Source of the DNA: Candidatus Liptonbacteria bacterium
Lineage (GTDB): Bacteria > Patescibacteriota > Minisyncoccia > UBA6257 > JACOXY01
Length of the DNA stretch: 64,000 nt
Direction of reading: 5' to 3'
NCBI GenBank assembly: GCA_016182095.1
Contig: JACOXY010000010.1
Location: 334-64,333, forward strand
Shown here: in pieces, positions 1-64,000 of the stretch
How the letters are laid out: the number at the start of each line of letters is the position of its first letter
Numbering within the stretch: the first letter of the stretch is position 1
Notes under the pieces: model-generated
What the model was told of the DNA's origin: nothing
What the model saw: the letters and a program-made list of their open reading frames with translations, nothing else
Database searches by the model: none
Translations under genes and position numbers: made by a program

Positions 1-726
1 TGTCCTTGAAGCCCTGACCCCGGCCAAAGGAGTTGTTGACCACTGCAGGGGTAAAGCCCTTAAAATCATGGAGGCATAGCTGGATTGACCCAGCTATCTT
101 GAGGTAACGACCGAAAAGGTCTATTCTCTCGCCTGTTGCGGCATCCTTCTTGCCGCCCGAGACTGCGTCAACTCCCTTTGCAAGCTCACTCACCAGATCA
201 ACCCAGGCTCCCAGAATCGACTGGACTGGCGCATCAAGTTTGCTTACCGTCGGGAGTTCGGGAACTTCATTGAGCTCTCCGATAATGACCAGCCAAAACG
301 GCACGTGAAGCTCGGACTCCACGATTTCCTGATACATCATGTCAGAAAAACGGTCACGCTTGTAGCCGGCAACCGGGTGCGTGCGGCCATCGGCGCAAAC
401 TGCAGCAAGTTCATCCGGGAGAGAAAGACAGTGATACTCTCCCACTATGCGACGCGACTCGGCGCGATATTCTGCTGCGCACTCTACGTCACCAGGATTT
501 CCGCGGACCTCATAGGCAACGGCGGCCTTTGTGAGTCGCATCACGGTATTTTTGATCGCGTGCCCTACCCGGCCCTCATTCGACCGGTATTCCTCCAGAA
601 GACCATGCACACCGCGAAGCGAGTCAGAAACTCGCTCATAAGTGCGAAAGTCGTCTTTCGGGTCTGGAGTTGGGAAATTTACCTTTGGTAGATGCACCCA
701 GCTCTTCTCCCTGTTGTAGCGCATTT
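1..726 (-). CDS. Hypothetical protein, 5'-partial in window (runs off the left edge). GC-rich, about 58-60%. Possibly a phage structural (capsid-like) protein.
   Basis: Translating the minus strand myself gives a continuous ORF from ATG near 726 to the window edge (MRYNREKSWVHLPKVNFPTPDPKDDF...). AGGAAAGGAA RBS sits 4 nt upstream. It is absent from the ORF track only because it has no stop in the window. GC is far above the ~40% background. Confidence 0.45.
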
Positions 727-1145
727 CCTTTCCTCTTCTCCTTTCCTTTCTCTCGCCCTCCACTGCTTTGCGCGCAGAGGGGTTTTTCTGCTTTCGCAGA
801 AAGTTAAACTGCTCCTCCTACTCCTCCCTTGCCCTCCACAGCTTTATGCGAAGGAGGGTCACTCCACATCAACAACTATTCAATTTGTAAAGAACTCACA
901 AGTTAAAACTACGTTTTAACTACATCTGACACCTAACCCCGAATCAAAACCTTTGGTTTTTGACGGGGCAGGCATATAACAACTAACTTAGTTTGAACTT
1001 GTGAATTCTCTTTTTGCCCGCGCACCAATCTTACCAATGGTAGTCATTCGACTTCGCTCAGGATCTAATTTCTTACTAAGTAAGAAATTAGAAAAAAGGG
1101 GCAGGCCCTCCGGAGTTATCCAGAGAGCTCTGCCCCAGTACTACC

Positions 1146-2012
1146 TTACCAGCGTCGCCCGTCGCGCGCCCGACTGAAAGATGAGCGCTCGTCACCACCC
1201 CGGTGACCGCGAGGGGTCCTCGGCGTGAACTGCCGAGACTCCTGGCTCTGTCGCTCGTTTGCGATCTGCTCCCGGTACTTGGCTCCTGCCTTGCGCAGGT
1301 TCGCCCGATCACCGGAGAGCTTGCCGACCTGCTGTCGGAGTTCCGGCAGAGCCTTCGCCTTCGCGACCTCCGCCTCCACCTTCCCGACCATCTCGCTCCC
1401 GAGCGACTCGGCGAGCTCGACGTTCACCTCGGAGAGGTGATTCACGACTCGGCCCAGGGCCTCCTCGTAAACCGCCTCGGACTCCACGTAGACCGCGCGG
1501 CAGTCCTGGTCGCCCTCAACGCCGAAAGTGAGCGCGAGGAACTGCTTCTTCACGGCCTCGACCCGCGCCCGGAGATCCGAGAAGTCCAGCCGTTCGTTCC
1601 TCCCCGCCTGGTACTCGACCTCGTAGCTCGCGTCGGAGAGCGCCTTTCCGGCCTCCTTGGCGAAGATCGGTCGCGTTCGGTTGTGTTCGACTGCGTCCTC
1701 GACGAGCGACTTCAGCATCTCGAGCGACGTGATGTCGCCGGGAGTGTAATCTCCGCACTCGCCGCATCGATGCCCGGGCTGCATCGTGCCGGCCTCGATG
1801 CGCAAGCCGATGTTCACGGCGAGCGCCTTGATGCTGGCGTGTCCGTTGACTCCGGACTGCCAGGCCTTCACGATCTCCTCGGAACCGAAGTGGACGTGAA
1901 CGCCCACGATGGTCCCCGTTTTCTCCAATCGCTCCATGGCCCTCTCCTTTACCACGTCGCCGCCGAAATTGGCATCCGTGCTCCTTTGGCTACGTCTTTC
2001 CCTCTTTGCCAT
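1146..2012 (-). CDS. Hypothetical GC-rich protein with a C-terminal coiled-coil; possible phage scaffold/prohead-like protein. True start is MAKRERR, internal to the track ORF 1146..2120.
   Basis: Strong AAGGAGG RBS 9 nt upstream of the internal ATG (~2012). About 62% GC. Coiled-coil-like C-terminal half (VEAEVAKAKALPELRQQVGKL). Sits upstream of the capsid-like ORF on the same strand. Confidence 0.4.
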   Translation of the reverse strand: MAKRERRSQRSTDANFGGDVVKERAMERLEKTGTIVGVHVHFGSEEIVKAWQSGVNGHASIKALAVNIGLRIEAGTMQPGHRCGECGDYTPGDITSLEMLKSLVEDAVEHNRTRPIFAKEAGKALSDASYEVEYQAGRNERLDFSDLRARVEAVKKQFLALTFGVEGDQDCRAVYVESEAVYEEALGRVVNHLSEVNVELAESLGSEMVGKVEAEVAKAKALPELRQQVGKLSGDRANLRKAGAKYREQIANERQSQESRQFTPRTPRGHRGGDERSSFSRARDGRRW

Positions 2013-2172
2013 ATCCTTGGCCTCCTTTTGCCTTGACTGCTTCGCCCACTTACGTGGGGTTAATTCTTCCTTTTTTGTAAGCCAACCCAAAGCACCATGC
2101 CTTAGGGGACCAAACAACAAGCGAAGAATGTTAATGTACTTGCGGACATTATATCATAGAATCGAAATAAAT

Positions 2173-2199
2173 GCAAGAGGCGCCATTGGCGCCTCTTGC
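2173..2199 (-). terminator. Perfect 12-bp stem / 3-nt loop hairpin (GCAAGAGGCGCC ATT GGCGCCTCTTGC). An A/T-rich tract follows on the minus strand. Likely terminator for the minus-strand four-helix-bundle gene.
   Basis: Inverted repeat read directly in the sequence. Confidence 0.45.
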
Positions 2200-2231
2200 A
2201 GGGTATGGGGTATAGGGTTTGGGGTATAGTT

Positions 2232-2594
2232 TTAGGGCTTAGGGCATAGCTTTATCAAAAGTTTACGCAACATTTTCATAACTTCTATGGTTATAGATTC
2301 AATGCGCTTAAAATCCGGATCACTTAAATATCTTAACTTCTCCGAAACAATAAGTTGCGTTTCCAGCTCGGTAGCAGATGCTAATGCTATCCTTAAAAAT
2401 TGAATGTATTCTTTTAAGTGACCGCGGTTGTAACCTTCAGCTATATTTGATGGAATGGCAACGGCGGCACGTCTCATTTGCGAAGTAATGCCATATATCT
2501 CTTCACGCGGAAAACTTTTAGTAAGTTTGTAAATTTCTATTACAAGATCAACACTTCTTGACCATACTCTAAGTTCTTTATAGGAGCTAAGCAT
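2232..2594 (-). CDS. Four-helix-bundle protein (TIGR02436 / '23S rRNA-intervening-sequence protein' family). True start likely MLSSYKELRVW. The N-terminal extension of the track ORF is encoded by the G-rich repeat.
   Basis: Motifs YKELRVWSRS...IYKLTKSFPREE...QMRRAAVAIPSNIAEG...ELETQLI are typical of this family. Confidence 0.7.
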   Translation of the reverse strand: MLSSYKELRVWSRSVDLVIEIYKLTKSFPREEIYGITSQMRRAAVAIPSNIAEGYNRGHLKEYIQFLRIALASATELETQLIVSEKLRYLSDPDFKRIESITIEVMKMLRKLLIKLCPKP

Positions 2595-2637
2595 ATTATT
2601 TTTTACTATACCCCATACCCCACACCCCAAACCCAGC

Positions 2638-3735
2638 TTACTTTTTCATCTTCAATAATATTCTTTTCTCTTCCGGTTTAAGCGAGGAGATTATAAACCC
2701 ATATTCTTTGCCAAGCTCTATTGCGGCCTTCATTTCGTCGGTGCCGCCGAATTCAGAAACGTGTATTAGGCCCTGAATATCGCCCGTTAAATCAATAAAC
2801 GCTCCATAGGGGTTGAATTTTTTAACCGTTCCTTTTACTTCTTCGCCCTCTTTAAACCTCTCGGCAACCGTCGCCCAGGGATCCGGCTGGAGCGCCTTAA
2901 GAGATAAAAACACCCTTCCTTCCTTTATATCAATAATCTTTACCTTATAAACTTCATCAACCTTGACTACTTCTTTGGGATTATCTATTAAGCGATGAGC
3001 CAATTCCGAAATATGGATAAGCCCCTCCACCTCCGGATCATCAATAAATTTTACGAAAGCGCCAAAGTCGGCGACTCCGGAAACCATGCCCGTGACCACC
3101 TGGCCAACTTCGTATTTCTTTAGAAGCTCCTTAACGTTAGCGTCGGTTATCTCGCGCTCGGAAATAATAAGTTTCTGCGTTCTGGGGTTCGCGTCAATCA
3201 CTTTTACCTTTAACTCCTCACCGACAAATTTCTTCAGCTCTTTTAATATACCCTCTTTTTGATTCTGATTGGCTTCGGCTGAAATTCTCGGATAGTGTTC
3301 GTTAGAGAGCTGGGAAACCGGTAAAAAAGCCTTAAGTTCGTTAATCAAAGCCATCAAGCCGCCGCTATTTGCCCCTGAAATTTTCACGGCAATAACCTCC
3401 CCGGATTTTGCAAGTTCGCGCACCGTATCCCAAACTTTTTCCTGCTCGGCGGCGCCAAGAGATAACTCCACATAACCGCCTTCGCCGTCCAAGGCAATAA
3501 TTTTGGCACTAACTTTGTCTCCGACTTTCAAGTTCTTGAGAACATCCTTGGCGTTAAGATATTCCAGCCCGAAAACCATACCAGTGCCGAAAGCGCCCAA
3601 ATCAAAATAGGCCTCGCGCGGAGCTTTCTCTATCAAAACGGCCTCTGTGAGTTCGCCTTCACGAGGGAACTTCAATGAGCCGGCCTCACTCTTAATCATT
3701 TCAGCCAGAGTGGTTGTTTTATCGTTATTAGTCAT
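2638..3735 (-). CDS. rpsA: S1 RNA-binding domain protein (ribosomal protein S1-like, 4 S1 repeats).
   Basis: Repeated S1-domain signatures (GxV.G.V..I..FGAFV., EGLIHISE). Confidence 0.6.
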   Translation of the reverse strand: MTNNDKTTTLAEMIKSEAGSLKFPREGELTEAVLIEKAPREAYFDLGAFGTGMVFGLEYLNAKDVLKNLKVGDKVSAKIIALDGEGGYVELSLGAAEQEKVWDTVRELAKSGEVIAVKISGANSGGLMALINELKAFLPVSQLSNEHYPRISAEANQNQKEGILKELKKFVGEELKVKVIDANPRTQKLIISEREITDANVKELLKKYEVGQVVTGMVSGVADFGAFVKFIDDPEVEGLIHISELAHRLIDNPKEVVKVDEVYKVKIIDIKEGRVFLSLKALQPDPWATVAERFKEGEEVKGTVKKFNPYGAFIDLTGDIQGLIHVSEFGGTDEMKAAIELGKEYGFIISSLKPEEKRILLKMKK

Positions 3736-3840
3736 TTTGCAATTATTTAAATAAGCACATTCCTAGTTGCCTATCTGAGTTTAATAATAATGTTTAGGAA
3801 TTCCATTAATATAGTTAATTTTGGGTTGAAAAGCAAGCGC

Positions 3841-3962
3841 TTTTGCGCTACCATAGAGTAGCGTAACGTTATAGTCGTTATAGCGTTCAATTCGTTCTAA
3901 ACGACCCGCATATTGGGTGCCAACGGTTACAACGATTAGAACGTGTACAACGGTTAAACACG
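3841..3962. repeat. Phased (A/T)AACG(T/A)T motif array upstream of the MBL hydrolase gene. About 10 AACG/CGTT cores at ~10-bp spacing.
   Basis: taacgtt, tcgtta, agcgtt, ttcgtt, aaacga, caacgg, caacga, gaacgt, caacgg read in the sequence. Same motif class recurs at 23161-23246, 43135-43165, 43541-43600 and 59775-59815. Confidence 0.5.
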
Positions 3963-4523
3963 ATGGTCATAACTTATCACGACGAAACTTGTTTTAGAAT
4001 ACAAAGCGGCAATTTAAGTTTGGTGGTTGACCCGGTGAGCGAAAAGTTTAAATCCGATGTAACTATCAAAACCAATCTGGCGCTTCCTTATAATAAAACC
4101 GAAAAGGATTTGATCGTCGGGGCCGGAGAATATGAAATCAATGGCATTTCCATAAGAGGCACGCAGGCGAGCTACGACAAAAAGGCGGGGATTAAAACAA
4201 TTTTTGAAGTCGTCATGGAAAACATAGCTCTCGGTTTTTTTGGGAAAATTGACGCGAATCCCGAACCGGATCTGATTGAAAAACTGGGGAATTTGGAGAT
4301 AATTTTCCTGCCCGTCGGGAAAGGTTATTTGGATGAAAAGTCGGCGCTAAAAATAGTAAAACAGGTAAAGCCCAATATCGTAATTCCGTACCCCACAAAG
4401 GCAACAAAAGATTTTTTGGAAGAAATGGGCGGCAAGAGCGAAATTTCTGATAAATTAACCCTGAAAAAAAAGGATATTTTGGAGATGGGGGAGAAGATGC
4501 GGGCGGTATGCTTAAAAAGTTAA
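3963..4523 (+). CDS. Small MBL-fold metal-dependent hydrolase.
   Basis: 186 aa. N-terminal MVITYHDETCFRI...SLVVDP pattern fits short MBL-fold hydrolases. Confidence 0.4.
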   Translation: MVITYHDETCFRIQSGNLSLVVDPVSEKFKSDVTIKTNLALPYNKTEKDLIVGAGEYEINGISIRGTQASYDKKAGIKTIFEVVMENIALGFFGKIDANPEPDLIEKLGNLEIIFLPVGKGYLDEKSALKIVKQVKPNIVIPYPTKATKDFLEEMGGKSEISDKLTLKKKDILEMGEKMRAVCLKS

Positions 4524-4546
4524 AAATTAAAATGTAAAAATCAAAA

Positions 4547-4672
4547 ATCCCTCACTCAAGAAGGAGTTTGGGTCGGTTCTGGAAATCGTAATATTAATTA
4601 CCAACAATAAATTATTAAGATAAAATGAATTTTGAGAAGAAGCGGAAAATGCTCCTTCTTGAGTGAGGGATT
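4547..4672. mobile_element. MITE-like element, family F1 copy 1. About 125 bp with 20-bp perfect terminal inverted repeats ATCCCTCACTCAAGAAGGAG.
   Basis: Terminal inverted repeats read directly. About 92% identical to the copy at 52903-53027. An inverted, more diverged copy lies at 44021-44144. Confidence 0.6.
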
Positions 4673-4694
4673 GATATTAAGTTTAACTTAGACA

Positions 4695-5012
4695 ATGAAC
4701 AGAATTGGAAAATTTATAACTTATTTACAAGAACAAGACGAATCCATGAAGAAGGTTTGGGTTTTTTTGCTAAGCGGCGTTTCGATGGCTCTGGTTGTTG
4801 CGCTTTGGGTGGTATATCTGAACCTCACAATAGCGAAGATTGGGGAGCCCGCTATTGCCATTAAAGAAAAGCAAACCGGAACCCAAGAGTCTAGCGCGCA
4901 GGCCGGCCTTCTTTTTGCCAATTTCAAAAATAACGCAAGCGCTATTTCCAAAAATTTTTCGGAATTTATAGCGGGCATATTAAATAGAGAGAATGAGATC
5001 ATAATAAAGTAG
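4695..5012 (+). CDS. Small membrane protein (one TM) of unknown function.
   Basis: ORF with hydrophobic segment VWVFLLSGVSMALVVALWVVYL. Confidence 0.3.
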   Translation: MNRIGKFITYLQEQDESMKKVWVFLLSGVSMALVVALWVVYLNLTIAKIGEPAIAIKEKQTGTQESSAQAGLLFANFKNNASAISKNFSEFIAGILNRENEIIIK

Positions 5013-5052
5013 CCGCGAGCCAATAAACTGATTAGCGATTCGCTGATATTAT

Positions 5053-8000
5053 ATGAGGGAAAATAAAAATGAAAATAAAATAGTATCCAAAGCGGAACCA
5101 CGCGAAATAACCACTGAACTCAAGGAGTCTTATCTTGATTACGCGATGTCGGTCATAGTTTCGCGCGCCTTGCCGGATGTCCGCGATGGCTTGAAGCCGG
5201 TACACAGAAGAATTTTGTGGGCCATGTGGGACATGGGGCTTACGCATGGAGCTAAATTCAGAAAATCTGCGAATGTCGTTGGATCCGTCCTCGGCGCGTA
5301 TCATCCGCACGGCGACTCATCCGTGTATGACGCAATGGTGCGATTAGCGCAACCCTTTTCCATGCGCTACCCGCTAATCGAGGGGCAGGGTAACTGGGGA
5401 TGTTTTACCAAGGATACCGAAGTAAAACTTGCAGATGGGCGGAACTTGAGCTTTGGAAAACTCATTGAAGAAGATGCTCGAGGAAAAACCAACTATACAT
5501 ACACGGTCAATAGTTTAGGGTTAATATCGGTGGCAAAAATAGAAAAACCAAGAGTTACAAGAGGTGACGCCGAGCTTATTAGAGTTACACTTGATAATGG
5601 CATCGAGATAAAATGCACCCCAGACCATCGCTTTATGTTAAGAGATGGGAATTATAAAGAAGCTCAGTATTTAACGCCACAAGATTCATTAATGCCGCTT
5701 TATGAAAAGTTGTCCGAAAAAACTGATAGATTAAACATATCAAATTTGATTAGATATGAAATTAGAAATAACCACCGCGTTACTAAAATCGAAAAATTAT
5801 CAGAGAAAGAAGACGTTTACGATCTTACGGTCTCTGGTTCGCACAACTTTTCTTTGGGGGCGGGCATTTTCGTACACAACTCGGTCGACGGGGATTCTGC
5901 GGCGGCGATGCGCTATTGCGTTACGGGCGATACTTTAGTTGTTACGGAAAATGGCCTGCAAAAAATTAAAGACATGCCGGGTAAAACTGATAATTTTGAG
6001 CAGGACATAAATATTAAAATCCTTTCTAGGGAGAAAAAAATCCACAAAGCCAGCAAATGGTTTGATAGTGGAGAGCATCCTACTTTAAAAGTAACAACGA
6101 GCCGCGGCCATCAAATAGAAGGATCATATAATCATCCTTTGCTAACTTTAAATAAAAATGGGAGTGGAAAACCAACATTTCAATGGAAAACTCTTGAACA
6201 GCTTACTGCTGGCGACATAGCGGTTCTGGATCGTTCAAGCGATGTTTTGTGGCCGGAAAAAGAAGTTGCTTTAGATAAATTTTATCCAACTGGCCTGCAT
6301 AATAGAACTGAAAGAAAAAAAATGCCGGCGCGCCTTGATGAGAATCTAGCTTTTATAATCGGCGCCATTATAGCAGAGGGGACTACCAGCAGAAAGAAAA
6401 TTGAGTTTTGCAATAGCGACCTAGAATTTGTTGCTGAATTCGAAAAAAGGTGGGCAAAAGTTTTCCCAGACTGCAGAATTCATAAATTTATTAAACAGCC
6501 CTCATCTTATGGGAAGAAAGAATATTGTCGCTTAGAAATTCATTCTCTTTGTGTGGTTTCATTTTTACACAATCTCGGTCTCAATATCGCCACTTCAGCA
6601 TTTAAAACAATCCCGGAACCAATTTTGCAGTCCCCTAAAAATGTAGCGGCGAGTTTTATTAGGGCTTATTTTGAGGGAGACGGCTCAATATCAAACTCTG
6701 ACAAAATGATTGAGCTTAGTAGCTGTTCCATAAGTAAAAAACTAACTGATGAGCTACAGGTTTTGTTGTTAAAATTTGGCATTGCCGCCACCAAAAGGTT
6801 CGATTCTTACAGAAATAACCATAAATTATACATCCGTGGAAGAAAAAATTATTTAGTATTTGCTGAAAATATAGGATTTGTTTCTGCGCGCAAAAATAAT
6901 AGGTTAAAAAACGTTCTAGGACATTATTTAAAGTTTGCCGCCCCGACAGATTTTATTCCTTATCTAACTGGCTATGTAAGAACATTTGTTGCCATGCCAA
7001 GAAGCGCCGATAGGCAGTTTATTCTCAAAAATAACTTTGATCGGTATCATTATTTGGAGAAAAACGGGGGTAGGGTAGCGCTTGCGGTGCAAGCCACGAC
7101 TGGCTTAAATCTTGAACCCCTATTCAGATCTTTTCTCGGCAATAATTATCTTTTTGATCCTGTGGCCAGCATTGAAAAAACGGGGGTCCAAAAAGTTTAT
7201 TCAATCAGGGTGGATAGTGAATGTCATTCCTTTATTGCGAATGGTTTTATTAATCACAATACAGAGTGCCGCCTCTCTAAAATTGCCGAGGAACTTTTGG
7301 GAGACATAGAAAAAGAAACTGTGGAGTGGCAGCCAAACTATGATTCAAGCCGCGAGGAGCCGAAGGTTTTGCCGTCTAAATTTCCCAACTTGCTCGTGAA
7401 CGGCGGTATGGGTATAGCAGTCGGCATGGCGACAAGCATTCCTCCCCATAACTTGAGCGAAGTGGCGGATGCCGCGGTAAAACTTTTGGATCATCCCAAA
7501 ACCAGCATCTCCGAAATAATGGAGATAGTTAAAGGGCCCGACTTCCCAACCGGCGGGATAATTTATGACCGAAAAAACATAAATGAAGCTTATGCCCTAG
7601 GCCGCGGTTCAATAACCACGCGGGCGCTCGCTGAAATTTCCGAAAAAAAGAGCGGCCAATATGTGATCGTCATAACCGAAATTCCATATCAGGTTAATAA
7701 ATCGGAGTTGATAATCAAAATCGCCGAACTAATCCAGGAAAAAAGAATTGAGGGCGTGAGAGACGTGCGCGATGAATCCGATAAAGACGGCCTCCGAATA
7801 GTAATAGAGCTGAAGAGCGACGTCTCGCCGCAAAAAATCCTAAACCAGCTTTACAAAAACACAGATTTACAGAAAGACTTCCACCTTAATTTGATCGCGC
7901 TTCAAGATCGTGGAATTCAGCCCCAGCTTATGTCTTTGAAAGACATGCTGGAGCAGTTTATCGATCACCGCAAAGAAGTTGTGCGCCGCAGAGCGGAGTT

Positions 8001-9351
8001 TGACCTTAAAAAAGCCAAGGAAAGGGCGCATATTTTGGAGGGACTCGCTAAGGCGCTATCGGTTATTGATAAAATAATCGCCACCATCAAGAAGTCGGGC
8101 GACAAAGAAGAGGCGCATAAAAATTTAATCAAGAATTTCAAGCTTACCGACATACAAGCGACGGCTATCCTCGAAATGCGCCTGCAAACTTTGGCGGCCT
8201 TAGAAAGGCAAAAGATTGAGGACGAGCTAAAGGAAAAACTGAAATTAATAAAAGATTTGGAGATATTGCTTAAGAGCCCCGAAAAAATAAAGGGGGTTAT
8301 TAAGGACGAACTCCAAGAAATGCGGGAAAAATTCGGTGACGAAAGAAGAACCAAAGTAGTGTCAGGCGGGCTGAAGGAGTTCAAAGAAGAAGACCTGGTA
8401 CCGGAAGAAGAAACCGTGATAACCCTTTCCGCGGGCGGGTACATAAAGAGAAGCAATCCGGGAGATTTTAAGGTACAAAAGCGGGGCGGCAAAGGGATAA
8501 TAGGAGGCGATGTCGGTGAAGAAGATTTTGTGCGCCACTTTGTGAGCGCCGTAACTCATGACAACATTTTATTCTTTACCACGAGCGGCAAGGTTTTCCA
8601 AACTAAAGTTTATGAAATACCTGCGGCTTCAAGAACATCAAAGGGAAAGGCCATACATAACTTTTTAGAAATCCCCACCTCCGAATATGTAAGCGCTATT
8701 ATTGCATATCCATCCAACACGCAAAATCAAGAAACCGCGGCATCGGGCTTCCTTGTTATGGTCACCGAAGGCGGCGTTATCAAAAAAACCAAAATTGCCG
8801 ACTTTGAAAATGTCAGAAAAAGCGGCATTATCGCCATTAAATTAAGAAGCGGCGACAAACTCAAATGGGTGGGGTTATCTGAAGCCGGGAACGACATTCT
8901 TATCGCCACCATGAACGGCCAGGCGATCAGATTCAAAGAAAAAGATTTGCGCCCCATGGGGAGGGCGGCAAGCGGCGTTACCGCCATAAGGTTAAAAAAG
9001 GGCGATAAAGTAAATGCCATGGAAATAATTAGAGGAGGAAAAGAGACGCGAGAAACACAGCTCCTCGCGGTTATGGCTAACGGTTACGCCAAGCGCACCC
9101 CCTTAAAAGAATATAAGGTGCAAAGGCGGGGCGGCTCCGGGATTAAAACAGCCAAAATAACGGCAAAGACCGGCTCCATAGTGGCGGCAAGAGTTATAAC
9201 CGAGGAAGAAGAACTTCTGGCTCTTTCAACTAAGGGCCAGATAATCAAGACCTTAATCAAGGATGTGCGCATAGCCGGCCGCGCCACGCAAGGAGTTAGA
9301 ATTATGTCGCTTAAAGCCGGAGATAAAGTGGCGGGGATAGTGTGTCTGTAG
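5053..9351 (+). CDS. gyrA: DNA gyrase subunit A, interrupted by two inteins. Extein total is ~824 aa.
   Basis: GyrA motifs are all present: [37 protein letters not shown]|..|[12 protein letters not shown]|..|[13 protein letters not shown], and the C-terminal beta-pinwheel repeats. Confidence 0.9.
5401..5880 (+). other. Mini-intein (160 aa, no endonuclease domain). Inserted between GQGNWG and SVDGD. Starts with Cys, ends His-Asn, with Ser at +1.
   Basis: CFTKDTEV...GIFVHN|S. The flanking exteins reconstitute the conserved GyrA GN(F/W)G-S(V/I)DGD motif. Confidence 0.7.
5917..7260 (+). other. Intein (448 aa) with a LAGLIDADG homing-endonuclease domain, at the canonical GyrA intein site (AAMRY|C...HN|TE). 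It lies only 12 extein residues after intein 1.
   Basis: CVTGDTLV...FINHN|TECR. LAGLIDADG-like blocks [13 protein letters not shown] and [12 protein letters not shown]. Same insertion point as the mycobacterial GyrA intein. Confidence 0.75.
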
Positions 9352-9396
9352 AAACTGAAATTCAAAAATCAAAATGCAAAATGCAAAATTTAAGAT

Positions 9397-9431
9397 TGTT
9401 CGCCGAAGGCGAACTCCATAATTTTTGTTTT
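9397..9431 (+). terminator. gyrA terminator hairpin GTTCGCC GAAG GCGAAC followed by a T-rich tract.
   Basis: Stem-loop plus ttttgtttttg read in the sequence. Confidence 0.5.
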
Positions 9432-9446
9432 TGATATAATATACTT

Positions 9447-10793
9447 ATGCCTTTTACTCTAACTCGCAACCGCATCATCATCATATTTTTAGTACTTGCT
9501 TTAATTGCCGGGGTTTTTATTGCGGTGCTTCTGGGCAAAAGAATTTTTGTGGGTAAAGCTACTGTGTCTTTAACGGTTTGGGGGGTTTTTGATGACAATA
9601 AGGCGATGGAAAAGGCGATCGCGCTTTACAAAAGCGAAAATCGCAACTTAAGCATCCAGTATGTAAACAAAGCATACGCGCTTGACGACGCCGAAAGTTA
9701 TGAAAAAGAACTTTTGGATGCCCTGGCATCCGGTAAAGGACCGGACATTTTTATGTTTCACAACACTTGGCTTCCAAAACATATTGAAAAAATTGCTCCG
9801 CTTAACGAAGAATTGCAAACCGCGCTCAATTTCCCGTTTGTTAATTATCGTGATGCCTTTCCCAAAGTAATTGAGCAGGATTTCGTGCGCGGCACCACAA
9901 TTTACGCAAGCCCCCTGTATCTGGATACTCTGGCTCTTTTTTACAACAAAGATTTTTTTGATAAAAGGGGCGTGGCGCTTTTGCCCGCCACCTGGGGCGA
10001 ATTTGAAAGCTTGGTTAATAAGATAAAAGAGGTGGATGCTGGCACAAATAACATCACAAAAGCCGGCGCGGCCATAGGCGGCTCGGAAAAAAGCATTAAC
10101 AGAGCCACTGATCTTTTGAGTCTCATGATGCTACAGCGAGGCGTAAAATTCACCGATAGCTCCTTCGGCAGGGCCACATTTGCGAGCATTGGCGGCGAAT
10201 CCGGGTCTAGACCGGGATTGGAAGCGCTTAAATTTTATACCCAGTTTGCAAATCCAAACTCACCTCTTTATACCTGGAATGAGCGCCTGCATTATTCCAT
10301 TGATAGTTTCGCATCAGGAGATACCGCCGCTATCTTCAACTACGCCCACCAAATCCCGGTTATTAAATCCAAAAATCCATTCCTTAATTTTGGCGTCTCG
10401 TCTATGCCACAATTAGCCGGCGCCCCAAATCCCGTAAACTATGCCAACTATTGGGGCCTCGCGGTTTCTAACCAAAGCAAAAATATTCCTTGGGCGTGGC
10501 AATTCATCTTGTCCGCCACTACTAAAGAAAAAATCGCGGGAAGTTATGCCGAAAAGGCGGGAAAGCCGCCGGCGCTACGCACACTAATAGACAAGAGCCG
10601 CAACGATCCCGAGCTTGGAGTTTTCGTGAAGCAAGCGCTAACGGCCAGTTCCTGGCCGCAGATAGACAATGTCCTCGTGGAAACCGCCTTTTCCGACATG
10701 ATAGACGCCGTGGTGCGCGGCCAGCTTACACCCGAAGTGGCGCTAAACAAGGCGGCCGACGAAATATCGGCAGTAATGAGAAAAAAACAGTAA
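9447..10793 (+). CDS. Membrane-anchored extracellular solute-binding protein (SBP family 1 / MalE-like). No adjacent permease or ATPase genes.
   Basis: N-terminal TM, then a sequence typical of ABC-type sugar-binding proteins (GPDIFMFHNTW, WGLAVS). Confidence 0.55.
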   Translation: MPFTLTRNRIIIIFLVLALIAGVFIAVLLGKRIFVGKATVSLTVWGVFDDNKAMEKAIALYKSENRNLSIQYVNKAYALDDAESYEKELLDALASGKGPDIFMFHNTWLPKHIEKIAPLNEELQTALNFPFVNYRDAFPKVIEQDFVRGTTIYASPLYLDTLALFYNKDFFDKRGVALLPATWGEFESLVNKIKEVDAGTNNITKAGAAIGGSEKSINRATDLLSLMMLQRGVKFTDSSFGRATFASIGGESGSRPGLEALKFYTQFANPNSPLYTWNERLHYSIDSFASGDTAAIFNYAHQIPVIKSKNPFLNFGVSSMPQLAGAPNPVNYANYWGLAVSNQSKNIPWAWQFILSATTKEKIAGSYAEKAGKPPALRTLIDKSRNDPELGVFVKQALTASSWPQIDNVLVETAFSDMIDAVVRGQLTPEVALNKAADEISAVMRKKQ

Positions 10794-10805
10794 ACTATTA
10801 TTCTG

Positions 10806-11699
10806 ATGAAAAAAACTTATCGCTTTAAATTAGCTCTTATTCTATTGGTTTTGGCAGTCATCCCAATTCTCGCAAACGCCCAATCCATCATAAATCCCGA
10901 CGAGTGTTCAGGAATTTTTGATTTCATCCCGGCCGATAAAGCCAGATACTGCACTCTGTGCGACGGACTGCAAGCGGTAAAAAATGGATTGCTACTGCTT
11001 TTGAAAATTGGTGTGGGGCTCGCCGTGATAATCATTGCTTACGGCGGAGTGCTTATTATGGTTTCGGGCGCAAGTCCCGGCAAATTTGAGCAAGGCAAAA
11101 AAGCGATTATTGGTTCCGTGGTTGGGGTCGCGATCGGCGCTATGGCATGGATCATCATCAATCAAATTTTCTTCATCTTTGTAACGCAAAGCGTAACTCT
11201 GCGTCCCTGGAACGATATCCCCTGTCCCCAAGAACCGCCGAGATTTGGAGCATCATTGGGAGGCACTGGCGGCCCTGGGGGCACTGGCGGCACAGGTGGA
11301 ACAGGCGGTACGGGCGGCACAGGAGTATCTGTAACTGACAACGCCAGAGTAAAAGCTCTATTAGACCCCAGTATTCGATATAACAATAATTCATGCCCAC
11401 CAACCTGTGTGGGGGGATTGCCACAAACCACCATAGATAAGTTAAACACGCTACAGGCGCAGTGCGGGTGCGTTGAAATTACCGGCGGCACAGAACCAGG
11501 CCACGCCTCTCATGGACCAGGCCTTGCTGTCGTTGATATTCGTTACAATCAAAGGGCAATTGATGGTTTGCGAAACATGGGCTACTCCGAAAGCAACTTT
11601 GGAACTGGCTACACCTGTGAACCGGCAGGAGGGAATACTGGCGGAACAAGGGTTCTGTGCAACAGCGGGCGCGCGGATAAAATGCATGTGGAGTTCTAG
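10806..11699 (+). CDS. VirB2/TrbC-like pilin paralog 1: signal peptide, hydrophobic helix pair, GGT-rich linker (GGTGGPGGTGGTGG...) and Cys-rich C-terminal domain.
   Basis: Signal peptide plus LLLLLKIGVGLAVIIIAYGGVLIMVSGASPGKFEQGKKAIIGSVVGVAIGAMAWIIINQIFFIF two-helix hairpin, typical of conjugative-pilin-type subunits. Confidence 0.45.
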   Translation: MKKTYRFKLALILLVLAVIPILANAQSIINPDECSGIFDFIPADKARYCTLCDGLQAVKNGLLLLLKIGVGLAVIIIAYGGVLIMVSGASPGKFEQGKKAIIGSVVGVAIGAMAWIIINQIFFIFVTQSVTLRPWNDIPCPQEPPRFGASLGGTGGPGGTGGTGGTGGTGGTGVSVTDNARVKALLDPSIRYNNNSCPPTCVGGLPQTTIDKLNTLQAQCGCVEITGGTEPGHASHGPGLAVVDIRYNQRAIDGLRNMGYSESNFGTGYTCEPAGGNTGGTRVLCNSGRADKMHVEF

Positions 11700-11975
11700 A
11701 ACCCATCTCAAAAGTATATTCAAGCCGCGTTCTTAGCAATTTTTCAGGTATCCGCAAGGCACGACGAGGAAGGTGTAGCCTATGCGCTACTCCGACGAGG
11801 AGTAACGAAGCGGAACCTGAAAAATTGCAAGAACCCATTCGGGATACGGCCAATTTCTGTCTGATACTTTGTCGCTTCGGGCTTAATGTATCTAAAGATA
11901 CACCTTCGCCCTTGCTCCTCGTACAGACAGAAATTGGCCTGTATCGCGGCCGAAGATACTTTTGAGATGGGTTCT
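11698..11975. mobile_element. 278-bp non-coding element with 20-bp perfect terminal inverted repeats (AGAACCCATCTCAAAAGTAT) and two nested internal inverted repeats. MITE-like or structured RNA, lying between pilin genes 1 and 2.
   Basis: Terminal inverted repeats at 11698-11717 and 11956-11975. Inner inverted repeats ggatacggccaatttctgtctg / cagacagaaattggcctgtatc and cgacgaggaaggtgta / tacaccttcgcccttgctcctcg. Confidence 0.55.
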
Positions 11976-11994
11976 AATTTGATACAATATAAAA

Positions 11995-12513
11995 GTGATA
12001 AGTAATATAAATTTTAAAAACTTTCTTCTTTTGGCCGTTTTTTCTTCTTGGTTATTTTACGCGTTGTTTTTCAGCGCCGCACTGCAGGTGTTCGCCGCCT
12101 GCACCACCAATGCTGACGGAACTATAAGCTGTGACACACCAGGCGAGGTCCCGTCTGGCGCGACAAATTGCACATCAAATGCCACGGGGGGCGTCACCTG
12201 TGGCACTGCGGGGAGCACAGGGAATAATTCGGGTAGTCAAGGACAGGGCACAAGCAGGGTTACGATTGACCCCCCATTCTCGGGAACTCTCTTGCAGGTT
12301 TTGGAGCGCATTGCCAACTTTCTTATCTTAATCGGCGCGCCCATCGCCACCATCATGATTCTTTATGGTGCGTTTCAAATTTTGACAGCCGGCGCCAAAT
12401 CTGAACAGTTCACTAAAGGCAAAAATACTATTATTTACGCGGCGGTCGGCTACGGCATCATAATAATCGCCAGAGGAATCACGTCCATTGTGGTAGATCT
12501 GATTACGGGATGA
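11995..12513 (+). CDS. VirB2/TrbC-like pilin paralog 2 with Cys/Thr/Gly-rich N-terminal extracellular segment.
   Basis: Signal peptide, Cys-rich region, then helix pair LLQVLERIANFLILIGAPIATIMILYGAFQILTAGAKSEQFTKGKNTIIYAAVGYGIIIIARGI. Confidence 0.45.
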   Translation: MISNINFKNFLLLAVFSSWLFYALFFSAALQVFAACTTNADGTISCDTPGEVPSGATNCTSNATGGVTCGTAGSTGNNSGSQGQGTSRVTIDPPFSGTLLQVLERIANFLILIGAPIATIMILYGAFQILTAGAKSEQFTKGKNTIIYAAVGYGIIIIARGITSIVVDLITG

Positions 12514-12575
12514 TTGCTGCTGCAAGTATCATGTATCAGGTATCAAGTGAGTGAAATTAATTTTAATTTACTCAT

Positions 12576-12604
12576 TGTACATGACACATGACACATGACA
12601 CATG
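12576..12604 (+). repeat. Tandem heptanucleotide repeat (CATGACA)x4 overlapping the start codon of pilin paralog 3.
   Basis: catgacacatgacacatgacacatgaca read directly. Every unit carries an ATG and the 7-nt unit shifts frame, so copy-number change would move the start codon (candidate slipped-strand phase switch). Confidence 0.6.
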
Positions 12605-12928
12605 ACACAATTCAAATATCTCGCTCAATCCGCCGTTTCTCCTACCAATGACTTATCGGGAATCCCAATCGTGAACCTTGACTCCGATGATGTGTACAGA
12701 ATTTTGATAGATTTCGCGAATTGGATGTTTATCGTTTTTGTGCTCGTGTTTGTAGTGCTGGTTCTTTTCGCCGCTTTTAGATTCCTTACCGCTTCCGGAA
12801 ATGAAAGTAAAATTAAAGATGCTTATAAGGCATTTTGGTTTGCCATAGTGGCGCTAGTTATAGCTCTACTTGCGACAGGAATAGTAGCGTTAGTAAACCA
12901 GCTTATTTATGGGAGTAGGGGGGGGTAG
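12602..12928 (+). CDS. VirB2/TrbC-like pilin paralog 3 (108 aa). The gene ends in a G8 homopolymer.
   Basis: Helix pair MFIVFVLVFVVLVLFAAFRFLTASGNESKIKDAYKAFWFAIVALVIALLATGIVALV. The 3' end (tat ggg agt agg ggg ggg tag) contains the poly-G run at about 12918-12925. Confidence 0.45.
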   Translation: MTQFKYLAQSAVSPTNDLSGIPIVNLDSDDVYRILIDFANWMFIVFVLVFVVLVLFAAFRFLTASGNESKIKDAYKAFWFAIVALVIALLATGIVALVNQLIYGSRGG

Positions 12929-13155
12929 GCCAACCAGAATTAAGGTGGGCCTGCTATGACCCAGAAACAGGAAAGGCTATTGGCGGCGCGATTGGAGAAG
13001 CGGGATTGGATAACTGCAACGCCAATTGCCCAAGAGACTGCGCTTTATGTGAACCAGACGGAGGAGTCGATTGTGAAAATTAGAATTTGCTTAATATGTT
13101 ATAATATAGATAACATTAAACATGAAAGGTCGGATTTAATAATGAAATGTAAAAT

Positions 13156-13518
13156 ATGAAGAGTCTTAAAGCAAATATCGTGACGGGCCTTGCTGCTGGT
13201 TTAGCGGCGTTCCCGGCGCTTGCGGGCGCGCAGGTAGATAGTTTCGGCGCCATAGTCAATGTAATTCAAAGAGCGATTTCCTGGATATTCGCGCTATTTA
13301 TACTTTTGGCGGTTGTTTTCGTTCTTTACGCCGCTTTTAAGTATTTGACTTCAAGAGGCGATTCAGGAAAGGTTGGCGAAGCAAGCCAGGCGCTAATTTA
13401 CGCGGCAGTTGCAATCGGCGTGGCGCTCATTGCGGCGTCCATCCAATTCATAGTCGCGGAGCTCTTGGGATTAAATTCCGTAGAATTAGTAATTCCTGAC
13501 CCGTTTTTTATCCAATAA
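13156..13518 (+). CDS. VirB2/TrbC-like pilin paralog 4 (120 aa).
   Basis: Signal peptide (AFPALAGAQ), then ISWIFALFILLAVVFVLYAAFKYLTSRGDSGKVGEASQALIYAAVAIGVALIAASIQFIV. Confidence 0.45.
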   Translation: MKSLKANIVTGLAAGLAAFPALAGAQVDSFGAIVNVIQRAISWIFALFILLAVVFVLYAAFKYLTSRGDSGKVGEASQALIYAAVAIGVALIAASIQFIVAELLGLNSVELVIPDPFFIQ

Positions 13519-13545
13519 AAAACGCCCTGCGTCCCTAGGGCGAAG

Positions 13546-13590
13546 GCGTTACCGAGCGCATAACACATGTTATGTGCTCGGTTTTGTTTT
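13546..13590. terminator. Bidirectional intrinsic terminator (14-bp stem CCGAGCGCATAACA/TGTTATGTGCTCGG, loop CATG, T-tract) between convergent genes.
   Basis: Hairpin plus ttttgtttttat read in the sequence. Confidence 0.55.
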
Positions 13591-13598
13591 TATCGGTA

Positions 13599-14132
13599 TC
13601 AATATATCATCCGAAGATCCAGGGATCCCTCTCCCCAAACTTCCCAAGTCCCGACAATTAAGTCCAGCTTGTCTCCAGTTCCGAAAAACTTTGTGTAAAC
13701 TCCATTATATCGGACGCAAAGATATCTTGTATAGAACCAATTAATATCCCCGCCGGAAATCTTGATTCTTACGGGCTTTACCCCGGCTAAATTGGATGCA
13801 GAGCAAGCGCGCTCACCCATAGGCCCAATTTCTAACTTCACATTATCTCCGGTTGCCACATTGGCGATAAGACATCCAGTTTCAGAAAGATCGTGCACAA
13901 CATCCGATCCGGAAACGCTTGGACATGGCACTACCACTTTGATTACAGATTTTTCGGCATCCGTTCCAGAATTTTGCCTTCCATTACCGCATCCCTTTGC
14001 GATCAGAAGTAAGGAAACTCCGAGGAAAAGAAGTGATTTCCAGGCAAACCCAAGCCATGGAGCTAACTTCAGCCAAATTGCTCCCGGAGTTATTGGCTGT
14101 GTCCCCGAGCCGCTTCTACTTACGTCAGCCAT
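13599..14132 (-). CDS. Secreted/membrane-anchored hypothetical protein.
   Basis: ORF with N-terminal hydrophobic segment (LLFLGVSLLLIAKGC). No recognisable domain. Confidence 0.3.
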   Translation of the reverse strand: MADVSRSGSGTQPITPGAIWLKLAPWLGFAWKSLLFLGVSLLLIAKGCGNGRQNSGTDAEKSVIKVVVPCPSVSGSDVVHDLSETGCLIANVATGDNVKLEIGPMGERACSASNLAGVKPVRIKISGGDINWFYTRYLCVRYNGVYTKFFGTGDKLDLIVGTWEVWGEGSLDLRMIY

Positions 14133-15297
14133 TTTTTTTCACTCCTTCCTGTGTCTGCGGATTGCCTTTTATAGCCCTTGCTATCCCCTCAATTATTATC
14201 GGGATTGCATTCAGAAGGCCCTCCGAAGCAGAATATTCAGTGGCGTTGATAATTTTGGTAATTTTGCCTCTTTCTATATGGAGAATGTTCGCGGCAGTTT
14301 CTTTTTTAACTTCCAAATCCATGGCTGTTTCTTTTATTGCTCCTCTTGCAAATTTCATTTCTATTGCATCGGCTTCTTTTTCCTCTTGCTCAATCGCCTT
14401 TTTCTGAATGGCCTTTACCATTTCTGGGTCTGTCGGCATTACTTCACCGATATTTAGCCGGCAGAGAATAACTCCCAATCCGCGTTTCTTGTGCTCGCCG
14501 CGCCCATCTCTGGTTTCTTGAATGGCCTTACGGCGCTCCTCTATCTGCTGCTTCAGAGAAGCGAATTCTTCGTCTGTTAGCTTGTCAATAATCTTATCAA
14601 GCTTTTCCCACTCCGATGCTTCTTTGTTGTTGGGGTCTTCCCTGCCCCAGGCTTTAGCCTCGCATTCACTTGGCGACTTACGCGGCACGTTGGAGTACTT
14701 TAAGAGAACAGAGGTTGGCACAGGAAATGGCTCCCCAGAAGTTCCCAGACAAACCTGGGAAACGTCTTCCCTGTCTACAATCGCCCTAAAAAGCACCCAG
14801 GACATTTCTTCCTGAATACCCTGTGCCTCTCTATACTTGTGCGGACCCTTTTCTTTGGAACTCAAGAACTCCCTGCCGCGCTCCGTAATTATTTCATGAA
14901 TCTGGCCCTTAACTCCCGCTTCGCAGCCGCTTTCAATAAAACGTCTAATGGCTTCAGGATCTTTTTTATCCAAAAGGAGTGTCCACCCAAGCGATTGCTT
15001 CACCGGTGTTCCATCGGGCAGAATTACCTCTATTTCATTTTTATCGCCAAACTTGCCCGCGGGGATAGGAATAAATCCCCACAATAGCGGAAAGCCCAAA
15101 AAAAAGTGCATCCCGGGCTCAATCGGCTCTTTGTCATACTGCGGCCTACCCAAAAAAGTGGGCACGCCTATATATGGCGGACTTTTTTCGGAACCCGCAG
15201 GTATCTCTTGCCATCCTTGTAAAATGATGTAGGCAACTCCTTGAACCAAAAGCGCGATAATTCCCAATGATATTAAGAACCACGCCATGGATAACAT
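14125..15297 (-). CDS. Membrane-anchored protein with a possible SPFH/band-7-like domain followed by a long charged coiled-coil.
   Basis: N-terminal TM, PGMHFFLGFPLLWGFIPIP block reminiscent of SPFH, and a Lys/Glu-rich helical tail. Assignment is weak. Confidence 0.3.
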   Translation of the reverse strand: MLSMAWFLISLGIIALLVQGVAYIILQGWQEIPAGSEKSPPYIGVPTFLGRPQYDKEPIEPGMHFFLGFPLLWGFIPIPAGKFGDKNEIEVILPDGTPVKQSLGWTLLLDKKDPEAIRRFIESGCEAGVKGQIHEIITERGREFLSSKEKGPHKYREAQGIQEEMSWVLFRAIVDREDVSQVCLGTSGEPFPVPTSVLLKYSNVPRKSPSECEAKAWGREDPNNKEASEWEKLDKIIDKLTDEEFASLKQQIEERRKAIQETRDGRGEHKKRGLGVILCRLNIGEVMPTDPEMVKAIQKKAIEQEEKEADAIEMKFARGAIKETAMDLEVKKETAANILHIERGKITKIINATEYSASEGLLNAIPIIIEGIARAIKGNPQTQEGVKKNG

Positions 15298-15493
15298 TTT
15301 CCACCTGCCTTTCTTTCCGGCTGTATGTACTTGTCAGTTTCTGCGAGAATTCTACAATATAAATAAAGATTTGTCAAAAGCATTTTGGCTTGATATACTG
15401 GTCGTGGGTTTTGGCGCTCGGGTGGCGAAACCCCGTAAAAAATTGCTGCGCAATTTAACGGGGCAAGCCGGCAAGGCATATCTTGTGCAAAGC

Positions 15494-15577
15494 GCTGGGG
15501 TGGCGAAATGGCAGACGCACCAGCTTTAGGAGCTGGCGCCGCAAGGCGTGGAGGTTCAAATCCTCTCCCCAGCACCA
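15494..15577 (+). tRNA. tRNA-Leu (anticodon TAG). Class II tRNA with long variable arm and encoded CCA.
   Basis: Folded by hand: acceptor GCTGGGG/CCCCAGC, D-arm GCG..GG..CGC, anticodon stem CCAGC/GCTGG with loop TTTAGGA, variable arm CGCCGCAAGGCGT, T-arm GGAGG TTCAAAT CCTCT, discriminator A + CCA. Confidence 0.85.
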
Positions 15578-15796
15578 TTGAGGAAATTACAAGTTTTGAA
15601 GGTTCGCCTCGCTTCCTAGAGCGTCCGTGCGGACGCACGGAGTAGCTCGCTCGGCGACTAATTCGTATTGGATTTTCGGGGCAAAAACGAATTGGCGATT
15701 TTGAAAGAAGAAAAGAAAAATTTTTAATCATTGAATTCATAACTTTTAAGGTTTTAAGATAAGAAACGGCAGAGATGCTGATTTTTGGTTTTGAGC

Positions 15797-15825
15797 TTGA
15801 CATATGAGACCTATTATACTATGAT
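15797..15825 (+). promoter_or_regulatory. Near-consensus sigma70-type promoter (TTGACA - 17 nt - TATGAT) driving the GC-rich membrane-protein gene.
   Basis: Hexamers read directly. A strong AAGGAGG RBS lies 8 nt before the ATG at 15890. Confidence 0.45.
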
Positions 15826-15833
15826 TAAGCGAA

Positions 15834-15854
15834 ATCCAAGCATGATGCTTGGAT
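15834..15854 (+). promoter_or_regulatory. 21-bp palindrome ATCCAAGCA-TGA-TGCTTGGAT in the 5' UTR between the promoter and the RBS (operator or attenuator candidate).
   Basis: Perfect 9-bp arms read directly. Confidence 0.45.
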
Positions 15855-15889
15855 GAAATCAAGCAATTCCTTGAAAGGAGGATAGCGCA

Positions 15890-16519
15890 ATGCAAATGCT
15901 TCTGCTTTTCGGATTGCTGTTATTGAACTTCGGCATCAGTTGGTTCAACGCCTACTCGGTGGGCCGCTCGTGGGCGGACTCCAAGGCGATCGGTGGTTGG
16001 CCTCGCTTCATCACGTGGTGCGCGGCGATCATGTCGGCTGCTGGGTTCACCTGGTGTTATCTCATCGTGCTGGCGATGATCGCCGGAGCGACAGGCTTGC
16101 TCGCGCCCCAATACGTGCAGGCAGCTCTCGAAGTCAGCTACGTGATCATCATCTTGCCAGTTCTCGGTTCCGGCTTCGGAATCTGGATCGACTCCTTTAC
16201 CACTGCATGGCGGCGGCGCGACGCAGTGAGCATCGGAATCGCTGGCTGGAACACGTTCGCTCAAGTGCACAACACATACGAGGCCGTCAGCGCACTTCCC
16301 GATATATTCAAACATCTCGGCGATATCTTCGAGGGTGGCGGCAACGACGACGCGAAGGGTAAGGCTCTGCTTCTCGTGCTTCTGCTCGTGCTTCTCGCGC
16401 TGTGCGGCGGAGTGTTCACCACTGTCGCCATCGTGCGAACGACCGCTCGCAAGTACGCCCACGGCGTGCTCGGCAAGATGGGATCGGCTCGCGGCCGTCT
16501 GGCACGGGAGCGGGCGTAA
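15890..16519 (+). CDS. GC-rich (~60%) multi-pass membrane protein of unknown function on a compositional island downstream of tRNA-Leu.
   Basis: Strong RBS. 4-5 predicted TM helices. GC content far above flanking DNA. Followed by a textbook intrinsic terminator. Confidence 0.55.
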   Translation: MQMLLLFGLLLLNFGISWFNAYSVGRSWADSKAIGGWPRFITWCAAIMSAAGFTWCYLIVLAMIAGATGLLAPQYVQAALEVSYVIIILPVLGSGFGIWIDSFTTAWRRRDAVSIGIAGWNTFAQVHNTYEAVSALPDIFKHLGDIFEGGGNDDAKGKALLLVLLLVLLALCGGVFTTVAIVRTTARKYAHGVLGKMGSARGRLARERA

Positions 16520-16570
16520 CCTCCAAGTCGGGAGATGACCCCACGCGCAAAAGAAGTTTATCTCGTACTC

Positions 16571-16616
16571 GAGCCCCTTGCGAAACACGTTTTCGCTCGG
16601 GGCTCTTCTTTTTTCT
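16571..16616 (+). terminator. Intrinsic terminator: nested hairpin GAGCCCC..GCGAAA CACG TTTTCGC..GGGGCTC plus TTCTTTTTT.
   Basis: Read directly in the sequence. Confidence 0.6.
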
Positions 16617-16894
16617 AAAATCTCAATCATTGTAATTTTCATAAAAATTCTATATTATTTATGTATTCGTCTTGCGAATTCTGAATTGGTTGCCGCCAAA
16701 GAAAAATTGGAAATTGTTATCGGTGCGGCTTCGCCGCAAGTTCTGAATTTTTTTGCGGAGGGATTTCCTCGCCGCCGCAGGCGGCGAAATGCATTCGAAC
16801 TAATTCAAGAATACTGCACTTTGTGCGAGATGTTCTATTGTGGGGCGCTAGCGCCAACGCAAACATATTTGCTTGAGCCACAATCTAGACACAA

Positions 16895-17230
16895 ATGGAA
16901 AAACTTAAGAACAATACAGAACAAAAAGATGGCAAAGACATTACCGCTCTTTTATTGGAAAGCAATATTTCTCTAAACAAAATAATTCGCAACATGGAAA
17001 GCGTGGGCGAACTCCGAAGAGACACTCTTTTCAGCGTCAATGCAGACCTTACGGGAATTTCTGATGTAGTGAAAATGAGACACATCACCACTGGCCTCAA
17101 ATCTGCCCTCGAGAAATATGGTGAATATTTTGCGGATGTTCAAATCATTATTAGGCGTAGCCAGATGAACGATGCCGCAGTCGCCAACGCAGTCTATTCT
17201 TTTGCATCCAAGTATAAGATTATTGATTAG
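16895..17230 (+). CDS. Hypothetical protein (111 aa).
   Basis: ORF only. Confidence 0.25.
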   Translation: MEKLKNNTEQKDGKDITALLLESNISLNKIIRNMESVGELRRDTLFSVNADLTGISDVVKMRHITTGLKSALEKYGEYFADVQIIIRRSQMNDAAVANAVYSFASKYKIID

Positions 17231-17251
17231 AGCGCCTCAAAATAATTGGCG

Positions 17252-18199
17252 CTATCTTCTCTTCCCATGGAAAGCTTTATGCACTTCTTTAAGGCCCTTG
17301 TTCGTGATGTGAGTATAAACTTGGGTGGTTGCGATATTCGCGTGCCCCAAAAGTTCCTGCACCGAGCGCAAGTCGGCTCCGTTTGTTAAGAGGTCGGTCG
17401 CGAAAAAATGCCTCAACATATGCGGAGTTATGCGATCTTGAACGCCAATTTGTTTGGCATAACCGTCAACCATTCTTTGGACCGCGCGAGATGTAATTCG
17501 CCCAATTACTTTTTCGCGCCTATTTGACCTATTAGACTCATTAGACTGGTGGGGCTTATTATTTTTATTCAGCGCCGGGTTGCCAGCGGCAAAACTTACA
17601 AACATCGCCTCTTCCGCGTCTTCCCTGCGATCAAGATAATTTTTAATTGCTTTTTTTGCTACATCCGCAAAAAAAACCACGCGAATTTTGTCTCCCTTGC
17701 CGCGCACACTTAACTCTCCGCGGTCTAAATTAATATAGCGGTTCAGGGCACACAATTCTGATAAGCGCAGCCCGGTAGAAAATAGTGTTTCCAAAATCGC
17801 CTTATCCCGCAAACCGCGAAGCGTTCCCGTGTCCGGCGCCCCCAAAAGAGATTTCAAATCCCGCTCGTCAGGAATATCAATTTGCCGCGATGGAGTCTTA
17901 GGAAGCTCAATTTTATCGGGAGATAAAACTTTTAAATCACGCTTGATTAAATACTTCAAAAAATTGCGAAGCGCTATTATATAATAAGCCTGGGTATTTT
18001 TTTTAATTTCTCTTCTCGCGAGCCAAAGTCTGAAGTTTCTGATTAGCTCTGCGTCTATATCTCTTACCGATTTTAGCTTGGACCACCCTAAAAAGATTTT
18101 TAGATATCGCCCATAATTTTCCTGTGTTTTTATGGATCGTCCTTTTTCAATCTCTAAATAATCCAGATATTCGTTTAGGTATTTCTCCGCTTCGTTCAT
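17252..18199 (-). CDS. xerC: Tyrosine site-specific recombinase, XerC/XerD family. Carries an in-frame N/K/S-rich low-complexity insertion.
   Basis: N-terminal SAM-like domain (YLDYLEIEKGRSIKTQENYGRYLKIF) and catalytic domain with R..HxxR..Y (HMLRHFFATDLL, LLGHANIATTQVYTH). Confidence 0.7.
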   Translation of the reverse strand: MNEAEKYLNEYLDYLEIEKGRSIKTQENYGRYLKIFLGWSKLKSVRDIDAELIRNFRLWLARREIKKNTQAYYIIALRNFLKYLIKRDLKVLSPDKIELPKTPSRQIDIPDERDLKSLLGAPDTGTLRGLRDKAILETLFSTGLRLSELCALNRYINLDRGELSVRGKGDKIRVVFFADVAKKAIKNYLDRREDAEEAMFVSFAAGNPALNKNNKPHQSNESNRSNRREKVIGRITSRAVQRMVDGYAKQIGVQDRITPHMLRHFFATDLLTNGADLRSVQELLGHANIATTQVYTHITNKGLKEVHKAFHGKRR

Positions 18200-18348
18200 A
18201 AGCTAATTATATCACAACATTGTGCGACAATTCATTTTAACCCCCAGCTATTGCGGAAAACTTGAATCTATGATAGAATGATTGAAAATTAAGTCGGGCT
18301 TTTTTATTTCGTAATTTCGTACTAATTTCGTAATTCGTTAGAGAAATC

Positions 18349-18615
18349 ATGTTAACTACTCGCAAAAAGCAGAATGTCATAAAAGAAATCCAGATACACG
18401 ATGCCGATACCGGCTCGGCAAACGTTCAAGTGGGACTCTTGAGCCGCCGGATTGATGAACTCTCGGGCCACCTAAAACAACACCCTAAAGATAATCATTC
18501 GAGGAGGGGTCTTTTGAAGATGGTCAATAAAAGAAGGAAGCTCCTAAAATATCTGGAAAAAAACGATGAAAAGAGTTATAATTCAATTATTAAAAAATTA
18601 GGCCTAAAAAAATAG
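18349..18615 (+). CDS. rpsO: 30S ribosomal protein S15.
   Basis: TGSANVQVGLLSRRIDELSGHLKQHPKDNHSRRGLLKMVNKRRKLLKYL. Confidence 0.85.
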   Translation: MLTTRKKQNVIKEIQIHDADTGSANVQVGLLSRRIDELSGHLKQHPKDNHSRRGLLKMVNKRRKLLKYLEKNDEKSYNSIIKKLGLKK

Positions 18616-18753
18616 CATGCGAACAGCGCTTAGCGAACGCGCCCATGCGAACTAAAAAATATACCGCGGACAATACGAATTGTATGCGAATGTTGCGAAT
18701 CAAGATTCGCAGTGTTCGCATGTGATTCGTTGGTTCGCATTACCAAACGAATG

Positions 18754-19296
18754 TCTACTTCTCAATACAAAGATCAGCGGGTCGGGATATTTATTGATAT
18801 TCAAAACCTCTACCACTCTGCCAAAAATCTTTACCGTGGCAGAGTAAATTACAAGGAGCTTGTAAAAAACCTCGTCTATGGCAGAAAACTGATAAGGACA
18901 ATGGCCTATGTCGTGAAAAGCGAAGGGCTGCTTGACGAGGAGGCCGAAGTCGCTCGCGAGAAAGAGGGCAAGGAGGCCGCCTTTTTTGAGGCGCTTGAGA
19001 ATGCCGGAATTGAATTAAGGGTAAAAGACATTCAAGTCTATCCTGGCGGCATGAAAAAGGCCGACTGGGATGTGGGGCTCGCGATTGATGCCGTAAGAAT
19101 GGCGCCGATGCTTGACGTCATAATTTTAGTCACCGGAGACGGGGACTTTATCCCACTGGTTGAATATCTGAAGTGGGGCATGGGCCGACAAGTGGAAGTC
19201 GCCGCCTTTGATAAAAGTACGTCCGCTAAACTCAAGGAGGTGGCCGATCATTTCATAAGCATTGATAAGATACCAAAAATCATTATAAAAAAGTAA
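18754..19296 (+). CDS. NYN-domain (LabA-like) protein. Likely true start MSTSQYK, internal to track ORF 18712..19296.
   Basis: VGIFIDIQNLYHSAKNL...ILVTGDGDFIPLVEYL matches the NYN/LabA family. Confidence 0.55.
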   Translation, partial: STSQYKDQRVGIFIDIQNLYHSAKNLYRGRVNYKELVKNLVYGRKLIRTMAYVVKSEGLLDEEAEVAREKEGKEAAFFEALENAGIELRVKDIQVYPGGMKKADWDVGLAIDAVRMAPMLDVIILVTGDGDFIPLVEYLKWGMGRQVEVAAFDKSTSAKLKEVADHFISIDKIPKIIIKK

Positions 19297-19344
19297 CTTT
19301 GATTATAATTTTAATTTTTAATTATTAATTTCAAATTTAAATTC

Positions 19345-21471
19345 ATGGACAAAGAAAATAAAATATATTCAATTGAAATTGGCGGTCGTGATTTAGTATT
19401 AGAATTCCCCGGTTACGCCGAACAGGCAAATTCTTCGGTGCTTGCCAAATACGGCGATACGGTAGTACACGTGGCAGTCGTGATGAGCAAGCACGAGCAA
19501 GATGGGCTGGACTATTTCCCGCTAACCGTTGATTATGAAGAAAAATTTTACGCCGCGGGTAAGATTTTGGGCAGCCGCTTTGTGCGGAGAGAGGGGAGGC
19601 CGTCGGATGAAGCAATACTGTCTGCCCGCTTGATTGATAGGGCGTTGCGTCCGCTCTTCAACCAAAAGATGAGGCGCGACGTGCAAGTTACTACCACCGT
19701 TCTTTCATTTGACGAAGAAAACGATCCCGATGAAATAGCCTTAATTGCCGCATCAGCCGCGCTAGTACAATCGGATATTCCATTCAAAGGACCGGTCGCT
19801 GGCTTAAAAATTGCGAGGATCGGAAATGAGCTTTCCGTAAACCCAAAAATGTCTCTCCTTAAAAATGGCGAGCATCAATTTGAAATTTTCACGTCCGGAA
19901 CCGTTGATAAAATAAATATGGTTGAAATGGAGGGATTAGACGCCAAAGAGGAAGATCTTATTGCCGCTTTTGAGTTGGCCCAAAAAGAAATTAATCGTCT
20001 AAATAAAATACAGGATGAAATTCGGGAAAAAATCGGGAAAGAGAAGGCGGAAGTGTATTTGGCAGAAACAGACGAGGTTTTAAGAGCCGCGGTAAAAGAA
20101 TTCTTAAAAAATAAGCTTGAGGCGGCGGTTTATACAACTGAAAAGATTGACCGACAAAGCAAGATGAACGTATTAAAACATGAAATGAAAGAATTTTTGG
20201 AGGGCAATAAATATGATGAGAAAGCGGTTAACTCCGCAGAAGAATTTTTTGAAGACGAGATAAACAACCTCATACACGAAAAGGTGTTAAAAGAAAACAA
20301 GAGACCTGACGGCCGGGCGACCGACGAACTACGCGCGCTGAATTCCAGAGTCGGGCTTTTTGAAAGAACTCACGGTTCGGCGCTATTTACGCGAGGCAAT
20401 ACCCGGTCGCTCGCGATAACAACCCTGGGGCCGCCAAGTTCTCATAAGCTCGTTGAAACCATGGAGTCAACGGAGAAAAAGAGATTCATGCTTCATTATA
20501 ATTTCCCGAAATATTCAACCGGGGAAACTGGAATGTCGCGCGGTCCGGGCAGAAGAGAAATCGGTCATGGAGCGCTGGCCGAAAAAGCCGTAAGGCGCCT
20601 AATCCCCACCGCCGACATTTTTCCTTACACCATCAGAGTTGTTTCCGAAATCATGTCTTCCAATGGGTCGTCCTCAATGGCAACCGTTTGCGGCACAGTG
20701 CTTTCTTTGATGGATGCCGGGGTGCCGATTAAAAAACCAGCGGCTGGCATAGCGATGGGGCTCATGGTAAATCAAAAATTAGAGGATAAAAATCAAGAAA
20801 TAGAATACAAAGTTCTAACTGACATTCAGGGACCGGAAGATCACCACGGAGATATGGATTTCAAAGTAGCCGGGACTGCGGACGGCGTAAACGCCATTCA
20901 GCTGGACGTAAAGATAGATGGACTAAACACCAAAATGATAAAAGACACTTTAGAACAGGCAAGAAAAGCGCGCCTTCAGATATTGGATAATATGCTCGCC
21001 GCCCTAAAGGAGCCTCGCAAAGAACTCTCTAAATACGCTCCGTCAATCATAACTATAAAAATTGACCCCGAAAAAATAGGAGAGGTTATCGGCCCTGGCG
21101 GGAAGATGATTAATGGGATCATTGAAAGAACCGGCGCGATTGCTATTGATATAGAGGAAGACGGCACAGTATTTATAACAGCCCCCAATCAGGAATCTGG
21201 AAGCATGGCCCTGGAAGCGGTGAAGAGTGTTGTAAGAGAATTTAAGGCCGGCGATATAGTTGAGGGCAAAGTAATTAAAATACTGGACTTTGGAGCTATT
21301 GTGGACTTGGGCGGCGGCAAAGACGGCATGATACACGTATCGGAGCTTAAACAGGGCTTTGTTAAAAAAGTTGAGGACGTTGTGCGTTTGGGAGATTTTG
21401 TAAGAGCCAAGGTTATAAACGTAGAAAACGGCAAGACCGGACTATCAATAAAACAGTTGGGGAGTAGATGA
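19345..21471 (+). CDS. pnp: Polyribonucleotide nucleotidyltransferase (PNPase).
   Basis: Two RNase PH domains, KH and S1 domain (GDIVEGKVIKILDFGAIVDL). 708 aa. Confidence 0.9.
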   Translation: MDKENKIYSIEIGGRDLVLEFPGYAEQANSSVLAKYGDTVVHVAVVMSKHEQDGLDYFPLTVDYEEKFYAAGKILGSRFVRREGRPSDEAILSARLIDRALRPLFNQKMRRDVQVTTTVLSFDEENDPDEIALIAASAALVQSDIPFKGPVAGLKIARIGNELSVNPKMSLLKNGEHQFEIFTSGTVDKINMVEMEGLDAKEEDLIAAFELAQKEINRLNKIQDEIREKIGKEKAEVYLAETDEVLRAAVKEFLKNKLEAAVYTTEKIDRQSKMNVLKHEMKEFLEGNKYDEKAVNSAEEFFEDEINNLIHEKVLKENKRPDGRATDELRALNSRVGLFERTHGSALFTRGNTRSLAITTLGPPSSHKLVETMESTEKKRFMLHYNFPKYSTGETGMSRGPGRREIGHGALAEKAVRRLIPTADIFPYTIRVVSEIMSSNGSSSMATVCGTVLSLMDAGVPIKKPAAGIAMGLMVNQKLEDKNQEIEYKVLTDIQGPEDHHGDMDFKVAGTADGVNAIQLDVKIDGLNTKMIKDTLEQARKARLQILDNMLAALKEPRKELSKYAPSIITIKIDPEKIGEVIGPGGKMINGIIERTGAIAIDIEEDGTVFITAPNQESGSMALEAVKSVVREFKAGDIVEGKVIKILDFGAIVDLGGGKDGMIHVSELKQGFVKKVEDVVRLGDFVRAKVINVENGKTGLSIKQLGSR

Positions 21472-21495
21472 TTGGCATATGGTCGGCGACGGTTA

Positions 21496-21520
21496 GAAAA
21501 AATGCCTCCGGGCATTTTTT
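21496..21520 (+). terminator. pnp intrinsic terminator (AAAAAATGCC TCCG GGCATTTTTT).
   Basis: Read directly in the sequence. Confidence 0.6.
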
Positions 21521-21703
21521 CTTTATGTGAATAATGAATATGGTATAATAGAAGTACTTATTATTAAATATACCGTCGATAACACAAAAATTATTTTACG
21601 GAATACTAATTAAGAAAATACCAATCCCTTTTCGTATTTTCGCTCGCCGTGCCGAAGTCTTCGGTATAGTGCTGGTACTATTTTGTATTTCGTCATATAA
21701 CTC

Positions 21704-22702
21704 ATGAAAATTTTCCCGGATCCGAATGAACAAAATGATGGTGGCGCGGTAAGGCCGCCGCCGCCCCCACCGATAACCATACGCACAATGGATTCAGACG
21801 TAAAATCGGTAGAACAAACTGGCGGAGGCAGACCGGTGGGCGAAACATTGAACTTGGGTTCCGAAGGCGTAAAACGCCCGGAGCCGCCAAAGCTCACCGA
21901 AGAAGGCGTAAAAATAAAAATACCCGGCTATTCCGGTCCCGAAGAAAAATTATTTTCCCCGGAAACGCTCCCGGAACAAAAACCGGAGATGATAGCAGAG
22001 AAAAAATCTTTCAAGGCGCTTCCGGTTGTTATAATTATCGTGGTTGCCGCGCTAATCGGAGCGGCAGGATATTACTTTGTGTATCCTCTGCTCTTACAAA
22101 CAGAAGTCCCCGTGGGTGATGTTGGAATGTCCGCGAACCCTCCGCCGCCTCCTCCGCCGCCAGCCGCCACACACGCGCCGCTAATCTTATCAGATAAGGC
22201 TGAAGAATCCACATCAATGTCCGCGGCATCCCAAGAAACTATAGCGGGAGCACCGATATTAAAAGAGGTTATATTAAAAAATCAAGAAGGAGCAGCCGTT
22301 TTGCTCTCCGAGTATTTGCCAAGTCTAGTGCCAGAATTTAGCGTGAGTGAATTAATAGCAACTTTTGAAGAAGACTTTACGGCATTTGTATATTATGACG
22401 AAAACGGTTCTTGGCCGGGATATGTACTAAAAAGAAAAGAGGGGGTCTCGCCGCTCATAGCCCAAAATTATTTGGGTAAATTGGAAAGCTCGCAAAATTT
22501 GAAAAGTTTGTTTATAGAGGACCCCGGAGAGGTAAGCGGTGAGTTCAAGAGCGGAGAATATAAGGGTGTCGCGACAAGATATCTGGTTTACGCCAATAAA
22601 AATGCCGCGGTAGATTATGCTTGGGCAAACGGAGACTTGCTTGTTCTTACCACATATTTCCCTGCCCTCAAAGAAGTGCTGGACAACAGGATAAATAAAT
22701 AG
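21704..22702 (+). CDS. Membrane-anchored protein with two poly-proline tracts. Unknown function.
   Basis: PPPPPP and PPPPPPPP runs. One TM (ALPVVIIIVVAALIGAAGYYFVYPLLL). Confidence 0.35.
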   Translation: MKIFPDPNEQNDGGAVRPPPPPPITIRTMDSDVKSVEQTGGGRPVGETLNLGSEGVKRPEPPKLTEEGVKIKIPGYSGPEEKLFSPETLPEQKPEMIAEKKSFKALPVVIIIVVAALIGAAGYYFVYPLLLQTEVPVGDVGMSANPPPPPPPPAATHAPLILSDKAEESTSMSAASQETIAGAPILKEVILKNQEGAAVLLSEYLPSLVPEFSVSELIATFEEDFTAFVYYDENGSWPGYVLKRKEGVSPLIAQNYLGKLESSQNLKSLFIEDPGEVSGEFKSGEYKGVATRYLVYANKNAAVDYAWANGDLLVLTTYFPALKEVLDNRINK

Positions 22703-22816
22703 ATTTGGTTATTCGCTCGCCTTGCCAAAGCCCTTGGCGAAGCGCAGGCTCGCCTTGAGCATGGCCGAAAGGCTCGTCTTGACTTCAATTTTGCATTACT
22801 ATAAAGTAAGCTTGTT

Positions 22817-23164
22817 ATGATACCTCAAGAAAAATTAAATCAGTTAAAGCAAAAACTGGAGGGGGAGAAAGAGACAATTGAGCAGGAAATAAAGGAGCTG
22901 GAAAAAGCTCCGGATTTTGGCGATTCTGCCGCCGATCCGGAAGCCGAAGAAGTGGACGAGGCGGAAGAGTGGAGCACTAATAACGCCTTGTCTCAAAATC
23001 TTAAAGTGCGCCTCTTGGAAATCAACAGCGCTCTTTCTAAAATTATAAACGGCGGAGAATATGGGATTTGCGAAAAATGCGGCAAGGAAATGGAAATAGG
23101 ACTCTTAGAAATTGACCCCGAATCAAGACTTTGCAAGGAATGTAAGCTCAACACCAAGTTATAA
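22817..23164 (+). CDS. DksA/TraR-family C4 zinc-finger protein.
   Basis: Coiled-coil N-terminus plus C-terminal CEKCGKEM...CKEC zinc finger. Confidence 0.55.
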   Translation: MIPQEKLNQLKQKLEGEKETIEQEIKELEKAPDFGDSAADPEAEEVDEAEEWSTNNALSQNLKVRLLEINSALSKIINGGEYGICEKCGKEMEIGLLEIDPESRLCKECKLNTKL

Positions 23165-23246
23165 CGATCTAATCGTTCTAGTCGTTCTATCGCTGTTTAT
23201 ATTTGCGATTATAACGTTTATAACGCTATAACGGCTACAACGCACC

Positions 23247-24779
23247 ATGGACTCCTTTTCAAAAGTCTATGCCGCCGAACTTGATGGCATAGATGCCAAG
23301 TTAATAGATGTGGAAATCGACATTAATGTTGGGCTCCACGCATTCAACATTGTCGGCCTCGCGGATAAGGCTCTTTCCGAAGCCAAAGAGCGGGTGAACT
23401 CCGCTCTTAAAAATTCTGATTTAAAACCGCCCAATAAAGAAAACAGGAAAATTATCGTAAACCTGGCGCCGGCAGACGTTAAAAAAGCCGGCTCTCAATA
23501 CGATCTCGCCATAGCCATAGGTTATGCCCTGGCAACCAAGCAAATAAGGAACTTTGAAACGCGTGATAAGATTTTTGTGGGAGAACTGGCGCTAAATGGA
23601 GAATTACGGCCGATAAGCGGCGGATTAAACATCTCCGAAATGGCAGCCAAGTCAAATTTTAAATACGTTTTTTTGCCGAAAGAGAACGCGGAAGAGGCAG
23701 CAGTTATAAGTGAAATAAAAGTAATACCGGCGACATCATTAAAAGAAATAGTCGGCTTTCTTGAAAATCCCGAAAGAATTAGCGGTTTACAAACGAAGCT
23801 CCGTGGCAGGAAAAGATCAGACCATCACATTAAATTTGGAGATATAAAAGGACAGGGGAACGCCAAAAGGGCAATGGCCATAGCAGCCGCCGGCGGGCAT
23901 AACCTCCTGATGATTGGCCCCCCCGGATCCGGGAAGAGCTTAATGGCCGAAGCCATGATATCAATCCTGCCAAACTTGGCGTTGGAAGAGGCCATAGAAA
24001 TAACAAAGATTTACAGCGCCGCAGGACTTAATAAGGAAGGCCTGATGCAAAAAAGGCCTTTCAGGGCGCCGCACCACACGGCTTCAGCAATATCAATAAT
24101 AGGCGGCGGGAGTAACCCAAGGCCCGGAGAAATAAGCTTGGCACATCGTGGGATCTTATTTCTAGACGAACTGCCGGAGTTTCCAAGAAATATTCTTGAG
24201 TCCTTACGCCAACCTCTGGAGTCCGGCAAGGTGCATATTTCGCGCGCCAAGGCAAGCTTGATATTCCCCGCGCGATTTACGCTTATCGCCGCCATGAATC
24301 CTTGTCCATGCGGATACTTTGGAGACACTGACATAGAGTGCCGTTGTACCGCGAATGAAGTATTTAGATATCAGAAAAAAATATCGGGACCCCTCTTAGA
24401 CAGGATAGATATGCAAATCACAGTTCCCAGAATTAAAACTGATGAGCTTTTGGGGAAAAACGATGGCGACAATAGTCCAGATATAGCGGCAACCATCGAA
24501 AGGGCAAGAGGGGCTCAAGCTATGCGATTCAAGAATTGGAAAAGGCCGATCTACGCCAATTCAGAAATGTCTTCAAAAGAGTGCGACGCAAACATTAATC
24601 TTGCAAATGATGCCGAAAACTTTCTAAAGAAGCTTTTGGAAGAAAATTTCATATCAGCCAGGGGTTATTATAGAATCCTGAAAACGGCCCGCACTATTGC
24701 AGACCTCGCGGAGTCAGACTCTGTAAAAAAAGAACACCTTGCGGAGGCGTTTGGATACCGCATTAGACAAAAGGAATAG
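23247..24779 (+). CDS. comM: YifB/ComM-family Mg-chelatase-like AAA+ ATPase (competence-associated helicase family).
   Basis: Lon-like N-terminal domain, Walker A GPPGSGKS, ILFLDELPEF, C-terminal Mg-chelatase domain. Confidence 0.8.
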   Translation: MDSFSKVYAAELDGIDAKLIDVEIDINVGLHAFNIVGLADKALSEAKERVNSALKNSDLKPPNKENRKIIVNLAPADVKKAGSQYDLAIAIGYALATKQIRNFETRDKIFVGELALNGELRPISGGLNISEMAAKSNFKYVFLPKENAEEAAVISEIKVIPATSLKEIVGFLENPERISGLQTKLRGRKRSDHHIKFGDIKGQGNAKRAMAIAAAGGHNLLMIGPPGSGKSLMAEAMISILPNLALEEAIEITKIYSAAGLNKEGLMQKRPFRAPHHTASAISIIGGGSNPRPGEISLAHRGILFLDELPEFPRNILESLRQPLESGKVHISRAKASLIFPARFTLIAAMNPCPCGYFGDTDIECRCTANEVFRYQKKISGPLLDRIDMQITVPRIKTDELLGKNDGDNSPDIAATIERARGAQAMRFKNWKRPIYANSEMSSKECDANINLANDAENFLKKLLEENFISARGYYRILKTARTIADLAESDSVKKEHLAEAFGYRIRQKE

Positions 24780-25091
24780 ACTTAAGCCCTCTACGAGGAC
24801 GGTCCTCGTAGAGAATGGTTTATTTCACAAAAGGGTTCGGGAACCACTTTGTGAAATAGTTGAAAACGCGTTGCGAGGTAAAATTAAAAATTTCAAGGCT
24901 TGCCGACAAAGCTGTATCCGGTGCGATACAGCGAGGAGACATAACACAGAAATTTTTAATTTTAACCGCAACCCAAAGAGATATGCCAATTTAAAAGAAT
25001 CGCGGTGTTGCCCCTCGTCGTCGTATCACTGGGGATACGCCGTCCTCGTCACGTCTTGCGCTTCTTTTAAATTGGCTATATCGCGCCTCAA

Positions 25092-26099
25092 CTATTTCAC
25101 AAAGGGGTTCCTAGCTCCCTCAACTTCAAAATGCAAATGACATCCCGTGCTACCATGCACATTGCCGGTATTCCCGATTTTGGCAACCTGCGCGCCTTTC
25201 TCAATAAAATCACCCATCTGAACCAGATTTTCTTTGGTGTGAGCATAGGTTGTCTTAGTGCCGTTATTATGTTCTAAAACCACAAAGCCGCCATATCCGG
25301 AGTTCCATTTATCAGGACTACCAACTTTTAGAACCAAGCCGTCGGCTGATGCATAGACAGGGGTGCCGCAAACATTCGCTATATCCACGGCATTCGCTTG
25401 ATGCAAAACTCCCCAGTTCCAGCTATTTAAGAGTGCCGGAAAACCGAAAAATCCAACAATGGAAGGCAACTGCGGCAAAGAGCTTATGATAGAAGCCAGA
25501 GTTCTTTGGGGCTTACCGCTCGGGATAATGAGTGACGTGCCAGCTTTTAGTTCCAGGGAATTTTCAATCTTATTCGCCGATTTTATTTTTGAAACATCAA
25601 CCCCAAAGACAGAAGCAACTGACGCAAGCGTGTCGCCATCTTTAGTTTTATAAAGCACTCCGGAAACCGGCAAAATAATAAGTTCTTCATCAATACTTAA
25701 AACACCGCGGCCGATTTTAGGATTGGCCCAAAGAATAGTATTAACGGATATGCCAAATTGAGCTGCTATTTTGGAAAGATTGTCGCCAGACCGAACCCGA
25801 TATACCATAAGACCATTTTGCACCTCGGTTCCCCCGCCAAAAACAGAGCCCCTGTTATAGACAGAGGCGCTCGCCTCTGAAATTAGCCCACGCCCCCCTT
25901 CGCCCCCCAACCCCATTCCCTCGGTCGGAGCGCCTGGATTCTGGAGAGCATACAAAACCACTGATTCATCCCCAGAATTAATGTAGAAAGCGCCATCCGC
26001 AGGACCGCCAAAAACGCCGTTTCGCAAAATATCGGCCGAGGCAGAATTAAGAACCGCGTTCAGAGTTAAAACCGCAAAAACAAGAACGCTTACAAACAA
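25092..26099 (-). CDS. Secreted LysM-domain + M23 family metallopeptidase.
   Basis: LysM (YRVRSGDNLSKIAAQFGISV, YKTKDGDTLASVASVFGVDV) and M23 motifs (HNNGTKTTYAH, GNTGNVHGSTGCHLHFE). Confidence 0.8.
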   Translation of the reverse strand: MFVSVLVFAVLTLNAVLNSASADILRNGVFGGPADGAFYINSGDESVVLYALQNPGAPTEGMGLGGEGGRGLISEASASVYNRGSVFGGGTEVQNGLMVYRVRSGDNLSKIAAQFGISVNTILWANPKIGRGVLSIDEELIILPVSGVLYKTKDGDTLASVASVFGVDVSKIKSANKIENSLELKAGTSLIIPSGKPQRTLASIISSLPQLPSIVGFFGFPALLNSWNWGVLHQANAVDIANVCGTPVYASADGLVLKVGSPDKWNSGYGGFVVLEHNNGTKTTYAHTKENLVQMGDFIEKGAQVAKIGNTGNVHGSTGCHLHFEVEGARNPFVK

Positions 26100-26183
26100 A
26101 AGCGATGGCGAGGTCCAGTCAAAAGCAAGTCCGCTTCTGAAAACCGTTTTCCTAAATTGTGAGAAAATGTTACTAATAGTAGG

Positions 26184-26311
26184 TATAATGCGAAACTACG
26201 AATGAATCATGCCTATAGCCTGTCGGCTCGGCCGATTAAGGCGAAACTTGCGAATAAGAGATTTGCCCTTTTCGCGTATTTCGCATGAGTTTATTAGCAC
26301 ATTTCGCATTA
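26184..26311. mobile_element. Repeat family F2 copy 1. About 128 bp. Core ATGCCTATAGCCTGTCGGCTCGGCCGATTAAGGCGAAA, ends carry ATAATGCGAAA inverted repeats.
   Basis: Core is identical in three places (26208, 40668, 44908). GCGAAA/TTTCGC-rich flanks read directly. Confidence 0.6.
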
Positions 26312-26354
26312 TGCTTGGTTCAAACAAAAAAGCCGCTTACGCGACTACCCCATT

Positions 26355-28253
26355 ATGCTACCACAAAACTTAAACAAAAAACAAATGGAGGCTGTGGAGA
26401 GTCCCGAGGGGCCGCTTCTAATAGTAGCTGGCGCCGGATCGGGCAAAACCAGGACGCTAACCAGCCGCCTGCAGTATTTGTTGTCCAAAAACATTAACCC
26501 CAGCTCCATTATTGCCATCACTTTTACCAATAAAGCGGCCGACGAAATGCGCGGTAGAGTTCAGAAGTTCATAGGTTCAAATCAGCCGTTCATTGGCACC
26601 TTTCATTCTTTGGGAGCGCGGATCCTAAGAAGAGAGACGGCGAGCTTGGGGAGGGGCGCTAATTTCAGCATTTTTGACTCCGATGACTCCTTAAGCGCCA
26701 TTAAAAAAACCATTAAAACTCTCGCGCTTTTAAAACAAGACAAGGCGGGTCCCACCATGTTTCGCTTTTATATTTCAAAAATTAAAAATGATCTGCTCCG
26801 GCCATCCGATTTATTGGAAGGAACAAAGCTCGCAAATTTGGAGGCGGTGTATGAAGAATATGAAAATCAATTAAAACGGATAAATGCCTTTGACTTTGAC
26901 GACTTGATTGAAAAACCAGTAAAACTTTTTGCGCGGAATCCCACGATTTTAAACGAATATCGCGAGCGCTTTAAATATATCTTGGTTGATGAATTTCAGG
27001 ATGTTAATACCGCCCAATATCAATTTATAAAGCTCCTGGCCAAAGAACATAAAAACATAAATGTGGTCGGGGATGACGCGCAATCTATATACAAATTTAG
27101 GGGGGCGAATTTCCAGCATTTCCTTAATTTTGAAAGCGATTGGCCAAATGCCAAAGTTGTGTTTTTGGAAGAAAATTATCGCTCAACCGGGAATATTATT
27201 TCGGCAGCTTCGGCGGTGGTGGGGGAAAATAAACTGCAAAAACAAAAAAATCTTTGGACGCGAAATCCCGCTGGAGCCCCAATATCTATCATGGAGCACA
27301 GAGATGAAATTGGTGAGGCAGAGTGGATAGCAAACAATATTAAAAATCCTTACACGGCCGAGCCGTCCGAGACCGTCCGCGGTCGGACTAGGTCAGGCTT
27401 TAGGCAAATATCAAAAATAAAAAATAAGGAGGCTGCCGCCATTTTATATAGAACTAACGCGCAATCGCGGGCAATTGAGCAGGCGTTGATTGAAAGAGGA
27501 ATCTCTTACCAAATTTTCGGGAGCATAAGGTTCTACGAAAGAAAAGAAATAAAAGATCTTGTTGCATGCCTCCGCTATGCCTGGAATCCAAAAGATCTTA
27601 TTAGCCTGGAGAGATTATCCAAAAACTTTCTTAAAAAACCATATTTAATTCTTCAAGCAGAGCTCCCCCAAAGGGCCTCGGGGCAGGCCGCGCTTTCGCC
27701 ATACGAACTTTTAATTTATGTGATAAATACCACCAAATATTTTGATTATTTAAAACAAAATTATCCAAATGCCGAAGAGCGCGCGGAAAATATTAAGGAG
27801 CTTTTGAATTTCGCGTCAGCCCACAATGATTTGGGCGGGTTTTTGGAAAAAATCACGCTTTTGCAGTCAAATGATGATCAAAACAGTCGCGTAACGACAA
27901 CTAATAACAAAAGCGGGCGTCCTGTTATAAGTAATAAGTTATCGGTTGTAAATTTAATGACAATCCACATCGCCAAGGGCCTTGAGTTTGATAGGATTTA
28001 TCTCGCGGGATGCAACGAGGGGCTCTTGCCGCATCAAATGTCATATAGCTCTCCCGACGAAATAGAGGAGGAGAGAAGGTTGATGTACGTAGCAATGACC
28101 CGAGCCAAGCAGGAGCTCATTTTAAGCTTTTATGATGTTGGATCAAGGTTTCTATACGAAATTCCCCCGGAATTAATAAAATTCCAAAGCGCGTTAAAAT
28201 CAGAGCAGGAAGAATTTTTGGATGACGAAGAAAGATATATCGTGCACGACTAG
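26355..28253 (+). CDS. pcrA: UvrD/PcrA-type ATP-dependent DNA helicase.
   Basis: Walker A AGAGSGKT. Helicase motifs DEFQDVN, VGDDAQSIY, ENYRS, MTIHIAKGLEFD. Confidence 0.85.
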   Translation: MLPQNLNKKQMEAVESPEGPLLIVAGAGSGKTRTLTSRLQYLLSKNINPSSIIAITFTNKAADEMRGRVQKFIGSNQPFIGTFHSLGARILRRETASLGRGANFSIFDSDDSLSAIKKTIKTLALLKQDKAGPTMFRFYISKIKNDLLRPSDLLEGTKLANLEAVYEEYENQLKRINAFDFDDLIEKPVKLFARNPTILNEYRERFKYILVDEFQDVNTAQYQFIKLLAKEHKNINVVGDDAQSIYKFRGANFQHFLNFESDWPNAKVVFLEENYRSTGNIISAASAVVGENKLQKQKNLWTRNPAGAPISIMEHRDEIGEAEWIANNIKNPYTAEPSETVRGRTRSGFRQISKIKNKEAAAILYRTNAQSRAIEQALIERGISYQIFGSIRFYERKEIKDLVACLRYAWNPKDLISLERLSKNFLKKPYLILQAELPQRASGQAALSPYELLIYVINTTKYFDYLKQNYPNAEERAENIKELLNFASAHNDLGGFLEKITLLQSNDDQNSRVTTTNNKSGRPVISNKLSVVNLMTIHIAKGLEFDRIYLAGCNEGLLPHQMSYSSPDEIEEERRLMYVAMTRAKQELILSFYDVGSRFLYEIPPELIKFQSALKSEQEEFLDDEERYIVHD

Positions 28254-28270
28254 AACCCATCTAATCTATA

Positions 28271-28696
28271 TTAACTTGTGCCCATGATAACAACGGGTTT
28301 CCCTGATTCAATTTTTACACAACCATAGTAGGGGATAGGAATCCGGCATTCTATTTCAAAAGGCAACGCCGTTCCAATAACCCAGTGGTCTATTAATGGG
28401 GTATATCTTTCATATACCCGGCTTAAAGGGGTTACCATAAAATATCCCGGTCTCGGATCGCCAACCTGAATCCACAAAGACGCCTCGCAGACACAGGGGA
28501 GCACCAATTCCACTCTACCGCCAAAAACAGGGAAAAGACTTAAACTAAAACCGGTAATGCTATCCACTTGAGCAGACGCATGCTTTGGTAAAAAAATATT
28601 TGAAACCACCGCGCTTCCGAATAAAAGAAGTGTTGCTAAAAAAGTGACAAGGATACAACTAATAAATTGTTTGGCGCGTTGCATAATATACGGCAT
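28271..28696 (-). CDS. Secreted hypothetical protein.
   Basis: Signal peptide and Cys-containing mature region. No domain recognised. Confidence 0.3.
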   Translation of the reverse strand: MPYIMQRAKQFISCILVTFLATLLLFGSAVVSNIFLPKHASAQVDSITGFSLSLFPVFGGRVELVLPCVCEASLWIQVGDPRPGYFMVTPLSRVYERYTPLIDHWVIGTALPFEIECRIPIPYYGCVKIESGKPVVIMGTS

Positions 28697-29916
28697 TAGT
28701 TAAGCGTTAATGTAAATGCGCTTTTCCCAGCCAAGGAAGAATCTGCGTCTTCTATGGCAATAACATACGCGCCAGCCGGGATCGCGGCGCCAGTTATGTC
28801 TTTCTCGGCAGTCCACGCAAACCAACCCTCATTAGGAAAATTTTTAGCAATTTGATATTGACCGCTTCCTTGCTCCAAAAAGATATTCACGCGCAGAACC
28901 GAGAGCGGCGCAAACCACATCATGCCGGTGATCGCGCCCCTTGTTACTGCCACACTTCCGGTAGTTGATGTCGGATGAAAAAGTGTAATGTTGGGGGTTT
29001 CATTGGCCGGCGCTATAGCAAAAAAATCATCGCTTACGTCATATATGGTTTTAGCGGAATTGGAAATTGTTATGGTATATCTATTCGCGGAAATATCATT
29101 ATTATTCGCATCCTTGCCCACAATCCAAGAAAATAGGCCATTATTTGCGGCGCTCTTGACAATTGAGTAGGTACGAGCAAGCGCGTTTACGGCTCCGCAA
29201 AGAGCATCTCCGGCACACGGAGAAAACCATTCTTTAAGCACAATGTCCACATACGGAATCGCGCCCGAAAACTGCCAACGGATAGTTTGAGTGGAACCAA
29301 TCGGCAAAACTTCATTGCCATTTGGGGATAAAATTTTTATAAAATTTTTAACATCCGCGCCAGAATTGGCCAAAGAATCGTTCTGGCATTTCAAAAGAAT
29401 GGCGGCTCTGGTTTTCGGGCCGAGAACTCCATAACCGGTTGTGGCAGGCGAACCGGAAGAGACTATCCCATTCCGCGCCTGAAAGCGCCGTACCGCAGTC
29501 TGTGTTAAGGAGCCGAAATAGCCGGTCACGAGGCCCTCGGGATAGAGCGTGGGGTCTGCCGCTAAATATCGCTGCAACTTCGTAACCTCTTCGGAAGTGG
29601 CCGCGTCGCTTAAACCAAAATAAAGATTTTTGGTTAAATTTAAACAAGTGGCGGCGGCAGGAGATGCCGCGGTGCCACCGGCAACGCCAACCTGGGCTTG
29701 AAGCGCTTGCGCTTGTTTTTGAAGCTCAACGATTTGAGCTTGTAATTGCTCCACGGAATAGCTACTTTGCAGCTCCGCGAAAATTACCGACGGCATAAAA
29801 ATAAAAAGGGGCAGAATAATCAAAACAACAAAGAAAAAAGAAGTTTGGGCGCGTCCATTCATAATTTTATTATAACATAAGAAAAATTCGGGGTTTCCTA
29901 ATTTTCTCAAGATCAT
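28696..29916 (-). CDS. Secreted protein with coiled-coil, a putative peptidoglycan-binding domain (PG_binding_1-like) and a large C-terminal beta-rich domain.
   Basis: VTKLQRYLAADPTLYPEGLVTGYFGSLTQTAVRRFQARNGIVSSG matches the PG-binding-1 pattern. Confidence 0.45.
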   Translation of the reverse strand: MILRKLGNPEFFLCYNKIMNGRAQTSFFFVVLIILPLFIFMPSVIFAELQSSYSVEQLQAQIVELQKQAQALQAQVGVAGGTAASPAAATCLNLTKNLYFGLSDAATSEEVTKLQRYLAADPTLYPEGLVTGYFGSLTQTAVRRFQARNGIVSSGSPATTGYGVLGPKTRAAILLKCQNDSLANSGADVKNFIKILSPNGNEVLPIGSTQTIRWQFSGAIPYVDIVLKEWFSPCAGDALCGAVNALARTYSIVKSAANNGLFSWIVGKDANNNDISANRYTITISNSAKTIYDVSDDFFAIAPANETPNITLFHPTSTTGSVAVTRGAITGMMWFAPLSVLRVNIFLEQGSGQYQIAKNFPNEGWFAWTAEKDITGAAIPAGAYVIAIEDADSSLAGKSAFTLTLN

Positions 29917-29960
29917 CGCAAGACTGCCAGTCTTGCGATGACAAAAATATTGGGACTTCT

Positions 29961-30785
29961 GTGTTTTTGTGTTTTAATACTTTTATGAGCAAGCGCCTCG
30001 GCCAACATTTTTTAATAAACAAAAGGATCTTGCAAAAAATTTCCACCTCTCTGGAAATTAAAGATAACGACACAATTATTGAGATCGGGCCGGGACACGG
30101 TGAATTAACAGAAGAAATATTAAAAATTAAAGATAAAAAATCAAAAATTATTGTAATTGAAAAAGACAAAGATCTGGCAGGGGCTCTGCGTCTGAAATAT
30201 CAAAACAACAAAAACATTGAAATTATTGAGGGCGACGCTTTAAAAGTTCTTCCTGAAATTACCATACCCCACACCCCGGACCCTAAACCCTACAAGCTTG
30301 CGGGAAACATCCCCTATTATATAACCGGGCGGCTTTTCCGCATTATTGGCGAAATAGAGCAAAAACCGCAAATCTGCGTATTCACAATACAAAAAGAGGT
30401 TGCGGAGCGCGTGGCCGCAAAGCCACCACGCATGAATTTGCTTGCCGCCTCTCTTCAGGTATGGGCCGACGTTAAAATAATTGAAACAGTGCCGGCAAGA
30501 TACTTTAATCCACCGCCGAAAGTTGATTCCGCAGTTATTAAGCTTATTACTAAACCCCCAGAACTTATAAACTTAAAAACTTATGAACTTACAAACCACT
30601 ACAAAATCCTGCGGATTTTATTCAGACAACCCAGAAAGACGATTTTAAACAATTTAAGCGATGGATTGGGCCTAAAAAAATCAGAAATAGTTGCAAAACT
30701 TAAAAAAATTGGCACAAAACCAACCGATCGCCCGCAGAATCTATCTATGGAAGATATGGTGAAGCTCTCTGTTTGCTTTCAATAA
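29961..30785 (+). CDS. rsmA: 16S rRNA (adenine1518/1519-N6)-dimethyltransferase KsgA/RsmA. Contains an ~11-residue insertion (TIPHTPDPKPY) encoded by a copy of the C-rich telomere-like repeat.
   Basis: GQHFLIN, IIEIGPGHGELT, GNIPYYITG motifs. The insertion DNA accataccccacaccccggaccctaaaccctac closely matches the repeat at 2607-2636. Confidence 0.8.
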   Translation: MFLCFNTFMSKRLGQHFLINKRILQKISTSLEIKDNDTIIEIGPGHGELTEEILKIKDKKSKIIVIEKDKDLAGALRLKYQNNKNIEIIEGDALKVLPEITIPHTPDPKPYKLAGNIPYYITGRLFRIIGEIEQKPQICVFTIQKEVAERVAAKPPRMNLLAASLQVWADVKIIETVPARYFNPPPKVDSAVIKLITKPPELINLKTYELTNHYKILRILFRQPRKTILNNLSDGLGLKKSEIVAKLKKIGTKPTDRPQNLSMEDMVKLSVCFQ

Positions 30786-30807
30786 TCACCAATGCCTAAT
30801 GTCTATT

Positions 30808-30905
30808 GGTTAAGGTTAGGAAGCCAGTTTGGTTTGTGGGGTTCTGGTTATTGGTCTTAAAAACGCTTAGCCTAAAAACTTTTTACCAAACCGGCATCTT
30901 AACCC
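30808..30905. repeat. Repeat family F3 copy A: imperfect inverted repeat GGTTAAGGTTAGGAAGCCAGTTTGGT ... ACCAAACCGGCATCTTAACCC.
   Basis: Arms read directly. Related copies at 36797-36902 and a collapsed hairpin form at 56202-56245. Confidence 0.5.
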
Positions 30906-30969
30906 TTACCCGAATACTTTTTTAGAATCATTAGTAATTATTTAGAGTAATTGCCCGCTACGCGGGCTG

Positions 30970-30989
30970 TTATCCACACGTCATCCACA
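30970..30989 (+). promoter_or_regulatory. Two tandem DnaA-box matches (TTATCCACA perfect, TCATCCACA 8/9) 13 nt upstream of a TATAAT -10 hexamer (31003-31008) in front of the first gene of the T4SS-like locus.
   Basis: Boxes and -10 hexamer read directly. Preceded by hairpin GCCCGC TAC GCGGGC. Confidence 0.5.
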
Positions 30990-31015
30990 AAGCTCCGCGT
31001 GCTATAATAATAAGG

Positions 31016-31825
31016 ATGCGTTACATCAAATTATTCGGCATTTTGACGCTTGTTTCAGCAAGCGCAAGTTTTGTTTTGTTTCTTTTTTCCTATAATTTAT
31101 CGGCTTTGACAGCTGAAAATTCAAAAAAACAAACAAAATCTTCGCTGGAAGAGAATTTCACGTCCATCGTAAAGCAAACCGGCCTAAATAATAAAATAGG
31201 CTCAACTAAGGTTGCGCCAACGGAAAATTATAAGAAAGAAGAGAATCTTACGCAATCCTTTATTGAAGAGCTAACTAATGAGATTGTAACCAAAAATCCC
31301 GCGGGTGTCGCCACAATAGACGGGGAACTGTCTTTGGTCGCTCCCAACGAAATATCTATAAGTGACTTCGCGGCCAAGAATAGCAAACTTATTGATTGGC
31401 GTAATTTTATACCTAAAATTTCCGATAAAGACATAAAAATAACATCCATAAATTCATCCAAGGAATACAAAAAATATCTAACTTCTCTGTACGGCATTAT
31501 CAAAGAAACTCTTTCGGATACAAGCTCTGCAACCGAAACACAGCCAAAACAAAAAGATTATTATCAAACAGCGAACGCGGTAGTAAATAAGTATGAAAAC
31601 ACGATTCAGGCAGTCTACGCGCTTCCCACGCCCGAGGGCCTGAAAGAGTTCCATAAAAAAGAATTGGCGCTCCTGATAGCCCAAAAAAATGTTTATCAAA
31701 AAGTCAGCGGCGCCAAAAAAGATCCATTAAGCGCGCTTATCGCGATGCAAGCCAATAAAAAAATTGATGCCGCTTTTTCGGATCTCAAAAAGGAGCTAAA
31801 AACAACCATAGAAAACACCCTTTAA
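31016..31825 (+). CDS. Secreted/membrane-anchored hypothetical protein. First gene of the T4SS-like locus.
   Basis: N-terminal signal/TM (LFGILTLVSASASFVLFLF). Lys/Glu-rich, no recognisable domain. Confidence 0.3.
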   Translation: MRYIKLFGILTLVSASASFVLFLFSYNLSALTAENSKKQTKSSLEENFTSIVKQTGLNNKIGSTKVAPTENYKKEENLTQSFIEELTNEIVTKNPAGVATIDGELSLVAPNEISISDFAAKNSKLIDWRNFIPKISDKDIKITSINSSKEYKKYLTSLYGIIKETLSDTSSATETQPKQKDYYQTANAVVNKYENTIQAVYALPTPEGLKEFHKKELALLIAQKNVYQKVSGAKKDPLSALIAMQANKKIDAAFSDLKKELKTTIENTL

Positions 31826-31836
31826 CCACGCGCAAC

Positions 31837-33330
31837 ATGAGTAATAAAAATTTTTTCTATATTTTAACAGCCGCAATAGCCATAGCGATAATGCTCGCGG
31901 CTCTGCCCGCAAATAAAGCGAGCGCCCAACTGCACAACATTGAATTTGACGCTTCAAACGGCTGTGACGAGGCGCATGGCGGAGGTGGCGGTGATTTTGT
32001 GCCGGTCTGCGAAGTAAATCCCCGCATCGTTTTGCCAAGCCGGCCGGACTACACATTTATAGATGATCTGATATTTATGGCAACCGATGACCCACAGGGG
32101 CTTTCGGAAATATTGCAACAAGGGGGACTGCCCGGGGAACTCCAATCCGACATGAGTATTTTGGGAAACCTGCAGAACTTGAATATGTTTTTCTTATTTG
32201 ACGAGTTTATATTCAAGTACATCAAAGAGCAGTTTAAGCTTCAGGCGATTGATACTATGGCCAATCAGGCGACTCAATGGGTTACAGGTGACGGAGAAAA
32301 CCCCCAGTTTATACAAGACTGGGAATCATATTTGTCCAACGCTTATGATATCGGGTACTATTCAGTGCCTAATGAGCTTGCGGTTGCGGAAGTTTGTCCT
32401 CAATTTAAAGATCAGCTAATATCCACAGTTGGCGGATCATTCCCGGAGTTCCCGGTTGATGAAGAGTCGCCATTTATAGACCAAATGCAGTGTACCTTAA
32501 ACAGCTTCCTTGAAAGCCAGGGCGGTTCGTATGACTTGTATCAAGAAGACTTCAGGAATGGCGGCTGGCTTGCCTATTCGGAGCAGTTATACAAACCACA
32601 AAATACTTATCTTGGATCGGTGTTCGCGTCTATTGATGAAGGACAGCGCAGGGCCGAGAGCAAACAGAACGCTATTGAACGCGAAGCCTTGGCAAGTAAC
32701 GGCTACCTTCCAATAAAAAGATGCTCTAGGGCTTTGCCTTCCATTTCCAATCCTTTCACGGCGTCACCCACAGAATGCTTAGAGTATCAGGTAACTTCAC
32801 CGGCATCGGTGTTTGAGAGCGCGCTTGATGCTTCAGTGCAGAGCCGATTTAACTATGTGGTAAACGCCGATCAATATATGGAGTTCCTGAATGTACTGCT
32901 GAATTCTTTTACCAATAAGCTAAGCGCGGCCGGGAGCGGCGGACTGTATGATTATGGCAGAGAAGCGGCAGAGGATGTTGGCGGAGTTAGCGGTGGATAT
33001 TTAGGAACACCAGAGCAAATGCCGCCGTCTGGAGAGGCGGGGCTTCGCTGGGCGTGTTATGACGCCATAAGCGGTAATAGCATTGGCTCCACCTTTAATG
33101 ATCTTGATGCCTGCCGGGCGCAAACAACCTGCGGAACGACTCCGGCCCGTTGCGGACTTTGCATGCCGGAAGGCGGAGTTGATTGTTCGGGAGATGAGTT
33201 TTATCCTCTGCCGGGAGAACTGATGGGAGCCGAGCCAATATGGCCGGAAATAGCGGACGAGGGCGCCCAGCCAATATGGCCGGAGGATTGGATACAGTGG
33301 CTATTAGATTTGTTTAATTGGTTTTTATAA
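31837..33330 (+). CDS. Secreted Cys-containing hypothetical protein (497 aa) with tandem C-terminal EPIWPE repeats.
   Basis: Signal peptide (AALPANKASAQ). GAEPIWPEIADEGAQPIWPEDW near the C-terminus. Confidence 0.3.
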   Translation: MSNKNFFYILTAAIAIAIMLAALPANKASAQLHNIEFDASNGCDEAHGGGGGDFVPVCEVNPRIVLPSRPDYTFIDDLIFMATDDPQGLSEILQQGGLPGELQSDMSILGNLQNLNMFFLFDEFIFKYIKEQFKLQAIDTMANQATQWVTGDGENPQFIQDWESYLSNAYDIGYYSVPNELAVAEVCPQFKDQLISTVGGSFPEFPVDEESPFIDQMQCTLNSFLESQGGSYDLYQEDFRNGGWLAYSEQLYKPQNTYLGSVFASIDEGQRRAESKQNAIEREALASNGYLPIKRCSRALPSISNPFTASPTECLEYQVTSPASVFESALDASVQSRFNYVVNADQYMEFLNVLLNSFTNKLSAAGSGGLYDYGREAAEDVGGVSGGYLGTPEQMPPSGEAGLRWACYDAISGNSIGSTFNDLDACRAQTTCGTTPARCGLCMPEGGVDCSGDEFYPLPGELMGAEPIWPEIADEGAQPIWPEDWIQWLLDLFNWFL

Positions 33331-33386
33331 AGGCGAGCATTAAAAGCGATTAGGCTTTTAAATATAATCAATACGCGACTCTACCC

Positions 33387-35558
33387 ATGAAATTATTTAA
33401 CACAAAAAAAATATTTTTCATTCTAATTTTGGTCTTTTTTTCTGCTTCATTTTTTGCTTCACCAGTCAAGATAGCTAACGCGCAGGCATGTGACCAACCT
33501 GGCTCTACCTGTACAACCTCTGGTGGGGAAGATGGGAAGTGTATCAACTCCGGCCAAAACAACAGATGCATCGCCAATGTTCTGCTTGGCTCTACACAAA
33601 AAATTGGTCCGGCAACCGCCGCGAGCGTAGCCACTAAAGTTGGTTTGGGGGCGTTATCTGGCATAGCTTCATTTTTTAATTGGCTAATCACCTTAATTGC
33701 CGGGGGGTTGATACAGTTAGTGGTCTGGCTTATTGAAGTTGCCTTGGGTTTAAATAGCAATATTTTAGCAATGCCAGCCGTGCAAATCGGTTGGGTCTTG
33801 GTCCGCGACGTGGCAAACCTGGGCTTTGTTTTGGGAATTATCGTGATCGCCTTTGCGACTATCATTAGACAGCAGAGCTACGGCATTAAAAATTTGCTCG
33901 TAAAACTGATTGTGGCGGCGGTGCTCGTAAATTTTAGCTTGCCCATAGCCGGGCTCGCGCTTGACGCCGCCGGAATCCCAACTCAATACTTTATAGATCA
34001 AATAGCAACACACGGCTCTCCCGGAGAATTTGCGCTAACTTTAGCCGGAGCTTTTGATATACAAAAAATTCCGGAGGCAAGCGACTCCGACCGAGGAGCG
34101 GCACTAAGAGCTCTGGGAGATGGAACCGTAGCGGTTTCCAACACTTTTTTCTCGGCTATATTTAGCTTGCTTATTCTTATCACGCTCGCGGCTGTCGCGA
34201 TAATGTTATTTATGCGATTTGTCGCTGTCGGATTGCTTTTGGTATTAATGCCTATGGCAATCCTTTTTTCCGTTTTCCCAAAGTTCAGCGGCAATTTTCA
34301 CAAGTGGCTGGAACAATTTTTGCGCTGGACGTTTTTTGCCCCAGCGGTTCTTTTCTTTATATATCTCGCAATCTACACGGTTAAAGTTCAACAGGGGTTT
34401 TTTGGGGCGCTCTCGGCTAAACTGCAAGCAGATCCGTCGGGAGTGGCGGCGGCGCTTACGAGCAATTTAAAACTTATTGGCAGTAACCCGCTTTATACTA
34501 TCGGCAATATGGCTTTAATGATCGGTTTAACCATGGGGGGGCTTTTTGTTGCTAATTCACTAAGCTTAATGGGGGGCATGGGGGTTGCCACGGCGGCACA
34601 AGGTTACGCGCAAAGATGGACAAAGAAAATTTTAAAGGCTCCGGTTGTGGCCGGTGGAGCAGCTGGCGCGTACGCGTGGGAGCGGGCTAAGACCGTAGGC
34701 GGAGCAGAAGTTGGGCCGGATGGCAAGGCAAAAGCTCCTTATTTACAACGCGCCTCTTCTTATTTGGCTACCATACCTGGCGTTGGGAGAGCATTTAGAG
34801 GAATAGCCGAGGGCAGAGCCACTGCGACTAAAGATATAGGAGCTGAGGTGGAAAAAATGAGGGGTGAGCGGTTTGATAATATGTCCAAAGATTACAGGTT
34901 TGCTATTGGCAACAAATTCACGAGGGTCGCAAATCCAAGGGTTGTGGCCGCAAATGCCCTATCTATGGCGGGGAAAGGAGAGTTTAGGGAGTTCCTTGAA
35001 AAGGCGGGGCCGGAAACCATAGATATTTTCTTAAATGCCCTACGCAAAACCGGAACCTCCAAAAACTTGCTTTCATCAAACCCGGAACTTGCTCCCGAAT
35101 TCGGAGAGGATCTCAAGAAAGTTATGCCTAGGGTACCTGGGGAAAGTTATGAGAAGTTTAGCGAAAAAACATTTGAACTTGCTAAAGATGCCGCTGGAAA
35201 TATTAAAAGTCTGGCGGATAATATGGCAAAGCAAATCGTCTTATTCGGCAGTCCTGGTGGATTTACAAGAATTGCTCAAAACGCGCCTCAATTAGTTGGA
35301 CCGGTAATGCAAGCATTTGAAGAATTGCGGAAGGAAATGCAGGCGTTAAAAACAACAAAGATAGATGCGGGAACGGCTACCGATGAAGAAAAACAAAATT
35401 ATAATAGATTCTTGACCCAGCGCAGCTTATTCTACCAGAATTATTCATATCAAAGTCTGGCAAATGCCGCCGATTTAGCTGCATTTAACGCCACAAGCAG
35501 ACGAAGGAGGCGCGGTGGAGGTGGAGCCGGCGGTGGAGGCGGATCCACAACGCCATAA
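33387..35558 (+). CDS. VirB6/TrbL-like polytopic inner-membrane protein with Cys-rich N-terminal secreted segment, a long hydrophilic C-terminal domain and a Gly/Arg-rich tail.
   Basis: Signal peptide, >=6 TM helices in the central region (IAGGLIQLVVWLIEVALGL, FVLGIIVIAFATII, LIVAAVLVNFSLPIAGLAL, LLILITLAAVAIMLFMRFVAVGLLLVLMPMAILF, FFAPAVLFFIYLAIY). Architecture as in T4SS VirB6-family proteins. Confidence 0.45.
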   Translation: MKLFNTKKIFFILILVFFSASFFASPVKIANAQACDQPGSTCTTSGGEDGKCINSGQNNRCIANVLLGSTQKIGPATAASVATKVGLGALSGIASFFNWLITLIAGGLIQLVVWLIEVALGLNSNILAMPAVQIGWVLVRDVANLGFVLGIIVIAFATIIRQQSYGIKNLLVKLIVAAVLVNFSLPIAGLALDAAGIPTQYFIDQIATHGSPGEFALTLAGAFDIQKIPEASDSDRGAALRALGDGTVAVSNTFFSAIFSLLILITLAAVAIMLFMRFVAVGLLLVLMPMAILFSVFPKFSGNFHKWLEQFLRWTFFAPAVLFFIYLAIYTVKVQQGFFGALSAKLQADPSGVAAALTSNLKLIGSNPLYTIGNMALMIGLTMGGLFVANSLSLMGGMGVATAAQGYAQRWTKKILKAPVVAGGAAGAYAWERAKTVGGAEVGPDGKAKAPYLQRASSYLATIPGVGRAFRGIAEGRATATKDIGAEVEKMRGERFDNMSKDYRFAIGNKFTRVANPRVVAANALSMAGKGEFREFLEKAGPETIDIFLNALRKTGTSKNLLSSNPELAPEFGEDLKKVMPRVPGESYEKFSEKTFELAKDAAGNIKSLADNMAKQIVLFGSPGGFTRIAQNAPQLVGPVMQAFEELRKEMQALKTTKIDAGTATDEEKQNYNRFLTQRSLFYQNYSYQSLANAADLAAFNATSRRRRRGGGGAGGGGGSTTP

Positions 35559-35569
35559 TTTAATAATAT

Positions 35570-36784
35570 ATGCCCCATAAATTAATAGACATACCGCAAG
35601 AAATTAGGGTTTGGTTAGCGTCAGAGGCCGCCACACAGCACATCGTGTTTATAAATAAACAGTTTGCTTTTGTTGAGGAAAAAATGAGAATAATACCTAT
35701 TTTGTTATTTCAGCTGACATCAAAAGAAATCCAACCGCAAGATTTTGTAAGTGAACTAAGCGACTGGTTAGATGTGAGCTCAGAATCCGCAAGGACACTC
35801 GCAAGAGAAATTGAAGAAAAAATTTTAGAGCCGATCAAGAGACCTCTTTTAAACTGGGGCATTGATATAAGCCTGATAAAAATAGGGGCTTTGAGTGAAG
35901 AGCTACGCCCAATCATTGCGCCCCCGCCTCCTTTGCCCCCCGACTTGCCCCCCGAAGCCTCGGCGAAGGGGGGAGCTTTAGCGCAGGAGGGCGCCACCAC
36001 ACCCAAAATATCAATATTCCCTTCTGCGAGTGAACCCCAAAAATCCTACACCCCTCCGCCGCCACCCGCCCCGGGGAAAAGTTTTGAGCCGTCATTTATG
36101 GGTGGCGCTCCGCGCACAGAAGATCTTGGCGCAAAAAAAATAAGGGCAATTGGCGGCACCCATGGCATTGGGGAAGAAAGTGAGCGCGAGGATAAGTCCT
36201 TCGGCGAAGCTCAGGACAAGCCCTTTATTATTCATAAGGAACCCTCGTTAGAGCCGGTTTCTAAAGATTTGCCATACGCAATCCCGTCCATCCCAAGCTC
36301 GCAAAACGAACAAAAAAACATACCAAGGCCGGATTTAGTGGCGCGCGCAAGAGAAGGGCAAACTCCGTGGCAGGATTTGATTCCCAAAAAAGAGCACTCC
36401 TCTCACGCTAAGGAAAAGCCCTTCGGCGAAGCTCGGGGCAAGCCCGTAGTCCTACCGCCCAAGCCAGTCGGAAAGAATTTAAGAGAACAAACACCACACA
36501 ATAATCCGGATTTAGCGGAACAAGCAAAACCAAGAAAAGAGGTGAGGCTCCCGGAGTCATCTTTTAAGATCGTGCATTATGACGAAGAAGAGCTGGCCGC
36601 AAAAGAGAAATTTAAAGCTATACCAAAACCAAGCGCCCCCCTAGACGGAACGTTAAGGGGCGAGCATTCTGTAAAACAGAATGTTTTAGCCAAGCCAGCC
36701 GATCTGCCAATGTTGCCCGATAAAGATGTTCATAAAAATAAACCCGGGCCCAAAGTTAAGGGGAATATGGTAGACCTTAGGTAA
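35570..36784 (+). CDS. Pro-rich protein with internal KPFGEA(Q/R)(D/G)KP repeats. No TM.
   Basis: PPPPLPPDLPPE and PPPPPAPG tracts. DNA-level ~30-nt repeat near 36193-36240 and 36417-36460. Confidence 0.3.
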   Translation: MPHKLIDIPQEIRVWLASEAATQHIVFINKQFAFVEEKMRIIPILLFQLTSKEIQPQDFVSELSDWLDVSSESARTLAREIEEKILEPIKRPLLNWGIDISLIKIGALSEELRPIIAPPPPLPPDLPPEASAKGGALAQEGATTPKISIFPSASEPQKSYTPPPPPAPGKSFEPSFMGGAPRTEDLGAKKIRAIGGTHGIGEESEREDKSFGEAQDKPFIIHKEPSLEPVSKDLPYAIPSIPSSQNEQKNIPRPDLVARAREGQTPWQDLIPKKEHSSHAKEKPFGEARGKPVVLPPKPVGKNLREQTPHNNPDLAEQAKPRKEVRLPESSFKIVHYDEEELAAKEKFKAIPKPSAPLDGTLRGEHSVKQNVLAKPADLPMLPDKDVHKNKPGPKVKGNMVDLR

Positions 36785-36796
36785 ATTTGCCTGTTG

Positions 36797-36902
36797 TGGG
36801 GTAAGGGTTAAGAAGCCGGTTTGGTAAAAGTTTTTGGGTTAAGTGTTTTTAAAGACCGACTACCAGAACCCCTAAACCAAACTGGCCTCCTAACCCTAAC
36901 CC
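36797..36902. repeat. Repeat family F3 copy B (inverted-repeat hairpin element). Right arm ends in (CCCTAA)-like telomere-type hexamers.
   Basis: GGGGTAAGGGTTAAGAAGCCGGTTTGGT ... ACCAAACTGGCCTCCTAACCCTAACCC read directly. Confidence 0.5.
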
Positions 36903-36929
36903 AACCATGGGTTTTTGATTTTTAATATT

Positions 36930-37598
36930 ATGGCCCAATTTCAAGTTCCACAATTCATAGAAATTGAACAGAAGATTATAGCCGGCCGGATGACGCTAAA
37001 GCAATTTATTTTAGTGTGTGCCGGAATTTTGGTGGCTTTCGGTTTATTTTTTGTATTATATTTTATTACCTGGATAATTCTCACGACAATACTCGCAGCC
37101 GCCGTTTTGGCTCTTGGGTTTTTAAAAATCGGGGGGCGGCCGCTCTTGTCCATTCTTAGCGCCGCCTTTGTTTATTATTGGAATCCGTCTTTTTATCTTT
37201 GGCAATCGGAGGAGGGAGTAAGGATTGAAATTCCCAAAATAGAAACTAAAATTCATAAGGTTCACGAAGAAAAAACAGCGGGGGAAGAGTATATAAGACC
37301 GCAACTACCGCGAGAATTTACCGCGAGACCAGAGGTTAAACTCCCCGCAATTACCGAGAAAAAATTCGCGCCTCCGGCATCACCGGCCGCATATCAGGAT
37401 AAAGAGGCGCGCGCGAAAGTCGCGGGCGGACGCGAATTGCAAAATTTATGGGAGAGGATAAGCACATCAAAACTCGCCCTGCCCAAGCGAGAAAGAGCAA
37501 TAAATTTTTTCCTCAAAGACAAGGCGCGCGAAAATTACGAGATTCTGCGGAAAGCAACCGGAGAGATGGAAGTGGCAAAACGTGTTGATTTCAAATGA
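36930..37598 (+). CDS. PrgI/VirB3-like small membrane protein (true start MAQFQVPQFIEIE).
   Basis: N-terminal QFQVPQFIEIEQKIIAGRMTLKQFIL followed by two TM helices. Lies immediately upstream of VirB4, as is typical for PrgI-family proteins. Confidence 0.5.
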   Translation: MAQFQVPQFIEIEQKIIAGRMTLKQFILVCAGILVAFGLFFVLYFITWIILTTILAAAVLALGFLKIGGRPLLSILSAAFVYYWNPSFYLWQSEEGVRIEIPKIETKIHKVHEEKTAGEEYIRPQLPREFTARPEVKLPAITEKKFAPPASPAAYQDKEARAKVAGGRELQNLWERISTSKLALPKRERAINFFLKDKARENYEILRKATGEMEVAKRVDFK

Positions 37599-37611
37599 AA
37601 TCAACACGTTC

Positions 37612-37755
37612 AAGTTCTAAATCCTAAACCCTAAATTCTAAACAAATTTAAAACCAAATTTTAAAGTTCAAACCAGTATTTATTTTGCTTTGTGTTTAGA
37701 GTTTAAAGTTTTAAGTTTGTTTAGAGTTTAGAAATTAGAATTTAGAGTTTAATTT
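37612..37755. repeat. Inverted array of telomere-like CCCTAAA / TTTAGAG heptamers forming a long imperfect hairpin between the prgI-like and virB4-like genes.
   Basis: ctaaatcctaaaccctaaattctaaac vs gtttagagtttagaaattagaatttagagttta read directly. Confidence 0.45.
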
Positions 37756-37770
37756 AGCTATAATATCATT

Positions 37771-38418
37771 ATGACTCAATCTGGCGCTTTGCCCTCTCAA
37801 CAATTTGTTGAAGTTGAAGAGATTAAAGAAGACACCGTGGTTTTAAAAGCCGGCGGCCTAAGAAAGATACTGCTCGTGTCCGGCATCAACACGGAGCTTA
37901 AATCCGAAGAGGAACAAAGCGCCGTTTATTTTCTTTTTCAAAATTTTTTGAACAGTTTAGATTTCAGCATCCAGATAGCCATACACTCCCGCAAATTAAA
38001 CATTTCGGAATATTTAGAATACCTAAAGGGGCAGGAAGAAAATGAAACAAACGAACTTTTAAAAAATGGCATTGAGGAATATGCGGAATTCATAAAGTCA
38101 TTCGTCCAGGAAAACGACATTATGACAAAAAATTTCTTCGTGGTAGTTCCGTTTGAATCTCTGGCTATCCCCGGAGAAAAGAAAATCAAGTCGATGCTTC
38201 CTTTTGGTTTGGGGAAAAGCACGAACGCCGACACGGGCGAGGAAGAAGAGGATGATTTCACGCAAAGCGTTAACCAGTTGAACCAGCGGGTTGATCAGGT
38301 TATCGCCGGTCTCCACAATGTTGGCCTCCGCGCCGTGGTTTTAAATACAGAAGAGCTTACGGAGCTTTTTTATAACCTGTATAACCCGGAAACAATAGAA
38401 AAGAAAATGGCGTTATAA
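37771..38418 (+). CDS. VirB4/TrbE-family N-terminal domain as a separate 215-aa ORF.
   Basis: Stop codon then 5-nt gap (attaa) before the ATG of the ATPase ORF in a different frame. Combined, 215+570 aa puts the Walker A ~447 residues from the N-terminus, as in full-length VirB4. Confidence 0.4.
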   Translation: MTQSGALPSQQFVEVEEIKEDTVVLKAGGLRKILLVSGINTELKSEEEQSAVYFLFQNFLNSLDFSIQIAIHSRKLNISEYLEYLKGQEENETNELLKNGIEEYAEFIKSFVQENDIMTKNFFVVVPFESLAIPGEKKIKSMLPFGLGKSTNADTGEEEEDDFTQSVNQLNQRVDQVIAGLHNVGLRAVVLNTEELTELFYNLYNPETIEKKMAL

Positions 38419-38423
38419 ATTAA

Positions 38424-40136
38424 ATGGACGAAAAACAAATCAAAAACATCATAGCGCCTTCGGCGATTAAGATTAGCCCCAATAGCGTGAAAATCGGGGA
38501 CAAGTATTTAAAAACCCTGTTTATTTTTTCATTCCCCCGCTATCTTTCTTCGGGCTGGCTGAATCCGATTATAAATTTGCCGGAGCTTTTGGATATGTCT
38601 ATTTTTGTGCATCCGGTTGATACCTCAATTGCCTTGAAAAATTTAATGAAAAAGGCCGCCCAGCTTGAGGCGGAAATAATGGAACACCAAGAAAGTGGAT
38701 TGGTGCGCGATCCAGCGCTAGAAACCGCCTATAAAGACATTGACTCGCTCCGCGATGCCCTACAGCAGGCCAGGGAAAAGCTTTTTAATGTCGGCTTATA
38801 TGTCACAATCTATGCCGACACCGCTGAAAATTTAAACAAGCTGGAAGCAAAGATTACTTCAATGTTTGAGAATAAGCTGGTTTACATTAAAAACGCCGTC
38901 TTTCAGCAAGGCGAGGGCTACACCTCCATTCTGCCTTTGGGCGAAGACAAGTTAAGAATCTACACGCCGTTAAACTCCGGCCCTCTTTCAAGTTTTTTCC
39001 CGTTTATTTCAACGGACCTTACAAGCAATAAAGGCGTAATGTATGGTTTAAACCGCCACAACAGCACGCTCATAATTTTTGACAGGTTTTCTTTAGAGAA
39101 CGCCAACACCGTTATTTTTTCTAAATCCGGCGCGGGAAAATCTTATGCCGCCAAACTTGAAATCTTGAGAATGCTTATGACCGGGGTTGACGTTTTGATT
39201 GTTGATCCGGAAAACGAGTATGAGACGCTCACAAGATCCGTGGGCGGCACGGTGTTTAAAATAGGCCTGCTATCAAAAGACCATATAAACCCCCTGGACA
39301 TCCCGCCAGTGCCCGAAGACGAAAATCCCGGAGAAGTTTTGAAGTCTCACACGCTAAATTTAGCCGGGCTCCTTAAGCTTATGTTAGGCAAAATAAAACC
39401 GGAGGAAGACGCATTGCTAGACCAAGCGATAACCGAAGTTTATGCCGCGAGAGGCATAACGGCCGGTAAAGATTTTGGAGGAATTGAGCCTCCGCGCCTG
39501 CAAGACTTAAGAATAGTTTTGGAAAATATGCAAGGCGGGAGAGATTTAGCCCAGCGCCTCTACAGATTTACCGATGGAAGTTTTGCCGGCTTCGTGAACC
39601 AGCCAACCAATATTAATGTTTCAAATCGCCTTATCGCCTTTTCCATCCGCGATCTGGAGCCGGAATTACGGCCAATTGCCATATATATAATTCTAAACTT
39701 CATTTGGAATATGATCAGATCAAAACTTAAAAAAAGAATTATTGTTTTGGACGAGGCATGGTGGATGATGAAAATAGAGGAAGGAGCGCAATTTCTTTTT
39801 GGACTGGTAAAAAGAGCCAGAAAATATTATCTGGGCGTAACAACCATCACGCAGGACGTGGAAGATTTCATAAATTCTCCGTATGGCAAACCGATTATCA
39901 CCAATTCTTCCCTGCAGTTATTGCTCCAGCAGGCGCCAGCCGCAATAGACGTAGTGGCCAAAACTTTCGCCCTGACAGAAACAGAGAAAAACCTGCTTAT
40001 TGAAGCGGAGGTGGGTCATGGTATATTTTTTGCCGGCCTAAAACACGTCGCCATACAAATTATCCCATCCTTTTTTGAGAATAAAATTATAACCACTAAT
40101 CCCGAGGAAATACTGCAGATGAGGAAAGAAACTTAA
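38424..40136 (+). CDS. virB4: VirB4/TrbE/CagE-family T4SS ATPase, C-terminal (RecA-like) part.
   Basis: Walker A SKSGAGKSY and Walker B IIVLDEAWWMM. Overall pattern matches VirB4 C-terminal domain. Confidence 0.65.
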   Translation: MDEKQIKNIIAPSAIKISPNSVKIGDKYLKTLFIFSFPRYLSSGWLNPIINLPELLDMSIFVHPVDTSIALKNLMKKAAQLEAEIMEHQESGLVRDPALETAYKDIDSLRDALQQAREKLFNVGLYVTIYADTAENLNKLEAKITSMFENKLVYIKNAVFQQGEGYTSILPLGEDKLRIYTPLNSGPLSSFFPFISTDLTSNKGVMYGLNRHNSTLIIFDRFSLENANTVIFSKSGAGKSYAAKLEILRMLMTGVDVLIVDPENEYETLTRSVGGTVFKIGLLSKDHINPLDIPPVPEDENPGEVLKSHTLNLAGLLKLMLGKIKPEEDALLDQAITEVYAARGITAGKDFGGIEPPRLQDLRIVLENMQGGRDLAQRLYRFTDGSFAGFVNQPTNINVSNRLIAFSIRDLEPELRPIAIYIILNFIWNMIRSKLKKRIIVLDEAWWMMKIEEGAQFLFGLVKRARKYYLGVTTITQDVEDFINSPYGKPIITNSSLQLLLQQAPAAIDVVAKTFALTETEKNLLIEAEVGHGIFFAGLKHVAIQIIPSFFENKIITTNPEEILQMRKET

Positions 40137-40178
40137 TATAAATCAAAAACCAAAAATAAAAAATTAAAATTATAGATT

Positions 40179-40214
40179 GTCCCCCACCGCTTTTTTAAAA
40201 AAGCGGTGGGGGAC
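40179..40214. terminator. Strong bidirectional terminator: GTCCCCCACCGCTTTTTT AAAAAAGCGGTGGGGGAC.
   Basis: Perfect 18-nt palindromic hairpin read directly. Confidence 0.7.
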
Positions 40215-40253
40215 TCCATCATATTTGATTTTTAATATTTAATTTTTAATTTA

Positions 40254-40640
40254 ATGAACAAGCCCCATATTTCTCTGCCGGAAGCCATTATAATGCTACT
40301 AATAGCGGCGATGTCTGATGTTTTTGAGCTTTTGGTAACATTGGTTGGGTGGAGCGCGGTAATTATTCCTTATGTTGGCTGGCTTATAACCACGGCGGCG
40401 CCTTTTATAATTTTTTTTGAAAATCTGGTTGTTTTGGCCATAATTCAATTCTGGCTTATAATAAAAGGGGTGCGAAGTTGGATATTCGGAGTTGGCGGGT
40501 TGCTAGATTTTGTTCCTCTGCCGGGCATTAGCGCTTTCAATTTGAAAACTTTATGGTTGGTGGCGCTCATTATACGGGTCAATATGGGCGCGTCGCTTCC
40601 GTTAGTAGGAAAAGTAGCCGGGGCGACGGCAAAGAAATAA
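40254..40640 (+). CDS. Small polytopic membrane protein (3-4 TM).
   Basis: Hydrophobic ORF, no domain. Confidence 0.3.
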   Translation: MNKPHISLPEAIIMLLIAAMSDVFELLVTLVGWSAVIIPYVGWLITTAAPFIIFFENLVVLAIIQFWLIIKGVRSWIFGVGGLLDFVPLPGISAFNLKTLWLVALIIRVNMGASLPLVGKVAGATAKK

Positions 40641-40642
40641 AT

Positions 40643-40716
40643 ATATAATGCGAAAGTACGAATACATTATGCCTATAGCCTGTCGGCTCGGCCGATTAAG
40701 GCGAAATTTGCGAAAC
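40643..40716. mobile_element. Repeat family F2 copy 2 (truncated, lacks right end). Overlaps the annotated start of ORF 40648.
   Basis: atataatgcgaaagtacgaatacattatgcctatagcctgtcggctcggccgattaaggcgaaatttgcgaaacc read directly. Confidence 0.6.
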
Positions 40717-41418
40717 CAGCTCAAAGTCCAACCTCGGAAATCTAGGAGTACTTGCTTTATAACAGTTTTAGCCAGCATAGCGTTGCTTATTTTGGCTGTT
40801 TTGCAATTTAGATCGGCTAACGCCCAATCAACCCCGGCCTTTTGGGTTACTTGGGGCGCAGATTCATATGTCCCGGATTATTTTATTGGGAAAGCAATGC
40901 CATCCCGCGCTTCCAACATAACCGTTTCTTTTGAGATTTTAGAAAACGGCAAGCCATTAAGCTTAAGCGGGCAGGAGGTGAGGTGGTTTATAAATAATAC
41001 CATAGCGGCAAAAGGCGTTGCTTTAAAAACTTTTTCATTTCGCGCGGGCGCGAGCGCTCCGCTTGTAAGAATTGAATTGCCTGGATTTAGGGGGGGGGCA
41101 TCTCTCATAAAGTCGTTTCAAATACCCGTAAGAGAGCCGGAGATTGTAATTAAAGCGGCGGGCGTTGCGCAAGCGGGACAAGATATAAGTCTTAGCGCCA
41201 TATCCTATTTTTTCAATATCCAAAATCTGTCAGAACTTTTTTTCACTTGGAAAGTTAACTCTGTCTCTCCGGAGGGAACACCTAAGAATCCGGAACTTTT
41301 GACTATTTCCGTGCCGACGGAGGCAAAAAGCGGGGACAAGATAATAACAGAGGTGTTTGTTGGGACTTATGGATCTTCCCTAAGGGTATCCGGGAGAAAA
41401 ATTTTAACGGTAAAATAA
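40648..41418 (+). CDS. Secreted hypothetical protein. N-terminal 23 residues of the track ORF are encoded by repeat F2, so the true start is probably later. Contains a G9 homopolymer in-frame (41090-41098).
   Basis: Hydrophobic signal-like segment CFITVLASIALLILAVLQFRSANAQ. Poly-G read directly. Confidence 0.35.
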   Translation: MRKYEYIMPIACRLGRLRRNLRNQLKVQPRKSRSTCFITVLASIALLILAVLQFRSANAQSTPAFWVTWGADSYVPDYFIGKAMPSRASNITVSFEILENGKPLSLSGQEVRWFINNTIAAKGVALKTFSFRAGASAPLVRIELPGFRGGASLIKSFQIPVREPEIVIKAAGVAQAGQDISLSAISYFFNIQNLSELFFTWKVNSVSPEGTPKNPELLTISVPTEAKSGDKIITEVFVGTYGSSLRVSGRKILTVK

Positions 41419-41454
41419 GTTATCCTTCGACAAGATCAGAAAATAAATTTTAGA

Positions 41455-42210
41455 ATGACACAAATGAATACAAATAAAATTATTTCTAAAATACTGCTTA
41501 TTCTAATCGCGGCTTTGGTTCTCGCGGCTCCTTTTGTGGTTTATGTCGCAAGCGCGGCGGAGGGGTATAAAATCACCACCTCTTTGCCGGGCACAGACAT
41601 CATCAAAGGACAAACGGCCAAGGGAATAACTCTCCAGCAATATGTGAGACAGCTTTATCTTTTCTCGTTGGGCATCGTGGGGCTAGTGGCGCTTGCCGCC
41701 ATTACCTATCAGTCGGTCCGTTATATAATGGCCGCCGGAAACGCCTCTAAAATGAGCGACGCCATGGGCGGCGTCCAGGATGCTGTTTTGGGGTTGGTTC
41801 TACTGCTTCTTGCCGCCACAATTCTTGTTTTTATTAATCCCAACCTTGTGAACCTGCGTTCATTTGACGATTATTTACAGCCCATCTCCGGACCACAAGT
41901 TTTACCATGTAACGTTGGCGGGCCTTGTACAACTTTTAGCAGTTGCCCAGGCACCGCAACCGCCTGCAACGCGGATGGCTCATATAACTGTGCCGACAAT
42001 CCCAATGACAATTGCCCTGCGACTAATACTGGCCTATATTATTGTAGAGCAAATACCGTTGACTGCGACAACCTTTTGGTGGGTCCATATAATACAAGCG
42101 CCAGTTGCACGTCGGTGTGCAACTCCGCGCTAATAGAAAGTCAGCCATGCAGCGGCCCGGGAGACAGAATTTTAAGCGGGCCTACTTGCGCCCAGGCGCC
42201 GGCCCCATAA
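41455..42210 (+). CDS. VirB2/TrbC-like pilin paralog 5 with long Cys-rich C-terminal extension (about 20 Cys).
   Basis: Signal/TM, helix pair LYLFSLGIVGLVALAAITYQSVRYIMAAGNASKMSDAMGGVQDAVLGLVLLLLAATILVF, then a Cys-rich tail. Confidence 0.45.
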   Translation: MTQMNTNKIISKILLILIAALVLAAPFVVYVASAAEGYKITTSLPGTDIIKGQTAKGITLQQYVRQLYLFSLGIVGLVALAAITYQSVRYIMAAGNASKMSDAMGGVQDAVLGLVLLLLAATILVFINPNLVNLRSFDDYLQPISGPQVLPCNVGGPCTTFSSCPGTATACNADGSYNCADNPNDNCPATNTGLYYCRANTVDCDNLLVGPYNTSASCTSVCNSALIESQPCSGPGDRILSGPTCAQAPAP

Positions 42211-42213
42211 ATT

Positions 42214-43137
42214 ATGAAAAGGCTTTTAGTATTAACTTTAATTTTAGCGGGTTTGATCGCAGCCGGAATAGGCGGTTATTATATCTGGCAGTACTACTCG
42301 GAGACTGTAAGTAATGAACCAAAACCCCCTGATAATAATAACGGCGGAACTACACCGCCCGAAACAACGGGGGTCCCGGTGAGTAAATTCAAATTGGTAA
42401 CCGATGCCGCTCTTCGCGCTTCTTTTGATAAAGGATGGGCTCCTCCGCAATTTCAGGAAAATTGGGTTAGCGCCGATTGGTCGCCCGATTCTTCGCAAGT
42501 TGTTTACTTAGAAACCGTGGGCGGAAAAACAAATCTGGGATTATTCACTCCGTCTAATCTTAAGAGCCAGGCACTTGCTTCGCTCACGCTCCGGGACACG
42601 ACGGTAACATGGCTAAATTCAAACGAAATAATTATCTCCGATAAACCATCTAAAGCAGTCCGGGGGTCGGTTTGGAAATATAAAATTAAGGAAAAGATTT
42701 TTGAGCCGGTCATCACGGAAGAGTTGGGTCCTTGGATTCAATGGGACAAGAATTTTAACGGCGGCATTAAATTTAGTACGAGTCAAGGCGGGACAAGCCC
42801 CCCCACGAAGCTCGAGGCAAGTATTATTGATAACACCGGCAAAGTTGTAAAAATGCTGCCTTTTATAACCTTCCCCGACAAGTGCGTTTTTGAAAATGCC
42901 TTGGTTTTTTGCGCTGTGCCAAATCGCATTCTATCCGGCGCGAATCTGCCAGACGATTATTTAAAAGGCTCTCTTGTTTTATCCGATGCCTTTTTTAGCT
43001 TTAACATAAAAACTGGGGCGGTGGAGTTCCTTGTCGATTCCGAAGGGTCAATTAACGCGACGCGCCTTAAAAAAATCGGCAATAAACTGCTTTTTATGAA
43101 CCACTACGACGATAAGCTTTATGAGATGCGGTTGTAA
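42214..43137 (+). CDS. Membrane-anchored periplasmic protein with TolB/PD40-like beta-propeller features.
   Basis: N-terminal TM. ADWSPDSSQVVYLETVGGKTNLGLF resembles PD40 repeats. Confidence 0.3.
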   Translation: MKRLLVLTLILAGLIAAGIGGYYIWQYYSETVSNEPKPPDNNNGGTTPPETTGVPVSKFKLVTDAALRASFDKGWAPPQFQENWVSADWSPDSSQVVYLETVGGKTNLGLFTPSNLKSQALASLTLRDTTVTWLNSNEIIISDKPSKAVRGSVWKYKIKEKIFEPVITEELGPWIQWDKNFNGGIKFSTSQGGTSPPTKLEASIIDNTGKVVKMLPFITFPDKCVFENALVFCAVPNRILSGANLPDDYLKGSLVLSDAFFSFNIKTGAVEFLVDSEGSINATRLKKIGNKLLFMNHYDDKLYEMRL

Positions 43138-43151
43138 TCGTTATAGCCGTT

Positions 43152-43544
43152 CTAACGTTCAAACGTTGAAGCAGATAGAGACTTTTCTAATCCCAAAAGC
43201 TTGAAATATTCTTTTTCAAGAAGCGCTTGAAGCGTCTTAACTTCTTCTACTAAAACAAAGTTTTCCTGTAGAGCTATTTTTACACACCCAACACACTCTA
43301 CTGTTGAGCCAATAGATCTTCGTATATATAAAATGAAAGATTTTTTTGTTGGTTGAGCGCTTCCTTCAACAATATTTAACACAATAGAAGTTGCCGCCCT
43401 TTTTAGCTGATTTACTAACGAAAAAAGCTCGTCTTTGGGAAACTTTTTAGTCACTTTATAAATCTCTTTAACAATATCCATTGCTATTCGGTAAACTTCC
43501 AAATTTTCAAAGCGATAATTTTTAAATTTTTTTTCGCTTTCCAT
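43152..43544 (-). CDS. Four-helix-bundle protein (TIGR02436 family), second copy. Flanked on both sides by AACG-type phased repeats.
   Basis: YRFENLEVYRIAMDIVKEIYKVTKKFPKDE...SIVLNIVEG family pattern. Confidence 0.65.
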   Translation of the reverse strand: MESEKKFKNYRFENLEVYRIAMDIVKEIYKVTKKFPKDELFSLVNQLKRAATSIVLNIVEGSAQPTKKSFILYIRRSIGSTVECVGCVKIALQENFVLVEEVKTLQALLEKEYFKLLGLEKSLSASTFER

Positions 43545-43586
43545 GCGATTAGAACGCTTAGAACGTCATAACGACTATGGCGACCG

Positions 43587-44021
43587 CTACACCAGCGTTA
43601 TCACCACATGCCTCTCTTTTCCCATCCCCTCGCTCCCGGTTTTAACTTCCGGATGAACCGCGAGCGCGGTGTGTACCAGTCGCCGCTCGTAGGAATTCAT
43701 TGGCGGCAAAGCGATTGGTTCTTTGGTGGCTATAACTTTTTTGGCGGCCGCCCTGGCAAGCTCCGAAATAATGCGCTCTCTCTCCATCCGATAATTATTG
43801 ACGTCAACAAAAAACGGCGGCTCGTTCTCACGTTTGGCAATAAGCTGGGCCACAATATTAAAATCCTGCACAAAATGACCCAGGTTTTTCTCTATAACCG
43901 GGGTTAGCTCGTCACTAATAAAGATAGAAATCTTCCTTGCTGATTCGTCGCACTTTACGTCCGATTCTTCAAAGCCCATCTGCTCAACAATTTTTTTAAT
44001 TGTGTCGGGTACATTGGTCAT
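43587..44021 (-). CDS. jag: Jag/KhpB-like RNA-binding protein (KH + R3H domains).
   Basis: C-terminal R3H motif (MNSYERRLVHTAL). Position downstream of yidC in the conserved rpmH-rnpA-yidC-jag order. Confidence 0.7.
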   Translation of the reverse strand: MTNVPDTIKKIVEQMGFEESDVKCDESARKISIFISDELTPVIEKNLGHFVQDFNIVAQLIAKRENEPPFFVDVNNYRMERERIISELARAAAKKVIATKEPIALPPMNSYERRLVHTALAVHPEVKTGSEGMGKERHVVITLV

Positions 44022-44144
44022 CCCTCACTCAAGAAGGAGCATTTTCTGCTACTTCTTGTATTAATATTAATTTGATTTAATGTTCAGAATAATCATGGTA
44101 TAACGACTGTTTAATTGATGGCTCACACTCCTTCTTGAGTGAGG
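44021..44144. mobile_element. MITE family F1 copy 3 (inverted orientation, interior diverged) between jag and yidC.
   Basis: Same terminal inverted repeats TCCCTCACTCAAGAAGGAG / CTCCTTCTTGAGTGAGGGA. Interior begins cattttctgct, the reverse complement of the copy-1 interior end. Confidence 0.5.
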
Positions 44145-44157
44145 GATTTTTGATATT

Positions 44158-44877
44158 TTATTTAGATAGCGCTCTATTTATAATATATTGCTGTAAAATT
44201 GAAAAGGCGGTTGTAGATGCCCAATAAAGAGATATGGCCGAGGGAAACCCCCACAATAAAACCAGGGTGATCCCCGGCATCATATAGGTCATATTGCGCG
44301 AGACCTGCTCGGCTGTGCTTAGTTCTTTTTTGCTCTTGCCGTCTTCCGCCGCCTTCGCCGCGGCATATCGTCCTTGAAAATACTGTAAAATAACCGCAAC
44401 GATAATGAGGATAATACTACGTTCGCGCATATTTATCAAGCCCAAAAATATAAAGTTCACTCCATCCCGCAGGGCAATTGATGGGTAAAGGGCCACGAGC
44501 GCTCCGTCTCCCAATCCCCTAAACAGGCCATACATTGCTATGAAAATAGGAAGTTGTAAGAGCAAAAAAAGAAATCCGGAGAAGGGGTTGACCTTGTGTT
44601 CTCTGTATAAATCCAAAAGCGCCTCTGATTGCTTTTGGGTATCGTTTTTGTGCTTTTCTTGAATTTCCTTTATTTTTGGCTGAAGCTTTTGCATTATTGA
44701 CTGGTGATACATTCCCTTATGAAAAAGCGGATAAAGAACAATTCGAACAGCGAGCGTGAGTATAATTATGGCGATGCCAATATCATAAAGGACAAGGTTG
44801 TCATAAATAAAAAACAGGACGACGTAAAGTCCGTTGAATATTGGACGATAGAATATTTCGTAGAGAAAGGAAAACAT
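44158..44877 (-). CDS. yidC: Membrane protein insertase YidC (short form).
   Basis: Multi-TM, with the conserved YidC/Oxa1 core. Synteny with rnpA and rpmH. Confidence 0.75.
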   Translation of the reverse strand: MFSFLYEIFYRPIFNGLYVVLFFIYDNLVLYDIGIAIIILTLAVRIVLYPLFHKGMYHQSIMQKLQPKIKEIQEKHKNDTQKQSEALLDLYREHKVNPFSGFLFLLLQLPIFIAMYGLFRGLGDGALVALYPSIALRDGVNFIFLGLINMRERSIILIIVAVILQYFQGRYAAAKAAEDGKSKKELSTAEQVSRNMTYMMPGITLVLLWGFPSAISLYWASTTAFSILQQYIINRALSK

Positions 44878-45017
44878 ATATATAACGCGAAATTGGCGAA
44901 TCTTTTATGCCTATAGCCTGTCGGCTCGGCCGATTAAGGCGAAATTGGCGAAAAGAGTCATTTTGTTTTTTTTATTATTTCGCGTGTTTCGCATACTCAA
45001 TTCGTAGTTTCGCATTA
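44878..45017. mobile_element. Repeat family F2 copy 3 with both terminal GCGAAA-rich arms, between yidC and rnpA.
   Basis: Identical core. Right end ttcgtagtttcgcattat is the inverse of the copy-1 left end tataatgcgaaactacgaa. Confidence 0.6.
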
Positions 45018-45338
45018 TTTTAAAAACTTTAAAATATTGCTGGCTTCTTTTTGTAGGTCTTTTTTTGTTAAATCGTTAACCGCCGGCAATATGGTAATAA
45101 TAACATCTTTGCCGGGTTCTAGGCCCTTGCCGGCAATTCTAATAAATTCATAAACTTTTCTTTTAAGAGAGTTTCTCTTGGGTGCTTTTTTGTTAATTTT
45201 ATTACCCACCACAACGCCAAACCGAGAAAAATTCAGGGCAGATCCCATAATTTTAATAACAAAAAAGTTGTTCCTCACAACTTTTCCCGGCTTTTTATAA
45301 AAATATTGAATTGGAAGGCGATATTTTTTGGCAAGCAT
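45015..45338 (-). CDS. rnpA: Ribonuclease P protein component.
   Basis: Basic protein (KKYRLPIQYF...RNSLKRKVYEFIR). Lies immediately downstream of rpmH. Confidence 0.8.
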   Translation of the reverse strand: MLAKKYRLPIQYFYKKPGKVVRNNFFVIKIMGSALNFSRFGVVVGNKINKKAPKRNSLKRKVYEFIRIAGKGLEPGKDVIITILPAVNDLTKKDLQKEASNILKFLK

Positions 45339-45394
45339 ATACTAGCTAATAGCCAATAGTTTTACCCTAATGGCCAGACTCTGGTGACCAAGTC

Positions 45395-45535
45395 TTAAAC
45401 TGTCAACCTTTTCCTTCCTTTGGCTCTCCTCGCTTTGAGTACGCGCCTCCCGGTAGCCGCCCTAGATCTCTTTAAAAAGCCGTGGGTCCTGCTTCTTTTC
45501 CTTTTTTTGGGCTGATATGTGCGTTTTGTGGCCAT
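45395..45535 (-). CDS. rpmH: 50S ribosomal protein L34 (46 aa). Below the ORF-track size cutoff.
   Basis: My translation of the minus strand: [46 protein letters not shown]. Confidence 0.9.
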
Positions 45536-45692
45536 TTTGGTTAATTTTATTTTAGCTCCTAGATTTGAATTAATACTAACATGACATGCGCAAACAGTAA
45601 ACCGTAGAATCGCATGAAAATTAAAGACCGGGGCGTTCGTGTTGTGTGTTTTTTAATTTTAATCTCATAGTCTTGGCTAAAATTAAAAATGC

Positions 45693-45712
45693 TTTTCCAC
45701 AACTAATCCACA
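45693..45712 (+). promoter_or_regulatory. Two adjacent DnaA-box-like 9-mers (TTTTCCACA, TAATCCACA) in the AT-rich rpmH-dnaA intergenic region (oriC candidate).
   Basis: Read directly. The surrounding 500 bp are >70% AT. Confidence 0.5.
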
Positions 45713-46042
45713 CCTTGTAAAGTATTTGCATTTTGACGCTGGTTACATAAAAATTAAAATTGATTTAAGATTATGTGATAGACCTTTTACGCAATTCCTT
45801 CTCTACTGCAATTTCCATATTTTGGCTGCGGCTTTCCTAAAAATTTCTTGAAATATACCGGTGTATATTCCTTCAAAATTTTTACTTTGCCTCGCTCAAA
45901 ATCTGAAAATTTCGTTACGAAAAGAATTGCGCAAAAGGTCTGGTATGTGAAAAGATAAATTTGTTAAGCTGTGATCGCCTTTTGATATTTGATAATAAAA
46001 TTAAAATTATATATTCAGGTAACAATATAAAATAAAAACGGA

Positions 46043-47437
46043 ATGGAAAATTTAGAGCAACAAGAACTAACAAAAATTTGGCAGTCGATTTTAAATGAGA
46101 TAGAGCTGCAGTTGCCTAAGGCAAGTTTTGTAACTTGGCTTAAAAACAGCGAGTTGGTTGATAAAAAAGATGGCGTTGCTTACATTGCTTTACCCAACAG
46201 TTTTACAAAGGCCTGGGTGGAAAATAAATACAATAAGATTATTTTAGGCAACATAAGACTGCTGGATGATTCAACTAAAAACATAAAATATTTGGTTAAA
46301 AGCGCCAAATCTTCCGACTTTCCCAAAGACGCCGATAAAAATAACGGCTCAAAAACCGAAACATCCGAAAAACAGCTTGCTTTCCCGGAATTTAAAATTG
46401 ATCCCGAAACCAACCTTAATCCCAAGTATACTTTCGCGACTTACGTAGTTGGCGGTTCAAATGAACTTGCCTATGCCGCCGCCCAGGGGGTTGTTGGCGA
46501 CATCGGCAAAAAATACAATCCTCTTTTTATTTATGGCGGGGTTGGACTCGGCAAAACGCACCTGATGCAATCTGTTGGCAATGAAATAAAAAATGCTTAC
46601 AAAAACCAGGTAAGGGTAAAATACGTAAGCTCGGAAAAGTTCACCAGTGACGTAATAGCCGCGATAAGAGCCAAGCGCGCCGAAGACGTTAAGAAAAAAT
46701 ATCGAGACGTTGATGTTTTGATAATAGACGACATCCAATTCATAGCCGGCAAAGAAAAAACAGAAGAGGAATTTTTTAATACTTTTAATGCTCTTTACGA
46801 GGTTAATAAACAGATTGTTATATCTTCCGATAGGCCGCCAAAAGCCATCCCTGTTTTAGAAGAGAGGCTTCGCTCCCGTTTTGAGGGCGGAATGGTGGTG
46901 GACATCAGCCCCCCGGATTACGAAACAAGAACGGCAATTATAAAAACCAAGCTGCAGCAAAAAAACAAGGAATTGCCCGACTCCGTTATTGACGTTATAG
47001 CCGCAAAAGTAAGAAAAAACATAAGGGAAATAGAGGGCATAGTAAATGTCGTTCTTTTCTATAAAGAACAAAAAAGGGCCGACCTTACGCCGCAGGCAGT
47101 TGAGGAAATTATTAGAAAAAATACCCAACACACCCCGGAAAATATAACTCCGAATCACATTGTAAGAGCTACGGCCAACTTCTTCCAAATTCCTATTGAT
47201 GACTTAATGGGTAAGTGCCGCAGGAAAGAATTTGTAAGGCCTCGGCAGGTTGCAATATATCTTTTGCGCGACATGCTTGATTTATCATATCCGCACATAG
47301 GAGACATTGTGGGGAAAAAGGACCACACCACCGCCATTCACGCCTATGAAAAGATCAATAAAGAATTAAACAAAAACAGCGATTTAAATCAAAAAATAAT
47401 TTTAATCAAAGATATTATTAATAAAAGCAGTGAATAA
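46043..47437 (+). CDS. dnaA: Chromosomal replication initiator DnaA.
   Basis: AAA+ Walker A GGVGLGKTHL, box VII, C-terminal DNA-binding domain (FVRPRQVAIYL...IGDIVGKKDHTTAIHA). Confidence 0.9.
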   Translation: MENLEQQELTKIWQSILNEIELQLPKASFVTWLKNSELVDKKDGVAYIALPNSFTKAWVENKYNKIILGNIRLLDDSTKNIKYLVKSAKSSDFPKDADKNNGSKTETSEKQLAFPEFKIDPETNLNPKYTFATYVVGGSNELAYAAAQGVVGDIGKKYNPLFIYGGVGLGKTHLMQSVGNEIKNAYKNQVRVKYVSSEKFTSDVIAAIRAKRAEDVKKKYRDVDVLIIDDIQFIAGKEKTEEEFFNTFNALYEVNKQIVISSDRPPKAIPVLEERLRSRFEGGMVVDISPPDYETRTAIIKTKLQQKNKELPDSVIDVIAAKVRKNIREIEGIVNVVLFYKEQKRADLTPQAVEEIIRKNTQHTPENITPNHIVRATANFFQIPIDDLMGKCRRKEFVRPRQVAIYLLRDMLDLSYPHIGDIVGKKDHTTAIHAYEKINKELNKNSDLNQKIILIKDIINKSSE

Positions 47438-47657
47438 TAAGTTTATAAGTTTGTTTGTTTATTGATTAATGAGTTTAAAACTTGATATTAATTTTTGTGA
47501 ATAAAACACATAAATTAAAACAGTAAAATACTTATCTTTTTTTATTACGGAAAAATAGACACAATATTAACAGATTAAAAAAATAATCCCGCAATAAAAT
47601 AATTAATTGGTAATAATTTTTATAGGAATAATTTTTATTTTTTTGCTTTTTGAATAA

Positions 47658-47675
47658 TTATCCACATTTCCACAT
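47658..47675 (+). promoter_or_regulatory. Perfect DnaA box TTATCCACA plus adjacent ATTTCCACA in the dnaA-dnaN intergenic region. A further box (TGTGGATAA) lies at 48843-48851 after dnaN.
   Basis: Read directly. Confidence 0.55.
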
Positions 47676-47726
47676 ACTAATAATAACTGCAGTAAGTTTT
47701 ATTATATTTAATTTATAAAACATATT

Positions 47727-48833
47727 ATGTCGGTCATTATACTAAGAAATAATTTAAAAGAAGCGCTTGAAAAAGCTAATCGGGCTTTGGGAGAAGCATC
47801 TCATCTGCCGGTTCTTAAAAACTTTTTAATAAAAGCTGAAAATAATAATTTAATTATTACTTCAACTAATTTAGAATTAGGGATAACGGTATATGTTCCT
47901 GCTAAAATAATAGAGCCAGGATATTTTATGATCCCGGCTTCGGTATTTTCATCTTTAATTTCCAATATAACAAGCGAGAGACTAGATATTCAAATAAAAG
48001 ATTCTAATTTAGAGATAAAAGCCGATAATTATGAAGCAGAAATACCAATATTGAATTCTGAAGATTTTCCGATTATACCCGATATTGAAAATAAAAATAA
48101 ATTTATTGAATTTAACTCCAGTTTTATAAGTGAAGCTTTTAATCAAATTATATCCACTGTCCAGTTTTCGGAAATTAGGCCGGAGATCAGCGGTATTTTA
48201 TTTGATTTTCAATTAAACGAATTAACTCTTGTCGGAACAGATAGTTTTAGACTGGCTGAAAAAAAGATATCCAACAGTAAATTTAAAACAAATTTTGATA
48301 CCAACTTTAAATTTATAATCCCAATTAAAACAATACATGAGTTTATACGAGTATTTAAAAAAGACGAGATTGTTAAATTTTACTTTGATGAAAATCAAAT
48401 ATTATTTAAAAGTAATACCGTAGAAATTATATCCCGCCTTATAGAAGGAAACTTTCCGGATTATAAAGCAATTATTCCTAAAAATTTTGAAACAGAAATT
48501 GAAATAAATAAAAATGATTTCATGAATTCTCTTAAGTTATCCGGGGTTTTAAATCCAAGTATTTATGAGATTAAAATTATTATAAAAAGCGGCAAAAAAA
48601 ATATAGAGGTTTTATCAACCGAAAAAAGTTTTGGAAAAGCAAAATCAACCCTTCTGGCTAAAATCAAAGGCAAAGACGCGGAAATACTTTTTAACTGGAG
48701 ATATTTTTTTGACGGATTGAAAAACTTTAAAGACGAAGCTGTTTTTATTGGATTAAACGACGGTTCCCGTCCGGCACTTATTAAATCAGAAGATATAACT
48801 TATTTGTACATTTTGATGCCTATAAAACAATAA
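47727..48833 (+). CDS. dnaN: DNA polymerase III beta sliding clamp.
   Basis: 368 aa, three-domain clamp pattern. Position after dnaA. Confidence 0.8.
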   Translation: MSVIILRNNLKEALEKANRALGEASHLPVLKNFLIKAENNNLIITSTNLELGITVYVPAKIIEPGYFMIPASVFSSLISNITSERLDIQIKDSNLEIKADNYEAEIPILNSEDFPIIPDIENKNKFIEFNSSFISEAFNQIISTVQFSEIRPEISGILFDFQLNELTLVGTDSFRLAEKKISNSKFKTNFDTNFKFIIPIKTIHEFIRVFKKDEIVKFYFDENQILFKSNTVEIISRLIEGNFPDYKAIIPKNFETEIEINKNDFMNSLKLSGVLNPSIYEIKIIIKSGKKNIEVLSTEKSFGKAKSTLLAKIKGKDAEILFNWRYFFDGLKNFKDEAVFIGLNDGSRPALIKSEDITYLYILMPIKQ

Positions 48834-49035
48834 TATTACCGCTGTGGATAATTGTCGGTATTGACTAAGTTTCTTTGGATATTATTCTCTTTACATATAA
48901 GGATATTATTTTTTTTAAAAACCCTACCTGCATTTCTACCACCCGGTTGACACAAGAAAGGATATGGTTATACTTTTGTAATAATTTAAAAGCAATCCAA
49001 ATCTTTTTAAAAGGTCGGAAAACAGAACAAAAATT

Positions 49036-49272
49036 ATGGCATCTGCTTTCAAAAAAACCATAACCTTAGAAGATAATAGAATGTTGTTGGATAAAAAAAA
49101 CGCGGGGGCTGATGAGGATAGTTTTGAGGATGGCTTTAATATAGACGACGGGATGTATTTTAAATCAGCTGACGATAATCAGAATGACGATGGGTCTTCA
49201 AAGGAAGACGAGGAGGACGACGACCCAGATCTTGATTATGACGAAGAAGAGGACGGAGAAGAAAGCCTTTAG
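49036..49272 (+). CDS. Small highly acidic protein (78 aa, about 40% Asp/Glu).
   Basis: ORF MASAFKKT...DDDPDLDYDEEEDGEESL. Function unknown. Confidence 0.3.
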   Translation: MASAFKKTITLEDNRMLLDKKNAGADEDSFEDGFNIDDGMYFKSADDNQNDDGSSKEDEEDDDPDLDYDEEEDGEESL

Positions 49273-49369
49273 GCAACCTTGTTTAAATCTCGCGCTCCTA
49301 AAACAAAAACCCCATTATGCGCACTGGGGTTTTTGTTTTAAAGCTTTATAATAAAAAAGGCTGACACAT

Positions 49370-51763
49370 ATGCACAAAAGGAAAAAGAAAAAAAATCTTA
49401 TAAAACTCTCCTTGATAACCGGAGGCATTTTTATATTTTTATTAACCGGATTTGCTTTAATTTTTATAGCGGCGCTAATAAGAGATTTGCCAAAGGCCGA
49501 CGACTTAGTTTCAAAAAGAGTAAATCAATCAACTAAAATTTATGATCGGACGGGCGCTATTTTATTATATGAGGTTCATGGTGAAGAAAAAAGAACCATT
49601 ATACCCTACGAAGACATTCCCGCAGTTGTTAAAAACGCGACCATAGCAATTGAAGACCAAAATTTTTACAACCACCCCGCCTTTGATTGGAGGGCCATTA
49701 TAAGAGCCGTGATTCAAGATATTCTGCGCTTAAGGGTGGAACAGGGCGCCTCAACCATCACCCAACAACTTGCCAAAAATGCCTATCTTACCAACGAAAA
49801 AACCATTACCAGGAAAGTCAAAGAGCTTTTGCTGGCGCTGAAACTGGAAAAACAATTTTCTAAAGACGAAATACTAAATCTCTATTTAAACCAAATTCCC
49901 TATGGAGAAAACGCTTATGGAATAGAAGCCGCCGCCAAAACCTATTTTAATAAAAGCGCCAAAGACTTAAATATGGCGGAGGCCGCGCTCTTGGCCGCTC
50001 TGCCGCAGGCGACAACCTACTATTCTCCCTGGGGCCTGCACAAAGACGAGCTTTTAACAAGGAAAGACCTTGTTCTTAAAAAAATGTATGAATTAAACTA
50101 CATAACCGAGGAGCAGCTTGAGGGCGCGAAAGGAGCCGAATATGAATTTGCCCCACAAGCCACAACCATTAAGGCGCCTCATTTCATAATGGCTGTTCAG
50201 GACTATCTTGTTAAAAAATACGGAGCGGAAACGCTGGAAAAGGGCGGACTGAATGTAATTACGACGCTCGATTGGGAACTTCAGCAGGTGGCCGAAACGG
50301 CGGTTTGGAACGGAGTCACAAGAAACACAGAACTGTATAAGGGCGAGAATGGCGCGCTTTTAGCGGCAGATCCGAAAACCGGGCAAGTGCTCGCTGTGGT
50401 TGGCTCTAAGGATTATTTTGACGAATCTAATGAGGGCAATTTTAATGTGGCTATGCAGGGGCTAAGACAGCCCGGATCGGCTTTTAAACCATTTGCTTAT
50501 GTGACCGCTTTTAAAAAAGGATTTACTCCGGAGACCATTTTGTTTGATTTGGAGACCGAATTTGATGCGACCGGCATACCAGAGAAAAGCTACAAGCCGG
50601 GCAATTTTGACGAATACTTCCGCGGACCAGTTAGCCTGCGAACCGCTCTCGCGCAGTCCATAAATATACCGGCTGTAAAAATAATGTATCTCGCGGGGAT
50701 TGATAATGTTTTAAATACAGCGCGAGATTTTGGTATTAAAACCCTTACTGAACGAAGTCGCTACGGGCTGTCTTTGGTTTTGGGCGGGGGCGAGGTTAAG
50801 TTATCGGAACTCGTGAACGCCTATGCTGTTTTTGCGAACGACGGCATCTATCATGACCAGACGCTTATTTTAAAAATTACGGACGCGAAAGGCGAGACTT
50901 TAGAGGAATTTTCCTCTGAAGCGGGCGAAGAGGTTATAGACCCCGAATACGCCAGAACTATCAATGATATTTTATCCGATGTTTCTGCGCGCTCCGGCCT
51001 TTTTGGCGCCAGCTTAAACCTGACCGTTTTTTCGGGCTATCAGGTAGCTCTTAAAACCGGCACAACCGACAATTATGTTGATGCCTGGGCTATTGGATAT
51101 ACTCCGGGGATTGTTGTCGGAGTCTGGGCCGGCAACAACCACAGAGAGCCGCTTCAGAAAAAGGGAGGCAGTATTTTAGCAGCAGTTCCCATTTGGAGCG
51201 AATTTGTGAATGAGGCGCTTAAAAAACAACCTGTGGAATTTTTTGTGCGGCCGGCTCCTTATGCGGCGGAGAAGCCGATATTAAGAGGGGACTATCTTTA
51301 CGGCAAACAAATTCATAATATTTTGTATTATGTCCAGAAAAACGACCCACAAGGGCCGATGCCGGTAAGGCCCGAATCGGATCCGCAATTTCTAAATTGG
51401 GAACTGCCGGTTTTGGCGTGGGCGGAACGAAATTTGCCGGATTTTGCTGAATACAACAAGAGCTGGGGCGTAGATTTTGATTTAAGCGACATTTCTATAG
51501 ATGTTAGATCTCCGCTAAGCGGCGAATTTATAAAAAACAATACCGTTAACCTAAGCTTTAGCGTAAATTCATCCCATAAACTTAACTACGTTGAAACTTA
51601 TTTTAATAATGAGATGTTGGAGAAAATACAGGCGGCTAACTCGCCCCTTGTTTATCAGAAAAATATTTTAATAAACAACGCGCAAACGCAGAATCTTTTG
51701 CGCATTAAGGCCGTTGCCGAAGGAGGCAAAACAAAAGAAAAAGAAATTATCCTTTTTAAGTGA
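49370..51763 (+). CDS. Bifunctional class A penicillin-binding protein (glycosyltransferase + transpeptidase).
   Basis: GT51 motifs (IEDQNFYNHPAFD, GASTITQQLAKN). Transpeptidase motifs SAFKP, SxN, KTGT. Confidence 0.85.
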   Translation: MHKRKKKKNLIKLSLITGGIFIFLLTGFALIFIAALIRDLPKADDLVSKRVNQSTKIYDRTGAILLYEVHGEEKRTIIPYEDIPAVVKNATIAIEDQNFYNHPAFDWRAIIRAVIQDILRLRVEQGASTITQQLAKNAYLTNEKTITRKVKELLLALKLEKQFSKDEILNLYLNQIPYGENAYGIEAAAKTYFNKSAKDLNMAEAALLAALPQATTYYSPWGLHKDELLTRKDLVLKKMYELNYITEEQLEGAKGAEYEFAPQATTIKAPHFIMAVQDYLVKKYGAETLEKGGLNVITTLDWELQQVAETAVWNGVTRNTELYKGENGALLAADPKTGQVLAVVGSKDYFDESNEGNFNVAMQGLRQPGSAFKPFAYVTAFKKGFTPETILFDLETEFDATGIPEKSYKPGNFDEYFRGPVSLRTALAQSINIPAVKIMYLAGIDNVLNTARDFGIKTLTERSRYGLSLVLGGGEVKLSELVNAYAVFANDGIYHDQTLILKITDAKGETLEEFSSEAGEEVIDPEYARTINDILSDVSARSGLFGASLNLTVFSGYQVALKTGTTDNYVDAWAIGYTPGIVVGVWAGNNHREPLQKKGGSILAAVPIWSEFVNEALKKQPVEFFVRPAPYAAEKPILRGDYLYGKQIHNILYYVQKNDPQGPMPVRPESDPQFLNWELPVLAWAERNLPDFAEYNKSWGVDFDLSDISIDVRSPLSGEFIKNNTVNLSFSVNSSHKLNYVETYFNNEMLEKIQAANSPLVYQKNILINNAQTQNLLRIKAVAEGGKTKEKEIILFK

Positions 51764-52238
51764 GTGCCACCCTATATTCAAAATCATACCCGGCGGTAAG
51801 GGCTACTGCTATCGCGTCCGTTATGTCATCTGGCCCGGGAATATTTTTTAAAGAAAGCGCGAACTTTACCATTTTGCCCACCGCTTTTTTGTCGGCTCTC
51901 CCGCTTCCGGCCACCGCCTTTTTTATTTCTGTGGGCGCATATTCCGCGATTCTAACCCCGGCTTCTTTGGATAGCATAATTAAGGCACCTCTCACCTCGG
52001 CAACGGCCATGGCGGTTTTTTGATTCTTCATAAAAAATAATTTTTCTACCGCAAGCAAGTTTGGGCGGTATTTTTCCAGTATAAGTCTTAAATGATCCGC
52101 CGCCTCCATAAGCCGATCAGCATTATCCCCTTTTGTTATTTTTAATATTCCGCAATCCAAGAGGCTGAAGATTCGGTCCTTTTTTATAATCCCGTAACCT
52201 ATTCTTGCGGTGCCGGGATCGAGGCCTAATATAACCAT
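51756..52238 (-). CDS. ruvC: Holliday junction resolvase RuvC (true start MVILGLDPGT).
   Basis: ILGLDPGTARIGYGII and catalytic acidic residues. The track ORF extends 11 codons upstream. Confidence 0.8.
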   Translation of the reverse strand: MVILGLDPGTARIGYGIIKKDRIFSLLDCGILKITKGDNADRLMEAADHLRLILEKYRPNLLAVEKLFFMKNQKTAMAVAEVRGALIMLSKEAGVRIAEYAPTEIKKAVAGSGRADKKAVGKMVKFALSLKNIPGPDDITDAIAVALTAGYDFEYRVALT

Positions 52239-52329
52239 TACACCTGACACCCGACACCCGACATCTGACAATCTTATTTTGTCAGCTGTTATTTGTCAGT
52301 TGTTATTTGTGGAGTTTATACTAATTTAG

Positions 52330-52866
52330 CTAAACAGCTAAATTAGTATAAACTCCCTGTACATCCTCGTGGTCGTGAAGCGCCCTTATTAAAGCAAGAA
52401 GCCCACTTTTTTCTTCCGGGGCAATATCTTCTGTGAATTTAGCTTCGGGATCTTTGCCGGGGAGGATCTCGCTAAACGCCCACCTAACGCTTCCGGGCTC
52501 GGCCCACTTCCCGTGATTCGCGCTTAAGACCTTTTTAATTTCCGCGACGGTTTTATTATGGCTTCCAGTAATGGCGATTATTAATATTGCGGCTCCGCCG
52601 GGGCCATAAGCCTCAAAAACCAACTCTTCCAGGTTCATGCTTTTTTCCACTGCGCCCTTGATTGCTTTCTGAATGTTGTTGTGAGGAATATTTGCTTCTC
52701 GCGCCTTCTCTATTGCCGTTCTAAGCCGCGGGTTAAAATCGGGGTTTGGTTCTGGTTTGGCCGCCACCGATATCGCGTTCAAAAGCTTGGAAAACACAGC
52801 TCCCCTTTTAGAGTCCTTCTCTTCTTTTTTGTGTTTTATACCAGCCCAATGGCTGTGTCCGGACAT
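52330..52866 (-). CDS. yebC: YebC/PmpR-family transcriptional regulator (short form, 178 aa).
   Basis: MSGHSHWAGIKHKKEEKDSKRGAVFSKL...NPRLR matches the YebC N-terminus. Confidence 0.7.
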   Translation of the reverse strand: MSGHSHWAGIKHKKEEKDSKRGAVFSKLLNAISVAAKPEPNPDFNPRLRTAIEKAREANIPHNNIQKAIKGAVEKSMNLEELVFEAYGPGGAAILIIAITGSHNKTVAEIKKVLSANHGKWAEPGSVRWAFSEILPGKDPEAKFTEDIAPEEKSGLLALIRALHDHEDVQGVYTNLAV

Positions 52867-52902
52867 ATAAGCTTAATATAAAATATAAAAAATTAAATAT
52901 CA

Positions 52903-53027
52903 ATCCCTCACCCAAGAAGGAGTTTGGGTTGGTTCTAGAAATCGTAACATTAATTACCAACAATACATTATTAAGATAAAATTAATTTTGAGAAGAAGCA
53001 GAAAATGCTCCTTTTTGAGTGAGGGAT
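52903..53027. mobile_element. MITE family F1 copy 2 (about 92% identical to copy 1).
   Basis: Terminal inverted repeats ATCCCTCACCCAAGAAGGAG / CTCCTTTTTGAGTGAGGGAT and near-identical interior. Confidence 0.6.
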
Positions 53028-53079
53028 CAAATATAAACGGATTGATTTTTAATTTTAAGTATGCGACACTGTTAATATT

Positions 53080-54780
53080 ATGGCTGATGCTTTGCAGAAA
53101 AAATCAGCAATAGAGGACAAGCTTAAAAAAATTGAGCGGGAAGCCGAGGAAAGAGATGCCAAAAGGAAGGCTTCGGACGCGGGCCTTTCTTACGTAGATC
53201 TTAAAAATATTCCCGTACAAATAGACGCGCTTTCTTTAATATCCAAAGAGGACGCCATAAAAAACAAAATGGCTGTTGTGGCCAAAAAAAGAAACAGCGT
53301 GGCGGTGGTTGTTTCGGATCCCAAAAATCAAGGAACCAAAAAAGTTACAGAGAGGCTTAAGTCTCAAGGGTTAAAGCCGGAGATTATGGTAGGTTCTTTG
53401 GCGGGACTTCGGACAATTTGGCGATCTTATGATTTTGTAAAGAAAGAACTCGCGGAAATTACCGGCCAGGTTGTGATAGACTCACAGCGCCTTAAGGAAT
53501 TGCGGCCGAAACTTGTTTCTATCCAGAGCGCCAAAGACGAAATTGTGAAAATTTTGGGAAGCAAGCTTGGTGTGGCTCCGGTTTTAGAAATATTACTTGC
53601 GGCCGCGCTTTCTCTAAAAGGATCCGACATCCATCTCGAGCCCGGAGAAAAAAATATCAAATTTCGGCTGCGCATTGACGGTCTTCTGCATGATGTTTTT
53701 AACGAAATTGCGACCCAAGACTATTTTTTCCTGATATCGAGAATCAAGCTCTTGTCTTCGATGAAGTTAAATATCCACGACGCGGCGCAAGATGGCAGGT
53801 TTACGATTAATCTTGGGGACAAGGACATTGAAATTAGATCTTCCGTTTTGCCTTCGGAATATGGAGAGACTGCGGTTTTAAGGATTTTAGATCCAGAAAC
53901 AATCCGGCTCACCCTGAACGATCTAGGGTTGCGCGATGACGACCTCGTGATTATTAACGAAGAACTGGGAAGGCCGAACGGGATGCTTTTGAACACTGGC
54001 CCGACCGGCTCCGGGAAAACCACCACGCTTTACGCGTTTATAATGCAAGTAAATAAGCCGGAATCAAAGATTATAACGCTTGAAGATCCGATAGAATATA
54101 GATTGGAGGGAATTGAACAAACCCAGGTTGACGATGAGGCCGGCTACACTTTTGGTAATGGTTTGCGTTCCATAGTTCGTCAAGATCCGGACGTCATTTT
54201 GGTGGGAGAAATCAGAGATTTGGAAACAGCCGACATTGCCTTAAATGCCGCCTTAACTGGCCACCTGGTTTTCTCAACGCTTCATACCAACGACTCTTTT
54301 GGAGCTATACCGCGACTTCTGGACTTGGGGGTGAAAACGGCCATTATCGGACCAGCGCTGAATCTTATAATAGCCCAGCGCCTGGTTAGGCGGTTATGCG
54401 ATAAATGTAAAGCAGAGGACAGCTCATTTGGCGGGCTCAAAAAACAAGTTCAAAGTTTTCTCAAAAATCTTCCGGACAAAGTTTCTAAATCTAAATATAA
54501 AGATTTTATTAAGGGCCAAGGAAAGATATTTAAAGCTCGCGGCTGTACCGCTTGCGGCGGGATTGGCTATGGAGGAAGAATCGCGATTATGGAACTCTTG
54601 AGGATCAACGATGAATTAAGCGGCCTGATATCAAAAGAGGTTACCGAATCAGAAATTAAAAAAAGCGCCGCTAAACAGGGGACGGTTTCAATACAGGGGT
54701 CAGGAATATTAAAAATTTTAGAAGGCGTTACAACGATTGAAGAAGTTATAAGAGTAACCGGACCGATTGTGTGGCAGTAA
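53080..54780 (+). CDS. pilB: GspE/PilB-family type II secretion / type IV pilus assembly ATPase.
   Basis: Walker A GPTGSGKTTT, Asp box, Walker B ILVGEIRD, His box, tetracysteine CDKC...CTAC. Confidence 0.85.
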   Translation: MADALQKKSAIEDKLKKIEREAEERDAKRKASDAGLSYVDLKNIPVQIDALSLISKEDAIKNKMAVVAKKRNSVAVVVSDPKNQGTKKVTERLKSQGLKPEIMVGSLAGLRTIWRSYDFVKKELAEITGQVVIDSQRLKELRPKLVSIQSAKDEIVKILGSKLGVAPVLEILLAAALSLKGSDIHLEPGEKNIKFRLRIDGLLHDVFNEIATQDYFFLISRIKLLSSMKLNIHDAAQDGRFTINLGDKDIEIRSSVLPSEYGETAVLRILDPETIRLTLNDLGLRDDDLVIINEELGRPNGMLLNTGPTGSGKTTTLYAFIMQVNKPESKIITLEDPIEYRLEGIEQTQVDDEAGYTFGNGLRSIVRQDPDVILVGEIRDLETADIALNAALTGHLVFSTLHTNDSFGAIPRLLDLGVKTAIIGPALNLIIAQRLVRRLCDKCKAEDSSFGGLKKQVQSFLKNLPDKVSKSKYKDFIKGQGKIFKARGCTACGGIGYGGRIAIMELLRINDELSGLISKEVTESEIKKSAAKQGTVSIQGSGILKILEGVTTIEEVIRVTGPIVWQ

Positions 54781-54820
54781 CCGGCCGTTTGAAAATATAA
54801 GCATATCGCGCATCATGGGC

Positions 54821-54997
54821 TTAGATCTGTGGGCATGTGCCCCCCGCCACTTACGCAAAATGTTATTTGGCAGAAGTGGTGGGGGGACGTAGCGAGTCTC
54901 TTTTTTATGTAAAAGAGTTTAGAACTCCTTTGAGGAGTAATCTAGCCAAAGCCGGATTATCCTTAAATCTAAAAGAAGTTCCCGCCCACAGATCTAA
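54821..54997 (+). ncRNA. Candidate structured non-coding RNA / cis element: 12-bp terminal inverted repeat AGATCTGTGGGC...GCCCACAGATCT enclosing three consecutive hairpins.
   Basis: 13-bp stem CCCCCCGCCACTT/AAGTGGTGGGGGG (one G-U), CTCTTTT/AAAAGAG, ACTCCT/AGGAGT. No protein-coding signal. Overlapping track ORF 54837..55145 is likely spurious. Confidence 0.35.
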
Positions 54998-55182
54998 AAC
55001 GGTGATTTATGAGACCTATCCGTTTCATGCGAATGATAGCATAAAAACTATTTTTTGTCAATATCAAGCGAATTGTCTATTTAAGATGCCGGTTCCACGA
55101 GAATTTATAATTAAAAGGCCAGCGAACCATAGAATACTCCAATAATTTATTATGTCAACTTTTTTAGAGGCTCCCAAAATAT

Positions 55183-56202
55183 ATGTCTAAAAACAAACCC
55201 GTAAATAATCCGTCAATCGCGGATGCTCTCGTCTCTAGCGGCATAGATCAAATTTTGCGTCCGTCAAATTGGGACGAATATATAGGACAGGAGAATATCA
55301 AAAAAAATATCAAGGTTATTATTGAAGCCGCCATAAAAAGATCTGAACCTATTGATCATGTGCTTTTTTACGGCCAGGCGGGGCTTGGCAAGACAACCCT
55401 CGCTTATCTTATAGCCAACGAGCTTAAGGCGCAGATAAAAACCACCTCTGGCCCCGCGCTGGAGAAGGTTGGGGATATAGCTGCTATTTTAAGCAACCTT
55501 GAGCCATATGATGTTTTATTTATTGATGAAGTTCACAGGATAAACCACTTAATTGAAGAAGCGTTTTATCCGGCATTAGAAAGCAGGAAACTTCACATAA
55601 TGGTGGGCAAGGGGCCAAGCGCGAGAAGTGTGACTCTGGATTTGCCGCCGTTTACTCTTATCGCCGCCACTACAAGAGTAAATCTTTTGTCGGGGCCCAT
55701 GCGGTCGCGTTTTGGCGCTACTTTTAAGCTTGATTATTACAATACTCACGACATAACTAAAATTATTAAAAGATCCGCCAAGGTTTTGAATGTTGCGATT
55801 GATGAGCCGGCGATAAAAATTTTGGCCGCAGCAAGCCGGAGAACGCCGCGCGTGGCCAACAGATTATTAAAACGAATTAGAGATTATGCGGAAGTAAAAG
55901 GAACCGGAGAAGTAAATGCCAGCACATGTTCTGCCGCGCTGCAATTTTTGGGTGTTGATTTTTTGGGGCTTGAGGATGCTGACAGAAGATTTTTGGAAAC
56001 AATTATTCATAAATTTAACGGCGGACCGGTAGGCGTTAACGCTCTGGCGGCGGCTCTAAATGAAGACAAGGGAACCATAGAAGATGTTTATGAGCCATAT
56101 TTGATGGGTTTGGGATTTTTAGAGCGAACACCTGCCGGGAGAATTGCCACTGCCGCGGCCTACGAACACTTTGGTGTTAAAACGGCGGGAAAATTGGTTT
56201 AG
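55183..56202 (+). CDS. ruvB: Holliday junction branch-migration ATPase RuvB.
   Basis: Walker A GQAGLGKTTLA, Walker B LFIDEVHR, sensor motifs. Confidence 0.9.
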   Translation: MSKNKPVNNPSIADALVSSGIDQILRPSNWDEYIGQENIKKNIKVIIEAAIKRSEPIDHVLFYGQAGLGKTTLAYLIANELKAQIKTTSGPALEKVGDIAAILSNLEPYDVLFIDEVHRINHLIEEAFYPALESRKLHIMVGKGPSARSVTLDLPPFTLIAATTRVNLLSGPMRSRFGATFKLDYYNTHDITKIIKRSAKVLNVAIDEPAIKILAAASRRTPRVANRLLKRIRDYAEVKGTGEVNASTCSAALQFLGVDFLGLEDADRRFLETIIHKFNGGPVGVNALAAALNEDKGTIEDVYEPYLMGLGFLERTPAGRIATAAAYEHFGVKTAGKLV

Positions 56203-56245
56203 GGGCAAGGGTTAAGAAGCCAGTCCGGCATCCTAACCTTAACCC
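56202..56245. repeat. Repeat family F3 copy C: collapsed single-hairpin form (GGGTTAAG...CTTAACCC) right after the ruvB stop. Likely terminator.
   Basis: ggggcaagggttaagaagccagtccggcatcctaaccttaaccc read directly. Confidence 0.45.
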
Positions 56246-56257
56246 ATCTATTCGACC

Positions 56258-56785
56258 ATGCTGCGAATTAATGAATTTCTTCCCAACCCAGCTGGCAAGG
56301 ATACTGCCGGTGAATTTATTGAGCTTTACAATTCGGGGTTCACGCCGATTAATCTCTCGGGGTTTTCTTTACGCGACAAAAGCGGCAAAGTTTTTAAATT
56401 ATCGGGGAGCATAGAGCCGCAAAGCTTCCGGATTTTTTGGCGCAAAGAAACAAAAATATCCTTAAATAATATCAATGAGAAAGTTTTTTTATTTGATAAT
56501 AGTGGCGCCCTGCTCCAGGGCGCGGGATTTTTAGGCGAGGCCAAAGAAGGCGCCAGTTTCTCTTTTGTCGCCCCCGATTTTATCTTTTCAAATACTCCTA
56601 CGCCGGGCGCGCCAAATCAAGCCGGCCCCATCTTCCGATTAACCGAAGAGTCGCGGTTCGCGCAAGCGGGAGATGTTGTGCGCAATAATCTATCCCTTTT
56701 CAATTTTATGTCTGCTATGATTTTTGTCGCTTTGCTATTTGGGCTTGGATCGGTTTATTTGCTTAAGTTTTATTTTGCTAAATGA
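56258..56785 (+). CDS. Lamin-tail-domain (LTD) protein with C-terminal TM anchor.
   Basis: INEFLPNPAGKDTAGEFIELYN...NLSGFSLRD matches the LTD consensus. C-terminal hydrophobic helix. Confidence 0.55.
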   Translation: MLRINEFLPNPAGKDTAGEFIELYNSGFTPINLSGFSLRDKSGKVFKLSGSIEPQSFRIFWRKETKISLNNINEKVFLFDNSGALLQGAGFLGEAKEGASFSFVAPDFIFSNTPTPGAPNQAGPIFRLTEESRFAQAGDVVRNNLSLFNFMSAMIFVALLFGLGSVYLLKFYFAK

Positions 56786-57279
56786 TATATAAAAGCACTT
56801 CTTTGAAAGAGGCGGAAAAGAATGTTGCGGCAATAGCAAGGCAGCTTGTTGATTCCCGTGATAAAGCTTTGGTTTTGGGGCTTACGGGAGAATTGGGCTC
56901 CGGCAAAACTTTTTTCGTGAAAAAATTTCTAAGCTTTTTAGGTGTTAAAGAAAAAGTTGTGAGCCCGACCTTTGTTATAATGAAAGAATACGCGCTCACG
57001 AATAAGTCTAATAAGACCAATAAGTCCGATAAGATTTATAAGACCAATGGAACTTACAAAAAAGCTTATCATGTTGATGTTTACAGACTTGAGGACGAGA
57101 GGAGCGTTTTGCGTCTTGGATTAAAAGAGATTGTGGCAGAAAATGGCAACATAGTATTTATAGAGTGGGCAGAAAAGATAAAGAAATTACTGCCCAGAAG
57201 CACTATTTGGATAAAGTTTATGCATGGCAAAAGAGAGAACGAACGAATATTAAAATATGCGCACCCTTCTTTTAATTGA
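56782..57279 (+). CDS. tsaE: tRNA threonylcarbamoyladenosine biosynthesis ATPase TsaE, with an in-frame 9-nt tandem-repeat insertion.
   Basis: P-loop GELGSGKT and SPTF motif. Insertion TNKSNKTNKSDKIYKTNGT encoded by 5 x AATAAGNCN units (56998-57045). Confidence 0.7.
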   Translation: MIYKSTSLKEAEKNVAAIARQLVDSRDKALVLGLTGELGSGKTFFVKKFLSFLGVKEKVVSPTFVIMKEYALTNKSNKTNKSDKIYKTNGTYKKAYHVDVYRLEDERSVLRLGLKEIVAENGNIVFIEWAEKIKKLLPRSTIWIKFMHGKRENERILKYAHPSFN

Positions 57280-59770
57280 TGCCAATGCCTTAATTCACCG
57301 GGCATTTCACGCGCTACCGCCTTTAACCGCCCCCGACGGCAGGCCGGCTCACGCGATCTACGGACTCTCTAGTATTCTTTTGAAAATTTGGCGTGATGAG
57401 CGGCCCGATTATGTTGCGGCGCTTTTTGATCGGCCGGAACCAACGCTTCGCAAACAGGAATATAAGGAGTATAAAGCGCAGCGGCCAAAAGCAGCTAACG
57501 AGCTTATTGCTCAAATAATTGAGGCCCATCATTTGTTCGCGGCGTTTGGCGTTAAAATATTTGAAGTGCCCGGATATGAAGCCGATGACTTAATCGGAGC
57601 CGCGGCCGAAAAGTTTAAAGATGAGCCTGATTTGAAAATTATAATTTTGACGGGGGATTTAGACGCTCTGCAACTCGTCTATAAAGACAAAATAGTCGTG
57701 AAAACTTTAAAAACAGGCATTAGTAACACAGTTGTCTATGATGAAAAAGCGGTCATCGAAAGATATGGGCTTGCCCCCCAAGAACTCCCCGACTATAAAG
57801 CGCTTGTAGGCGATGCGTCCGATAATATTCCGGGGCTTCCCGGTGTTGGCCCAAAAACTACGACCGCGCTCCTCCAAAAATATCACACAATTGAAAACTT
57901 ATACGAGTCGCTGGACAATGAACCAAAAATCAAAGAAAAATTTGAGACTTATAAAAAAGACGCTGTTTTGTATAAGCGCCTCGCGACCATTAACCGAAAA
58001 GCCCCGCTTGCGGTAGATAATTTAGAAGAACTTAAATCACGCGAATTAAGCCCAAAACTCACGGAATATTTTAAGAGTTTTGGGTTTGGTAGTTTATTAA
58101 AGCGCATTGGCGCTGAAGAAATGGCGACCGCGGCACCTAGAGAAGAGCCGGCAAATCTTTTCTCGCAAAACAAAACAAACAAAGAAGACGGAGTTTTTAT
58201 TTTAAATACAAACGATATTTTGAACCGCAAAAATGATTTAATGACAGATAAAACAAAAATAGGATTTTACCTCAAAGATTTAGTCAAAACAGCGCGCGGC
58301 AAGGACATTGCTATGCCGGGGCCCTACTTTGATTTGGGCGTGGGGTTTTGGCTTCTTGACCCCGATTATAAAAAATACGACCCGGAGTCTGTTTTTTCCG
58401 CCGTAGGCGGATCCGCCTGGGGCGGAAAAAAGTTTTCTAACCACGGTTGGCACAACACAGAAGAAGACCTACAGATCGCATATCAATTTTTGAAGCGCGA
58501 AATAGACAAGCGCGGACTTCAAAAAATTTTTGAAGGAATTGAAATGCCGCTTATTGATATACTGGCCGGAATGGAACGAGCCGGAATAAAAATAAATAAA
58601 ACCGTCCTTCAAAAATTGTTTGCGCGCCTGGAAGAGGAAGCGGGGATACTTAAAGAAAAAATTTATAAAAGTGCCGGCAAAAAACTGAATATTAATTCGC
58701 CCAAACAACTTTCCGAACTATTGTTTGAGGTTTTAAAAATTAGTTCGCCCAAAATAAAACGCACGCCAACCGGGCTTCGCTCAACTGATGAAGAGGCCCT
58801 CTCTTCTCTTCGCGGAAGTCATCCGATTATTGATCTTATTTTACAATATCGCGAGATATTTAAGTTGGAATCTACGTACGTCAAGCCAATTTTAGAGTTT
58901 GTGGCGAGTGATGGGAGACTGCATACCGAGTACATTCAAACCGGAACGGCGACAGGAAGATTAAGTTCAGAGAATCCGAATCTGCAAAATATTCCCGTGG
59001 CCCAAGACACGGGGGGTGGCGATCGGGGGTGGTTGCTTCGCTCTGCCTTTGTCGCGGATACAGGATTCACGTTTGTTGCCTTTGACTACTCACAGATTGA
59101 GCTTAGGGTTTTAGCTTCCGTGGCCGAAGACGAAAAAATGATACAAACTTTTATAGACGGAAAAGATATCCATGCCGCGACTGCCGCGACCGTTTTTCAC
59201 GTTCCGCTTCCGGACGTTACTCCGGAGATGAGGCGTATAGCAAAAACGTTAAATTTTGGCATTATTTACGGAATGGGCGCAACCTCTTTCGCGAGAAATG
59301 CCGGCCTAAAACGAGACGAAGCTAGGCGGTTTATTGAAAATTATTTTCAGGAATTCCAACAAATCAAAAATTGGCAGGAGAAAACCATTCAAGAGGCAAG
59401 AAGCGCCGGGTTTGTAAAAAATGAAAATGGACGGATAAGAAACGTCGCGGCTTTAAGATTGGGCGCGTTTCGCGCCGCAAGCGAAGCCGAGCGGATTACA
59501 ATCAATATGCCCATCCAGAGCTTAGGGGCGGATATTATCAAGCTCGCCATGATTAATACGGCGGCTATCATAAAATCAAATTTCAAAAACGGCGAAGTGC
59601 GAATGCTGCTTTCAATTCACGATGAATTGCTGTTTGAGATTCGTGATGATATTATTAAAGAAGCGAGCGAGCTGATTTACGAAACCATGAGTTCGGTTTA
59701 TAAGCTTAAAGTTCCATTGATAGTGAATATGAAAAGCGGGAAAAATTGGGGGGATTTAAAGGAATTATAG
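57257..59770 (+). CDS. polA: DNA polymerase I (5'-3' exonuclease + polymerase domains).
   Basis: 5'-nuclease motifs (LLIDANALIHRAFHA, GYEADDLIG). Pol A motifs (DYSQIELR, RRIAKTLNFGIIYG, HDELLFE). Confidence 0.9.
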   Translation: MRTLLLIDANALIHRAFHALPPLTAPDGRPAHAIYGLSSILLKIWRDERPDYVAALFDRPEPTLRKQEYKEYKAQRPKAANELIAQIIEAHHLFAAFGVKIFEVPGYEADDLIGAAAEKFKDEPDLKIIILTGDLDALQLVYKDKIVVKTLKTGISNTVVYDEKAVIERYGLAPQELPDYKALVGDASDNIPGLPGVGPKTTTALLQKYHTIENLYESLDNEPKIKEKFETYKKDAVLYKRLATINRKAPLAVDNLEELKSRELSPKLTEYFKSFGFGSLLKRIGAEEMATAAPREEPANLFSQNKTNKEDGVFILNTNDILNRKNDLMTDKTKIGFYLKDLVKTARGKDIAMPGPYFDLGVGFWLLDPDYKKYDPESVFSAVGGSAWGGKKFSNHGWHNTEEDLQIAYQFLKREIDKRGLQKIFEGIEMPLIDILAGMERAGIKINKTVLQKLFARLEEEAGILKEKIYKSAGKKLNINSPKQLSELLFEVLKISSPKIKRTPTGLRSTDEEALSSLRGSHPIIDLILQYREIFKLESTYVKPILEFVASDGRLHTEYIQTGTATGRLSSENPNLQNIPVAQDTGGGDRGWLLRSAFVADTGFTFVAFDYSQIELRVLASVAEDEKMIQTFIDGKDIHAATAATVFHVPLPDVTPEMRRIAKTLNFGIIYGMGATSFARNAGLKRDEARRFIENYFQEFQQIKNWQEKTIQEARSAGFVKNENGRIRNVAALRLGAFRAASEAERITINMPIQSLGADIIKLAMINTAAIIKSNFKNGEVRMLLSIHDELLFEIRDDIIKEASELIYETMSSVYKLKVPLIVNMKSGKNWGDLKEL

Positions 59771-59774
59771 ACGT

Positions 59775-59815
59775 TGCAATCGTTCTAAACGTTAGAACGT
59801 TAGAACGTTAGAACG
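59775..59815 (+). promoter_or_regulatory. Three tandem GTTAGAACG repeats (AACG-family) abutting a GCTATAATG -10 element upstream of the histidine-kinase gene.
   Basis: atcgttctaaacgttagaacgttagaacgttagaacgctataatg read directly. Confidence 0.5.
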
Positions 59816-59831
59816 CTATAATGTTTCCGCG

Positions 59832-61160
59832 TTGTTTAAGCGTTTTTTAAAAAACATAAAACTCTATTCTGCTTTGCCGGAGATGAGATTGTTTTGGATA
59901 TTTTTACCCATTGCATTGGTTATTTTGGTTATAAATTTTTTGAATCTTGCCCCAGCGCTTTTTTACGCGACTGCAAGCCTTATTGCTGTTTTAGGAATTG
60001 CGGTTTTATTTGCGAGCTTAAAACTTGCCTCCTCCAACCTGGAGGTAAAAGTTGAAAGGAATGAAATGAAGAGCATTATTCAAAATCTTCGCGATGGCAT
60101 TATAGCTTACGACACGGACTTTCGGGTTTTGGTATTTAATAGGGCTGCCGAAGAGATTTTTAGCATACCGGCTCACGAAATTATAGGCAGCATCATCTCG
60201 CTGGATTACGCCGGCAAACTTCAATCCAAAATGCTGACGCAGTCAATGTTTCCATCGCTTGCCGAATCAAGCACGAATCGCACCGAAATATCTTCCAATA
60301 TCCAAGTGGTTGACGTTTCATTTGATAACCCGGAAGTGGAGCTGCGCATTACAACCGCGAAGATCGTTGATCCGGGTGGCAGCCTATTGGGATTTGTGAA
60401 AATAATTCATGACAGAACCAGAGAAGCCGCCATCTTAAAATCTAAGAGCGCTTTTATTACCATCGCGGCTCACCAGTTAAGAACTCCGGTGAATGCTATC
60501 CAGTGGACGTTGGAAACCCTTGAAAAAGAGGATGGCTTAAGCGCCGAAGGCAAGCTTTTTATTGCTAATGGCGCGAAGGCGGCCACGAATCTTTCCCAAA
60601 TCGTCAATGGCCTTTTGGATGTGGCAAAGATCGAAGAGGGGCGCTTTGGTTATAAATTTGAAGAGCTTGATCTAATCGGCCTGATAGAAGAGACTCTGAA
60701 GAATGTAGCACTCACTGCTAAGGGGTACGGTATTAACATATATTTTAATAAGCCGAAAGACGAATCAATCAATGTAGTCGCGGACAGAGAGCGGCTCATG
60801 CTCGCCATTACCAATGTTCTTGATAACGCCATAAAATATAACGTTAAAAATGGCAGCGTTACACTGGGGGTCGCGAAACTTCCCGACTCTACGTTTGTGG
60901 AGATAAAAATAGAAGATACTGGCATAGGAATCCCCGAGGGAAACTTAAGCAAATTATTCACAAAATTTTTCCGAGGAGAAAATGTTTTAAAAATTCAAAC
61001 CGAGGGCTCCGGCTTGGGGCTATATATTACGAAAAATATTATTAAAAGACACGGCGGAGACATCAGGGTGGAATCCGAATTGAATCGTGGTACTATATTT
61101 TATTTCACCCTGCCGCTAGATCCCAATTTAATACCGAAAAAAGAGACAGTATTTGAGTAG
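59832..61160 (+). CDS. Membrane sensor histidine kinase (PAS-like + HisKA + HATPase_c).
   Basis: Two TM helices, H-box AHQLRTPVNAI, N-box LDNAIKYN, G-boxes DTGIGI / GSGLGLYITK. Confidence 0.8.
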   Translation: MFKRFLKNIKLYSALPEMRLFWIFLPIALVILVINFLNLAPALFYATASLIAVLGIAVLFASLKLASSNLEVKVERNEMKSIIQNLRDGIIAYDTDFRVLVFNRAAEEIFSIPAHEIIGSIISLDYAGKLQSKMLTQSMFPSLAESSTNRTEISSNIQVVDVSFDNPEVELRITTAKIVDPGGSLLGFVKIIHDRTREAAILKSKSAFITIAAHQLRTPVNAIQWTLETLEKEDGLSAEGKLFIANGAKAATNLSQIVNGLLDVAKIEEGRFGYKFEELDLIGLIEETLKNVALTAKGYGINIYFNKPKDESINVVADRERLMLAITNVLDNAIKYNVKNGSVTLGVAKLPDSTFVEIKIEDTGIGIPEGNLSKLFTKFFRGENVLKIQTEGSGLGLYITKNIIKRHGGDIRVESELNRGTIFYFTLPLDPNLIPKKETVFE

Positions 61161-61161
61161 G

Positions 61162-61278
61162 GTGTGGGGTAGGGTGAGTGGCCTGCCTGCGCAGGCAGAG
61201 GGTATAGTAAAAACCCCAAACCTCATTCGATCCTGAGGCTCTCAGAGCCGATGGCCTAAACCCCAAACCCTAAACCCC
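61162..61278. repeat. Telomere-like G-rich / C-rich repeat block (GGGTGTGGGGTAGGG ... CCCCAAACC ... CTAAACCCCAAACCCTAAACCCC) containing the 16-bp palindrome CTGCCTGCGCAGGCAG.
   Basis: Read directly. A related palindrome recurs at 62132-62145 on the other side of holA. Confidence 0.5.
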
Positions 61279-62091
61279 ATGATCATTACCCTCTACGGCC
61301 CCGATTCTTACCGGCGCAAAATAAAACTTGACTCTCTTGTTTCGGAATATCTGCAAAAACGCCAGTCTATGGCTTATGGGTTATTTGATTTAGCCGGTGA
61401 TGATTTAAGTTCTGGCGACGAGGAAGGCAACTTTCAAAAATTTGCAGAATTTTTAAAAACACCGAGTTTATTCCAGTCAGCAAAGCTTGCGGTGCTTAAA
61501 AACCCCTTTTCTTTTGAAAATCAAGCTAAATTAAAAAAAATTATGAAAGAGCTTATTTTGAGAGACGTTAATTTGATAATTTCCGACTCAACAAGGTCAA
61601 TAAAAAAAGAATTTGATTTTTTGAAAGAAAAACCAAACGTAAGCCAAATCTTTGATAAACTTTCTGGCCCGGAGCTTGCCCATTTTATAAAGGAAGCGGC
61701 GAAGGAAAAAGAAGTGGTGCTTCAGGATGGGGCGGTAAAATTTTTAGCCGCGGCCTTGCCAAGTGATAGCTGGGGGATAGTTAATGAACTTGCGAAGCTG
61801 AAATTTACCGGGATAAAAAAACCGATTGATGTAGCCGTTTTGAAAGCCGCTGGCCTTGTCCCAGAGGAAGATTTTTTTTCAATGGTTTCGGGCTGGTTAA
61901 GCAGGCCGATCCACAGCCGGCTTTTTTCTCTGGAGAAAATTTTTTATTTAAAAGAAGAAACGCCAAAAATTTTCAATATTCTGGCTTATCAGGACATTTC
62001 TAAATTGCGCAATTTTGCCGATTATGATGTCGCGATAAAATCCGGCAAATTGGATTATGATGAAGTGTTGTTGGATTTGGCTCTGCGCTAG
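61279..62091 (+). CDS. holA: DNA polymerase III delta subunit.
   Basis: IITLYGPDSYRRK start and delta-subunit pattern. 270 aa. Confidence 0.6.
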   Translation: MIITLYGPDSYRRKIKLDSLVSEYLQKRQSMAYGLFDLAGDDLSSGDEEGNFQKFAEFLKTPSLFQSAKLAVLKNPFSFENQAKLKKIMKELILRDVNLIISDSTRSIKKEFDFLKEKPNVSQIFDKLSGPELAHFIKEAAKEKEVVLQDGAVKFLAAALPSDSWGIVNELAKLKFTGIKKPIDVAVLKAAGLVPEEDFFSMVSGWLSRPIHSRLFSLEKIFYLKEETPKIFNILAYQDISKLRNFADYDVAIKSGKLDYDEVLLDLALR

Positions 62092-62211
62092 GAGCCTCCT
62101 CAATGTATTCTCCGAATACAATTTCGTCGCCTGCCTGCGCAGGCAAGTCATGCCTTGAAATCATCTTATTTTTTGGCTTCTAAATTTGATTTATGTTCGT
62201 ATCTCACACTC

Positions 62212-62478
62212 CTAACTCGTCTTGCGGTTCAGCATTTTGCTTAGCCGTGATTTCAGCCGGCTGGCTTTTCCTTTCTTAATAACATTGGTTTTGGCGGCCT
62301 TGTCCAAACTCTTAAAGACTTTTGACAGTGTCTGGATTGCGTCATTAATCTTCCCGGCCTCCAAAAACTTTTTATAATCCTTCAGGATTTTTTTATAAGT
62401 CTCTTTAACTACAAGGTTTTTTGCGCGCCTTTTAATGTTTTGCCTTAGCGCTTTTTTTGCTGAAGATGTTATTGGCAT
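62212..62478 (-). CDS. rpsT: 30S ribosomal protein S20 (true start MPITSSAKKA, internal to the track ORF).
   Basis: SAKKALRQNIKRRAKNLVVKETYKK is a typical S20 N-terminus. Confidence 0.8.
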   Translation of the reverse strand: MPITSSAKKALRQNIKRRAKNLVVKETYKKILKDYKKFLEAGKINDAIQTLSKVFKSLDKAAKTNVIKKGKASRLKSRLSKMLNRKTS

Positions 62479-63000
62479 GATAGGAAAATAAAAATTAATC
62501 CATTCGGCCAGCTCAGGATTAATGCTGAGCCATGCCGAAACATTAAATATCAAAAATCAAATATATAGTACTATAGATTTTTAAAAAAATCAAGGCATCC
62601 TTTCGGATGCCCGCGCCAACCCTTAAAAGAGCGGCGCTCTCTGCAGAACCTCAAGTGTTATTGAGGCAGCAGTGAAAAGACGCAGAAGAAAACTCTCCAT
62701 GGCGGCGAATACCGCTCCCATGAGGAGTTTCAGCACGATTATCACCGCGGCAAGACGTATGGCGATGATCATATATACAGGAGCGTTTGTTTCAGAGTTC
62801 GACGCGCTCCCGACACTATCGTGCCGTCATCTCCTGCTTTAGAAGGGCAAAATTCCCCTTTTAGCTTCTCAGGCTGATTTATGTTCGTATCTCACACTCC
62901 TAAAGCAGGAGACGGCAAGCTCTCATTTTGTAATTATACCATATTAAAATAAATTTGTCAAAGACTATAAGAGCTGTCAGCAAAGAGTTATAATAAAAAA

Positions 63001-63573
63001 ATGATCCACTTCTTAAGCGGAAATTTGGCGCTAAAAGGCAAAAATTTCGTTGTAATAGAAACGCATGGCGTTGGTTACAAAATTTTTGTTAGCGACGCAA
63101 TGATGGAGCACTTGCAAACTGGCGTTGAGACTAAATTATTCTGCTATTTTTACATGAAGGAAGACGGAATCAGTCTTTATGGATTTTTGAATAGTGAAGA
63201 CCTGGAGCTTTTTGAAATGTTAAATTCGGTTTCCGGAGTGGGCCCCAAGACTGCATTGGGTATTATGAATCTTACCGCCACACCCAATCTTCTCGCGGCA
63301 ATTAAAGAGGGGCGCGTTCTGCTTCTCACCAAAGCTTCCGGCATTGGGCGGAAAACCGCGGAAAGATTAATTCTTGAGCTGAAAGAAAAAATCAAAAGCC
63401 ACGAATCAAAAGATCTGATAGGCGCGATGGAGTCTGACGCTGATGTTTTGGGCGCGCTTATTAATCTTGGCTATGGGAGGAGCGAGGCAAAAGAGGCGCT
63501 AAGGAAAATTGATCCGGCTATTCTCGGTATCCCGGCGCGCCTTAAAGAAGCCCTAAAACTCTTGAAAAGGTAG
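63001..63573 (+). CDS. ruvA: Holliday junction DNA helicase RuvA.
   Basis: MIHFLSGNL..KGKNFVVIETHGVGYKIFVS OB-fold start, HhH motifs (VSGVGPKTALGIM, ASGIGRKTAERLI). Confidence 0.85.
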   Translation: MIHFLSGNLALKGKNFVVIETHGVGYKIFVSDAMMEHLQTGVETKLFCYFYMKEDGISLYGFLNSEDLELFEMLNSVSGVGPKTALGIMNLTATPNLLAAIKEGRVLLLTKASGIGRKTAERLILELKEKIKSHESKDLIGAMESDADVLGALINLGYGRSEAKEALRKIDPAILGIPARLKEALKLLKR

Positions 63574-63611
63574 TATAATTATTACAGTCAAAGTTAAAGG
63601 AGTGTGCGTCT

Positions 63612-63974
63612 ATGCTTGCCCTATTTGCGGCGCATCCTCTTCTTATTATATTTTTCCCGCTTCTCATTTTTGTCGCCGCGCTTATTTATATTTTTGTTCC
63701 GCGCCATGAAGGGAGATTTATAATTATTGAAAATAAAAGCTATAAAAGAGCCGGTAAATTTCTAGTTCACGGCGCTTACCAGTGTGGTAATATTTTGTAC
63801 GTTTCAGATTCAAAACTCGGCATAGACGGATGTTTGGTGGAGCTAATTGATGAGGGGGGCCATAAGGAGACCTATTGGTTTAAGAAACCTCCGGAGGCGA
63901 TGAGAAATAGAATGATAGGGATTAATATCGGCAGCTTTGAAATAAAGCCGGAAGATATCAAAGCGGACTTCTAA
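63612..63974 (+). CDS. Hypothetical membrane-anchored protein (120 aa).
   Basis: N-terminal TM. No domain recognised. Confidence 0.3.
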   Translation: MLALFAAHPLLIIFFPLLIFVAALIYIFVPRHEGRFIIIENKSYKRAGKFLVHGAYQCGNILYVSDSKLGIDGCLVELIDEGGHKETYWFKKPPEAMRNRMIGINIGSFEIKPEDIKADF

Positions 63975-64000
63975 TGGAGCCGCTTTTTTAGACCGATTCT

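Follow-up and report, generated by a model that had tools for sequence, protein, structure and literature searches.

Four-helix-bundle genes between inverted heptamer arrays: an intervening-sequence build outside rRNA in Candidatus Liptonbacteria

Background

The best-described relatives of the locus reported here sit inside ribosomal RNA. They are the intervening sequences (IVS) in the 23S rRNA of Coxiella, Leptospira and Brucella. The Coxiella IVS is a 28-bp stem whose loop contains an S23p ORF; the arms hold tandem GACAGAT heptamers whose copy number depends on the strain, and RNase III cuts have been mapped inside the stem (PMC4990558). S23p ORFs are also found in insertions in the 16S and 23S rRNA of bacteria of the candidate phyla radiation (CPR). 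Two further classes of repeat belong to the background of this work. REP sequences and REPINs are short palindromic repeats that lie between genes and are dispersed through the genome, and the RAYT gene is flanked by inverted copies of its repeat. Rickettsia palindromic elements are selfish palindromes that have become inserted, in frame, in protein genes.

A separate literature deals with heptamers. Some bacterial genomes have an excess of 7-base repeats. Among these are GGGAATC in Xanthomonas and GGGGAYT in Nostoc, heptamers that form G-quadruplex (G4) structures in vitro (PMC4692102). A supplementary table by Rehm et al. sets one array (GGGAATC x4) over the start of XCC0516, the Xanthomonas protein that was crystallised as 2GSC, and their paper does not mention the PF05635 family (PMC4692102).

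Our subject is a stretch of 64,000 nucleotides (the window) from a Candidatus Liptonbacteria bacterium (assembly GCA_016182095.1, contig JACOXY010000010.1, positions 334 to 64,333 of the forward strand), a metagenome-assembled genome of the Parcubacteria within the CPR. A sequence-only reading had drawn attention to telomere-like G-rich and C-rich repeats in it. Part of that reading stands: the repeats exist and greatly exceed what chance would give, and they do form a dispersed class, present on either side of a cassette-like gene and, with the reading frame kept, inside ksgA. An alleged insertion in ksgA and the kinship of one block (37612-37755) fell away. What it missed is that the structure has the build of a 23S rRNA IVS with its S23p/four-helix-bundle ORF.

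A gene held in the loop of a heptamer stem

Cassette 1 lies on the minus strand and occupies the 3' untranslated region of a gene for an S1 RNA-binding-domain protein (2638-3735; Pfam S1, E 9e-35; stop codon 2640-2638). Read in the minus-strand direction, the S1-domain gene gives way to a G-rich arm, a 10 nt spacer, a four-helix-bundle gene, a C-rich arm and a terminator-like hairpin, the entire arrangement spanning 2173-3735. The 5' arm (2605-2637) begins right after the S1 stop codon and reads GCUGGGUUUGGGGUGUGGGGUAUGGGGUAUAGU on the sense strand, about four heptamers. The gene (2232-2594) encodes 120 amino acids, and the 3' arm (2198-2250, about seven heptamers) is C-rich in the sense direction and G-rich on the plus strand. 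The hairpin that closes the series (2173-2199) is a GC stem, GCAAGAGGCGCC-AAU-GGCGCCUCUUGC, followed by AUUUAUUU. From its sequence, this hairpin is likely to be the intrinsic terminator of an S1-cassette transcript; beyond the hairpin with its U-rich tail (together 2199-2173, minus strand) comes a TATAAT-like box. There is no clear Shine-Dalgarno sequence ahead of the cassette ORF, and its other neighbour, besides the S1-domain gene, is an ORF without a family match.

The repetition in the arms is plain to see. On the plus strand, 2200-2250 is AGGGTATGGGGTATAGGGTTTGGGGTATAGTTTTAGGGCTTAGGGCATAG, a G-rich period-7 array of the GGGTATG type, and 2607-2636 is TATACCCCATACCCCACACCCCAAACCCAG, the C-rich inverse of that array. 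Tandem Repeats Finder assigns both arms a period of 7 and 3.9 copies, and a repeat finder pairs 2198-2230 with 2605-2637 over 33 nt at 85% complementarity, 374 nt apart. The arms are, in other words, inverted tandem-heptamer arrays that make a stem of about 30 bp around the PF05635 gene. The gene runs into one of them, its last residues and stop codon (..LCPKP*) being encoded within the array at 2232-2250. That a G-rich copy (2201-2250) and its C-rich inverse (2607-2636) bracket the gene and encode its C terminus had been claimed from the letters, and this was confirmed. When the 456-nt cassette transcript is folded, the arms pair in both the MFE and the centroid structure, with the ORF closed in the loop (z -5.4).

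The protein itself is an unambiguous family member. It matches PF05635 (23S_rRNA_IVP) over its full length (E 1e-38), scores 124 bits against TIGR02436 (cut-off 24) and 150 bits against NF008911 (cut-off 137), and finds XCC0516 (PDB 2GSC) at E 2e-21. Avd of the diversity-generating retroelements has a homologous four-helix-bundle fold and forms a pentamer, but scores for Avd fell under the cut-offs: gene 1 reached 20.9 bits against the 40 needed for PF22296 and had no match to NF033474, for which the second family gene in the window (43152-43544) reached 21.3 bits against 80. The scanned neighbours include no reverse transcriptase, and an identity of gene 1 as Avd was rejected.

A second cassette lies at 43139-43585, also on the minus strand. 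Its gene (43152-43544) came up at 37.5% identity in tblastn and scores 78 bits against TIGR02436; it is enclosed by inverted arrays of CGTTMTAR units with a period of 8 or 9 (43139-43170 and 43545-43585), which again pair in MFE and centroid folds (z -4.0). A search with Rfam found no rRNA in the window, which places cassette 1 outside any 23S or 16S rRNA helix, and no known RNA family either for the cassette or for a 127-nt repeat.

Set beside the IVS of Coxiella, Leptospira and Brucella, the likeness extends to the ORF family, to its place in the loop of a stem of about 28-33 bp, to the tandem heptamers in the arms and to the length of the element, some 430-450 nt. The differences lie in the surroundings. 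Rather than in an rRNA helix, cassette 1 is found in the 3' untranslated region of the S1 gene and cassette 2 between protein genes, and the arm families here are also dispersed across the genome as hairpins that contain no gene. RNase III cleavage has been mapped in the Coxiella element; here it is suggested by likeness.

The same build in other bacteria

How general is this layout? We sampled 80 metagenome loci encoding relatives of the protein at 45-58% identity, 72 of whose genes had enough flanking sequence to be scored. Each was scored by its strongest inverted repeat joining the 150 nt ahead of the gene to the sequence surrounding the stop codon, and mismatched loci served as controls. 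The median score was 14.5, against 7 in the controls. Flanking inverted repeats exceeded the 95th percentile of the controls in 59 of the 72 homologues (82%), compared with 21 of 202 neighbouring genes (10%). Among the 56 arms of at least 14 nt, 39 have a period of 7 and 14 a period of 8; three have none. The 5' arm ends a median of 25 nt ahead of the start codon, and the 3' arm begins a median of 2 nt past the stop codon, overlapping the ORF in 24 of 59 cases. The upstream arm has a positive GC skew in 42 of 45, so the G-rich arm comes first. Inverted-array anatomy is the rule for this gene family, and the polarity of the arms is conserved.

Two details of this survey deserve mention. Some arms of the homologues are TTAGGG-like (AGGGATT, GGGTTTA), and of 34 units counted in outward-facing arms 18 contain TAG, where 7.1 would be expected. 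The control genes that scored high have their own story. The spacers of their genomes are all hairpins built from a single unit family, a G/T-rich arm followed by a C/A-rich arm; ordinary genes lie between such hairpins and four-helix-bundle genes lie inside one.

Cultured organisms tell a similar tale. A tblastn search against plasmids returned 30 records, nearly all of them cyanobacterial. The gene is flanked by GGGAGTA x8 and TCCCTAC x5 on a Nostoc edaphicum plasmid, by about 280 nt of AGGTGAC/AGGGAAC and by CTGTCAC x4 on a plasmid of Anabaena sp. 90, and by AAAGCTA x17 on a Pseudanabaena plasmid; plasmids of Geminocystis and Gemmatirosa (the latter with 8-mers) have the same build. The homologue in Azospirillum lipoferum lies within genuine 23S rRNA sequence between GGACAGA-type arms, making it a true IVS. 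The IVS build, with units of 7 and sometimes 8 bases and a fixed polarity, seems to be where this gene family normally lives, whether in rRNA or outside it. In the literature searched we found no general link between PF05635 and heptamer arrays, only the single case of the Coxiella IVS (PMC4990558).

Coming and going of the cassette

The sequence-only reading had also supposed that the repeats are mobile or recombinogenic, and here the comparison of relatives came to its aid. One relative, with an S1 protein of 89% identity, lacks the cassette at the same site; its S1-domain gene is followed only by a short ACGAAAT-type array and a terminator. Another relative, at 75% identity, has a 45-nt spacer there. 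The cyanobacterial plasmids offer a further example. Anabaena sp. 90 has a block of array, gene and array between cas6 and cas4; a Dolichospermum plasmid with flanks 98.7% identical to that site lacks both array and gene and has a different 245-nt element instead, and at the matching position a Nostoc plasmid has a spacer of 23 nt. These alignments show that gain or loss affects the cassette as one block; they came with no sign of target-site duplication.

Other spacers change in another manner. Between the window and the relative with the 89% identical S1 protein, syntenic spacers hold hairpins at matching positions and the unit families differ. The exception is the hairpin at 12514-12601, which is conserved.

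Hairpins without a gene

Cassettes are a small part of a much larger population of arrays. A period scan of the window gave 16 period-7 tracts, against 0.2 in composition-preserving shuffles, and between 0 and 4 tracts for each of the other periods from 4 to 15. Although about 89% of the window is coding, no fewer than 13 of 19 tracts fall between genes or at their ends. The usual layout is an array, a short centre and the complementary array, which together make a long hairpin; the folds of these have z from -2.0 to -10, varying with the region and the strand. The 31 intergenic spacers of 50-400 nt include 20 that fold with z at or below -3 and 12 that contain a tract with a period of 7 to 9. 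The arrays are short (3-7 units), flanked by genes and internal to the contig.

The unit changes from locus to locus: GGGTATG/ATACCCC, AAATCAA/TTTAATT, GTATCAK/ACATGAC (with four perfect copies), CTAAAYC/GTTTAGA, ACACCYG and the period-8/9 CGTTMTAR. Most of this variety, namely the A-rich, GTATCAK and ACACCYG heptamers and CGTTMTAR, was missed when the sequence was first read. Both cassette arm families, G-rich and CGTTMTAR, also form hairpins without a gene. One G-family hairpin (36797-36902) lies between the gene at 35570-36784 and a PrgI-family gene and folds on either strand (plus, -44 kcal/mol, z -4.1; minus, -50 kcal/mol, z -4.8). Another, a composite, spans 61161-61279, its G arm starting from the stop codon of a histidine-kinase gene and its C arm running up to the next start codon. 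The CGTTMTAR family has a gene-less hairpin at 3855-3960 and further copies at 23160-23243 and 59781-59815. The blocks at 36861-36902, 61162-61278 and 37612-37755 had been grouped with the arms of cassette 1. For the first two this is right, each being an arm or part of a long hairpin of the same unit family. The third belongs to the separate CTAAAYC/GTTTAGA family, whose heptamers form the arms of a hairpin at 37616-37751 (39 nt, 85% complementary, z -9.3).

The remaining structures are of other families again. At 40140-40252 an A-rich heptamer arm, a GC hairpin and a T-rich heptamer arm follow one another (z -7.3 and -10.2), and there are structures like it at 9358-9440, 4515-4690 and 52875-53060. 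A hairpin with GTATCAK and ACATGAC arms (12526-12609) is conserved in the close relative L173. Where a hairpin contains no gene, the strand that folds more stably is often the antisense one with respect to the genes on either side, and the sense strand is not consistently favoured, so complementarity could be maintained at the level of DNA.

Beyond the window, 618 kb of Parcubacteria DNA contain 75 period-7 tracts, against between 3 and 17 tracts for each of the other periods, save for 14, the double of 7, which has 34; the same 618 kb contain one PF05635-type gene. Further units (ATTCGAA, TAGCTTT, AGTGAAC, AAATCAA and others) were met in the window, in 80 related genomes and around the 59 homologous genes. 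Array hairpins without a gene fill many intergenic spacers here and in related genomes, with unit families particular to each genome or locus.

The resemblance to eukaryotic telomeres, which gave the repeats their first description, is incidental. Most arrays are made of unrelated units, and they lie between genes inside the contig; the ORFs scanned beside the flagged sites have no reverse-transcriptase match, and telomeric repeats were dismissed as a candidate. The suspicion that the repeats are prone to G4 formation fared better, within bounds. The window has five G4 motifs where 0.57 would be expected, and three of the five are in the G-rich family (2201-2224 on the plus strand; 2611-2634 and 30267-30290 on the minus strand), where they fit the formal sequence pattern. 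This is one repeat family only, and G4 potential would seem to be a side effect of its G-rich unit and not a property of the class. Most arrays are not G-rich, and neither telomere likeness nor G4 formation was retained as a unifying property. What the arrays have in common is a period of 7 (sometimes 8) and inverted pairing.

There is a likeness to the heptamers of Xanthomonas (GGGAATC) and Nostoc (GGGGAYT) and to the STRR of cyanobacteria. All share a period of 7, G-runs of at least 3 and about four units per array; they are mostly intergenic near gene ends, often in convergent (inverted) pairs, and their length and sequence differ between close relatives. What sets the present arrays apart is that several families that are not G-rich coexist, and that arrays occur in frame in a housekeeping gene. 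The earlier work drew no link to PF05635 genes, though its table has one array over the start of XCC0516.

Two loops of KsgA

That housekeeping gene is ksgA, which has two arrays in frame on the plus strand. Site 1 (30115-30148), after GPGHGELT, is an A-rich heptamer array (period 7 by Tandem Repeats Finder). Site 2 (30262-30294), in the loop before GNIPYY, is C-rich and of the unit family of cassette 1. This C-rich copy was recognised from the start, and it shares an exact 15-mer, CATACCCCACACCCC, with the cassette arm (2614-2628). As a pattern CATACCCCACACCCC has four matches in the window at up to two mismatches, where 0.02 would be expected.

The residues TIPHTPDPKPY at site 2 had been taken for an insertion, and this is not what they are. 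In 29 Parcubacteria orthologues the loop is equally long; elsewhere, that of Bacillus subtilis is 1 residue longer and that of Coxiella 4 residues shorter. Alignment with the 29 orthologues and with PDB homologues ruled out an in-frame insertion. There is a likeness to the Rickettsia palindromic elements, in that the surface loops of housekeeping proteins tolerate in-frame repeat DNA, but the ksgA array of the window adds no length and is tandem, not palindromic. Several CPR orthologues of KsgA do have palindromic insertions in frame.

We compared the DNA of KsgA orthologues from 80 Parcubacteria genomes and scored 55 genes for period. Strong period 7 was found at site 1 in 15 of the 55 and at site 2 in 17 (about 30%), against 3.3% of other 50-nt blocks, and periods of 5, 6, 9 and 10 were found at neither site in any of the 55. 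Near-perfect arrays at these sites have each their own unit (ATTCGAA x4, ACTCACA x4, GAATTCA, CTACAAG, GAATTAA x5). Such arrays must be recent and were probably rewritten in place, because they are near-perfect although the orthologues are only about 50% identical. In genomes with a periodic site 2, heptamer tracts in the rest of the locus are about five times as numerous (p 0.004-0.007). Sites 1 and 2 match as inverted complements in 7 of 59 genomes, compared with 3% of between-genome pairs. As arms of one hairpin they were rejected for the window, where they do not pair in this way. In the literature searched we found no description of recurrent in-frame arrays at two KsgA loops.

What might the cassettes be?

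The explanation we favour, and to which we would give an even chance, is that these are IVS-type cassettes living outside rRNA, with a hairpin stem cut by RNase III and arrays born of slippage and conversion within a genome-wide population of heptamer hairpins. The arms in the S1-cassette transcript would pair into a double-stranded stem of about 30 bp; RNase III would cut the stem, as it does in 23S rRNA intervening sequences, and so part the cassette RNA from the host message. Slippage by 7 bases would make the arrays, conversion from arm to arm and among the arrays of a family would keep them uniform, and homology throughout the family would let a cassette move from one array hairpin to another. 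The same process would overwrite protein loops that are free in sequence and fixed in length, as at the two KsgA sites, with no change in length. Pairing and RNase III processing at the RNA level are favoured because they have been shown experimentally for elements of identical build; movement through arm recombination is something we infer from comparisons of presence and absence. A motif search found no RNase III gene in the window, and neither the mismatches in the arms nor the strand preference of gene-less hairpins lends this reading further strength. An RNA-processing role leaves both the period of 7 and the repeated use of two KsgA loops across lineages unaccounted for.

Slippage might also be the whole story, although we think this rather unlikely. 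The arrays would then be neutral by-products of a process that prefers 7-base units, accumulating in unconstrained sequence with no function and no tie to a gene. Many unit families in one genome, fast turnover of units at the orthologous spacers of close relatives, arrays that leave the length of variable KsgA loops unchanged and a genome-wide propensity that differs between lineages would all be expected on such a view, and a polymerase footprint has been suggested before as the cause of heptamer repeats (PMC4692102). Slippage does not by itself produce inverted pairs, however, and it leaves unexplained the G-rich-first polarity (42 of 45), the association with one gene family (82% vs 10%) and the hairpin that keeps its position while its units change. 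A role for the heptamers as stop codons in all three frames was considered and not adopted: TGA and TAA are not enriched in the arms of four-helix-bundle genes. The TAG that is enriched there is not so in Parcubacteria arrays generally (19 vs 15.6).

One can instead place the action at the DNA level, in a mobile element with the inverted arrays as its terminal repeats. The pentameric four-helix-bundle protein would recognise the arrays as folded or duplex DNA and maintain or spread the hairpins in the manner of RAYT and REPIN, with the gene-less hairpins as non-autonomous copies. The gene does lie between inverted copies of a family that is also dispersed without it, and the two paralogues have each a family of their own; the cassette comes and goes as a block; homologues form toroidal pentamers, and Avd, a relative, binds both nucleic acid and a reverse transcriptase. 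The TAG count in arm units (18 of 34) points in the same direction, as does the lack of strand bias in arm mismatches. On the sense strand, G:U is not preferred over A:C (82 vs 101, not significant), and gene-less hairpins give the sense strand no consistent advantage; selection on a sense-strand RNA stem, itself considered and put aside, gets no support either way from these counts. Against a DNA-level element stand the lack of any known catalytic activity in the family, the lack of visible target-site duplications and the disproportion of 75 arrays to one gene in 618 kb. Protein and repeat hardly covary: the idea that each protein recognises whatever varies in its own unit was rejected on a Mantel r of 0.10 (p 0.04, a negligible effect), with protein distances of 0.51 vs 0.53. 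The parallel with REPIN and RAYT is real as far as the dispersed intergenic repeats and the gene between inverted copies are concerned, but a REPIN is a fixed palindrome of about 25 nt where the present arms are tandem arrays whose units are specific to each genome, and the enclosed protein is not a transposase. On balance such an element seems doubtful to us.

Far less probable still is the notion closest to the original description, that these are telomere-like repeats which act through G4 formation, be it in regulation or in recombination, and which insert themselves into coding sequence. The excess of G4 motifs speaks for it, along with the in vitro behaviour of the related GGGAATC and GGGGAYT (PMC4692102) and the TTAGGG-like arms elsewhere. 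But G-rich arrays are the minority, both in the window and in relatives, ksgA has gained no length, the arrays are contig-internal and no reverse transcriptase was found among the genes scanned around the cassette. A G-rich arm, moreover, always faces a complementary C-rich arm, which means that a duplex competes with G4.

Wider connections

The reading as IVS-type elements outside rRNA joins four topics that have been described apart and left unexplained: the ORF-bearing IVS of 23S rRNA, the widespread paralogues annotated "four helix bundle protein", the heptamer excess of some bacterial genomes and the reported association of the protein family with CRISPR adaptation genes. A bolder thought, to which we attach only a low probability, is that S23p/TIGR02436 pentamers are the cognate partners of tandem-heptamer hairpins throughout bacteria, a single selfish or domesticated system that turns up as rRNA IVS, in mRNA spacers, in cas operons and as hairpins without a gene. 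If true, this would explain the heptamer excess noted long ago in bacterial genomes (the cyanobacterial STRR, the G-repeats of Xanthomonas and Nostoc), why the paralogue families of the four-helix-bundle protein are patchy and the repeated overwriting of permissive housekeeping loops such as those of KsgA by arrays.

In many ultra-small CPR bacteria the making of repeats reaches into a conserved enzyme, at two loops and in many lineages, with its length held constant. The KsgA arrays offer an unusual example, and one open to test, of a protein sequence shaped by the dynamics of non-coding repeats. There is a practical side as well: in genomes of this kind the arrays account for broken contigs and for wrongly called gene starts.

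Cassette arms and CRISPR loci

The four-helix-bundle cassette carries inverted heptamer arrays as its arms, and in the outward-facing arms the commonest trinucleotide is TAG, which we counted 193 times versus 41 for TGA and 27 for TAA (arms flanking metagenomic relatives of the gene, L082–L161, and window 2200–2250). Among the 34 consensus units of the cassette arms, 18 contain TAG, versus 7.1 expected; Parcubacteria arrays in general show no TAG enrichment. In two cyanobacteria the cassette lies in a type I-D locus, with cas6 on one side and cas4 on the other: Anabaena sp. 90 pANA02 (L165/L170) and Pseudanabaena pPg_01 (L162). This position may account for the statistical link that has been published between 23S_rRNA_IVP and CRISPR adaptation modules. 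The annotated Cas4 N terminus of Anabaena sp. 90 reads through an arm of four CTGTCAC units.

Palindromic insertions in KsgA

KsgA orthologues of other CPR genomes contain in-frame, GC-rich palindromic insertions of 10 to 20 codons. They lie after PPxMN at four loci (L051, L073, L011, and L078) and at site 2, the loop before GNIPYY, at two (L047 and L031); L071 has one as well. With a perfect stem of ~17 bp and a duplicated ATGAAT on the flanks, the insertions of L051 and L073 resemble Rickettsia palindromic elements.

Other repeats in the window

An element of ~127 nt occurs three times in the window (4546–4672, 44020–44147, and 52903–53027), one copy being inverted. It ends in 20-nt terminal inverted repeats, ATCCCTCACTCAAGAAGGAG, and A-rich heptamer arrays flank two of the three copies; an Rfam search with the element returned no family match. 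Two spacer elements of ~275 nt (11697–11976 and 24840–25111) are both bounded by near-perfect inverted repeats of 24 to 25 nt, 96% complementary. At the center of two A-rich/T-rich array hairpins sit GC hairpins (9393–9420 and 40177–40215), and because both have the same flanks, AGATTGT-hairpin-ACTCCAT, their sequences suggest a conserved core element.

Window start, gyrA, and a close relative

The first 2000 nt of the window have a G+C content of 57%, versus ~43% in the rest, and long ORFs overlap there on both strands. A 324-aa ORF at 1146–2120 is without a Pfam match. The 1432-aa ORF at 5053–9351 corresponds to GyrA with an inserted intein that has a LAGLIDADG endonuclease, as judged from how Pfam annotates the syntenic genes of loci L173 and L176. 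Sample SRR12113383 contains the window organism together with a close relative whose S1 protein is 89% identical (L173, which is GCA_964616565.1; L174; L001). The relative’s contig ends ~140 nt past the S1 gene, after a short array and a terminator. A further short repeat, GTGTCATTCTGAGC...GAAGAATCTAGATCCTTCAC...CAGGATGAC, occurs twice in spacers of L173, at 9064–9181 and 3087–3328, both times as the reverse complement.

Follow-up and report, generated by a model that had tools for sequence, protein, structure and literature searches.

How does an essential gene come to be interrupted twice, at points only 12 codons apart, and what has interrupted it? The question is raised by gyrA, the gene for DNA gyrase subunit A (GyrA), in a metagenome-assembled genome of an uncultured Candidatus Liptonbacteria bacterium (CPR), from which we analysed a stretch of 64,000 nucleotides (the window; every feature described below lies on its plus strand). 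The product is known at NCBI as 'hypothetical protein HYT12_01450'. An earlier note on this DNA had proposed that the gene holds a 160-aa mini-intein and a 448-aa LAGLIDADG intein, and our boundaries for both elements coincide with those given there to the nucleotide. We consider it very probable that the product is a GyrA precursor with two independently acquired, selfish, self-splicing inteins at neighbouring hot-spots, which bracket the peptide bearing the catalytic tyrosine. Three elements are new relative to the earlier note, namely the origin of the mini-intein by deletion, the wide distribution of its insertion site and the recurrence of double occupancy.

The interrupted gyrA gene

The precursor ORF (5053-9351) encodes 1432 amino acids plus a stop codon in a single reading frame without a break over 4.3 kb, and the protein P0001 is 100% identical to its product. 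The product was identified as GyrA by NF004043 (1077.7 bits, cut-off 902) and TIGR01063 (1035.4 bits, cut-off 877), and its Pfam domains are DNA_topoisoIV and six DNA_gyraseA_C blades (PF03989 x6). The N-extein (5053-5400, aa 1-116, GC 0.506) ends in GQGNWG and is followed by intein 1. A middle extein of 12 aa (5881-5916, GC 0.667) is all that separates intein 1 from intein 2, in agreement with the spacing reported earlier. This short extein ends in the catalytic tyrosine of AAMRY-TE, which corresponds to Tyr122 in E. coli. The C-extein (7261-9348, GC 0.465) begins TECRLSKI and contains both the GyrA-box QKRGGKG at 8476-8496 and the six-blade C-terminal domain. Removal of both inserts re-forms the AAMRY-TE motif and leaves a collinear GyrA of 824 aa (116 + 12 + 696), as the earlier note had deduced. 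An Rfam scan of the whole window returned one tRNA and no other match.

Both inserts begin with Cys1, end in His-Asn and are followed by a nucleophilic +1 residue, so the junction residues read from the sequence in the earlier note hold for each of them.

A mini-intein at the first site

Intein 1 (5401-5880, aa 117-276, GC 0.377) is a class-1 mini-intein of 160 aa inserted as GQGNWG|C…VHN|S. It matched Pfam Intein_splicing with 78.8 bits (E=4.9e-22, cut-off 35.8), TIGR01445 with E=8.5e-14 and TIGR01443 with E=3e-6. Its Cys1 (TGT, 5401-5403) is invariant in 39/39 family members. Block B, C-T-P-D-H, lies at 5614-5628 (T73-P-D-H76, with T73 and H76 invariant in the family), and the adjoining Cys72 is likewise invariant. 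Block F, DVYDLTV, is found at 5812-5832 and the terminal FVHN, with H159 and N160 invariant, at 5869-5880; the +1 residue at 5881 is Ser. In total, 28 columns are invariant in the family and intein 1 keeps 28/28 of them. Between blocks B and F there is no endonuclease domain, the HNH-like domain found in alleles of 391 aa having been deleted, and we therefore class the element as a mini-intein rather than a mobile large intein.

The sequence of intein 1 matches PDB structures of DnaE and DnaB mini-inteins. An AlphaFold2 (AF2) model (pLDDT 89.2, pTM 0.82) takes the HINT fold; Foldseek aligned it with NpuDnaE (4kl5) at E=3.9e-10 and TM 0.75/0.85, and the top 50 PDB matches were all HINT domains of inteins, BILs or Hedgehog proteins. 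A word-indexed homolog search with intein 1 alone returned 21 matches, mostly truncated fragments, whereas an exhaustive search returned 2804 clusters at E<=1e-10. The word-indexed search also brought up related inteins in GyrB, Toprim and RtcB proteins.

Judged from alignment, the mini-intein arose by deletion from a widespread, site-specific intein of ~391 aa that carries an HNH-like endonuclease. Intein 1 and the 391-aa alleles are 61-70% identical on both sides of a single gap, which corresponds to about 231 aa of HNH-like and repeat domain present in those alleles and absent here. The deletion scar, as placed by this alignment, spans 16 residues (5710-5757, intein residues 104-119) and is the only segment of intein 1 with an AF2 pLDDT below 50; it is predicted to be disordered. 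The assignment of the lost domain is probable but not certain, since it is based on a match of the central domain of a 391-aa allele to HNH PHROG 7545 (E=9e-9) and on a visible HH…N…N…H motif (RVRHHxDFNKxNNNP), while the one Pfam match, HNH_3, is sub-threshold (E=0.021). Other mini-inteins at this site range from 139 to 320 aa and differ in their deletion end-points; the endonuclease was therefore lost independently. Because the scar is predicted to be disordered and the inter-domain region is required for splicing in some inteins (PMC10643990), we infer, rather than take as given, that intein 1 is still competent to splice after this deletion.

A LAGLIDADG intein at the catalytic tyrosine

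We also found a full-length class-1 LAGLIDADG intein of 448 aa, intein 2 (5917-7260, aa 289-736, GC 0.380), inserted as AAMRY|C…NHN|T. Block B, GSYNHPLL, lies at 6121-6144, block F at 7192-7233 and the terminal FINHN at 7246-7260, and the +1 residue at 7261 is Thr. Intein 2 retains blocks A, B, F and G, with residues that match the family consensus (102 sequences); in block B, Ser (S-Y-N-H) replaces the textbook Thr, and Ser is the consensus of the family. LAGLIDADG_3 matched in two stretches (75.4 bits, E=4.3e-21). Intein_splicing (E=6e-14), TIGR01445 (E=8.8e-12) and TIGR01443 (E=1.7e-3, 18.6 bits, cut-off 15.6) also matched, and residues 1-448 aligned to positions 117-537 of the GyrA_w_intein profile NF038098 (216 bits). 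The best solved structure was the GyrA intein of Mycobacterium xenopi (Mxe), 1am2 (E=7e-25), a homolog at the same insertion site, which matches both the N- and the C-terminal splicing regions.

The first LAGLIDADG motif (6346-6384, …IIAEG) supplies Glu as its acidic residue and the second (6649-6687, …FEGDG) supplies Asp, each shared by at least 80% of the family members. The two-motif endonuclease is apparently intact, so intein 2 has probably kept the capacity for homing into AAMRY|TE alleles that are empty. From the reconstructed empty allele, its putative cleavage target would be …GCGATGCGCTAT|ACAGAGTGCCGC….

Distribution and relatives

According to the earlier note, the first site is not the usual one for gyrA. 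The site is indeed distinct from that of the mycobacterial inteins, but it is very common in environmental Bacteria and Archaea: the junction GQGN(F/W)G|S was found in at least 120 GTDB species representatives from the CPR, Chloroflexota, Gammaproteobacteria, Planctomycetes and several archaeal phyla. The ~391-aa family at this site occurs in the CPR, Oscillochloris trichoides DG6 (Chloroflexota), Thiocystis (Gammaproteobacteria), Planctomycetes and DPANN or methanogen archaea, and many lineages carry mini-inteins of similar size to ours, among them a cultured strain, Thiocystis minor DSM 178. Site 1 was uninterrupted in about 80 of the best 120 homologs.

The suggestion that two inteins so close together are uncommon also stands in part. 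Double occupancy is a minority state, seen in 6/96 species representatives among the site-1 matches listed, yet it recurs across many lineages, and both sites were occupied in 28 metagenome contigs and 22 protein clusters. All the double-intein homologs share the same 12-residue spacing. Where site 1 could be resolved in metagenome double alleles (n=25), it held a full-length intein in 22/25 and a mini-intein in 3/25, and all four combinations of full-length and mini-intein at the two adjacent sites are found in nature. Since the sites and the double arrangement recur so widely in environmental bacteria and archaea, the two-intein gyrA is an ordinary case of known mobile-element biology. Novikova 2016 (PMC4760082) records GyrA inteins in Chloroflexi and Proteobacteria. 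Our literature search found no published paper joining inteins with Parcubacteria, nor any that refers to a GyrA-b intein site (matches to 'gyrA-b' were unrelated), and the ~391-aa GQGN(F/W)G|S family was not found under its own name in the searchable literature.

The closest genomes show how variable these insertions are. In a syntenic relative, L121, whose exteins are 89% identical at the amino acid level, both sites are empty and contiguous, with AAQRY in place of AAMRY, while a third site holds an intein. Next in extein identity comes P0002 (77%), which has intein 2 alone. P0002 also provides the nearest relative of intein 2 (71% identity), while the nearest relative of intein 1 (70% identity) is in P0003, whose intein 2 is only 52% identical to ours. 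Because their closest relatives differ, the two inteins appear to have arrived independently. In addition, the GC content of the inteins is 0.38 against 0.47-0.51 in the flanking exteins, and the GC3 values are 0.33-0.36 and 0.52-0.56, respectively. Low GC content and presence or absence among relatives both count towards mobility and a foreign origin of the inteins.

Proposed explanation and alternatives

After translation, each intein would excise itself by the standard class-1 pathway, in which an N-S acyl shift at Cys1 would be followed by trans-esterification, onto +1 Ser for intein 1 and onto +1 Thr for intein 2, then by cyclisation of the Asn in the terminal His-Asn and finally by an O-N shift. 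The extein pieces of 116, 12 and 696 aa would in this way be ligated into an active GyrA of 824 aa. Intein 1 would represent the end-stage of the homing cycle at GQGN(W/F)G|S, a single clean deletion having removed about 231 aa from the HNH-like endonuclease of its ~391-aa ancestor. What remains is the HINT splicing domain alone, which selection would maintain because gyrA is essential; a second, intein-free gyrA or parC elsewhere in the genome would relax that selection. The order of these events is our inference.

It is improbable, in our judgement, that the pair is anything more than two independent parasites. One version of such a dependence would have the endonuclease-less mini-intein spread as a co-conversion passenger of the neighbouring LAGLIDADG cut, with the loss of its own HNH domain permitted or even favoured; this too we rate as improbable. 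The two sites are just 36 bp apart, a distance well within typical co-conversion tracts. Moreover, in the best 120 homologs 6/7 cleanly mapped mini-inteins adjoin an intein at site 2, although this list is biased, since ranking by score against a double-intein query favours double inteins. The GTDB species representatives were selected by the site-1 junction only and are therefore unbiased for site 2; among those listed, site 2 was empty in 22/25 mini-intein alleles, and co-occurrence with an intein at site 2 was 3/25 for mini-inteins against 3/71 for full-length inteins (Fisher p=0.18). The metagenome doubles are mostly full-length at both sites, with mini-inteins (3/25) no commoner than in single-intein alleles, and the nearest relatives of our two inteins differ. 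An enrichment of mini-inteins beside an occupied site 2, as hitch-hiking would produce, was thus unsupported, and neither the representatives listed, nor the metagenome doubles, nor the nearest relatives gave support for a dependence of the mini-intein on its neighbour. The counts and the discordant relatives argue against co-homing. Two active neighbouring homing endonucleases (HENs) have been reported to home poorly and to interfere with each other, and the co-homing of HEN-less mini-inteins with a neighbour has been left open (Turgeman-Grott et al. 2023; PMC10643990). In the other version, gyrase activity could, speculatively, be gated twice by conditional splicing, through the two Cys1 inteins that flank the 12-residue catalytic-tyrosine peptide, and Cys72 and Cys1 of intein 1 might form a redox trap.

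Still less likely is that the first insert has decayed into a remnant that no longer splices, or that it is a loop specific to this lineage, either of which would make the gene a pseudogene or leave its product with a permanent insertion of 160 aa. Loss of the endonuclease, the disordered scar and an NCBI annotation that reads merely 'hypothetical' could be taken in this sense, but the splicing blocks are all intact, the 28 invariant positions of the family are kept, a HINT fold is confidently predicted and the 4.3-kb ORF is uninterrupted. It sits 12 residues ahead of the catalytic tyrosine, within a motif that relatives have unbroken and where a permanent 160 aa is unlikely to be tolerated, and similar-sized mini-inteins are maintained independently across many lineages, including that of Thiocystis minor DSM 178. 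The earlier note had itself raised a lineage-specific loop; both inserts were recognised as inteins by HMMs, and we reject the loop on the strength of these matches, of the junction residues and predicted fold, and of the naturally empty site of L121. Finally, two single-intein alleles of a population might have been merged into a chimeric contig, as the source is a metagenome-assembled genome and the inteins are polymorphic in presence among close relatives. Such an artefact is barely conceivable, however, since with junctions 36 bp apart individual short reads run from the tail of intein 1 across the linker into intein 2, and the same double with its 12-residue linker was independently assembled in the 22 protein clusters, 28 metagenome contigs and 6 species-representative genomes.

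Significance

The main value of this case lies in annotation and context, as a 'hypothetical' record is in fact GyrA with two inteins; it does not overturn current understanding. In gene calling and in phylogenomic pipelines built on gyrA, 608 aa should be stripped from HYT12_01450. In the gyrA of uncultured Bacteria and Archaea, a span of about 50 residues around the QRDR and the catalytic tyrosine contains at least three intein hot-spots, and the site pair offers a natural comparative data set on the homing cycle and on the interaction of neighbouring inteins. The mini-inteins of 146-160 aa with Ser+1 could be candidate tools for protein engineering. If co-homing were true after all, the pair would be a natural case of what Turgeman-Grott et al. 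left open.

Comparison with known systems

Intein 2 resembles the mycobacterial GyrA inteins (Mxe, Mle), which are also inserted directly after the catalytic tyrosine at AAMRY|TE. With the Mxe GyrA mini-intein (1am2) it shares Cys1, the terminal HN, the +1 Thr and homology over both splicing halves. However, the Mxe intein is a natural mini-intein whereas intein 2 is full-length with a LAGLIDADG domain, and intein 2 differs from the mycobacterial inteins in the Ser that starts block B in place of Thr and in its CPR host. Against NF038098 ('intein-containing DNA gyrase subunit A'), the whole protein scored 1169 bits, under the cut-off of 1850. Intein 1 has its counterpart in the ~391-aa GQGN(F/W)G|S family, with the same site, the same CFT(K)DT… start and …G(I/V)FVHN|S end and a splicing domain that is 61-70% identical, but it lacks the HNH-like and repeat domain. 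In its predicted fold, intein 1 superposes on NpuDnaE 4kl5 and Ssp DnaB 1mi8 (TM 0.72-0.85, E about 1e-9 to 1e-10). These mini-inteins are in the same size class, with only 22-25% identity and another host protein and site, and NpuDnaE is naturally split whereas intein 1 is contiguous.

As double-intein genes, the closest parallels are the replication genes for DnaB of M. smegmatis (DnaBi1/DnaBi2, PMC6195587) and for MCM of T. kodakarensis and Haloferax (MCM-a/MCM-d, PMC10643990), in which a full intein with a HEN and a mini-intein likewise share one essential DNA-metabolism gene, at neighbouring conserved-motif sites. The evolutionary logic of the homing cycle and of site clustering is common to these genes and the gyrA pair. 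The pair described here, known from its sequence alone, differs from them in that the host protein is GyrA, the HENs of its inteins belong to separate classes (HNH-derived in one, LAGLIDADG in the other) and the inteins are separated by only 12 residues, a micro-extein that itself bears the catalytic residue.

The gyrA gene contains two inteins

ORF search and translation identified a 1432-aa gyrA precursor (5053..9351, + strand), whose identical protein at NCBI (P0001) is 'hypothetical protein HYT12_01450' of a Candidatus Liptonbacteria MAG, which places the source among the CPR/Patescibacteria. By its sequence the host is assigned to GyrA, scoring above the curated cut-offs of NF004043 and TIGR01063 even unspliced and having six C-terminal blades and a GyrA-box (QKRGGKG). 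Motifs in the translation place insert 1 (160 aa) at residues 117-276 (5401-5880, + strand) and insert 2 (448 aa) at residues 289-736 (5917-7260, + strand), on either side of a 12-residue linker (5881-5916, + strand), in exact agreement with the coordinates in the earlier note; removal of both leaves 824 aa. The tyrosine of the AAMRY-TE motif, which we take to be the catalytic residue equivalent to E. coli Tyr122, is the -1 residue of insert 2 and lies on the 12-residue middle extein piece.

Both inserts are inteins by HMM and junction-residue tests, and insert 1 also by its structure model. The earlier note was correct in proposing a mini-intein and a LAGLIDADG intein; intein HMMs match both. 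Such a comparison had been set beforehand as the check for the 5401-5880 insert; by itself, insert 1 scored 78.8 bits against Pfam Intein_splicing (E=4.9e-22) and passed both the N-terminal and C-terminal NCBIfam intein models. Its closest solved structures by sequence are the DnaE and DnaB mini-inteins, and an AlphaFold2 model built with 38 homologs (mean pLDDT 89.2, pTM 0.82) had HINT domains as all of its best 50 Foldseek PDB matches, led by NpuDnaE 4kl5 (E=3.9e-10, TM 0.75/0.85). Insert 2 includes two LAGLIDADG_3 stretches (E=4.3e-21) inside an Intein_splicing match, and it aligned end to end (216 bits) with the part of NF038098 ('intein-containing DNA gyrase subunit A') that corresponds to the intein. 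Among PDB structures it is closest to the Mycobacterium xenopi GyrA intein 1am2 (E=7e-25), with both splicing halves matched. Intein 1 is bounded by GQGNWG↓C…FVHN↓S and intein 2 by AAMRY↓C…INHN↓T (↓, junction). In block B, intein 1 has T-P-D-H and intein 2 has S-Y-N-H, which is the consensus among the 102 members of its family.

That both are insertions is shown most strongly by the closest extein relative, P0041 (about 89% amino-acid identity with inteins removed), encoded at 2456-6373 of contig CAZTTN010000002.1 (L121; GCA_964616565.1). This contig is syntenic with the window (S1 protein, Lactamase_B_3, small ORF, gyrA, solute-binding protein, pilin-like protein), and its gyrA is uninterrupted across sites 1 and 2, both empty, which argues against reading the inserts as lineage-specific GyrA loops. 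The empty site 2 of L121 is AAQRY↓TE versus the near-universal AAMRY↓TE and may be a homing-resistant target variant. This gene does carry a 467-aa LAGLIDADG intein (VVGE↓C…SHN↓CLGKYHPHGD) at a third site, which lies about 10 residues upstream of the equivalent of the quinolone-resistance residue Ser83. In P0002, the next relative (77%), site 2 alone holds an intein. Intein content thus differs among these close relatives, and turnover is therefore fast. Both window inteins are markedly AT-rich (GC 0.377 and 0.380 versus 0.506 and 0.465 in the exteins; GC3 0.36 and 0.33 versus 0.56 and 0.52), as is the third-site intein of L121 (GC 0.39 versus 0.46), which is consistent with horizontal movement of the elements or with a relaxed selection on codons.

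Origin of the mini-intein

Insertions were mapped in the 120 best GyrA homologs. Site 1 was filled in 39 of these, all by members of a single, recognisable family (CFT(K)DTKVKL… …G(I/V)FVHN↓S) with a modal length of 391 aa (22 exactly 391, 29 at 390-394). Intein 1 aligned with the 391-aa alleles on both sides of one gap (…LSEKTDRLN / NLIRYEI…) at 61-70% identity, and about 231 aa of the long alleles are absent from it. The lost segment includes the motif RVRHHxDFNKxNNNPxN…H, followed by repeated W-x-NPEYR helices, and matches the HNH-endonuclease PHROG 7545 (E=9e-9), with Pfam HNH_3 sub-threshold only. The structure model of intein 1 has low confidence only at residues 104-119, exactly the deletion scar. 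On these alignments, intein 1 is a mini derivative of a widespread intein with an HNH-like endonuclease. Other site-1 minis range from 139 to 320 aa with differing deletion end-points, and the losses are therefore independent. This matches the expectation of the homing cycle, in which the endonuclease decays once useless and the splicing domain is kept by selection on an essential host gene (PMC10643990).

Distribution of site 1 and its intein family

Searching GTDB species-representative genomes with a degenerate DNA pattern that covers the GQGN(W/F)G↓CFT junction gave at least 120 loci. Site 1, in the earlier note not the usual gyrA site, is not unusual. Among the matches listed were many CPR lineages, Chloroflexota (including the cultured Oscillochloris trichoides DG6), Gammaproteobacteria (including Thiocystis minor DSM 178), Omnitrophota, Planctomycetes, Armatimonadota, Acidobacteriota and Elusimicrobiota, together with the archaeal Woese-, Pace-, Nano- and Micrarchaeota, Methanoperedens, Methanosarcinales and Bathyarchaeia. 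Novikova et al. 2016 recorded 50 GyrA inteins among bacteria, from Actinobacteria, Aquificae, Chloroflexi and Proteobacteria (PMC4760082), which makes it probable that published surveys already include site 1. Our literature search for inteins in Parcubacteria found no paper.

The wider family of intein 1 comprises 2804 50%-identity clusters at E<=1e-10. Close relatives of its N-terminal half (45-59% identity) occur in GyrB, Toprim and RtcB proteins (P0130, P0131, P0133 (PF00204), P0135 (PF01751) and P0137 (PF01139)), and intein 1 itself reached 135 bits with NF052663, the 'intein-containing RtcB family' model of NCBIfam. The family has therefore passed from one host gene to another. Many copies of the CFT…FVHN family were also seen inside single metagenome proteins (P0142-P0291), with up to 8-9 stretches, as in the heavily multi-intein P0142 (2039 aa, 8 stretches) and P0150 (3009 aa, 9 stretches).

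Double occupancy

GTDB genes selected by the site-1 junction form a sample unbiased with respect to site 2, and a second intein followed AAMRY in 6 of the 96 resolved genes among the matches listed. A pattern across both junctions was found in 28 metagenome contigs, and 22 clusters among the best 120 GyrA homologs have both inteins. Double occupancy is a minority state but recurrent; two such close inteins are thus uncommon, as the earlier note held, without being isolated. Nearly all linkers have 12 residues; the single exception (13 residues, SIDDPSEFAAMRY) is L082, judged by length (20312) to be the same MAG contig as that of P0066, the sole homolog whose site-1 insert was not cleanly mapped. 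All four full/mini combinations were found, full plus full being commonest and mini plus full being that of the window. Three metagenome loci (L124, L125, L141) have the reciprocal arrangement, a full site 1 (520 aa) with a mini site 2 (269 aa), and L133 has two minis (205 + 270 aa). M. smegmatis DnaB is reportedly another multi-intein replication gene. Such genes are well documented, and intein sites cluster in conserved motifs (PMC10643990; PMC4760082).

Whether a mini lacking an endonuclease can be carried along by its neighbour's endonuclease was explicitly left open in PMC10643990. Carriage of the site-1 mini by the site-2 endonuclease is not supported here: among the matches listed, site 2 was occupied beside 3/25 minis versus 3/71 others (Fisher p=0.18, not significant), and 22 of 25 double alleles retain a full-length site-1 intein. 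The nearest relatives also differ, P0002 having an intein 2 that is 71% identical but no intein 1, and P0003 an intein 1 that is 70% identical, yet an intein 2 of just 52%. Independent acquisition of the two window inteins is the simpler reading.

Other features of the window

A charged-residue-rich 324-aa ORF without a Pfam match (1146-2120, - strand) lies in a GC-rich block (~1000-2250; 61-65% GC versus a window mean of 43.7%). The ORF may be foreign DNA or a gene of odd composition. A 132-aa ORF (2232-2630, - strand; …ITSQMRRAAVAIPSNIAEGYNR…) resembles, by eye only, the four-helix-bundle '23S rRNA intervening-sequence protein' family. The pilin-like protein (10806-11699), with a (GGT)n / GTGG repeat (tandem repeat at 11262-11320) and an L121 ortholog weakly matching T4SS_pilin, and a TraG-like P-loop ATPase (38424-40136) together resemble a gene set of Patescibacteria for type-IV secretion or a conjugation-like process. 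A tRNA gene (15494-15574, + strand) was the sole Rfam match within the window.

Proposed splicing and homing

From established intein chemistry, each intein would undergo class-1 splicing through Cys1, the block-B Thr/Ser…His, the terminal His-Asn and the +1 Ser or Thr, joining extein segments of 116, 12 and 696 aa. Since the catalytic tyrosine is on the 12-residue middle piece, no active gyrase would be expected until both inteins are gone. Intein 2 is plausibly still an active homing endonuclease because both LAGLIDADG motifs keep their acidic residue (Glu in one, Asp in the other); intein 1 would not home on its own. In the window gyrA, an unannotated case, a mycobacterial-type GyrA intein is paired with a mini derivative at another common intein site of gyrA; both are of known kinds.

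Follow-up and report, generated by a model that had tools for sequence, protein, structure and literature searches.

This locus of a Parcubacteria-group CPR bacterium, from a “Candidatus Liptonbacteria” MAG, is probably a core-genome cassette of VirB2-like pilins, in which an orphan solute-binding protein (SBP) is followed by four divergent T4SS_pilin paralogs. It is one more case of a kind already described, the chromosomal arrays of divergent T4SS pilins in Patescibacteria, and adds testable details for Parcubacteria. VirB2-like pilin arrays are essential in the one genetically tractable member of Patescibacteria, “Ca. Southlakia epibionticum” ML1, whose array has six pilins (Wang et al. 2023, as cited in PMC12857230). 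The GenBank annotation at the locus reads “hypothetical protein.” Within the window, i.e., the whole 64-kb stretch of DNA that was analyzed, the array is laid out as follows:

9447 to 10793, plus strand: membrane-anchored solute-binding protein (SBP_bac_1/SBP_bac_8; Pfam, 77 bits)
10806 to 11699, plus strand: paralog 1, 297 aa (PF18895, 32.0 bits)
11995 to 12513, plus strand: paralog 2, 172 aa (PF18895, 40.6 bits)
12602 to 12928, plus strand: paralog 3, 108 aa (PF18895, 33.7 bits)
13156 to 13518, plus strand: paralog 4, 120 aa, the final gene of the array (PF18895, 31.5 bits)
13551 to 13582, plus strand: terminator-like hairpin at the end of the array, a 14-bp stem and then TTTGTTTTT (T-run)

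All four paralogs score above the gathering cut-off of the Pfam T4SS_pilin family (PF18895; 26.6 bits), which bears out the original prediction of VirB2-like pilins behind a solute-binding protein. The search that had been proposed there, with the TrbC/VirB2 model (PF04956), finds none of the four array ORFs at E ≤ 1, and in related arrays it yields only subthreshold matches (E = 0.014 to 0.048). A patescibacterial VirB2 array has been defined as two or more pilin genes of low mutual identity, in tandem or with at most one nonpilin gene between them (PMC12102498); here, four pilin ORFs stand in succession, with hairpins that are 13 to 35% identical in pairwise comparisons. The exact paralog 4 protein is present on five Logan contigs. 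No ABC permease or ATPase is found among the ORFs scanned in the window, which makes the SBP an orphan.

The same window carries a T4SS gene cluster, about 18 kb from the pilin array as measured to its VirB6/VirB3/VirB4 genes:

31016 to 43137, plus strand: T4SS gene cluster adjoining dnaA (46043), recognized by Pfam matches and by an orthologous cluster in a relative
ORF31837, plus strand, in the cluster: ORF with a Cys module at 33031 to 33186 (translation, homology to the tail described below)
33387 to 35558, plus strand: VirB6/TrbL-like gene (TrbL, 17.7 bits, below the cut-off)
36915 to 37598, plus strand: PrgI/VirB3-like gene (PrgI, 29.7 bits)
37771 to 38418 and 38424 to 40136, plus strand: split VirB4 (P-loop_TraG/AAA_10, 83 bits)
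ORF40648, plus strand: secreted protein with an in-frame G9 run at 41090 to 41098 (translation)
41455 to 42210, plus strand: fifth pilin, the C terminus of which is a Cys-rich tail (PF18895, 27.8 bits)

The T4SS machinery expected in the genomic context of PF18895 is therefore present, in the form of VirB4, PrgI/VirB3, and a weak TrbL. A Kyte-Doolittle scan shows an N-terminal hydrophobic stretch and two helices in paralogs 1, 2, 4, and 5, and two hydrophobic helices without the N-terminal stretch in paralog 3 and its ortholog. A signal peptide is accordingly predicted for paralogs 1, 2, and 4 but not for paralog 3, so that the combination of signal peptide and two-helix hairpin, ascribed in the original prediction to all four ORFs, appears in three of them. 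Their description as four small ORFs likewise fits except for paralog 1, which has a 125-aa C-terminal domain. The apparent lack of a signal peptide in paralog 3 is atypical for VirB2-type pilins.

It is highly improbable that these ORFs encode unrelated two-helix membrane proteins, for example holin-like ones, that match PF18895 through their hydrophobic composition. The PF18895 matches are modest (31 to 41 bits) and lie over hydrophobic helices, TrbC/VirB2 is unmatched, and paralog 3, used as the query of a word search through the entire database, returned nothing. However, all five paralogs exceed a curated cut-off, a loop motif (Y/F-x-A-F-x-Y/F-L-T-x-G) is shared, PF18895 arrays recur in more than 20 genomes, one member is called “pilin” by NCBI, the T4SS cluster in the window has a PF18895 gene of its own, and phage lysis genes were not found adjacent to the array. 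Polymerization of the PF18895 proteins of this clade is a prediction.

VirB2-like pilin arrays of 2 to 11 genes with ∼25% identity have been described in Patescibacteria (Quinonero-Coronel et al. 2025, PMC12102498), as have T4SS clusters near dnaA (PMC12102498, PMC12857230). The present locus resembles them in its tandem PF18895 genes of low identity and in its monoderm-type T4SS (VirB4, VirB6, PrgI/VirB3) near dnaA, with no relaxase seen in the window. In contrast to the arrays of PMC12102498, it is located about 18 kb from virB4, behind gyrA and the orphan SBP. Several divergent VirB2 copies are also a feature of Bartonella and Anaplasma, whose virB2 paralog arrays are thought, as cited in PMC12102498, to diversify the surface that is exposed or to broaden the range of hosts. 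Those, however, are diderm MPF-T systems with TrbC/VirB2-type pilins, the family that is unmatched here.

The order gyrA-SBP-pilin array is kept in about 20 Parcubacteria genomes, and pilin ORFs lie directly 3′ of the SBP homolog in 20 of the 20 related CPR loci in which the downstream DNA is retained. The array is a fixed core-genome cassette. PMC12102498 makes no mention of this synteny, of fusions between pilins and enzyme domains, or of the Cys tail behind a frame break (see below). The paralogs keep a conserved two-helix membrane hairpin and swap their exposed parts freely. These parts comprise Cys-rich modules, the Gly/Thr linker, and, on the first gene, an enzyme-like domain at the C terminus. 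The pilins would be inserted into the membrane, serve the T4SS whose genes lie 18 kb away, and be assembled into, or added as decoration to, a surface filament or channel for contact with host cells.

The exposed parts of the first two paralogs, and the gap between their genes, contain the following features:

11262 to 11320, plus strand: GGT-rich linker of paralog 1, an in-frame imperfect 9-nt repeat (TRF: period 9, 6.6 copies, 78% match)
11316 to 11696, plus strand: conserved C-terminal domain of paralog 1, without a Pfam family (alignments A3 and A4)
11697 to 11976, no strand assigned: structured intergenic element of 280 nt between paralogs 1 and 2, with a closing stem and two long hairpins

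Paralog 1 consists of a predicted signal peptide and short Cys motif, the T4SS_pilin hairpin (aa 65 to 119), a Gly/Thr linker, which is the GGT-repeat linker noted originally, and the C-terminal domain; its hydrophobic stretches are at positions 3 to 30, 58 to 91, and 99 to 132. Nine homologs are found at E ≤ 0.001, and PF18895 is matched by 10 of the 10 proteins, query included. The homologs have similar G/T/P linkers and share the C-terminal domain, whose consensus is C.C.V.ITGGTE.GH..HGPG...VDI ... HWH. This domain has no match among Pfam, PHROG, or PDB profiles, and the weak AF2 model obtained for it (pLDDT 62) has no match in Foldseek. It may be a candidate metal-dependent cell wall hydrolase. 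A LAS/M15-type zinc peptidase would be recognized by its likeness to the family in sequence or fold and by the zinc motifs H-x(n)-D and H-x-H. Two His and one Asp are invariant among the nine sequences of alignment A4, and HWH is found in most members of A3, paralog 1 itself having KMH. A likeness to LAS/M15 peptidases, for which the family databases give no match, may be seen in our reading of these motifs; a hydrolase activity of the domain is putative.

In related arrays, the same position of the first pilin is often occupied by an SLT (PF01464) or SLT_3 (PF18896) domain, in the manner of the T4SS cell wall hydrolases (VirB1 and the SLT domains of the PrgK/TcpG type). In contrast to those hydrolases, the domain is not a protein of its own but is joined to a pilin hairpin, and that of paralog 1 belongs to no detectable family. 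The peptidoglycan-cleaving SLT on the first pilin of the related arrays would supply a VirB1-like function. Fusion of the first pilin to a cell wall-cleaving or enzyme-like domain is common and may fill an otherwise missing VirB1 role.

Paralog 2 consists of a predicted signal peptide, the exposed Cys/Thr-rich segment, and the T4SS_pilin hairpin. Its ortholog in a relative has a hairpin that is 70% identical and is missing the Cys/Thr segment. Cys-rich exposed modules shift between the N and C termini of different pilins. The 280-nt element that precedes paralog 2 has 25-nt inverted arms and a predicted RNA fold of −146.8 kcal/mol (z = −14.8), and a sister copy is located at 24840 to 25111. 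It has no match in Rfam and no blastn match at the equivalent site of the relative, where the sequence is different.

Upstream of paralog 3 is another element:

12524 to 12609, plus strand: intergenic cis-element, with three copies of GTATCA (12526 to 12545), a 31-nt hairpin (12546 to 12576), and four copies of CATGACA (12580 to 12607)

TRF delimits the heptamer array at 12579 to 12609 (period 7, 4.4 copies, 100% match). The original prediction was right about the four copies and their overlap with the ATG, and its coordinates (12576 to 12604) are 3 to 4 nt off those of the perfect array (12580 to 12607). Each heptamer contains an ATG and a TGA; the ATGs are at 12581, 12588, 12595, and 12602, the last of which, in the final unit, is the start of paralog 3, and the TGAs close all three frames. 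The heptamer is nonrandom because no comparable repeat occurs in any of 100 dinucleotide-preserving shuffles (perfect tandem repeats of period 5 to 9 in at least 3.5 copies, 2 observed versus 0 in every shuffle). Four copies are also present in the relative L043. The core of the element is ∼93% identical there by our own count on the alignment (142/176 over the whole 176-column alignment), substitutions in the hairpin preserve pairing, and the remaining intergenic repeat arrays are not conserved. The flanking genes have dS values of 1.2 to 3.4, i.e., saturated synonymous sites. From this comparison, the heptamer looks like part of a constrained cis-element of 90 nt under strong purifying selection, which most likely acts on the mRNA to control how paralog 3 is initiated. 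One pilin would thus be controlled from an unusually conserved, repeat-bearing leader. No plus-strand promoter consensus was found across the element, and its fold z-score is only −1.3. Logan contigs break at 12580, which is explained by a 32-nt stretch common to the window and the co-occurring relative.

The other end of paralog 3 is marked by a homopolymer:

12918 to 12925, plus strand: G8 run, a frame junction (0 frame AG G GGG GGG TAG)
12925 to 13083, plus strand: hidden Cys-rich tail of 52 codons in the −1 frame, recognized by homology to Cys modules

The C terminus of paralog 3 (...GSRGG*) falls at the G8 run, the position of which had been predicted exactly, with a 0-frame stop immediately after the run and a −1-frame stop immediately before it. 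The orthologs of paralogs 3 and 4 in the relative are each 69% identical, with a dN/dS of 0.12 for paralog 3. The tail is 46% identical to residues 399 to 450 of ORF31837 (E = 6e−12; a tblastn search across the window also finds a homolog of the tail, at E = 1.6e−12) and 51% identical to a module of the pilin-like protein P0014 (E = 4e−12). It is intact, with 6 of the 6 Cys residues and no stops. A −1 shift would join it to paralog 3, as would an allele with G9 or G6. A profile search with the tail module among 1.84 billion proteins gives three matches only, and the relative has neither the G8 tract nor the tail. The tail could be dead, a switch, or a recoding site. Most likely, the G8 run marks a 1-nt frame break, caused by a fixed homopolymer deletion, by which paralog 3 has lost a Cys-rich tail that was formerly part of it, and the tail is presumably no longer expressed. 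An old pseudogene remnant would not be expected to be so intact, and the tail is equally compatible with a switch or a recoding site.

Programmed −1 frameshift sites are known in dnaX and in IS3-family transposases, and with these the G8 run shares the X XXY YYZ pattern, matched perfectly, a stop that follows at once, and a −1 frame that extends the protein. A fixed G8 might accordingly serve as a programmed −1 ribosomal frameshift or transcriptional-slippage site that sets the ratio of a major short pilin to a minor tailed one. The flanking 0-frame and −1-frame stops confine the shift window to the tract, the −1 frame is open for all 52 codons of a tail homologous to functional modules, and all six assemblies have G8, a constancy to be expected of a recoding signal and not of a switch. 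An 11-bp hairpin begins inside the tract or where it ends. However, it is not significant (z = −1.75) and lies 0 to 2 nt from the tract, whereas the stimulatory structure for −1 frameshifting is usually 5 to 9 nt downstream; the run consists of G only, the relative does not share the site, and the few matches to the tail module offer no second instance for comparison. We are not aware of any established −1 frameshift site in poly-G, and on balance recoding at this tract is quite unlikely.

The original prediction took the heptamer and poly-G tracts for the signature of a contingency locus with switchable subunits. In such a locus, slipped-strand mispairing at these tracts would switch paralog 3, its tail, and ORF40648, varying the filament surface. 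Well-known examples are the CTCTT repeats in the leader of Neisseria opa, the poly-G of pilC, and the 7-bp promoter repeats of Haemophilus hmw1A/hmw2A. Like these, the present locus has a heptamer 5′ of a surface protein gene and a poly-G within a reading frame; the perfect repeat lies over a start codon and is unmatched in the shuffles, G8 coincides exactly with the start of an out-of-frame tail that has homologs, and a +1 or −2 change there would give a sensible pilin-tail fusion resembling paralog 5. Moreover, another lineage (L015) has a perfect heptamer in 4.4 copies inside the signal peptide-coding region of its third pilin, a placement that resembles the opa design. In known loci of this kind, however, the copy number varies between and within strains and the units are usually far more numerous, four copies being few for a hypermutable tract, whereas here the number is the same across species-level, saturated divergence. 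The heptamer copy number cannot shift the frame of paralog 3 because the array sits at or before the start codon. The L015-type array, too, is equally long in three strains of 95 to 97% identity.

Tract lengths are constant in every comparison made. Among Logan assemblies of the strain of the window, which all come from one study (SRR121133xx to SRR121134xx) and as consensus assemblies hide minority alleles, G8 is unchanged in five, G9 in two, and C7 in three, each in agreement with the MAG. The products of G6, G7, G9, G10, or G11 alleles are absent among 15 billion proteins. The homopolymer tracts are not above chance because the observed counts of G/C runs with minimum lengths of 7, 8, and 9 nt (5, 2, and 1, respectively) resemble the shuffle means (5.9, 1.46, and 0.44), and G/C runs of at least 7 nt are missing from 19 of the 20 related arrays. 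A contingency locus is therefore very unlikely, and the result is a clear negative: in these genomes, short repeats beside surface genes call for variation data before they are taken for contingency loci. The joint reading, in which G8 is a working frame switch, by reversible slippage or by −1 ribosomal or transcriptional recoding, and the heptamer/GTATCA element is a new initiation control element of overlapping ATG/TGA minicistrons, is unlikely. If true, it would put a disulfide-rich tail on a fraction of the T4SS pilin subunits and would be the first recoding or phase mechanism described for a surface filament in an uncultivated member of the CPR.

The G9 run of ORF40648 was placed correctly at 41090 to 41098 in the original prediction. 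It is in frame, and a change in its length would truncate the ORF. The relative encodes the same residues, FRGGAS, without the run, as AGA GGC GGA GCA, and the run is no more than two ordinary Gly codons, side by side and in frame.

All four open reading frames that follow the solute-binding protein (SBP) gene exceed the Pfam gathering score of the T4SS_pilin family (PF18895; 26.6 bits), and their interpretation as pilins holds; none of them matches the TrbC/VirB2 (PF04956) HMM at E <= 1. These genes, the preceding SBP gene and the three repeat tracts of the original prediction are all present in the window, as is a type IV secretion cluster at 31-43 kb, immediately upstream of yidC, rnpA, dnaA and dnaN.

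Pilin genes, repeat tracts and T4SS genes of the window
9447-10793, SBP
10806-11699, paralog 1 (PF18895, 32.0 bits)
11995-12513, paralog 2 (40.6 bits)
12580-12607, heptamer array, perfect (CATGACA)x4 overlapping the ATG of paralog 3
12602-12928, paralog 3 (33.7 bits)
12918-12925, G8 run at the end of paralog 3
13156-13518, paralog 4 (31.5 bits)
31-43 kb, T4SS cluster: TrbL/VirB6-like protein (weak match, 17.7 bits)
31-43 kb, T4SS cluster: PrgI/VirB3-like protein
37771-38418 and 38424-40136, T4SS cluster: VirB4 as two ORFs, one for the N-terminal domain and one for the ATPase
41090-41098, G9 run in ORF40648
41455-42210, T4SS cluster: paralog 5, a PF18895 protein with a Cys-rich C-terminal tail

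The architecture of a signal peptide and a hairpin, previously assigned to all four ORFs, does not extend to paralog 3, which has two hydrophobic helices and no N-terminal signal peptide, and paralog 1, described as a small ORF, is instead a 297-aa multidomain protein. Pairwise identity among the hairpins of the five paralogs is 13-35%. The window derives from a Candidatus Liptonbacteria MAG, from a contig of 68 kb on which the locus tags run from HYT12_01465 to _01475 and the NCBI product name is “hypothetical protein” throughout. Arrays of 2 to 11 VirB2-like pilin genes, 441 in all, have been reported from 383 Patescibacteria assemblies, with a mean identity of about 25% and T4SS clusters near dnaA (Quinonero-Coronel et al., PMC12102498). 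The window locus matches them and is a further example of this already published kind of locus. A 2025 review (PMC12857230) describes the six-pilin array of “Ca. Southlakia epibionticum” as essential.

The split of VirB4 is kept in the relative (L045, 16261-16911 and 17394-19151), with a PDDEXK_3 gene between the two halves and 23S_rRNA_IVP genes inserted elsewhere in that cluster. Metagenome scans with the profile of paralog 4 and with that of the Cys module yielded nothing useful; one distant 1.5-kb contig (L048) is free of repeats. The motif GAAAGGTCG(G/A)A, located about 15-30 nt ahead of the last pilin gene, is conserved in three distant genomes.

Copies of the motif GAAAGGTCG(G/A)A
13130-13145, window
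10010-10025, syntenic locus of the relative (L043)
250-262, metagenome contig L048

With the SBP as anchor and one genome per species, 24 CPR loci were obtained (29-54% identity), and their ORFs were searched with an HMM built from the five window hairpins. Pilin ORFs directly follow the SBP on the same strand in 20 of the 20 loci that have DNA downstream of it, and complete SBP-adjoining arrays contain 2 to 8 of them. Pfam confirms PF18895 in all 10 ORFs tested from related arrays, 6 of which score at least 26.6 bits. About 20 genomes share the gene order S1-domain gene, Lactamase_B_3 gene, small ORF, gyrA, SBP, pilin array. Because of this gene order and the invariable position of the pilins after the SBP, the array is a fixed cassette of the core genome, not a mobile island. 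The ORFs scanned include no ABC permease or ATPase anywhere in the window, so the SBP is an orphan; PMC12102498 contains no mention of an SBP.

The product of the window gyrA (5053-9351) is 1432 aa long and contains two intein-like insertions (C...HN boundaries), and that of the relative, 1305 aa, matches Intein_splicing and LAGLIDADG_3. Downstream of the array lies a tRNA-Leu gene (15494-15577), within which two Logan contigs end; beyond it are unannotated ORFs and, on the minus strand, a tyrosine recombinase gene (17252-18199). This stretch may be an integrated element or may vary between strains.

The first pilin gene of related arrays is often long. It is fused to SLT (PF01464) in two loci (L014 and L025) and to SLT_3 (PF18896) in a third (L032). 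Another fused domain, which has no Pfam family, is found in paralog 1 of the window, the second gene of L014 and several database homologues, with a more divergent, poorly aligning version in L016 and L028. Its consensus, C.C.V.ITGGTE.GH..HGPG...VDI ... HWH, leads us to suspect a LAS/M15-type metallopeptidase. PDB sequence and profile searches, a PHROG scan and Pfam gave no assignment, and a word-indexed homologue search returned nothing. A single-sequence AF2 model of this domain is unusable (pLDDT 32), and a 10-sequence model (pLDDT 62) has no Foldseek match in PDB. Two adjacent long pilins of L014 (11413-12468 and 12564-13484) have a pilin part of ~150 aa that is identical by eye and differ at the C terminus, SLT versus the TGGTE...H-W-D domain, which looks like duplication followed by domain swapping.

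The heptamer array ahead of paralog 3 is delimited by TRF at 12579-12609 (period 7, 4.4 copies, 100% match). Each unit contains an ATG (12581, 12588, 12595 and 12602), and the start codon of paralog 3 is that of the last unit, so that copy number cannot alter the frame; all three frames close within the array because the unit also contains TGA. Two perfect repeats of this kind are found in the window and none in any of its 100 dinucleotide-preserving shuffles. At the syntenic locus (L043) of the relative, GCA_964616565.1, the SBP is 75% identical to that of the window in amino-acid sequence, paralog 1 54%, the paralog 2 hairpin about 70% and paralogs 3 and 4 each 69%, and synonymous sites are saturated (dS 1.2-3.4). 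The dN/dS of paralog 3 is 0.12; therefore, the gene is functional in both genomes. The core of the intergenic region between paralogs 2 and 3 is about 93% identical, and L043 keeps GTATCA x3, a 31-nt hairpin and exactly four CATGACA units, with the orthologue starting at the last ATG. Three substitutions in the hairpin preserve pairing or fall in the loop, and the remaining intergenic repeat arrays of the window are not conserved in L043. The same four copies despite saturated dS contradict the proposed hypervariable tract, and we conclude from this sequence comparison that the heptamer belongs to a putative constrained cis-element. A minicistron, MTHDT*, runs from the second ATG to a TGA overlapping the true ATG of paralog 3, and this layout is suggestive of control of initiation.

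No promoter consensus is found on the + strand at the heptamer, making a role as promoter spacer on that strand unlikely, and stable RNA structure across the paralog 3 leader is unsupported (z = -1.3). Viral contigs scanned for (CATGACA)3 yielded a single unrelated, CA-rich match. Three Logan contigs begin exactly at 12580. Alleles with at least five heptamer copies, which would make a k = 31 graph branch at this point, are rejected as the cause, since the relative is present in the same runs (L044, L046 and L047) and shares a 32-nt stretch across the array, diverging at the next base, which predicts an identical break. In another Parcubacteria array, that of L015, the third pilin gene has a perfect (CTTGTTG)x4.4 (10091-10121) within the part that encodes the signal peptide (LVACCLLLVAS), where a 7-nt change would shift the frame; arrays of this type are of equal length in three strains (95-97% identity).

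The G8 run closes paralog 3, whose 0-frame end reads AGT AGG GGG GGG TAG. In the -1 frame, a stop immediately precedes the run, after which 52 codons are open, VGQPELRWACYDPETGKAIGGAIGEAGLDNCNANCPRDCALCEPDGGVDCEN. This Cys-rich tail is similar to residues 399-450 of the T4SS-cluster protein ORF31837 (46% identity, E = 6e-12), with which all six of its Cys residues align, and to a module (51% identity, E = 4e-12) in the 549-aa database protein P0014, in which a pilin-like hairpin and an SLT-like end are likewise found. Either a change to G9 or G6 or a shift into the -1 frame would fuse the tail to the C terminus of the pilin, the architecture already present in paralog 5, and the fusion would carry the junction peptide ...LIYGSRGGVGQPELR. 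The junction is probably a fixed 1-nt deletion in the homopolymer. That the run is a reversible switch appears highly unlikely, as G8 is unchanged in five Logan assemblies and the MAG, the products of G6, G7, G9, G10 and G11 alleles are absent among 15 billion proteins that include the G8 product, and the relative has neither tract nor tail (87 nt versus 238 nt in the window). Recoding at this site would agree with the X XXY YYZ pattern of the run but is quite improbable, the downstream hairpin starting at the tract itself and not being significant (z = -1.75). Contigs of the window's strain came from runs SRR12113383, -384, -385, -420, -424 and -430.

The fused paralog 3 gave no matches in a word-indexed homologue search. 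A 67-aa ORF at 12956-13159 is likely spurious, as it is unannotated at NCBI, lacks a counterpart in the relative and overlaps the -1-frame tail.

The G9 run is in frame within an intact ORF and encodes FRGGAS; it is identical in two further assemblies, and the relative spells the residues of this region as AGA GGC GGA GCA. The window contains 5, 2 and 1 G/C runs of at least 7, 8 and 9 nt, respectively, versus shuffle means of 5.9, 1.46 and 0.44. Such runs are at chance level, G9 is statistically unremarkable, and nothing marks it as a switch. Related strains and assemblies offer no tract-length variation, with G8 and G9 unchanged and four heptamer copies in the relative, and the contingency-locus interpretation fails in each comparison made (assemblies, relative and protein databases). 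What is worth keeping is the conserved SBP-pilin cassette with its pilin-enzyme fusions, the strongly conserved leader, with its repeats, ahead of a pilin without a signal peptide, and the frame-broken Cys-rich tail of paralog 3.

Two intergenic elements of about 275 nt (11697-11976 and 24840-25111) align with each other and share an architecture in which a closing stem, GGAACC.../...GGTTCC, encloses two long hairpins. Their RNA fold z-scores are -14.8 and -9.7, and Rfam assigns no family at either threshold. The start of the first element is also the point at which Logan contigs of two samples end, suggesting that it is multi-copy or variable. A 71-nt repeat (75-93% identical) begins with TATAATGCGAAA and contains a GC-rich hairpin.

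Copies of the 71-nt repeat
26184-26254
40644-40714
44882-44952

Logan contigs break within this repeat, and one of the copies extends over the annotated start of ORF40648, whose true start is probably further downstream, as the orthologue alignment begins only at residue 38. Many intergenic regions are filled with degenerate 7-9-nt tandem arrays, located immediately ahead of TATAAT boxes or start codons.

Degenerate tandem arrays
2201-2254
2608-2634
9358-9389
23168-23243
37617-37751
52240-52310
57001-57033
59788-59815
61243-61279

Some of these are plant-telomere-like, (CCCTAAA)n, and one adjoins the ATG of ORF 61279. Unlike the paralog 3 heptamer, they turn over quickly, since these sites carry other arrays in the relative. 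Finally, a 151-nt repeat (87% identical) that contains the motif ATCCCTCACTCAAGAAGGAG is found in direct copies at 4521-4671 and 52877-53027, with 35-37-nt pieces inverted at a third site, 44020-44158; it is intergenic and adjoins gene starts.

Follow-up and report, generated by a model that had tools for sequence, protein, structure and literature searches.

A cloverleaf-folding palindromic repeat at gene ends, one copy of an apparently undescribed family across CPR bacteria

The 280-bp nested palindrome E1 (positions 11697-11976) of the window, i.e. the whole 64,000-nt stretch of DNA analysed here from an organism named Candidatus Liptonbacteria by NCBI, is one copy of an apparently undescribed repeat family that folds into a cloverleaf and is located at gene ends across the CPR (Patescibacteria), and it is therefore probably a small mobile DNA and not a pilin-specific switch. 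With a probability of about one half, E1 belongs to a CPR-wide family of ~270-280-bp non-autonomous palindromic repeats, closest to REPINs and MITEs, which spread via folded DNA and an enzyme acting in trans. The genomes of CPR bacteria are streamlined and very small, and these bacteria account for a large part of bacterial diversity. In the searched literature no description of MITEs, REPs, REPINs, structured RNA repeats or other mobile DNA of the CPR was found, nor of the motif strings of this family, which spans several CPR classes.

The element had been described in an earlier note as a nested palindrome inserted between pilin genes and able to fold into a multi-branched hairpin. The palindrome was borne out by the coordinates of its repeats. 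The terminal inverted repeats (11697-11721 and 11952-11976, 25 nt) are 96% complementary and include the perfect 20-mer AGAACCCATCTCAAAAGTAT at 11698-11717 (+) and 11956-11975 (-), for which 0.01 matches are expected by chance, and two inner inverted repeats, both perfect, are located at 11736-11749/11815-11828 and 11848-11863/11924-11939. The location between pilin genes is correct, because the ORF at 10806-11699 and the next three ORFs match PF18895 (T4SS_pilin). As claimed, the left repeat and the stop codon of the first pilin gene overlap, the TAG at 11697-11699 being the first three bases of E1. The pilin genes are co-directional, the next ORF starts 18 nt beyond E1, and a sigma-70-like match is located just downstream of and outside the element at 11979-12008. 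Folding confirmed the multi-branched structure, with -146.8 kcal/mol (z -14.6) for the + strand as RNA, -156.6 kcal/mol (z -16.9) for the - strand as RNA and a fold energy of -88.9 (z -14.7) as DNA; this is far beyond chance, as none of the 200 shuffled controls was as stable. The architecture is identical from either strand and comprises a stem that closes the structure and two long arms separated by a small hairpin:

11697-11728, + strand: 5′ arm of the outer stem P1, forming 29 pairs with 11946-11976 and opening with the TAG stop of the pilin gene
11729-11834, + strand: arm 1, with a covarying stem of 25 bp and a GA-rich, conserved apex
11764-11800, + strand: apex module of arm 1, ACGAGGA-(GTAGC-loop-GCTAC)-CGACGAGG
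11835-11842, + strand: junction mini-hairpin of two pairs, with a conserved CC(C)/GG(G) stem and a variable loop
11843-11945, + strand: arm 2, with a covarying stem of 24 bp and a CT-rich apex that repeats the arm-1 apex in inverted, diverged form
11946-11976, + strand: 3′ arm of the outer stem P1, the inverted-repeat partner of 11697-11728

No block of the family is more conserved than the apex module of arm 1, which was used to set the 'forward' strand.

An inverted-repeat scan of the whole window revealed a second copy, E2, which is 66% identical to E1 and gives a density of 2 copies in 64 kb:

24840-25111, - strand: E2, second family copy in the window, with the same layout as E1 and forward on the - strand

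On the - strand, the parts of E2 are P1 (25111-25083 with 24869-24840), arm 1 (25082-24980) with its apex (25049-25013), and arm 2 (24972-24870). Its neighbours are comM, which ends at 24779, and a convergent M23 peptidase gene (25092-26099). In one arm, E1 and E2 have a 38-nt block in common, GACGAGGA-NGGNGTANC-N6-GNTAC-NN-CGACGAGG, located at 11763-11800 (+) in E1 and at 25013-25050 (-) in E2.

Scanning 185,579 species genomes with a relaxed version of the 38-nt block gave 32 loci, about 15 of which are true members, nearly all of them from CPR/Patescibacteria (Saccharibacteria, Staskawiczbacteria, Yanofskybacteria and Paceibacteria), while the remaining loci resemble the chance matches expected of a 20-base pattern. 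A tighter pattern applied to metagenomes gave 38 loci, all of them true members. In addition to E2 in the window, the element is present at 15 genome and 38 metagenome loci, and overall ~50 copies beyond those in the window were found by the pattern scans; nearly all loci with a named organism belong to the CPR. A family HMM detected several copies per 8-15-kb locus, with up to three in 10 kb. Most pairs of copies within a genome are 66-81% identical, which indicates that most copies are old and that there was no recent burst. No family copy was found in viral contigs by two pattern scans or in phage and plasmid collections by blastn. Rfam 15 gave no match at gathering scores for the window and six loci, and a lenient search (E of 10 or less) with E1 and single-arm loci returned chance-level matches only.

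For the analysis of the conserved structure, 25 non-identical full-length copies were aligned over 314 columns. They have one fold in common, made up of the outer stem, two ~100-nt arms, each a diverged inverted version of the other, and the CCC/GGG mini-hairpin, and P1, arm 1, mini-hairpin and arm 2 were recovered from the alignment by RNAalifold. Standard pairs filled 93.2% of the cells versus 34-47% when the partners were slid by 1-3 columns, compensatory changes were present in 67 of 90 pairs versus ~30, and the covariation score was 0.438 versus at most 0.114. In 500 shuffles, the observed values were never attained. The fold and the apex motif of the family are under constraint.

Across the family, the apexes diverge by 0.20-0.25 and the stems by 0.35-0.39, and the conserved sequence is located in unpaired and junction parts, above all in the arm apexes. 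Terminal inverted repeats are kept across the members with variable sequence. Conserved positions include ...AG.CGCG-TT at the inner end of P1, AACCC-loop-GGGATAC between the arms and GTATCGCGGC on the 3′ side of the element. Each arm module is a variable stem capped by a GTAGC-loop-GCTAC hairpin between two CGACGAGGA repeats. The arm-1 apex reads CAAGGCGCGACGAGGAAG-(GTAGC-loop-GCTAC)-CGACGAGGAGCAACG, and the arm-2 apex, GTCGCTCCTCCTCGG...CCTTCGTCGTCGCTCCTTG, is its diverged reverse complement, which makes the element a palindrome that is itself built of palindromes. Some copies have as their minimum-energy fold one long hairpin, in which the apexes are paired, instead of the cloverleaf. Upon inspection, the pair table allows the GA-rich internal loop to be drawn with three G.A/A.G pairs in tandem, split by single Watson-Crick pairs, and some of the Watson-Crick pairs inside this loop covary (e.g. 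pair 80-120 with CG 15, AU 5 and GU 3). Kissing of the arm-1 GA loops with the arm-2 CT loops was considered and rejected upon inspection, since the complementarity is not maintained, e.g. in E1; it looks inherited from the inverted duplication.

The check for empty sites gave short orthologous sites lacking the element for both copies of the window. The junction between the M23 peptidase gene and comM comprises gaps of 48, 65 and 8 nt without the element in three relatives (loci L077 to L079), with the synteny of uvrD and the convergent M23 and comM genes kept. The junction between pilin genes 1 and 2 is an empty 32-nt gap in L081 and L082. In the empty relative of the E1 site, whose neighbouring solute-binding protein is 60% identical, the order of pilin genes 1 and 2 is kept and no palindrome is present in the 32-nt gap; its pilin gene 1 ends with ...VEF-TGA, versus ...VEF-TAG followed directly by AACCC in the window. 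The closest relative (75% identical) has a pilin gap of ~240 nt with a different, imperfect palindrome of 132 nt, on which the family HMM is silent. Compared at this level, the orthologous loci show the gain of E1 at the stop codon of a T4SS-pilin gene and of E2 at the 3′ end of the M23 peptidase gene.

No consistent target-site duplication was found in the flanks of ~28 copies. A TA target duplication of the IS630/mariner type was rejected, as it fits E1, L033 and L048 and fails in most copies; the TA flanks of these three are part of an extended palindrome only. Independent short-read assemblies of the window organism stop within 5-45 nt of entering E1 or E2, which is the behaviour expected of repeats. 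In one Saccharibacteria MAG, two copies are 98.9% identical and inverted relative to their paralogous flanks.

The earlier note had also reported a 13-mer of the terminal repeat at the stop codon of uvrD, as a solo end or a preferred target. The motif, CTAGAACCCATCT, is present and includes the stop codon, with coordinates (28250-28262) that differ by one base from those given before. For a 12-mer with up to 1 mismatch 0.13 matches per window are expected by chance, and we estimate that in 128 kb there is about an even chance of finding some 13-mer of a 280-bp query again; a match of 12-13 nt is weakly supported and not significant by itself. The family HMM gave no match at the uvrD stop, nothing element-like is located downstream of the motif, and the stop of a convergent gene lies 17 nt from it. 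The closest relative carries the similar sequence TAAAACCAGATTT after its uvrD stop, which suggests that the motif is a resident intergenic sequence. The interpretation as a solo end or preferred target found no support, and that as an element remnant was rejected on the same two grounds, the silent HMM and the similar resident sequence in the relative.

Whether RNA or DNA is the molecule read was addressed by the mismatches in the stems, on the reasoning that a selected RNA should have many G:U and very few A:C mismatches on its functional strand. The counts with the forward strand taken as RNA were:

P1: 26 G:U and 27 A:C mismatches
Arm-2 stem: 17 G:U and 17 A:C mismatches
Arm-1 stem: 24 G:U and 4 A:C mismatches

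Mismatches other than G:U and A:C are as common as either type. The about equal overall numbers of G:T and A:C argue against a constraint on RNA only, and overall the stem mismatches resemble transitions left uncompensated in a DNA palindrome rather than wobbles that are tolerated. The excess in arm 1 is largely due to pair 68-133, which is U.G in 9 sequences; pair 43-273 in P1 is likewise a wobble in 9 sequences. The reverse strand folds more stably in 26 of 32 copies, which is probably an effect of the apex loops, because the count in stems only gives no consistent strand. The assignment of a putative RNA strand from fold energies was rejected, since the stems-only counts show no matching bias.

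The GA-rich apex of arm 1 is better conserved than its inverted partner. Moreover, the apex module is found alone, as a single hairpin, in contigs outside the CPR, where it is in sense orientation to the neighbouring genes in all five independent intergenic contexts:

rplA-rplJ gap (L034)
after rpsT (L047/L004)
just before tmk (L037)
after moxR (L069)
after queE (L041)

These lone modules hint at a strand-specific, possibly RNA-level, recognition, and their sense bias could be due to an RNA function or to a single-stranded-DNA strand bias tied to replication. The G:U excess of arm 1, the better conserved GA apex and the lone sense-oriented modules are observations that run against a mobile reading. 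The identity of 66-81% within genomes also counts against it in that it favours a locus-maintained function. Neither a transposition intermediate nor an insertion polymorphism within a population was directly observed, and no transposase or recombinase could be linked to the element.

With regard to the gene context, the 3′ ends of genes enter or abut either end of the element, with stop codons from ~7 nt outside to ~38 nt inside and mostly within ~20 nt, and several genes draw their last codons and stop from a P1 arm. At many loci, genes start 13-79 nt past an element end, and co-directional, convergent and divergent gene pairs were all found as settings. No T-run or U-tract follows the outer stem of E1. 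The sole terminator-like match involves an internal stem of 6 bp and has a frequency expected by chance, and E1 has no alternative pairing of the anti-terminator kind. The element ends contain no conserved promoter hexamer; an outward promoter in the terminal repeat was rejected, because TTGAGA is not conserved across copies. A transcript crossing the element would necessarily form a very stable structure with a ~30-bp duplex, and, given what is known of RNase III and of REP, ERIC and Correia elements, cleavage or a block to exonucleases would be expected of such an RNA duplex. The structure probably blocks, ends or is cut out of the read-through between neighbouring genes. The element may therefore act on transcripts too; this effect on read-through is regarded as a side-effect or a co-opted role and not as the reason for the existence of the element.

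These results bear on two alternatives. The first, which we consider possible but unlikely, is that the element is mainly a cis-acting structured RNA module of intergenic or 3′-UTR transcripts, whose GA-rich arm binds a conserved protein, whose inverted second arm serves transcripts from either side and whose outer duplex is an RNase III site, an exonuclease barrier or a termination structure. It would account for helices that covary around conserved loops, for the covariation of Watson-Crick pairs in the GA loop, for old copies within a genome that are still well paired, for gene ends at both element ends and for the three strand-specific observations mentioned above. It is difficult to reconcile with the lack of an overall wobble excess in P1 and arm 2, where other mismatches are equally common, with the presence of the element in every orientation and even between divergent gene starts, with the absence of a U-tract and of an Rfam family at E of 10 or less, and with relatives whose orthologous sites lack the element.

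The second alternative, proposed in the earlier note and very improbable in our view, is a locus-specific attenuator or terminator that would set how far transcription reads through from one pilin paralogue to the next, or else a stand-alone gene for a structured sRNA. The position between T4SS_pilin genes of the same direction, with the next ORF 18 nt away, the extremely stable structure and the sigma-70-like match just downstream would suit it. However, E2 is located between comM and the M23 peptidase gene, the other CPR copies adjoin unrelated genes in many lineages and in all settings, and the pilin junction of L081 does without the element; hence a pilin-specific attenuator is not supported, and neither the U-tract nor the anti-terminator pairing of such a device was found. 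A stand-alone sRNA gene is likewise left without support, as Rfam gave no match, G:U does not exceed A:C overall, and no promoter-plus-terminator pair is located around the element.

The mobile reading, to which we return, has to account for a contrast between outer stem and core. Among eight copies with near-identical cores, the core diverges by 0.02-0.12, the outer 17 bp of P1 by 0.33-0.34 per side and the flanks by 0.70. The outer-stem divergence in this eight-copy subfamily equals that of the whole family, and its two sides are still complementary. L001 and L053 have identical cores in different yet matched outer stems, L058 is a left/right chimera of both, and core-less hairpins made of P1 alone are present in L073 (4956-5001) and L018 (714-770). 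The contrast can be read in three ways: cores could home into pre-existing hairpin "landing pads", gene conversion could even out cores and not edges, or the outer stem could be matched to the target upon insertion.

The site of E2 is the most informative in this respect. The P1 arm of E2 on the side of the M23 peptidase gene reads AGG AAC CCC TTT GTG AAA TAG (RNPFVK-stop), and the RNPFVK C-terminus closes nearly all of the 45 C-termini of M23 homologues that were read. In the closest relative, the M23 coding end is directly followed by its inverted complement, which results in a core-less hairpin of 21 bp with a loop of 4 nt, and more distant relatives lack such an inverted complement. The features concerned are:

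25092-25111, - strand: P1 arm of E2, which is the native coding 3′ end (RNPFVK-stop) of the M23 peptidase gene 25092-26099
24820-24838, - strand: third, direct copy of the M23 3′ end, GAACCCTTTTGTGAAATAA, which also reads NPFVK-stop and abuts E2 on the comM side

An extra direct copy of a stem arm beside the element is clear at E2 only and has a marginal score at L067. M23 peptidases as general flanking genes of the family were rejected, since E2 alone has one.

A target-derived stem may be suggested by three observations, namely an outer stem of E2 that consists of the last seven codons of the M23 gene and their inverted copy, the M23-end hairpin without a core in the closest relative, and near-identical cores in outer stems as diverged as those of the whole family. 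If the outer stem were indeed derived from the target, the insertion mechanism would be new. Rather unlikely is the further-reaching proposal of a new class of structured mobile elements, in which the ~240-bp cloverleaf core alone would move, the closing stem would be built from or matched to the target, and insertion would be hairpin-targeted or target-templated by an enzyme reading the tandem-G.A apex motif; this apex motif also occurs singly in other phyla.

The same data have some bearing on a folded-DNA recombination site, similar to attC or to the attP of the CTX phage, on which a tyrosine recombinase would act, for example the Xer-like enzyme whose gene is located at 17252-18199 in the window, with the core being exchanged between hairpin landing pads. 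We regard this as quite improbable. A structure kept with variable stem sequence, element ends that overlap stop codons, a core younger than the outer stem, the hairpins of P1 alone and the one copy inverted relative to its flanks are in agreement with such a site. Xer-type recombinases are housekeeping genes in most bacteria, and the nearby Xer-like gene therefore says little; moreover, the ends lack the R′/R″ boxes of integrons (GTTRRRY/RYYYAAC) upon inspection, no integron integrase or cassette array was seen, and no recombination junction was identified.

Among the three options of the earlier note, a MITE-like element fits best. The multiple copies, the empty sites and the assembly breaks agree with it. 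The element is not a classical MITE, as it has no target-site duplication, no related transposase was found, and its helices covary around conserved loops. In the mechanism envisaged for the mobile repeat family, copies would spread via a folded single-stranded or cruciform DNA intermediate, and an enzyme supplied in trans, for which an HUH/Y1 transposase or a tyrosine recombinase are candidates, would recognise the pair of inverted apex modules together with the CGCG/AACCC junction. The ~240-bp core would turn over faster than the outer stem, which may be a landing pad of greater age or an end influenced by the target. A regex search for motifs of HUH/Y1 transposases of the IS200/RAYT type, a crude test restricted to genome fragments, had no hit in 617 kb of locus sequence, and no longer element with the same ends was found among these ~617 kb of loci or in the phage and plasmid collections.

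The combination of an elaborate fold, a conserved motif and a precise insertion at gene ends points to a trans-acting machinery, either a transposase or recombinase or an RNA-binding factor. On the practical side, short-read assemblies are interrupted by the element at defined places, gene calling can be misled because the element supplies or overlaps stop codons, and the element could be usable as a lineage marker.

In comparison with known systems, the nearest kind is the REPIN. REPINs are REP doublets that form hairpins and are mobilised by RAYT transposases, which are IS200-like Y1 enzymes. They consist of two inverted conserved units that adopt a long hairpin or a separate 'clover' fold, compensatory changes keep the hairpin, no target-site duplication is present, and singlets occur as remnants (PMC3116915). 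The present family is also extragenic, dispersed and multi-copy, has two inverted conserved units with hairpin and clover alternatives and compensated pairs (67 of 90), lacks a target-site duplication, occurs in single units too and contains GTAG/CTAC in its apex. In contrast to REPINs, it is about three times larger, with an extra ~30-bp closing stem and the junction mini-hairpin, and its conserved unit is located at the arm tips, flanked by CGACGAGGA direct repeats. Furthermore, its copies within a genome are much more diverged (66-81% identical) and do not attain the abundance and similarity of REPINs, and no RAYT or IS200-like gene was found by the crude regex in 617 kb.

Like the present family, the classical bacterial MITEs Correia/NEMIS and ERIC/IRU are short, non-coding and intergenic, have terminal inverted repeats, often touch gene ends, and form long hairpins in transcripts; such elements can affect mRNA processing. 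Classical MITEs resemble the family in their terminal inverted repeats and in presence or absence at orthologous sites; the differences are that the family has no TA or other target-site duplication and no parent insertion sequence with its ends in ~617 kb of loci, and that its terminal repeats vary and covary, whereas the internal loops are the conserved part. A retron was excluded, because no reverse transcriptase gene neighbours E1, between T4SS_pilin genes, or E2, between comM and the M23 peptidase gene.

The inverted terminal repeat of AAV and other parvoviruses is a T-shaped hairpin, a viral telomere of ~145 nt that ends a linear single-stranded DNA genome. As a structural analogy only, it is also an outer palindrome around two inner ones with a three-way junction and occurs in two orientations relative to its flanks; the family differs in being internal to bacterial chromosomes, without a Rep gene and without sequence similarity. 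Integron attC sites, finally, are conserved in structure and variable in sequence, are read as folded single-stranded DNA and are located just after or overlapping the stop codon upstream. The family has the conserved structure, the variable sequence and the stop-codon position in common with them, and a branched terminal structure is possible; it differs in its ends, which upon inspection read (A)GAACCC...GGGTTC(T) in place of the boxes RYYYAAC ... GTTRRRY, in occurring apart from an integrase and a cassette array, and in its larger size and strongly conserved internal motifs.

At the site orthologous to that of E1, the nested-palindrome element between the pilin genes of the window (11697-11976), the closest relative (L080, 7563-7694) carries a different, imperfect palindrome of 132 nt, CCCAGTAATACAACCCAGTA...TACTGGGTTGATATACTGGG. 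This palindrome includes a CT-rich stretch, CTTCGCTCCTATCGTCGT, resembling arm 2 of the family element, and was not matched by the family HMM. Between pilin 2 and pilin 3 (window 12520-12600) a GTATCA repeat block is accompanied by the hairpin AGTGAGTGAAATTAATTTTAATTTACTCA and by four tandem copies of the heptamer ACATGAC; this arrangement is kept whole in L080 at about 8100-8200.

The GA-rich apex module of arm 1, AAGGCGCGACGAGGAAG-hairpin-CGACGAGGAGCAACG, is also present alone, as one hairpin, in contigs that do not look like CPR, and no match to an Rfam family was obtained for this lone module.

Lone apex modules, sense relative to the neighbouring genes at all loci listed
L034 2451-2513, adjacent to rplA/rplJ
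L047 9288-9347 (same as L004), adjacent to rpsT
L037 1705-1754, adjacent to tmk
L069 3092-3152, adjacent to moxR
L041 2226-2300, adjacent to queE

The outer stem of L053-type copies and a perfect 27-bp hairpin with a 3-nt loop (L018 714-770) have ATCTTAAGAATA in common; the hairpin may represent an outer stem without the core. Moreover, a family copy is nested in a bigger palindromic composite of about 430 bp (L018 4565-5000 and L024 1015-1451), the paralogue of which in the same MAG contains a 99%-identical family element in reversed orientation.

In these CPR genomes, gene ends commonly carry unusually long perfect hairpins, with stems of 13-31 bp and loops of mostly 3-4 nt, in the window as well as at many CPR loci; some of the hairpins are without T-runs. 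Furthermore, an inverted-repeat element of about 127 bp, unrelated to the E1/E2 family, occurs in two oppositely oriented copies with perfect terminal repeats of 20-21 nt, (A)ATCCCTCACTCAAGAAGGAG.

Other palindromic features of the window
4546-4672, copy of the ~127-bp element
44020-44147, copy of the ~127-bp element, its start coinciding precisely with the first codon of ORF 43587-44021 (- strand)
52311-52356, 49299-49340 and 40179-40214, gene-end perfect hairpins
54812-55006, inverted repeat (23 nt, 83% complementary, spacing 149 nt) shortly past ORF 53080-54780, with GC-rich hairpins inside

The order rnpA-like ORF, dnaA, dnaN points to a replication origin that probably lies near 45.4-46.0 kb of the window.

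Genes at the putative origin, assigned from N-terminal sequences
45015-45338, - strand, rnpA-like ORF
46043-47437, dnaA
47727-48833, dnaN

E1 and the second family copy, E2 (24840-25111), are located on one and the same replichore in opposite orientations. The GyrA protein encoded at 5053-9351 (1432 aa) appears to be interrupted by an intein sequence, and its orthologue in L080 matches the Pfam families Intein_splicing and LAGLIDADG_3.
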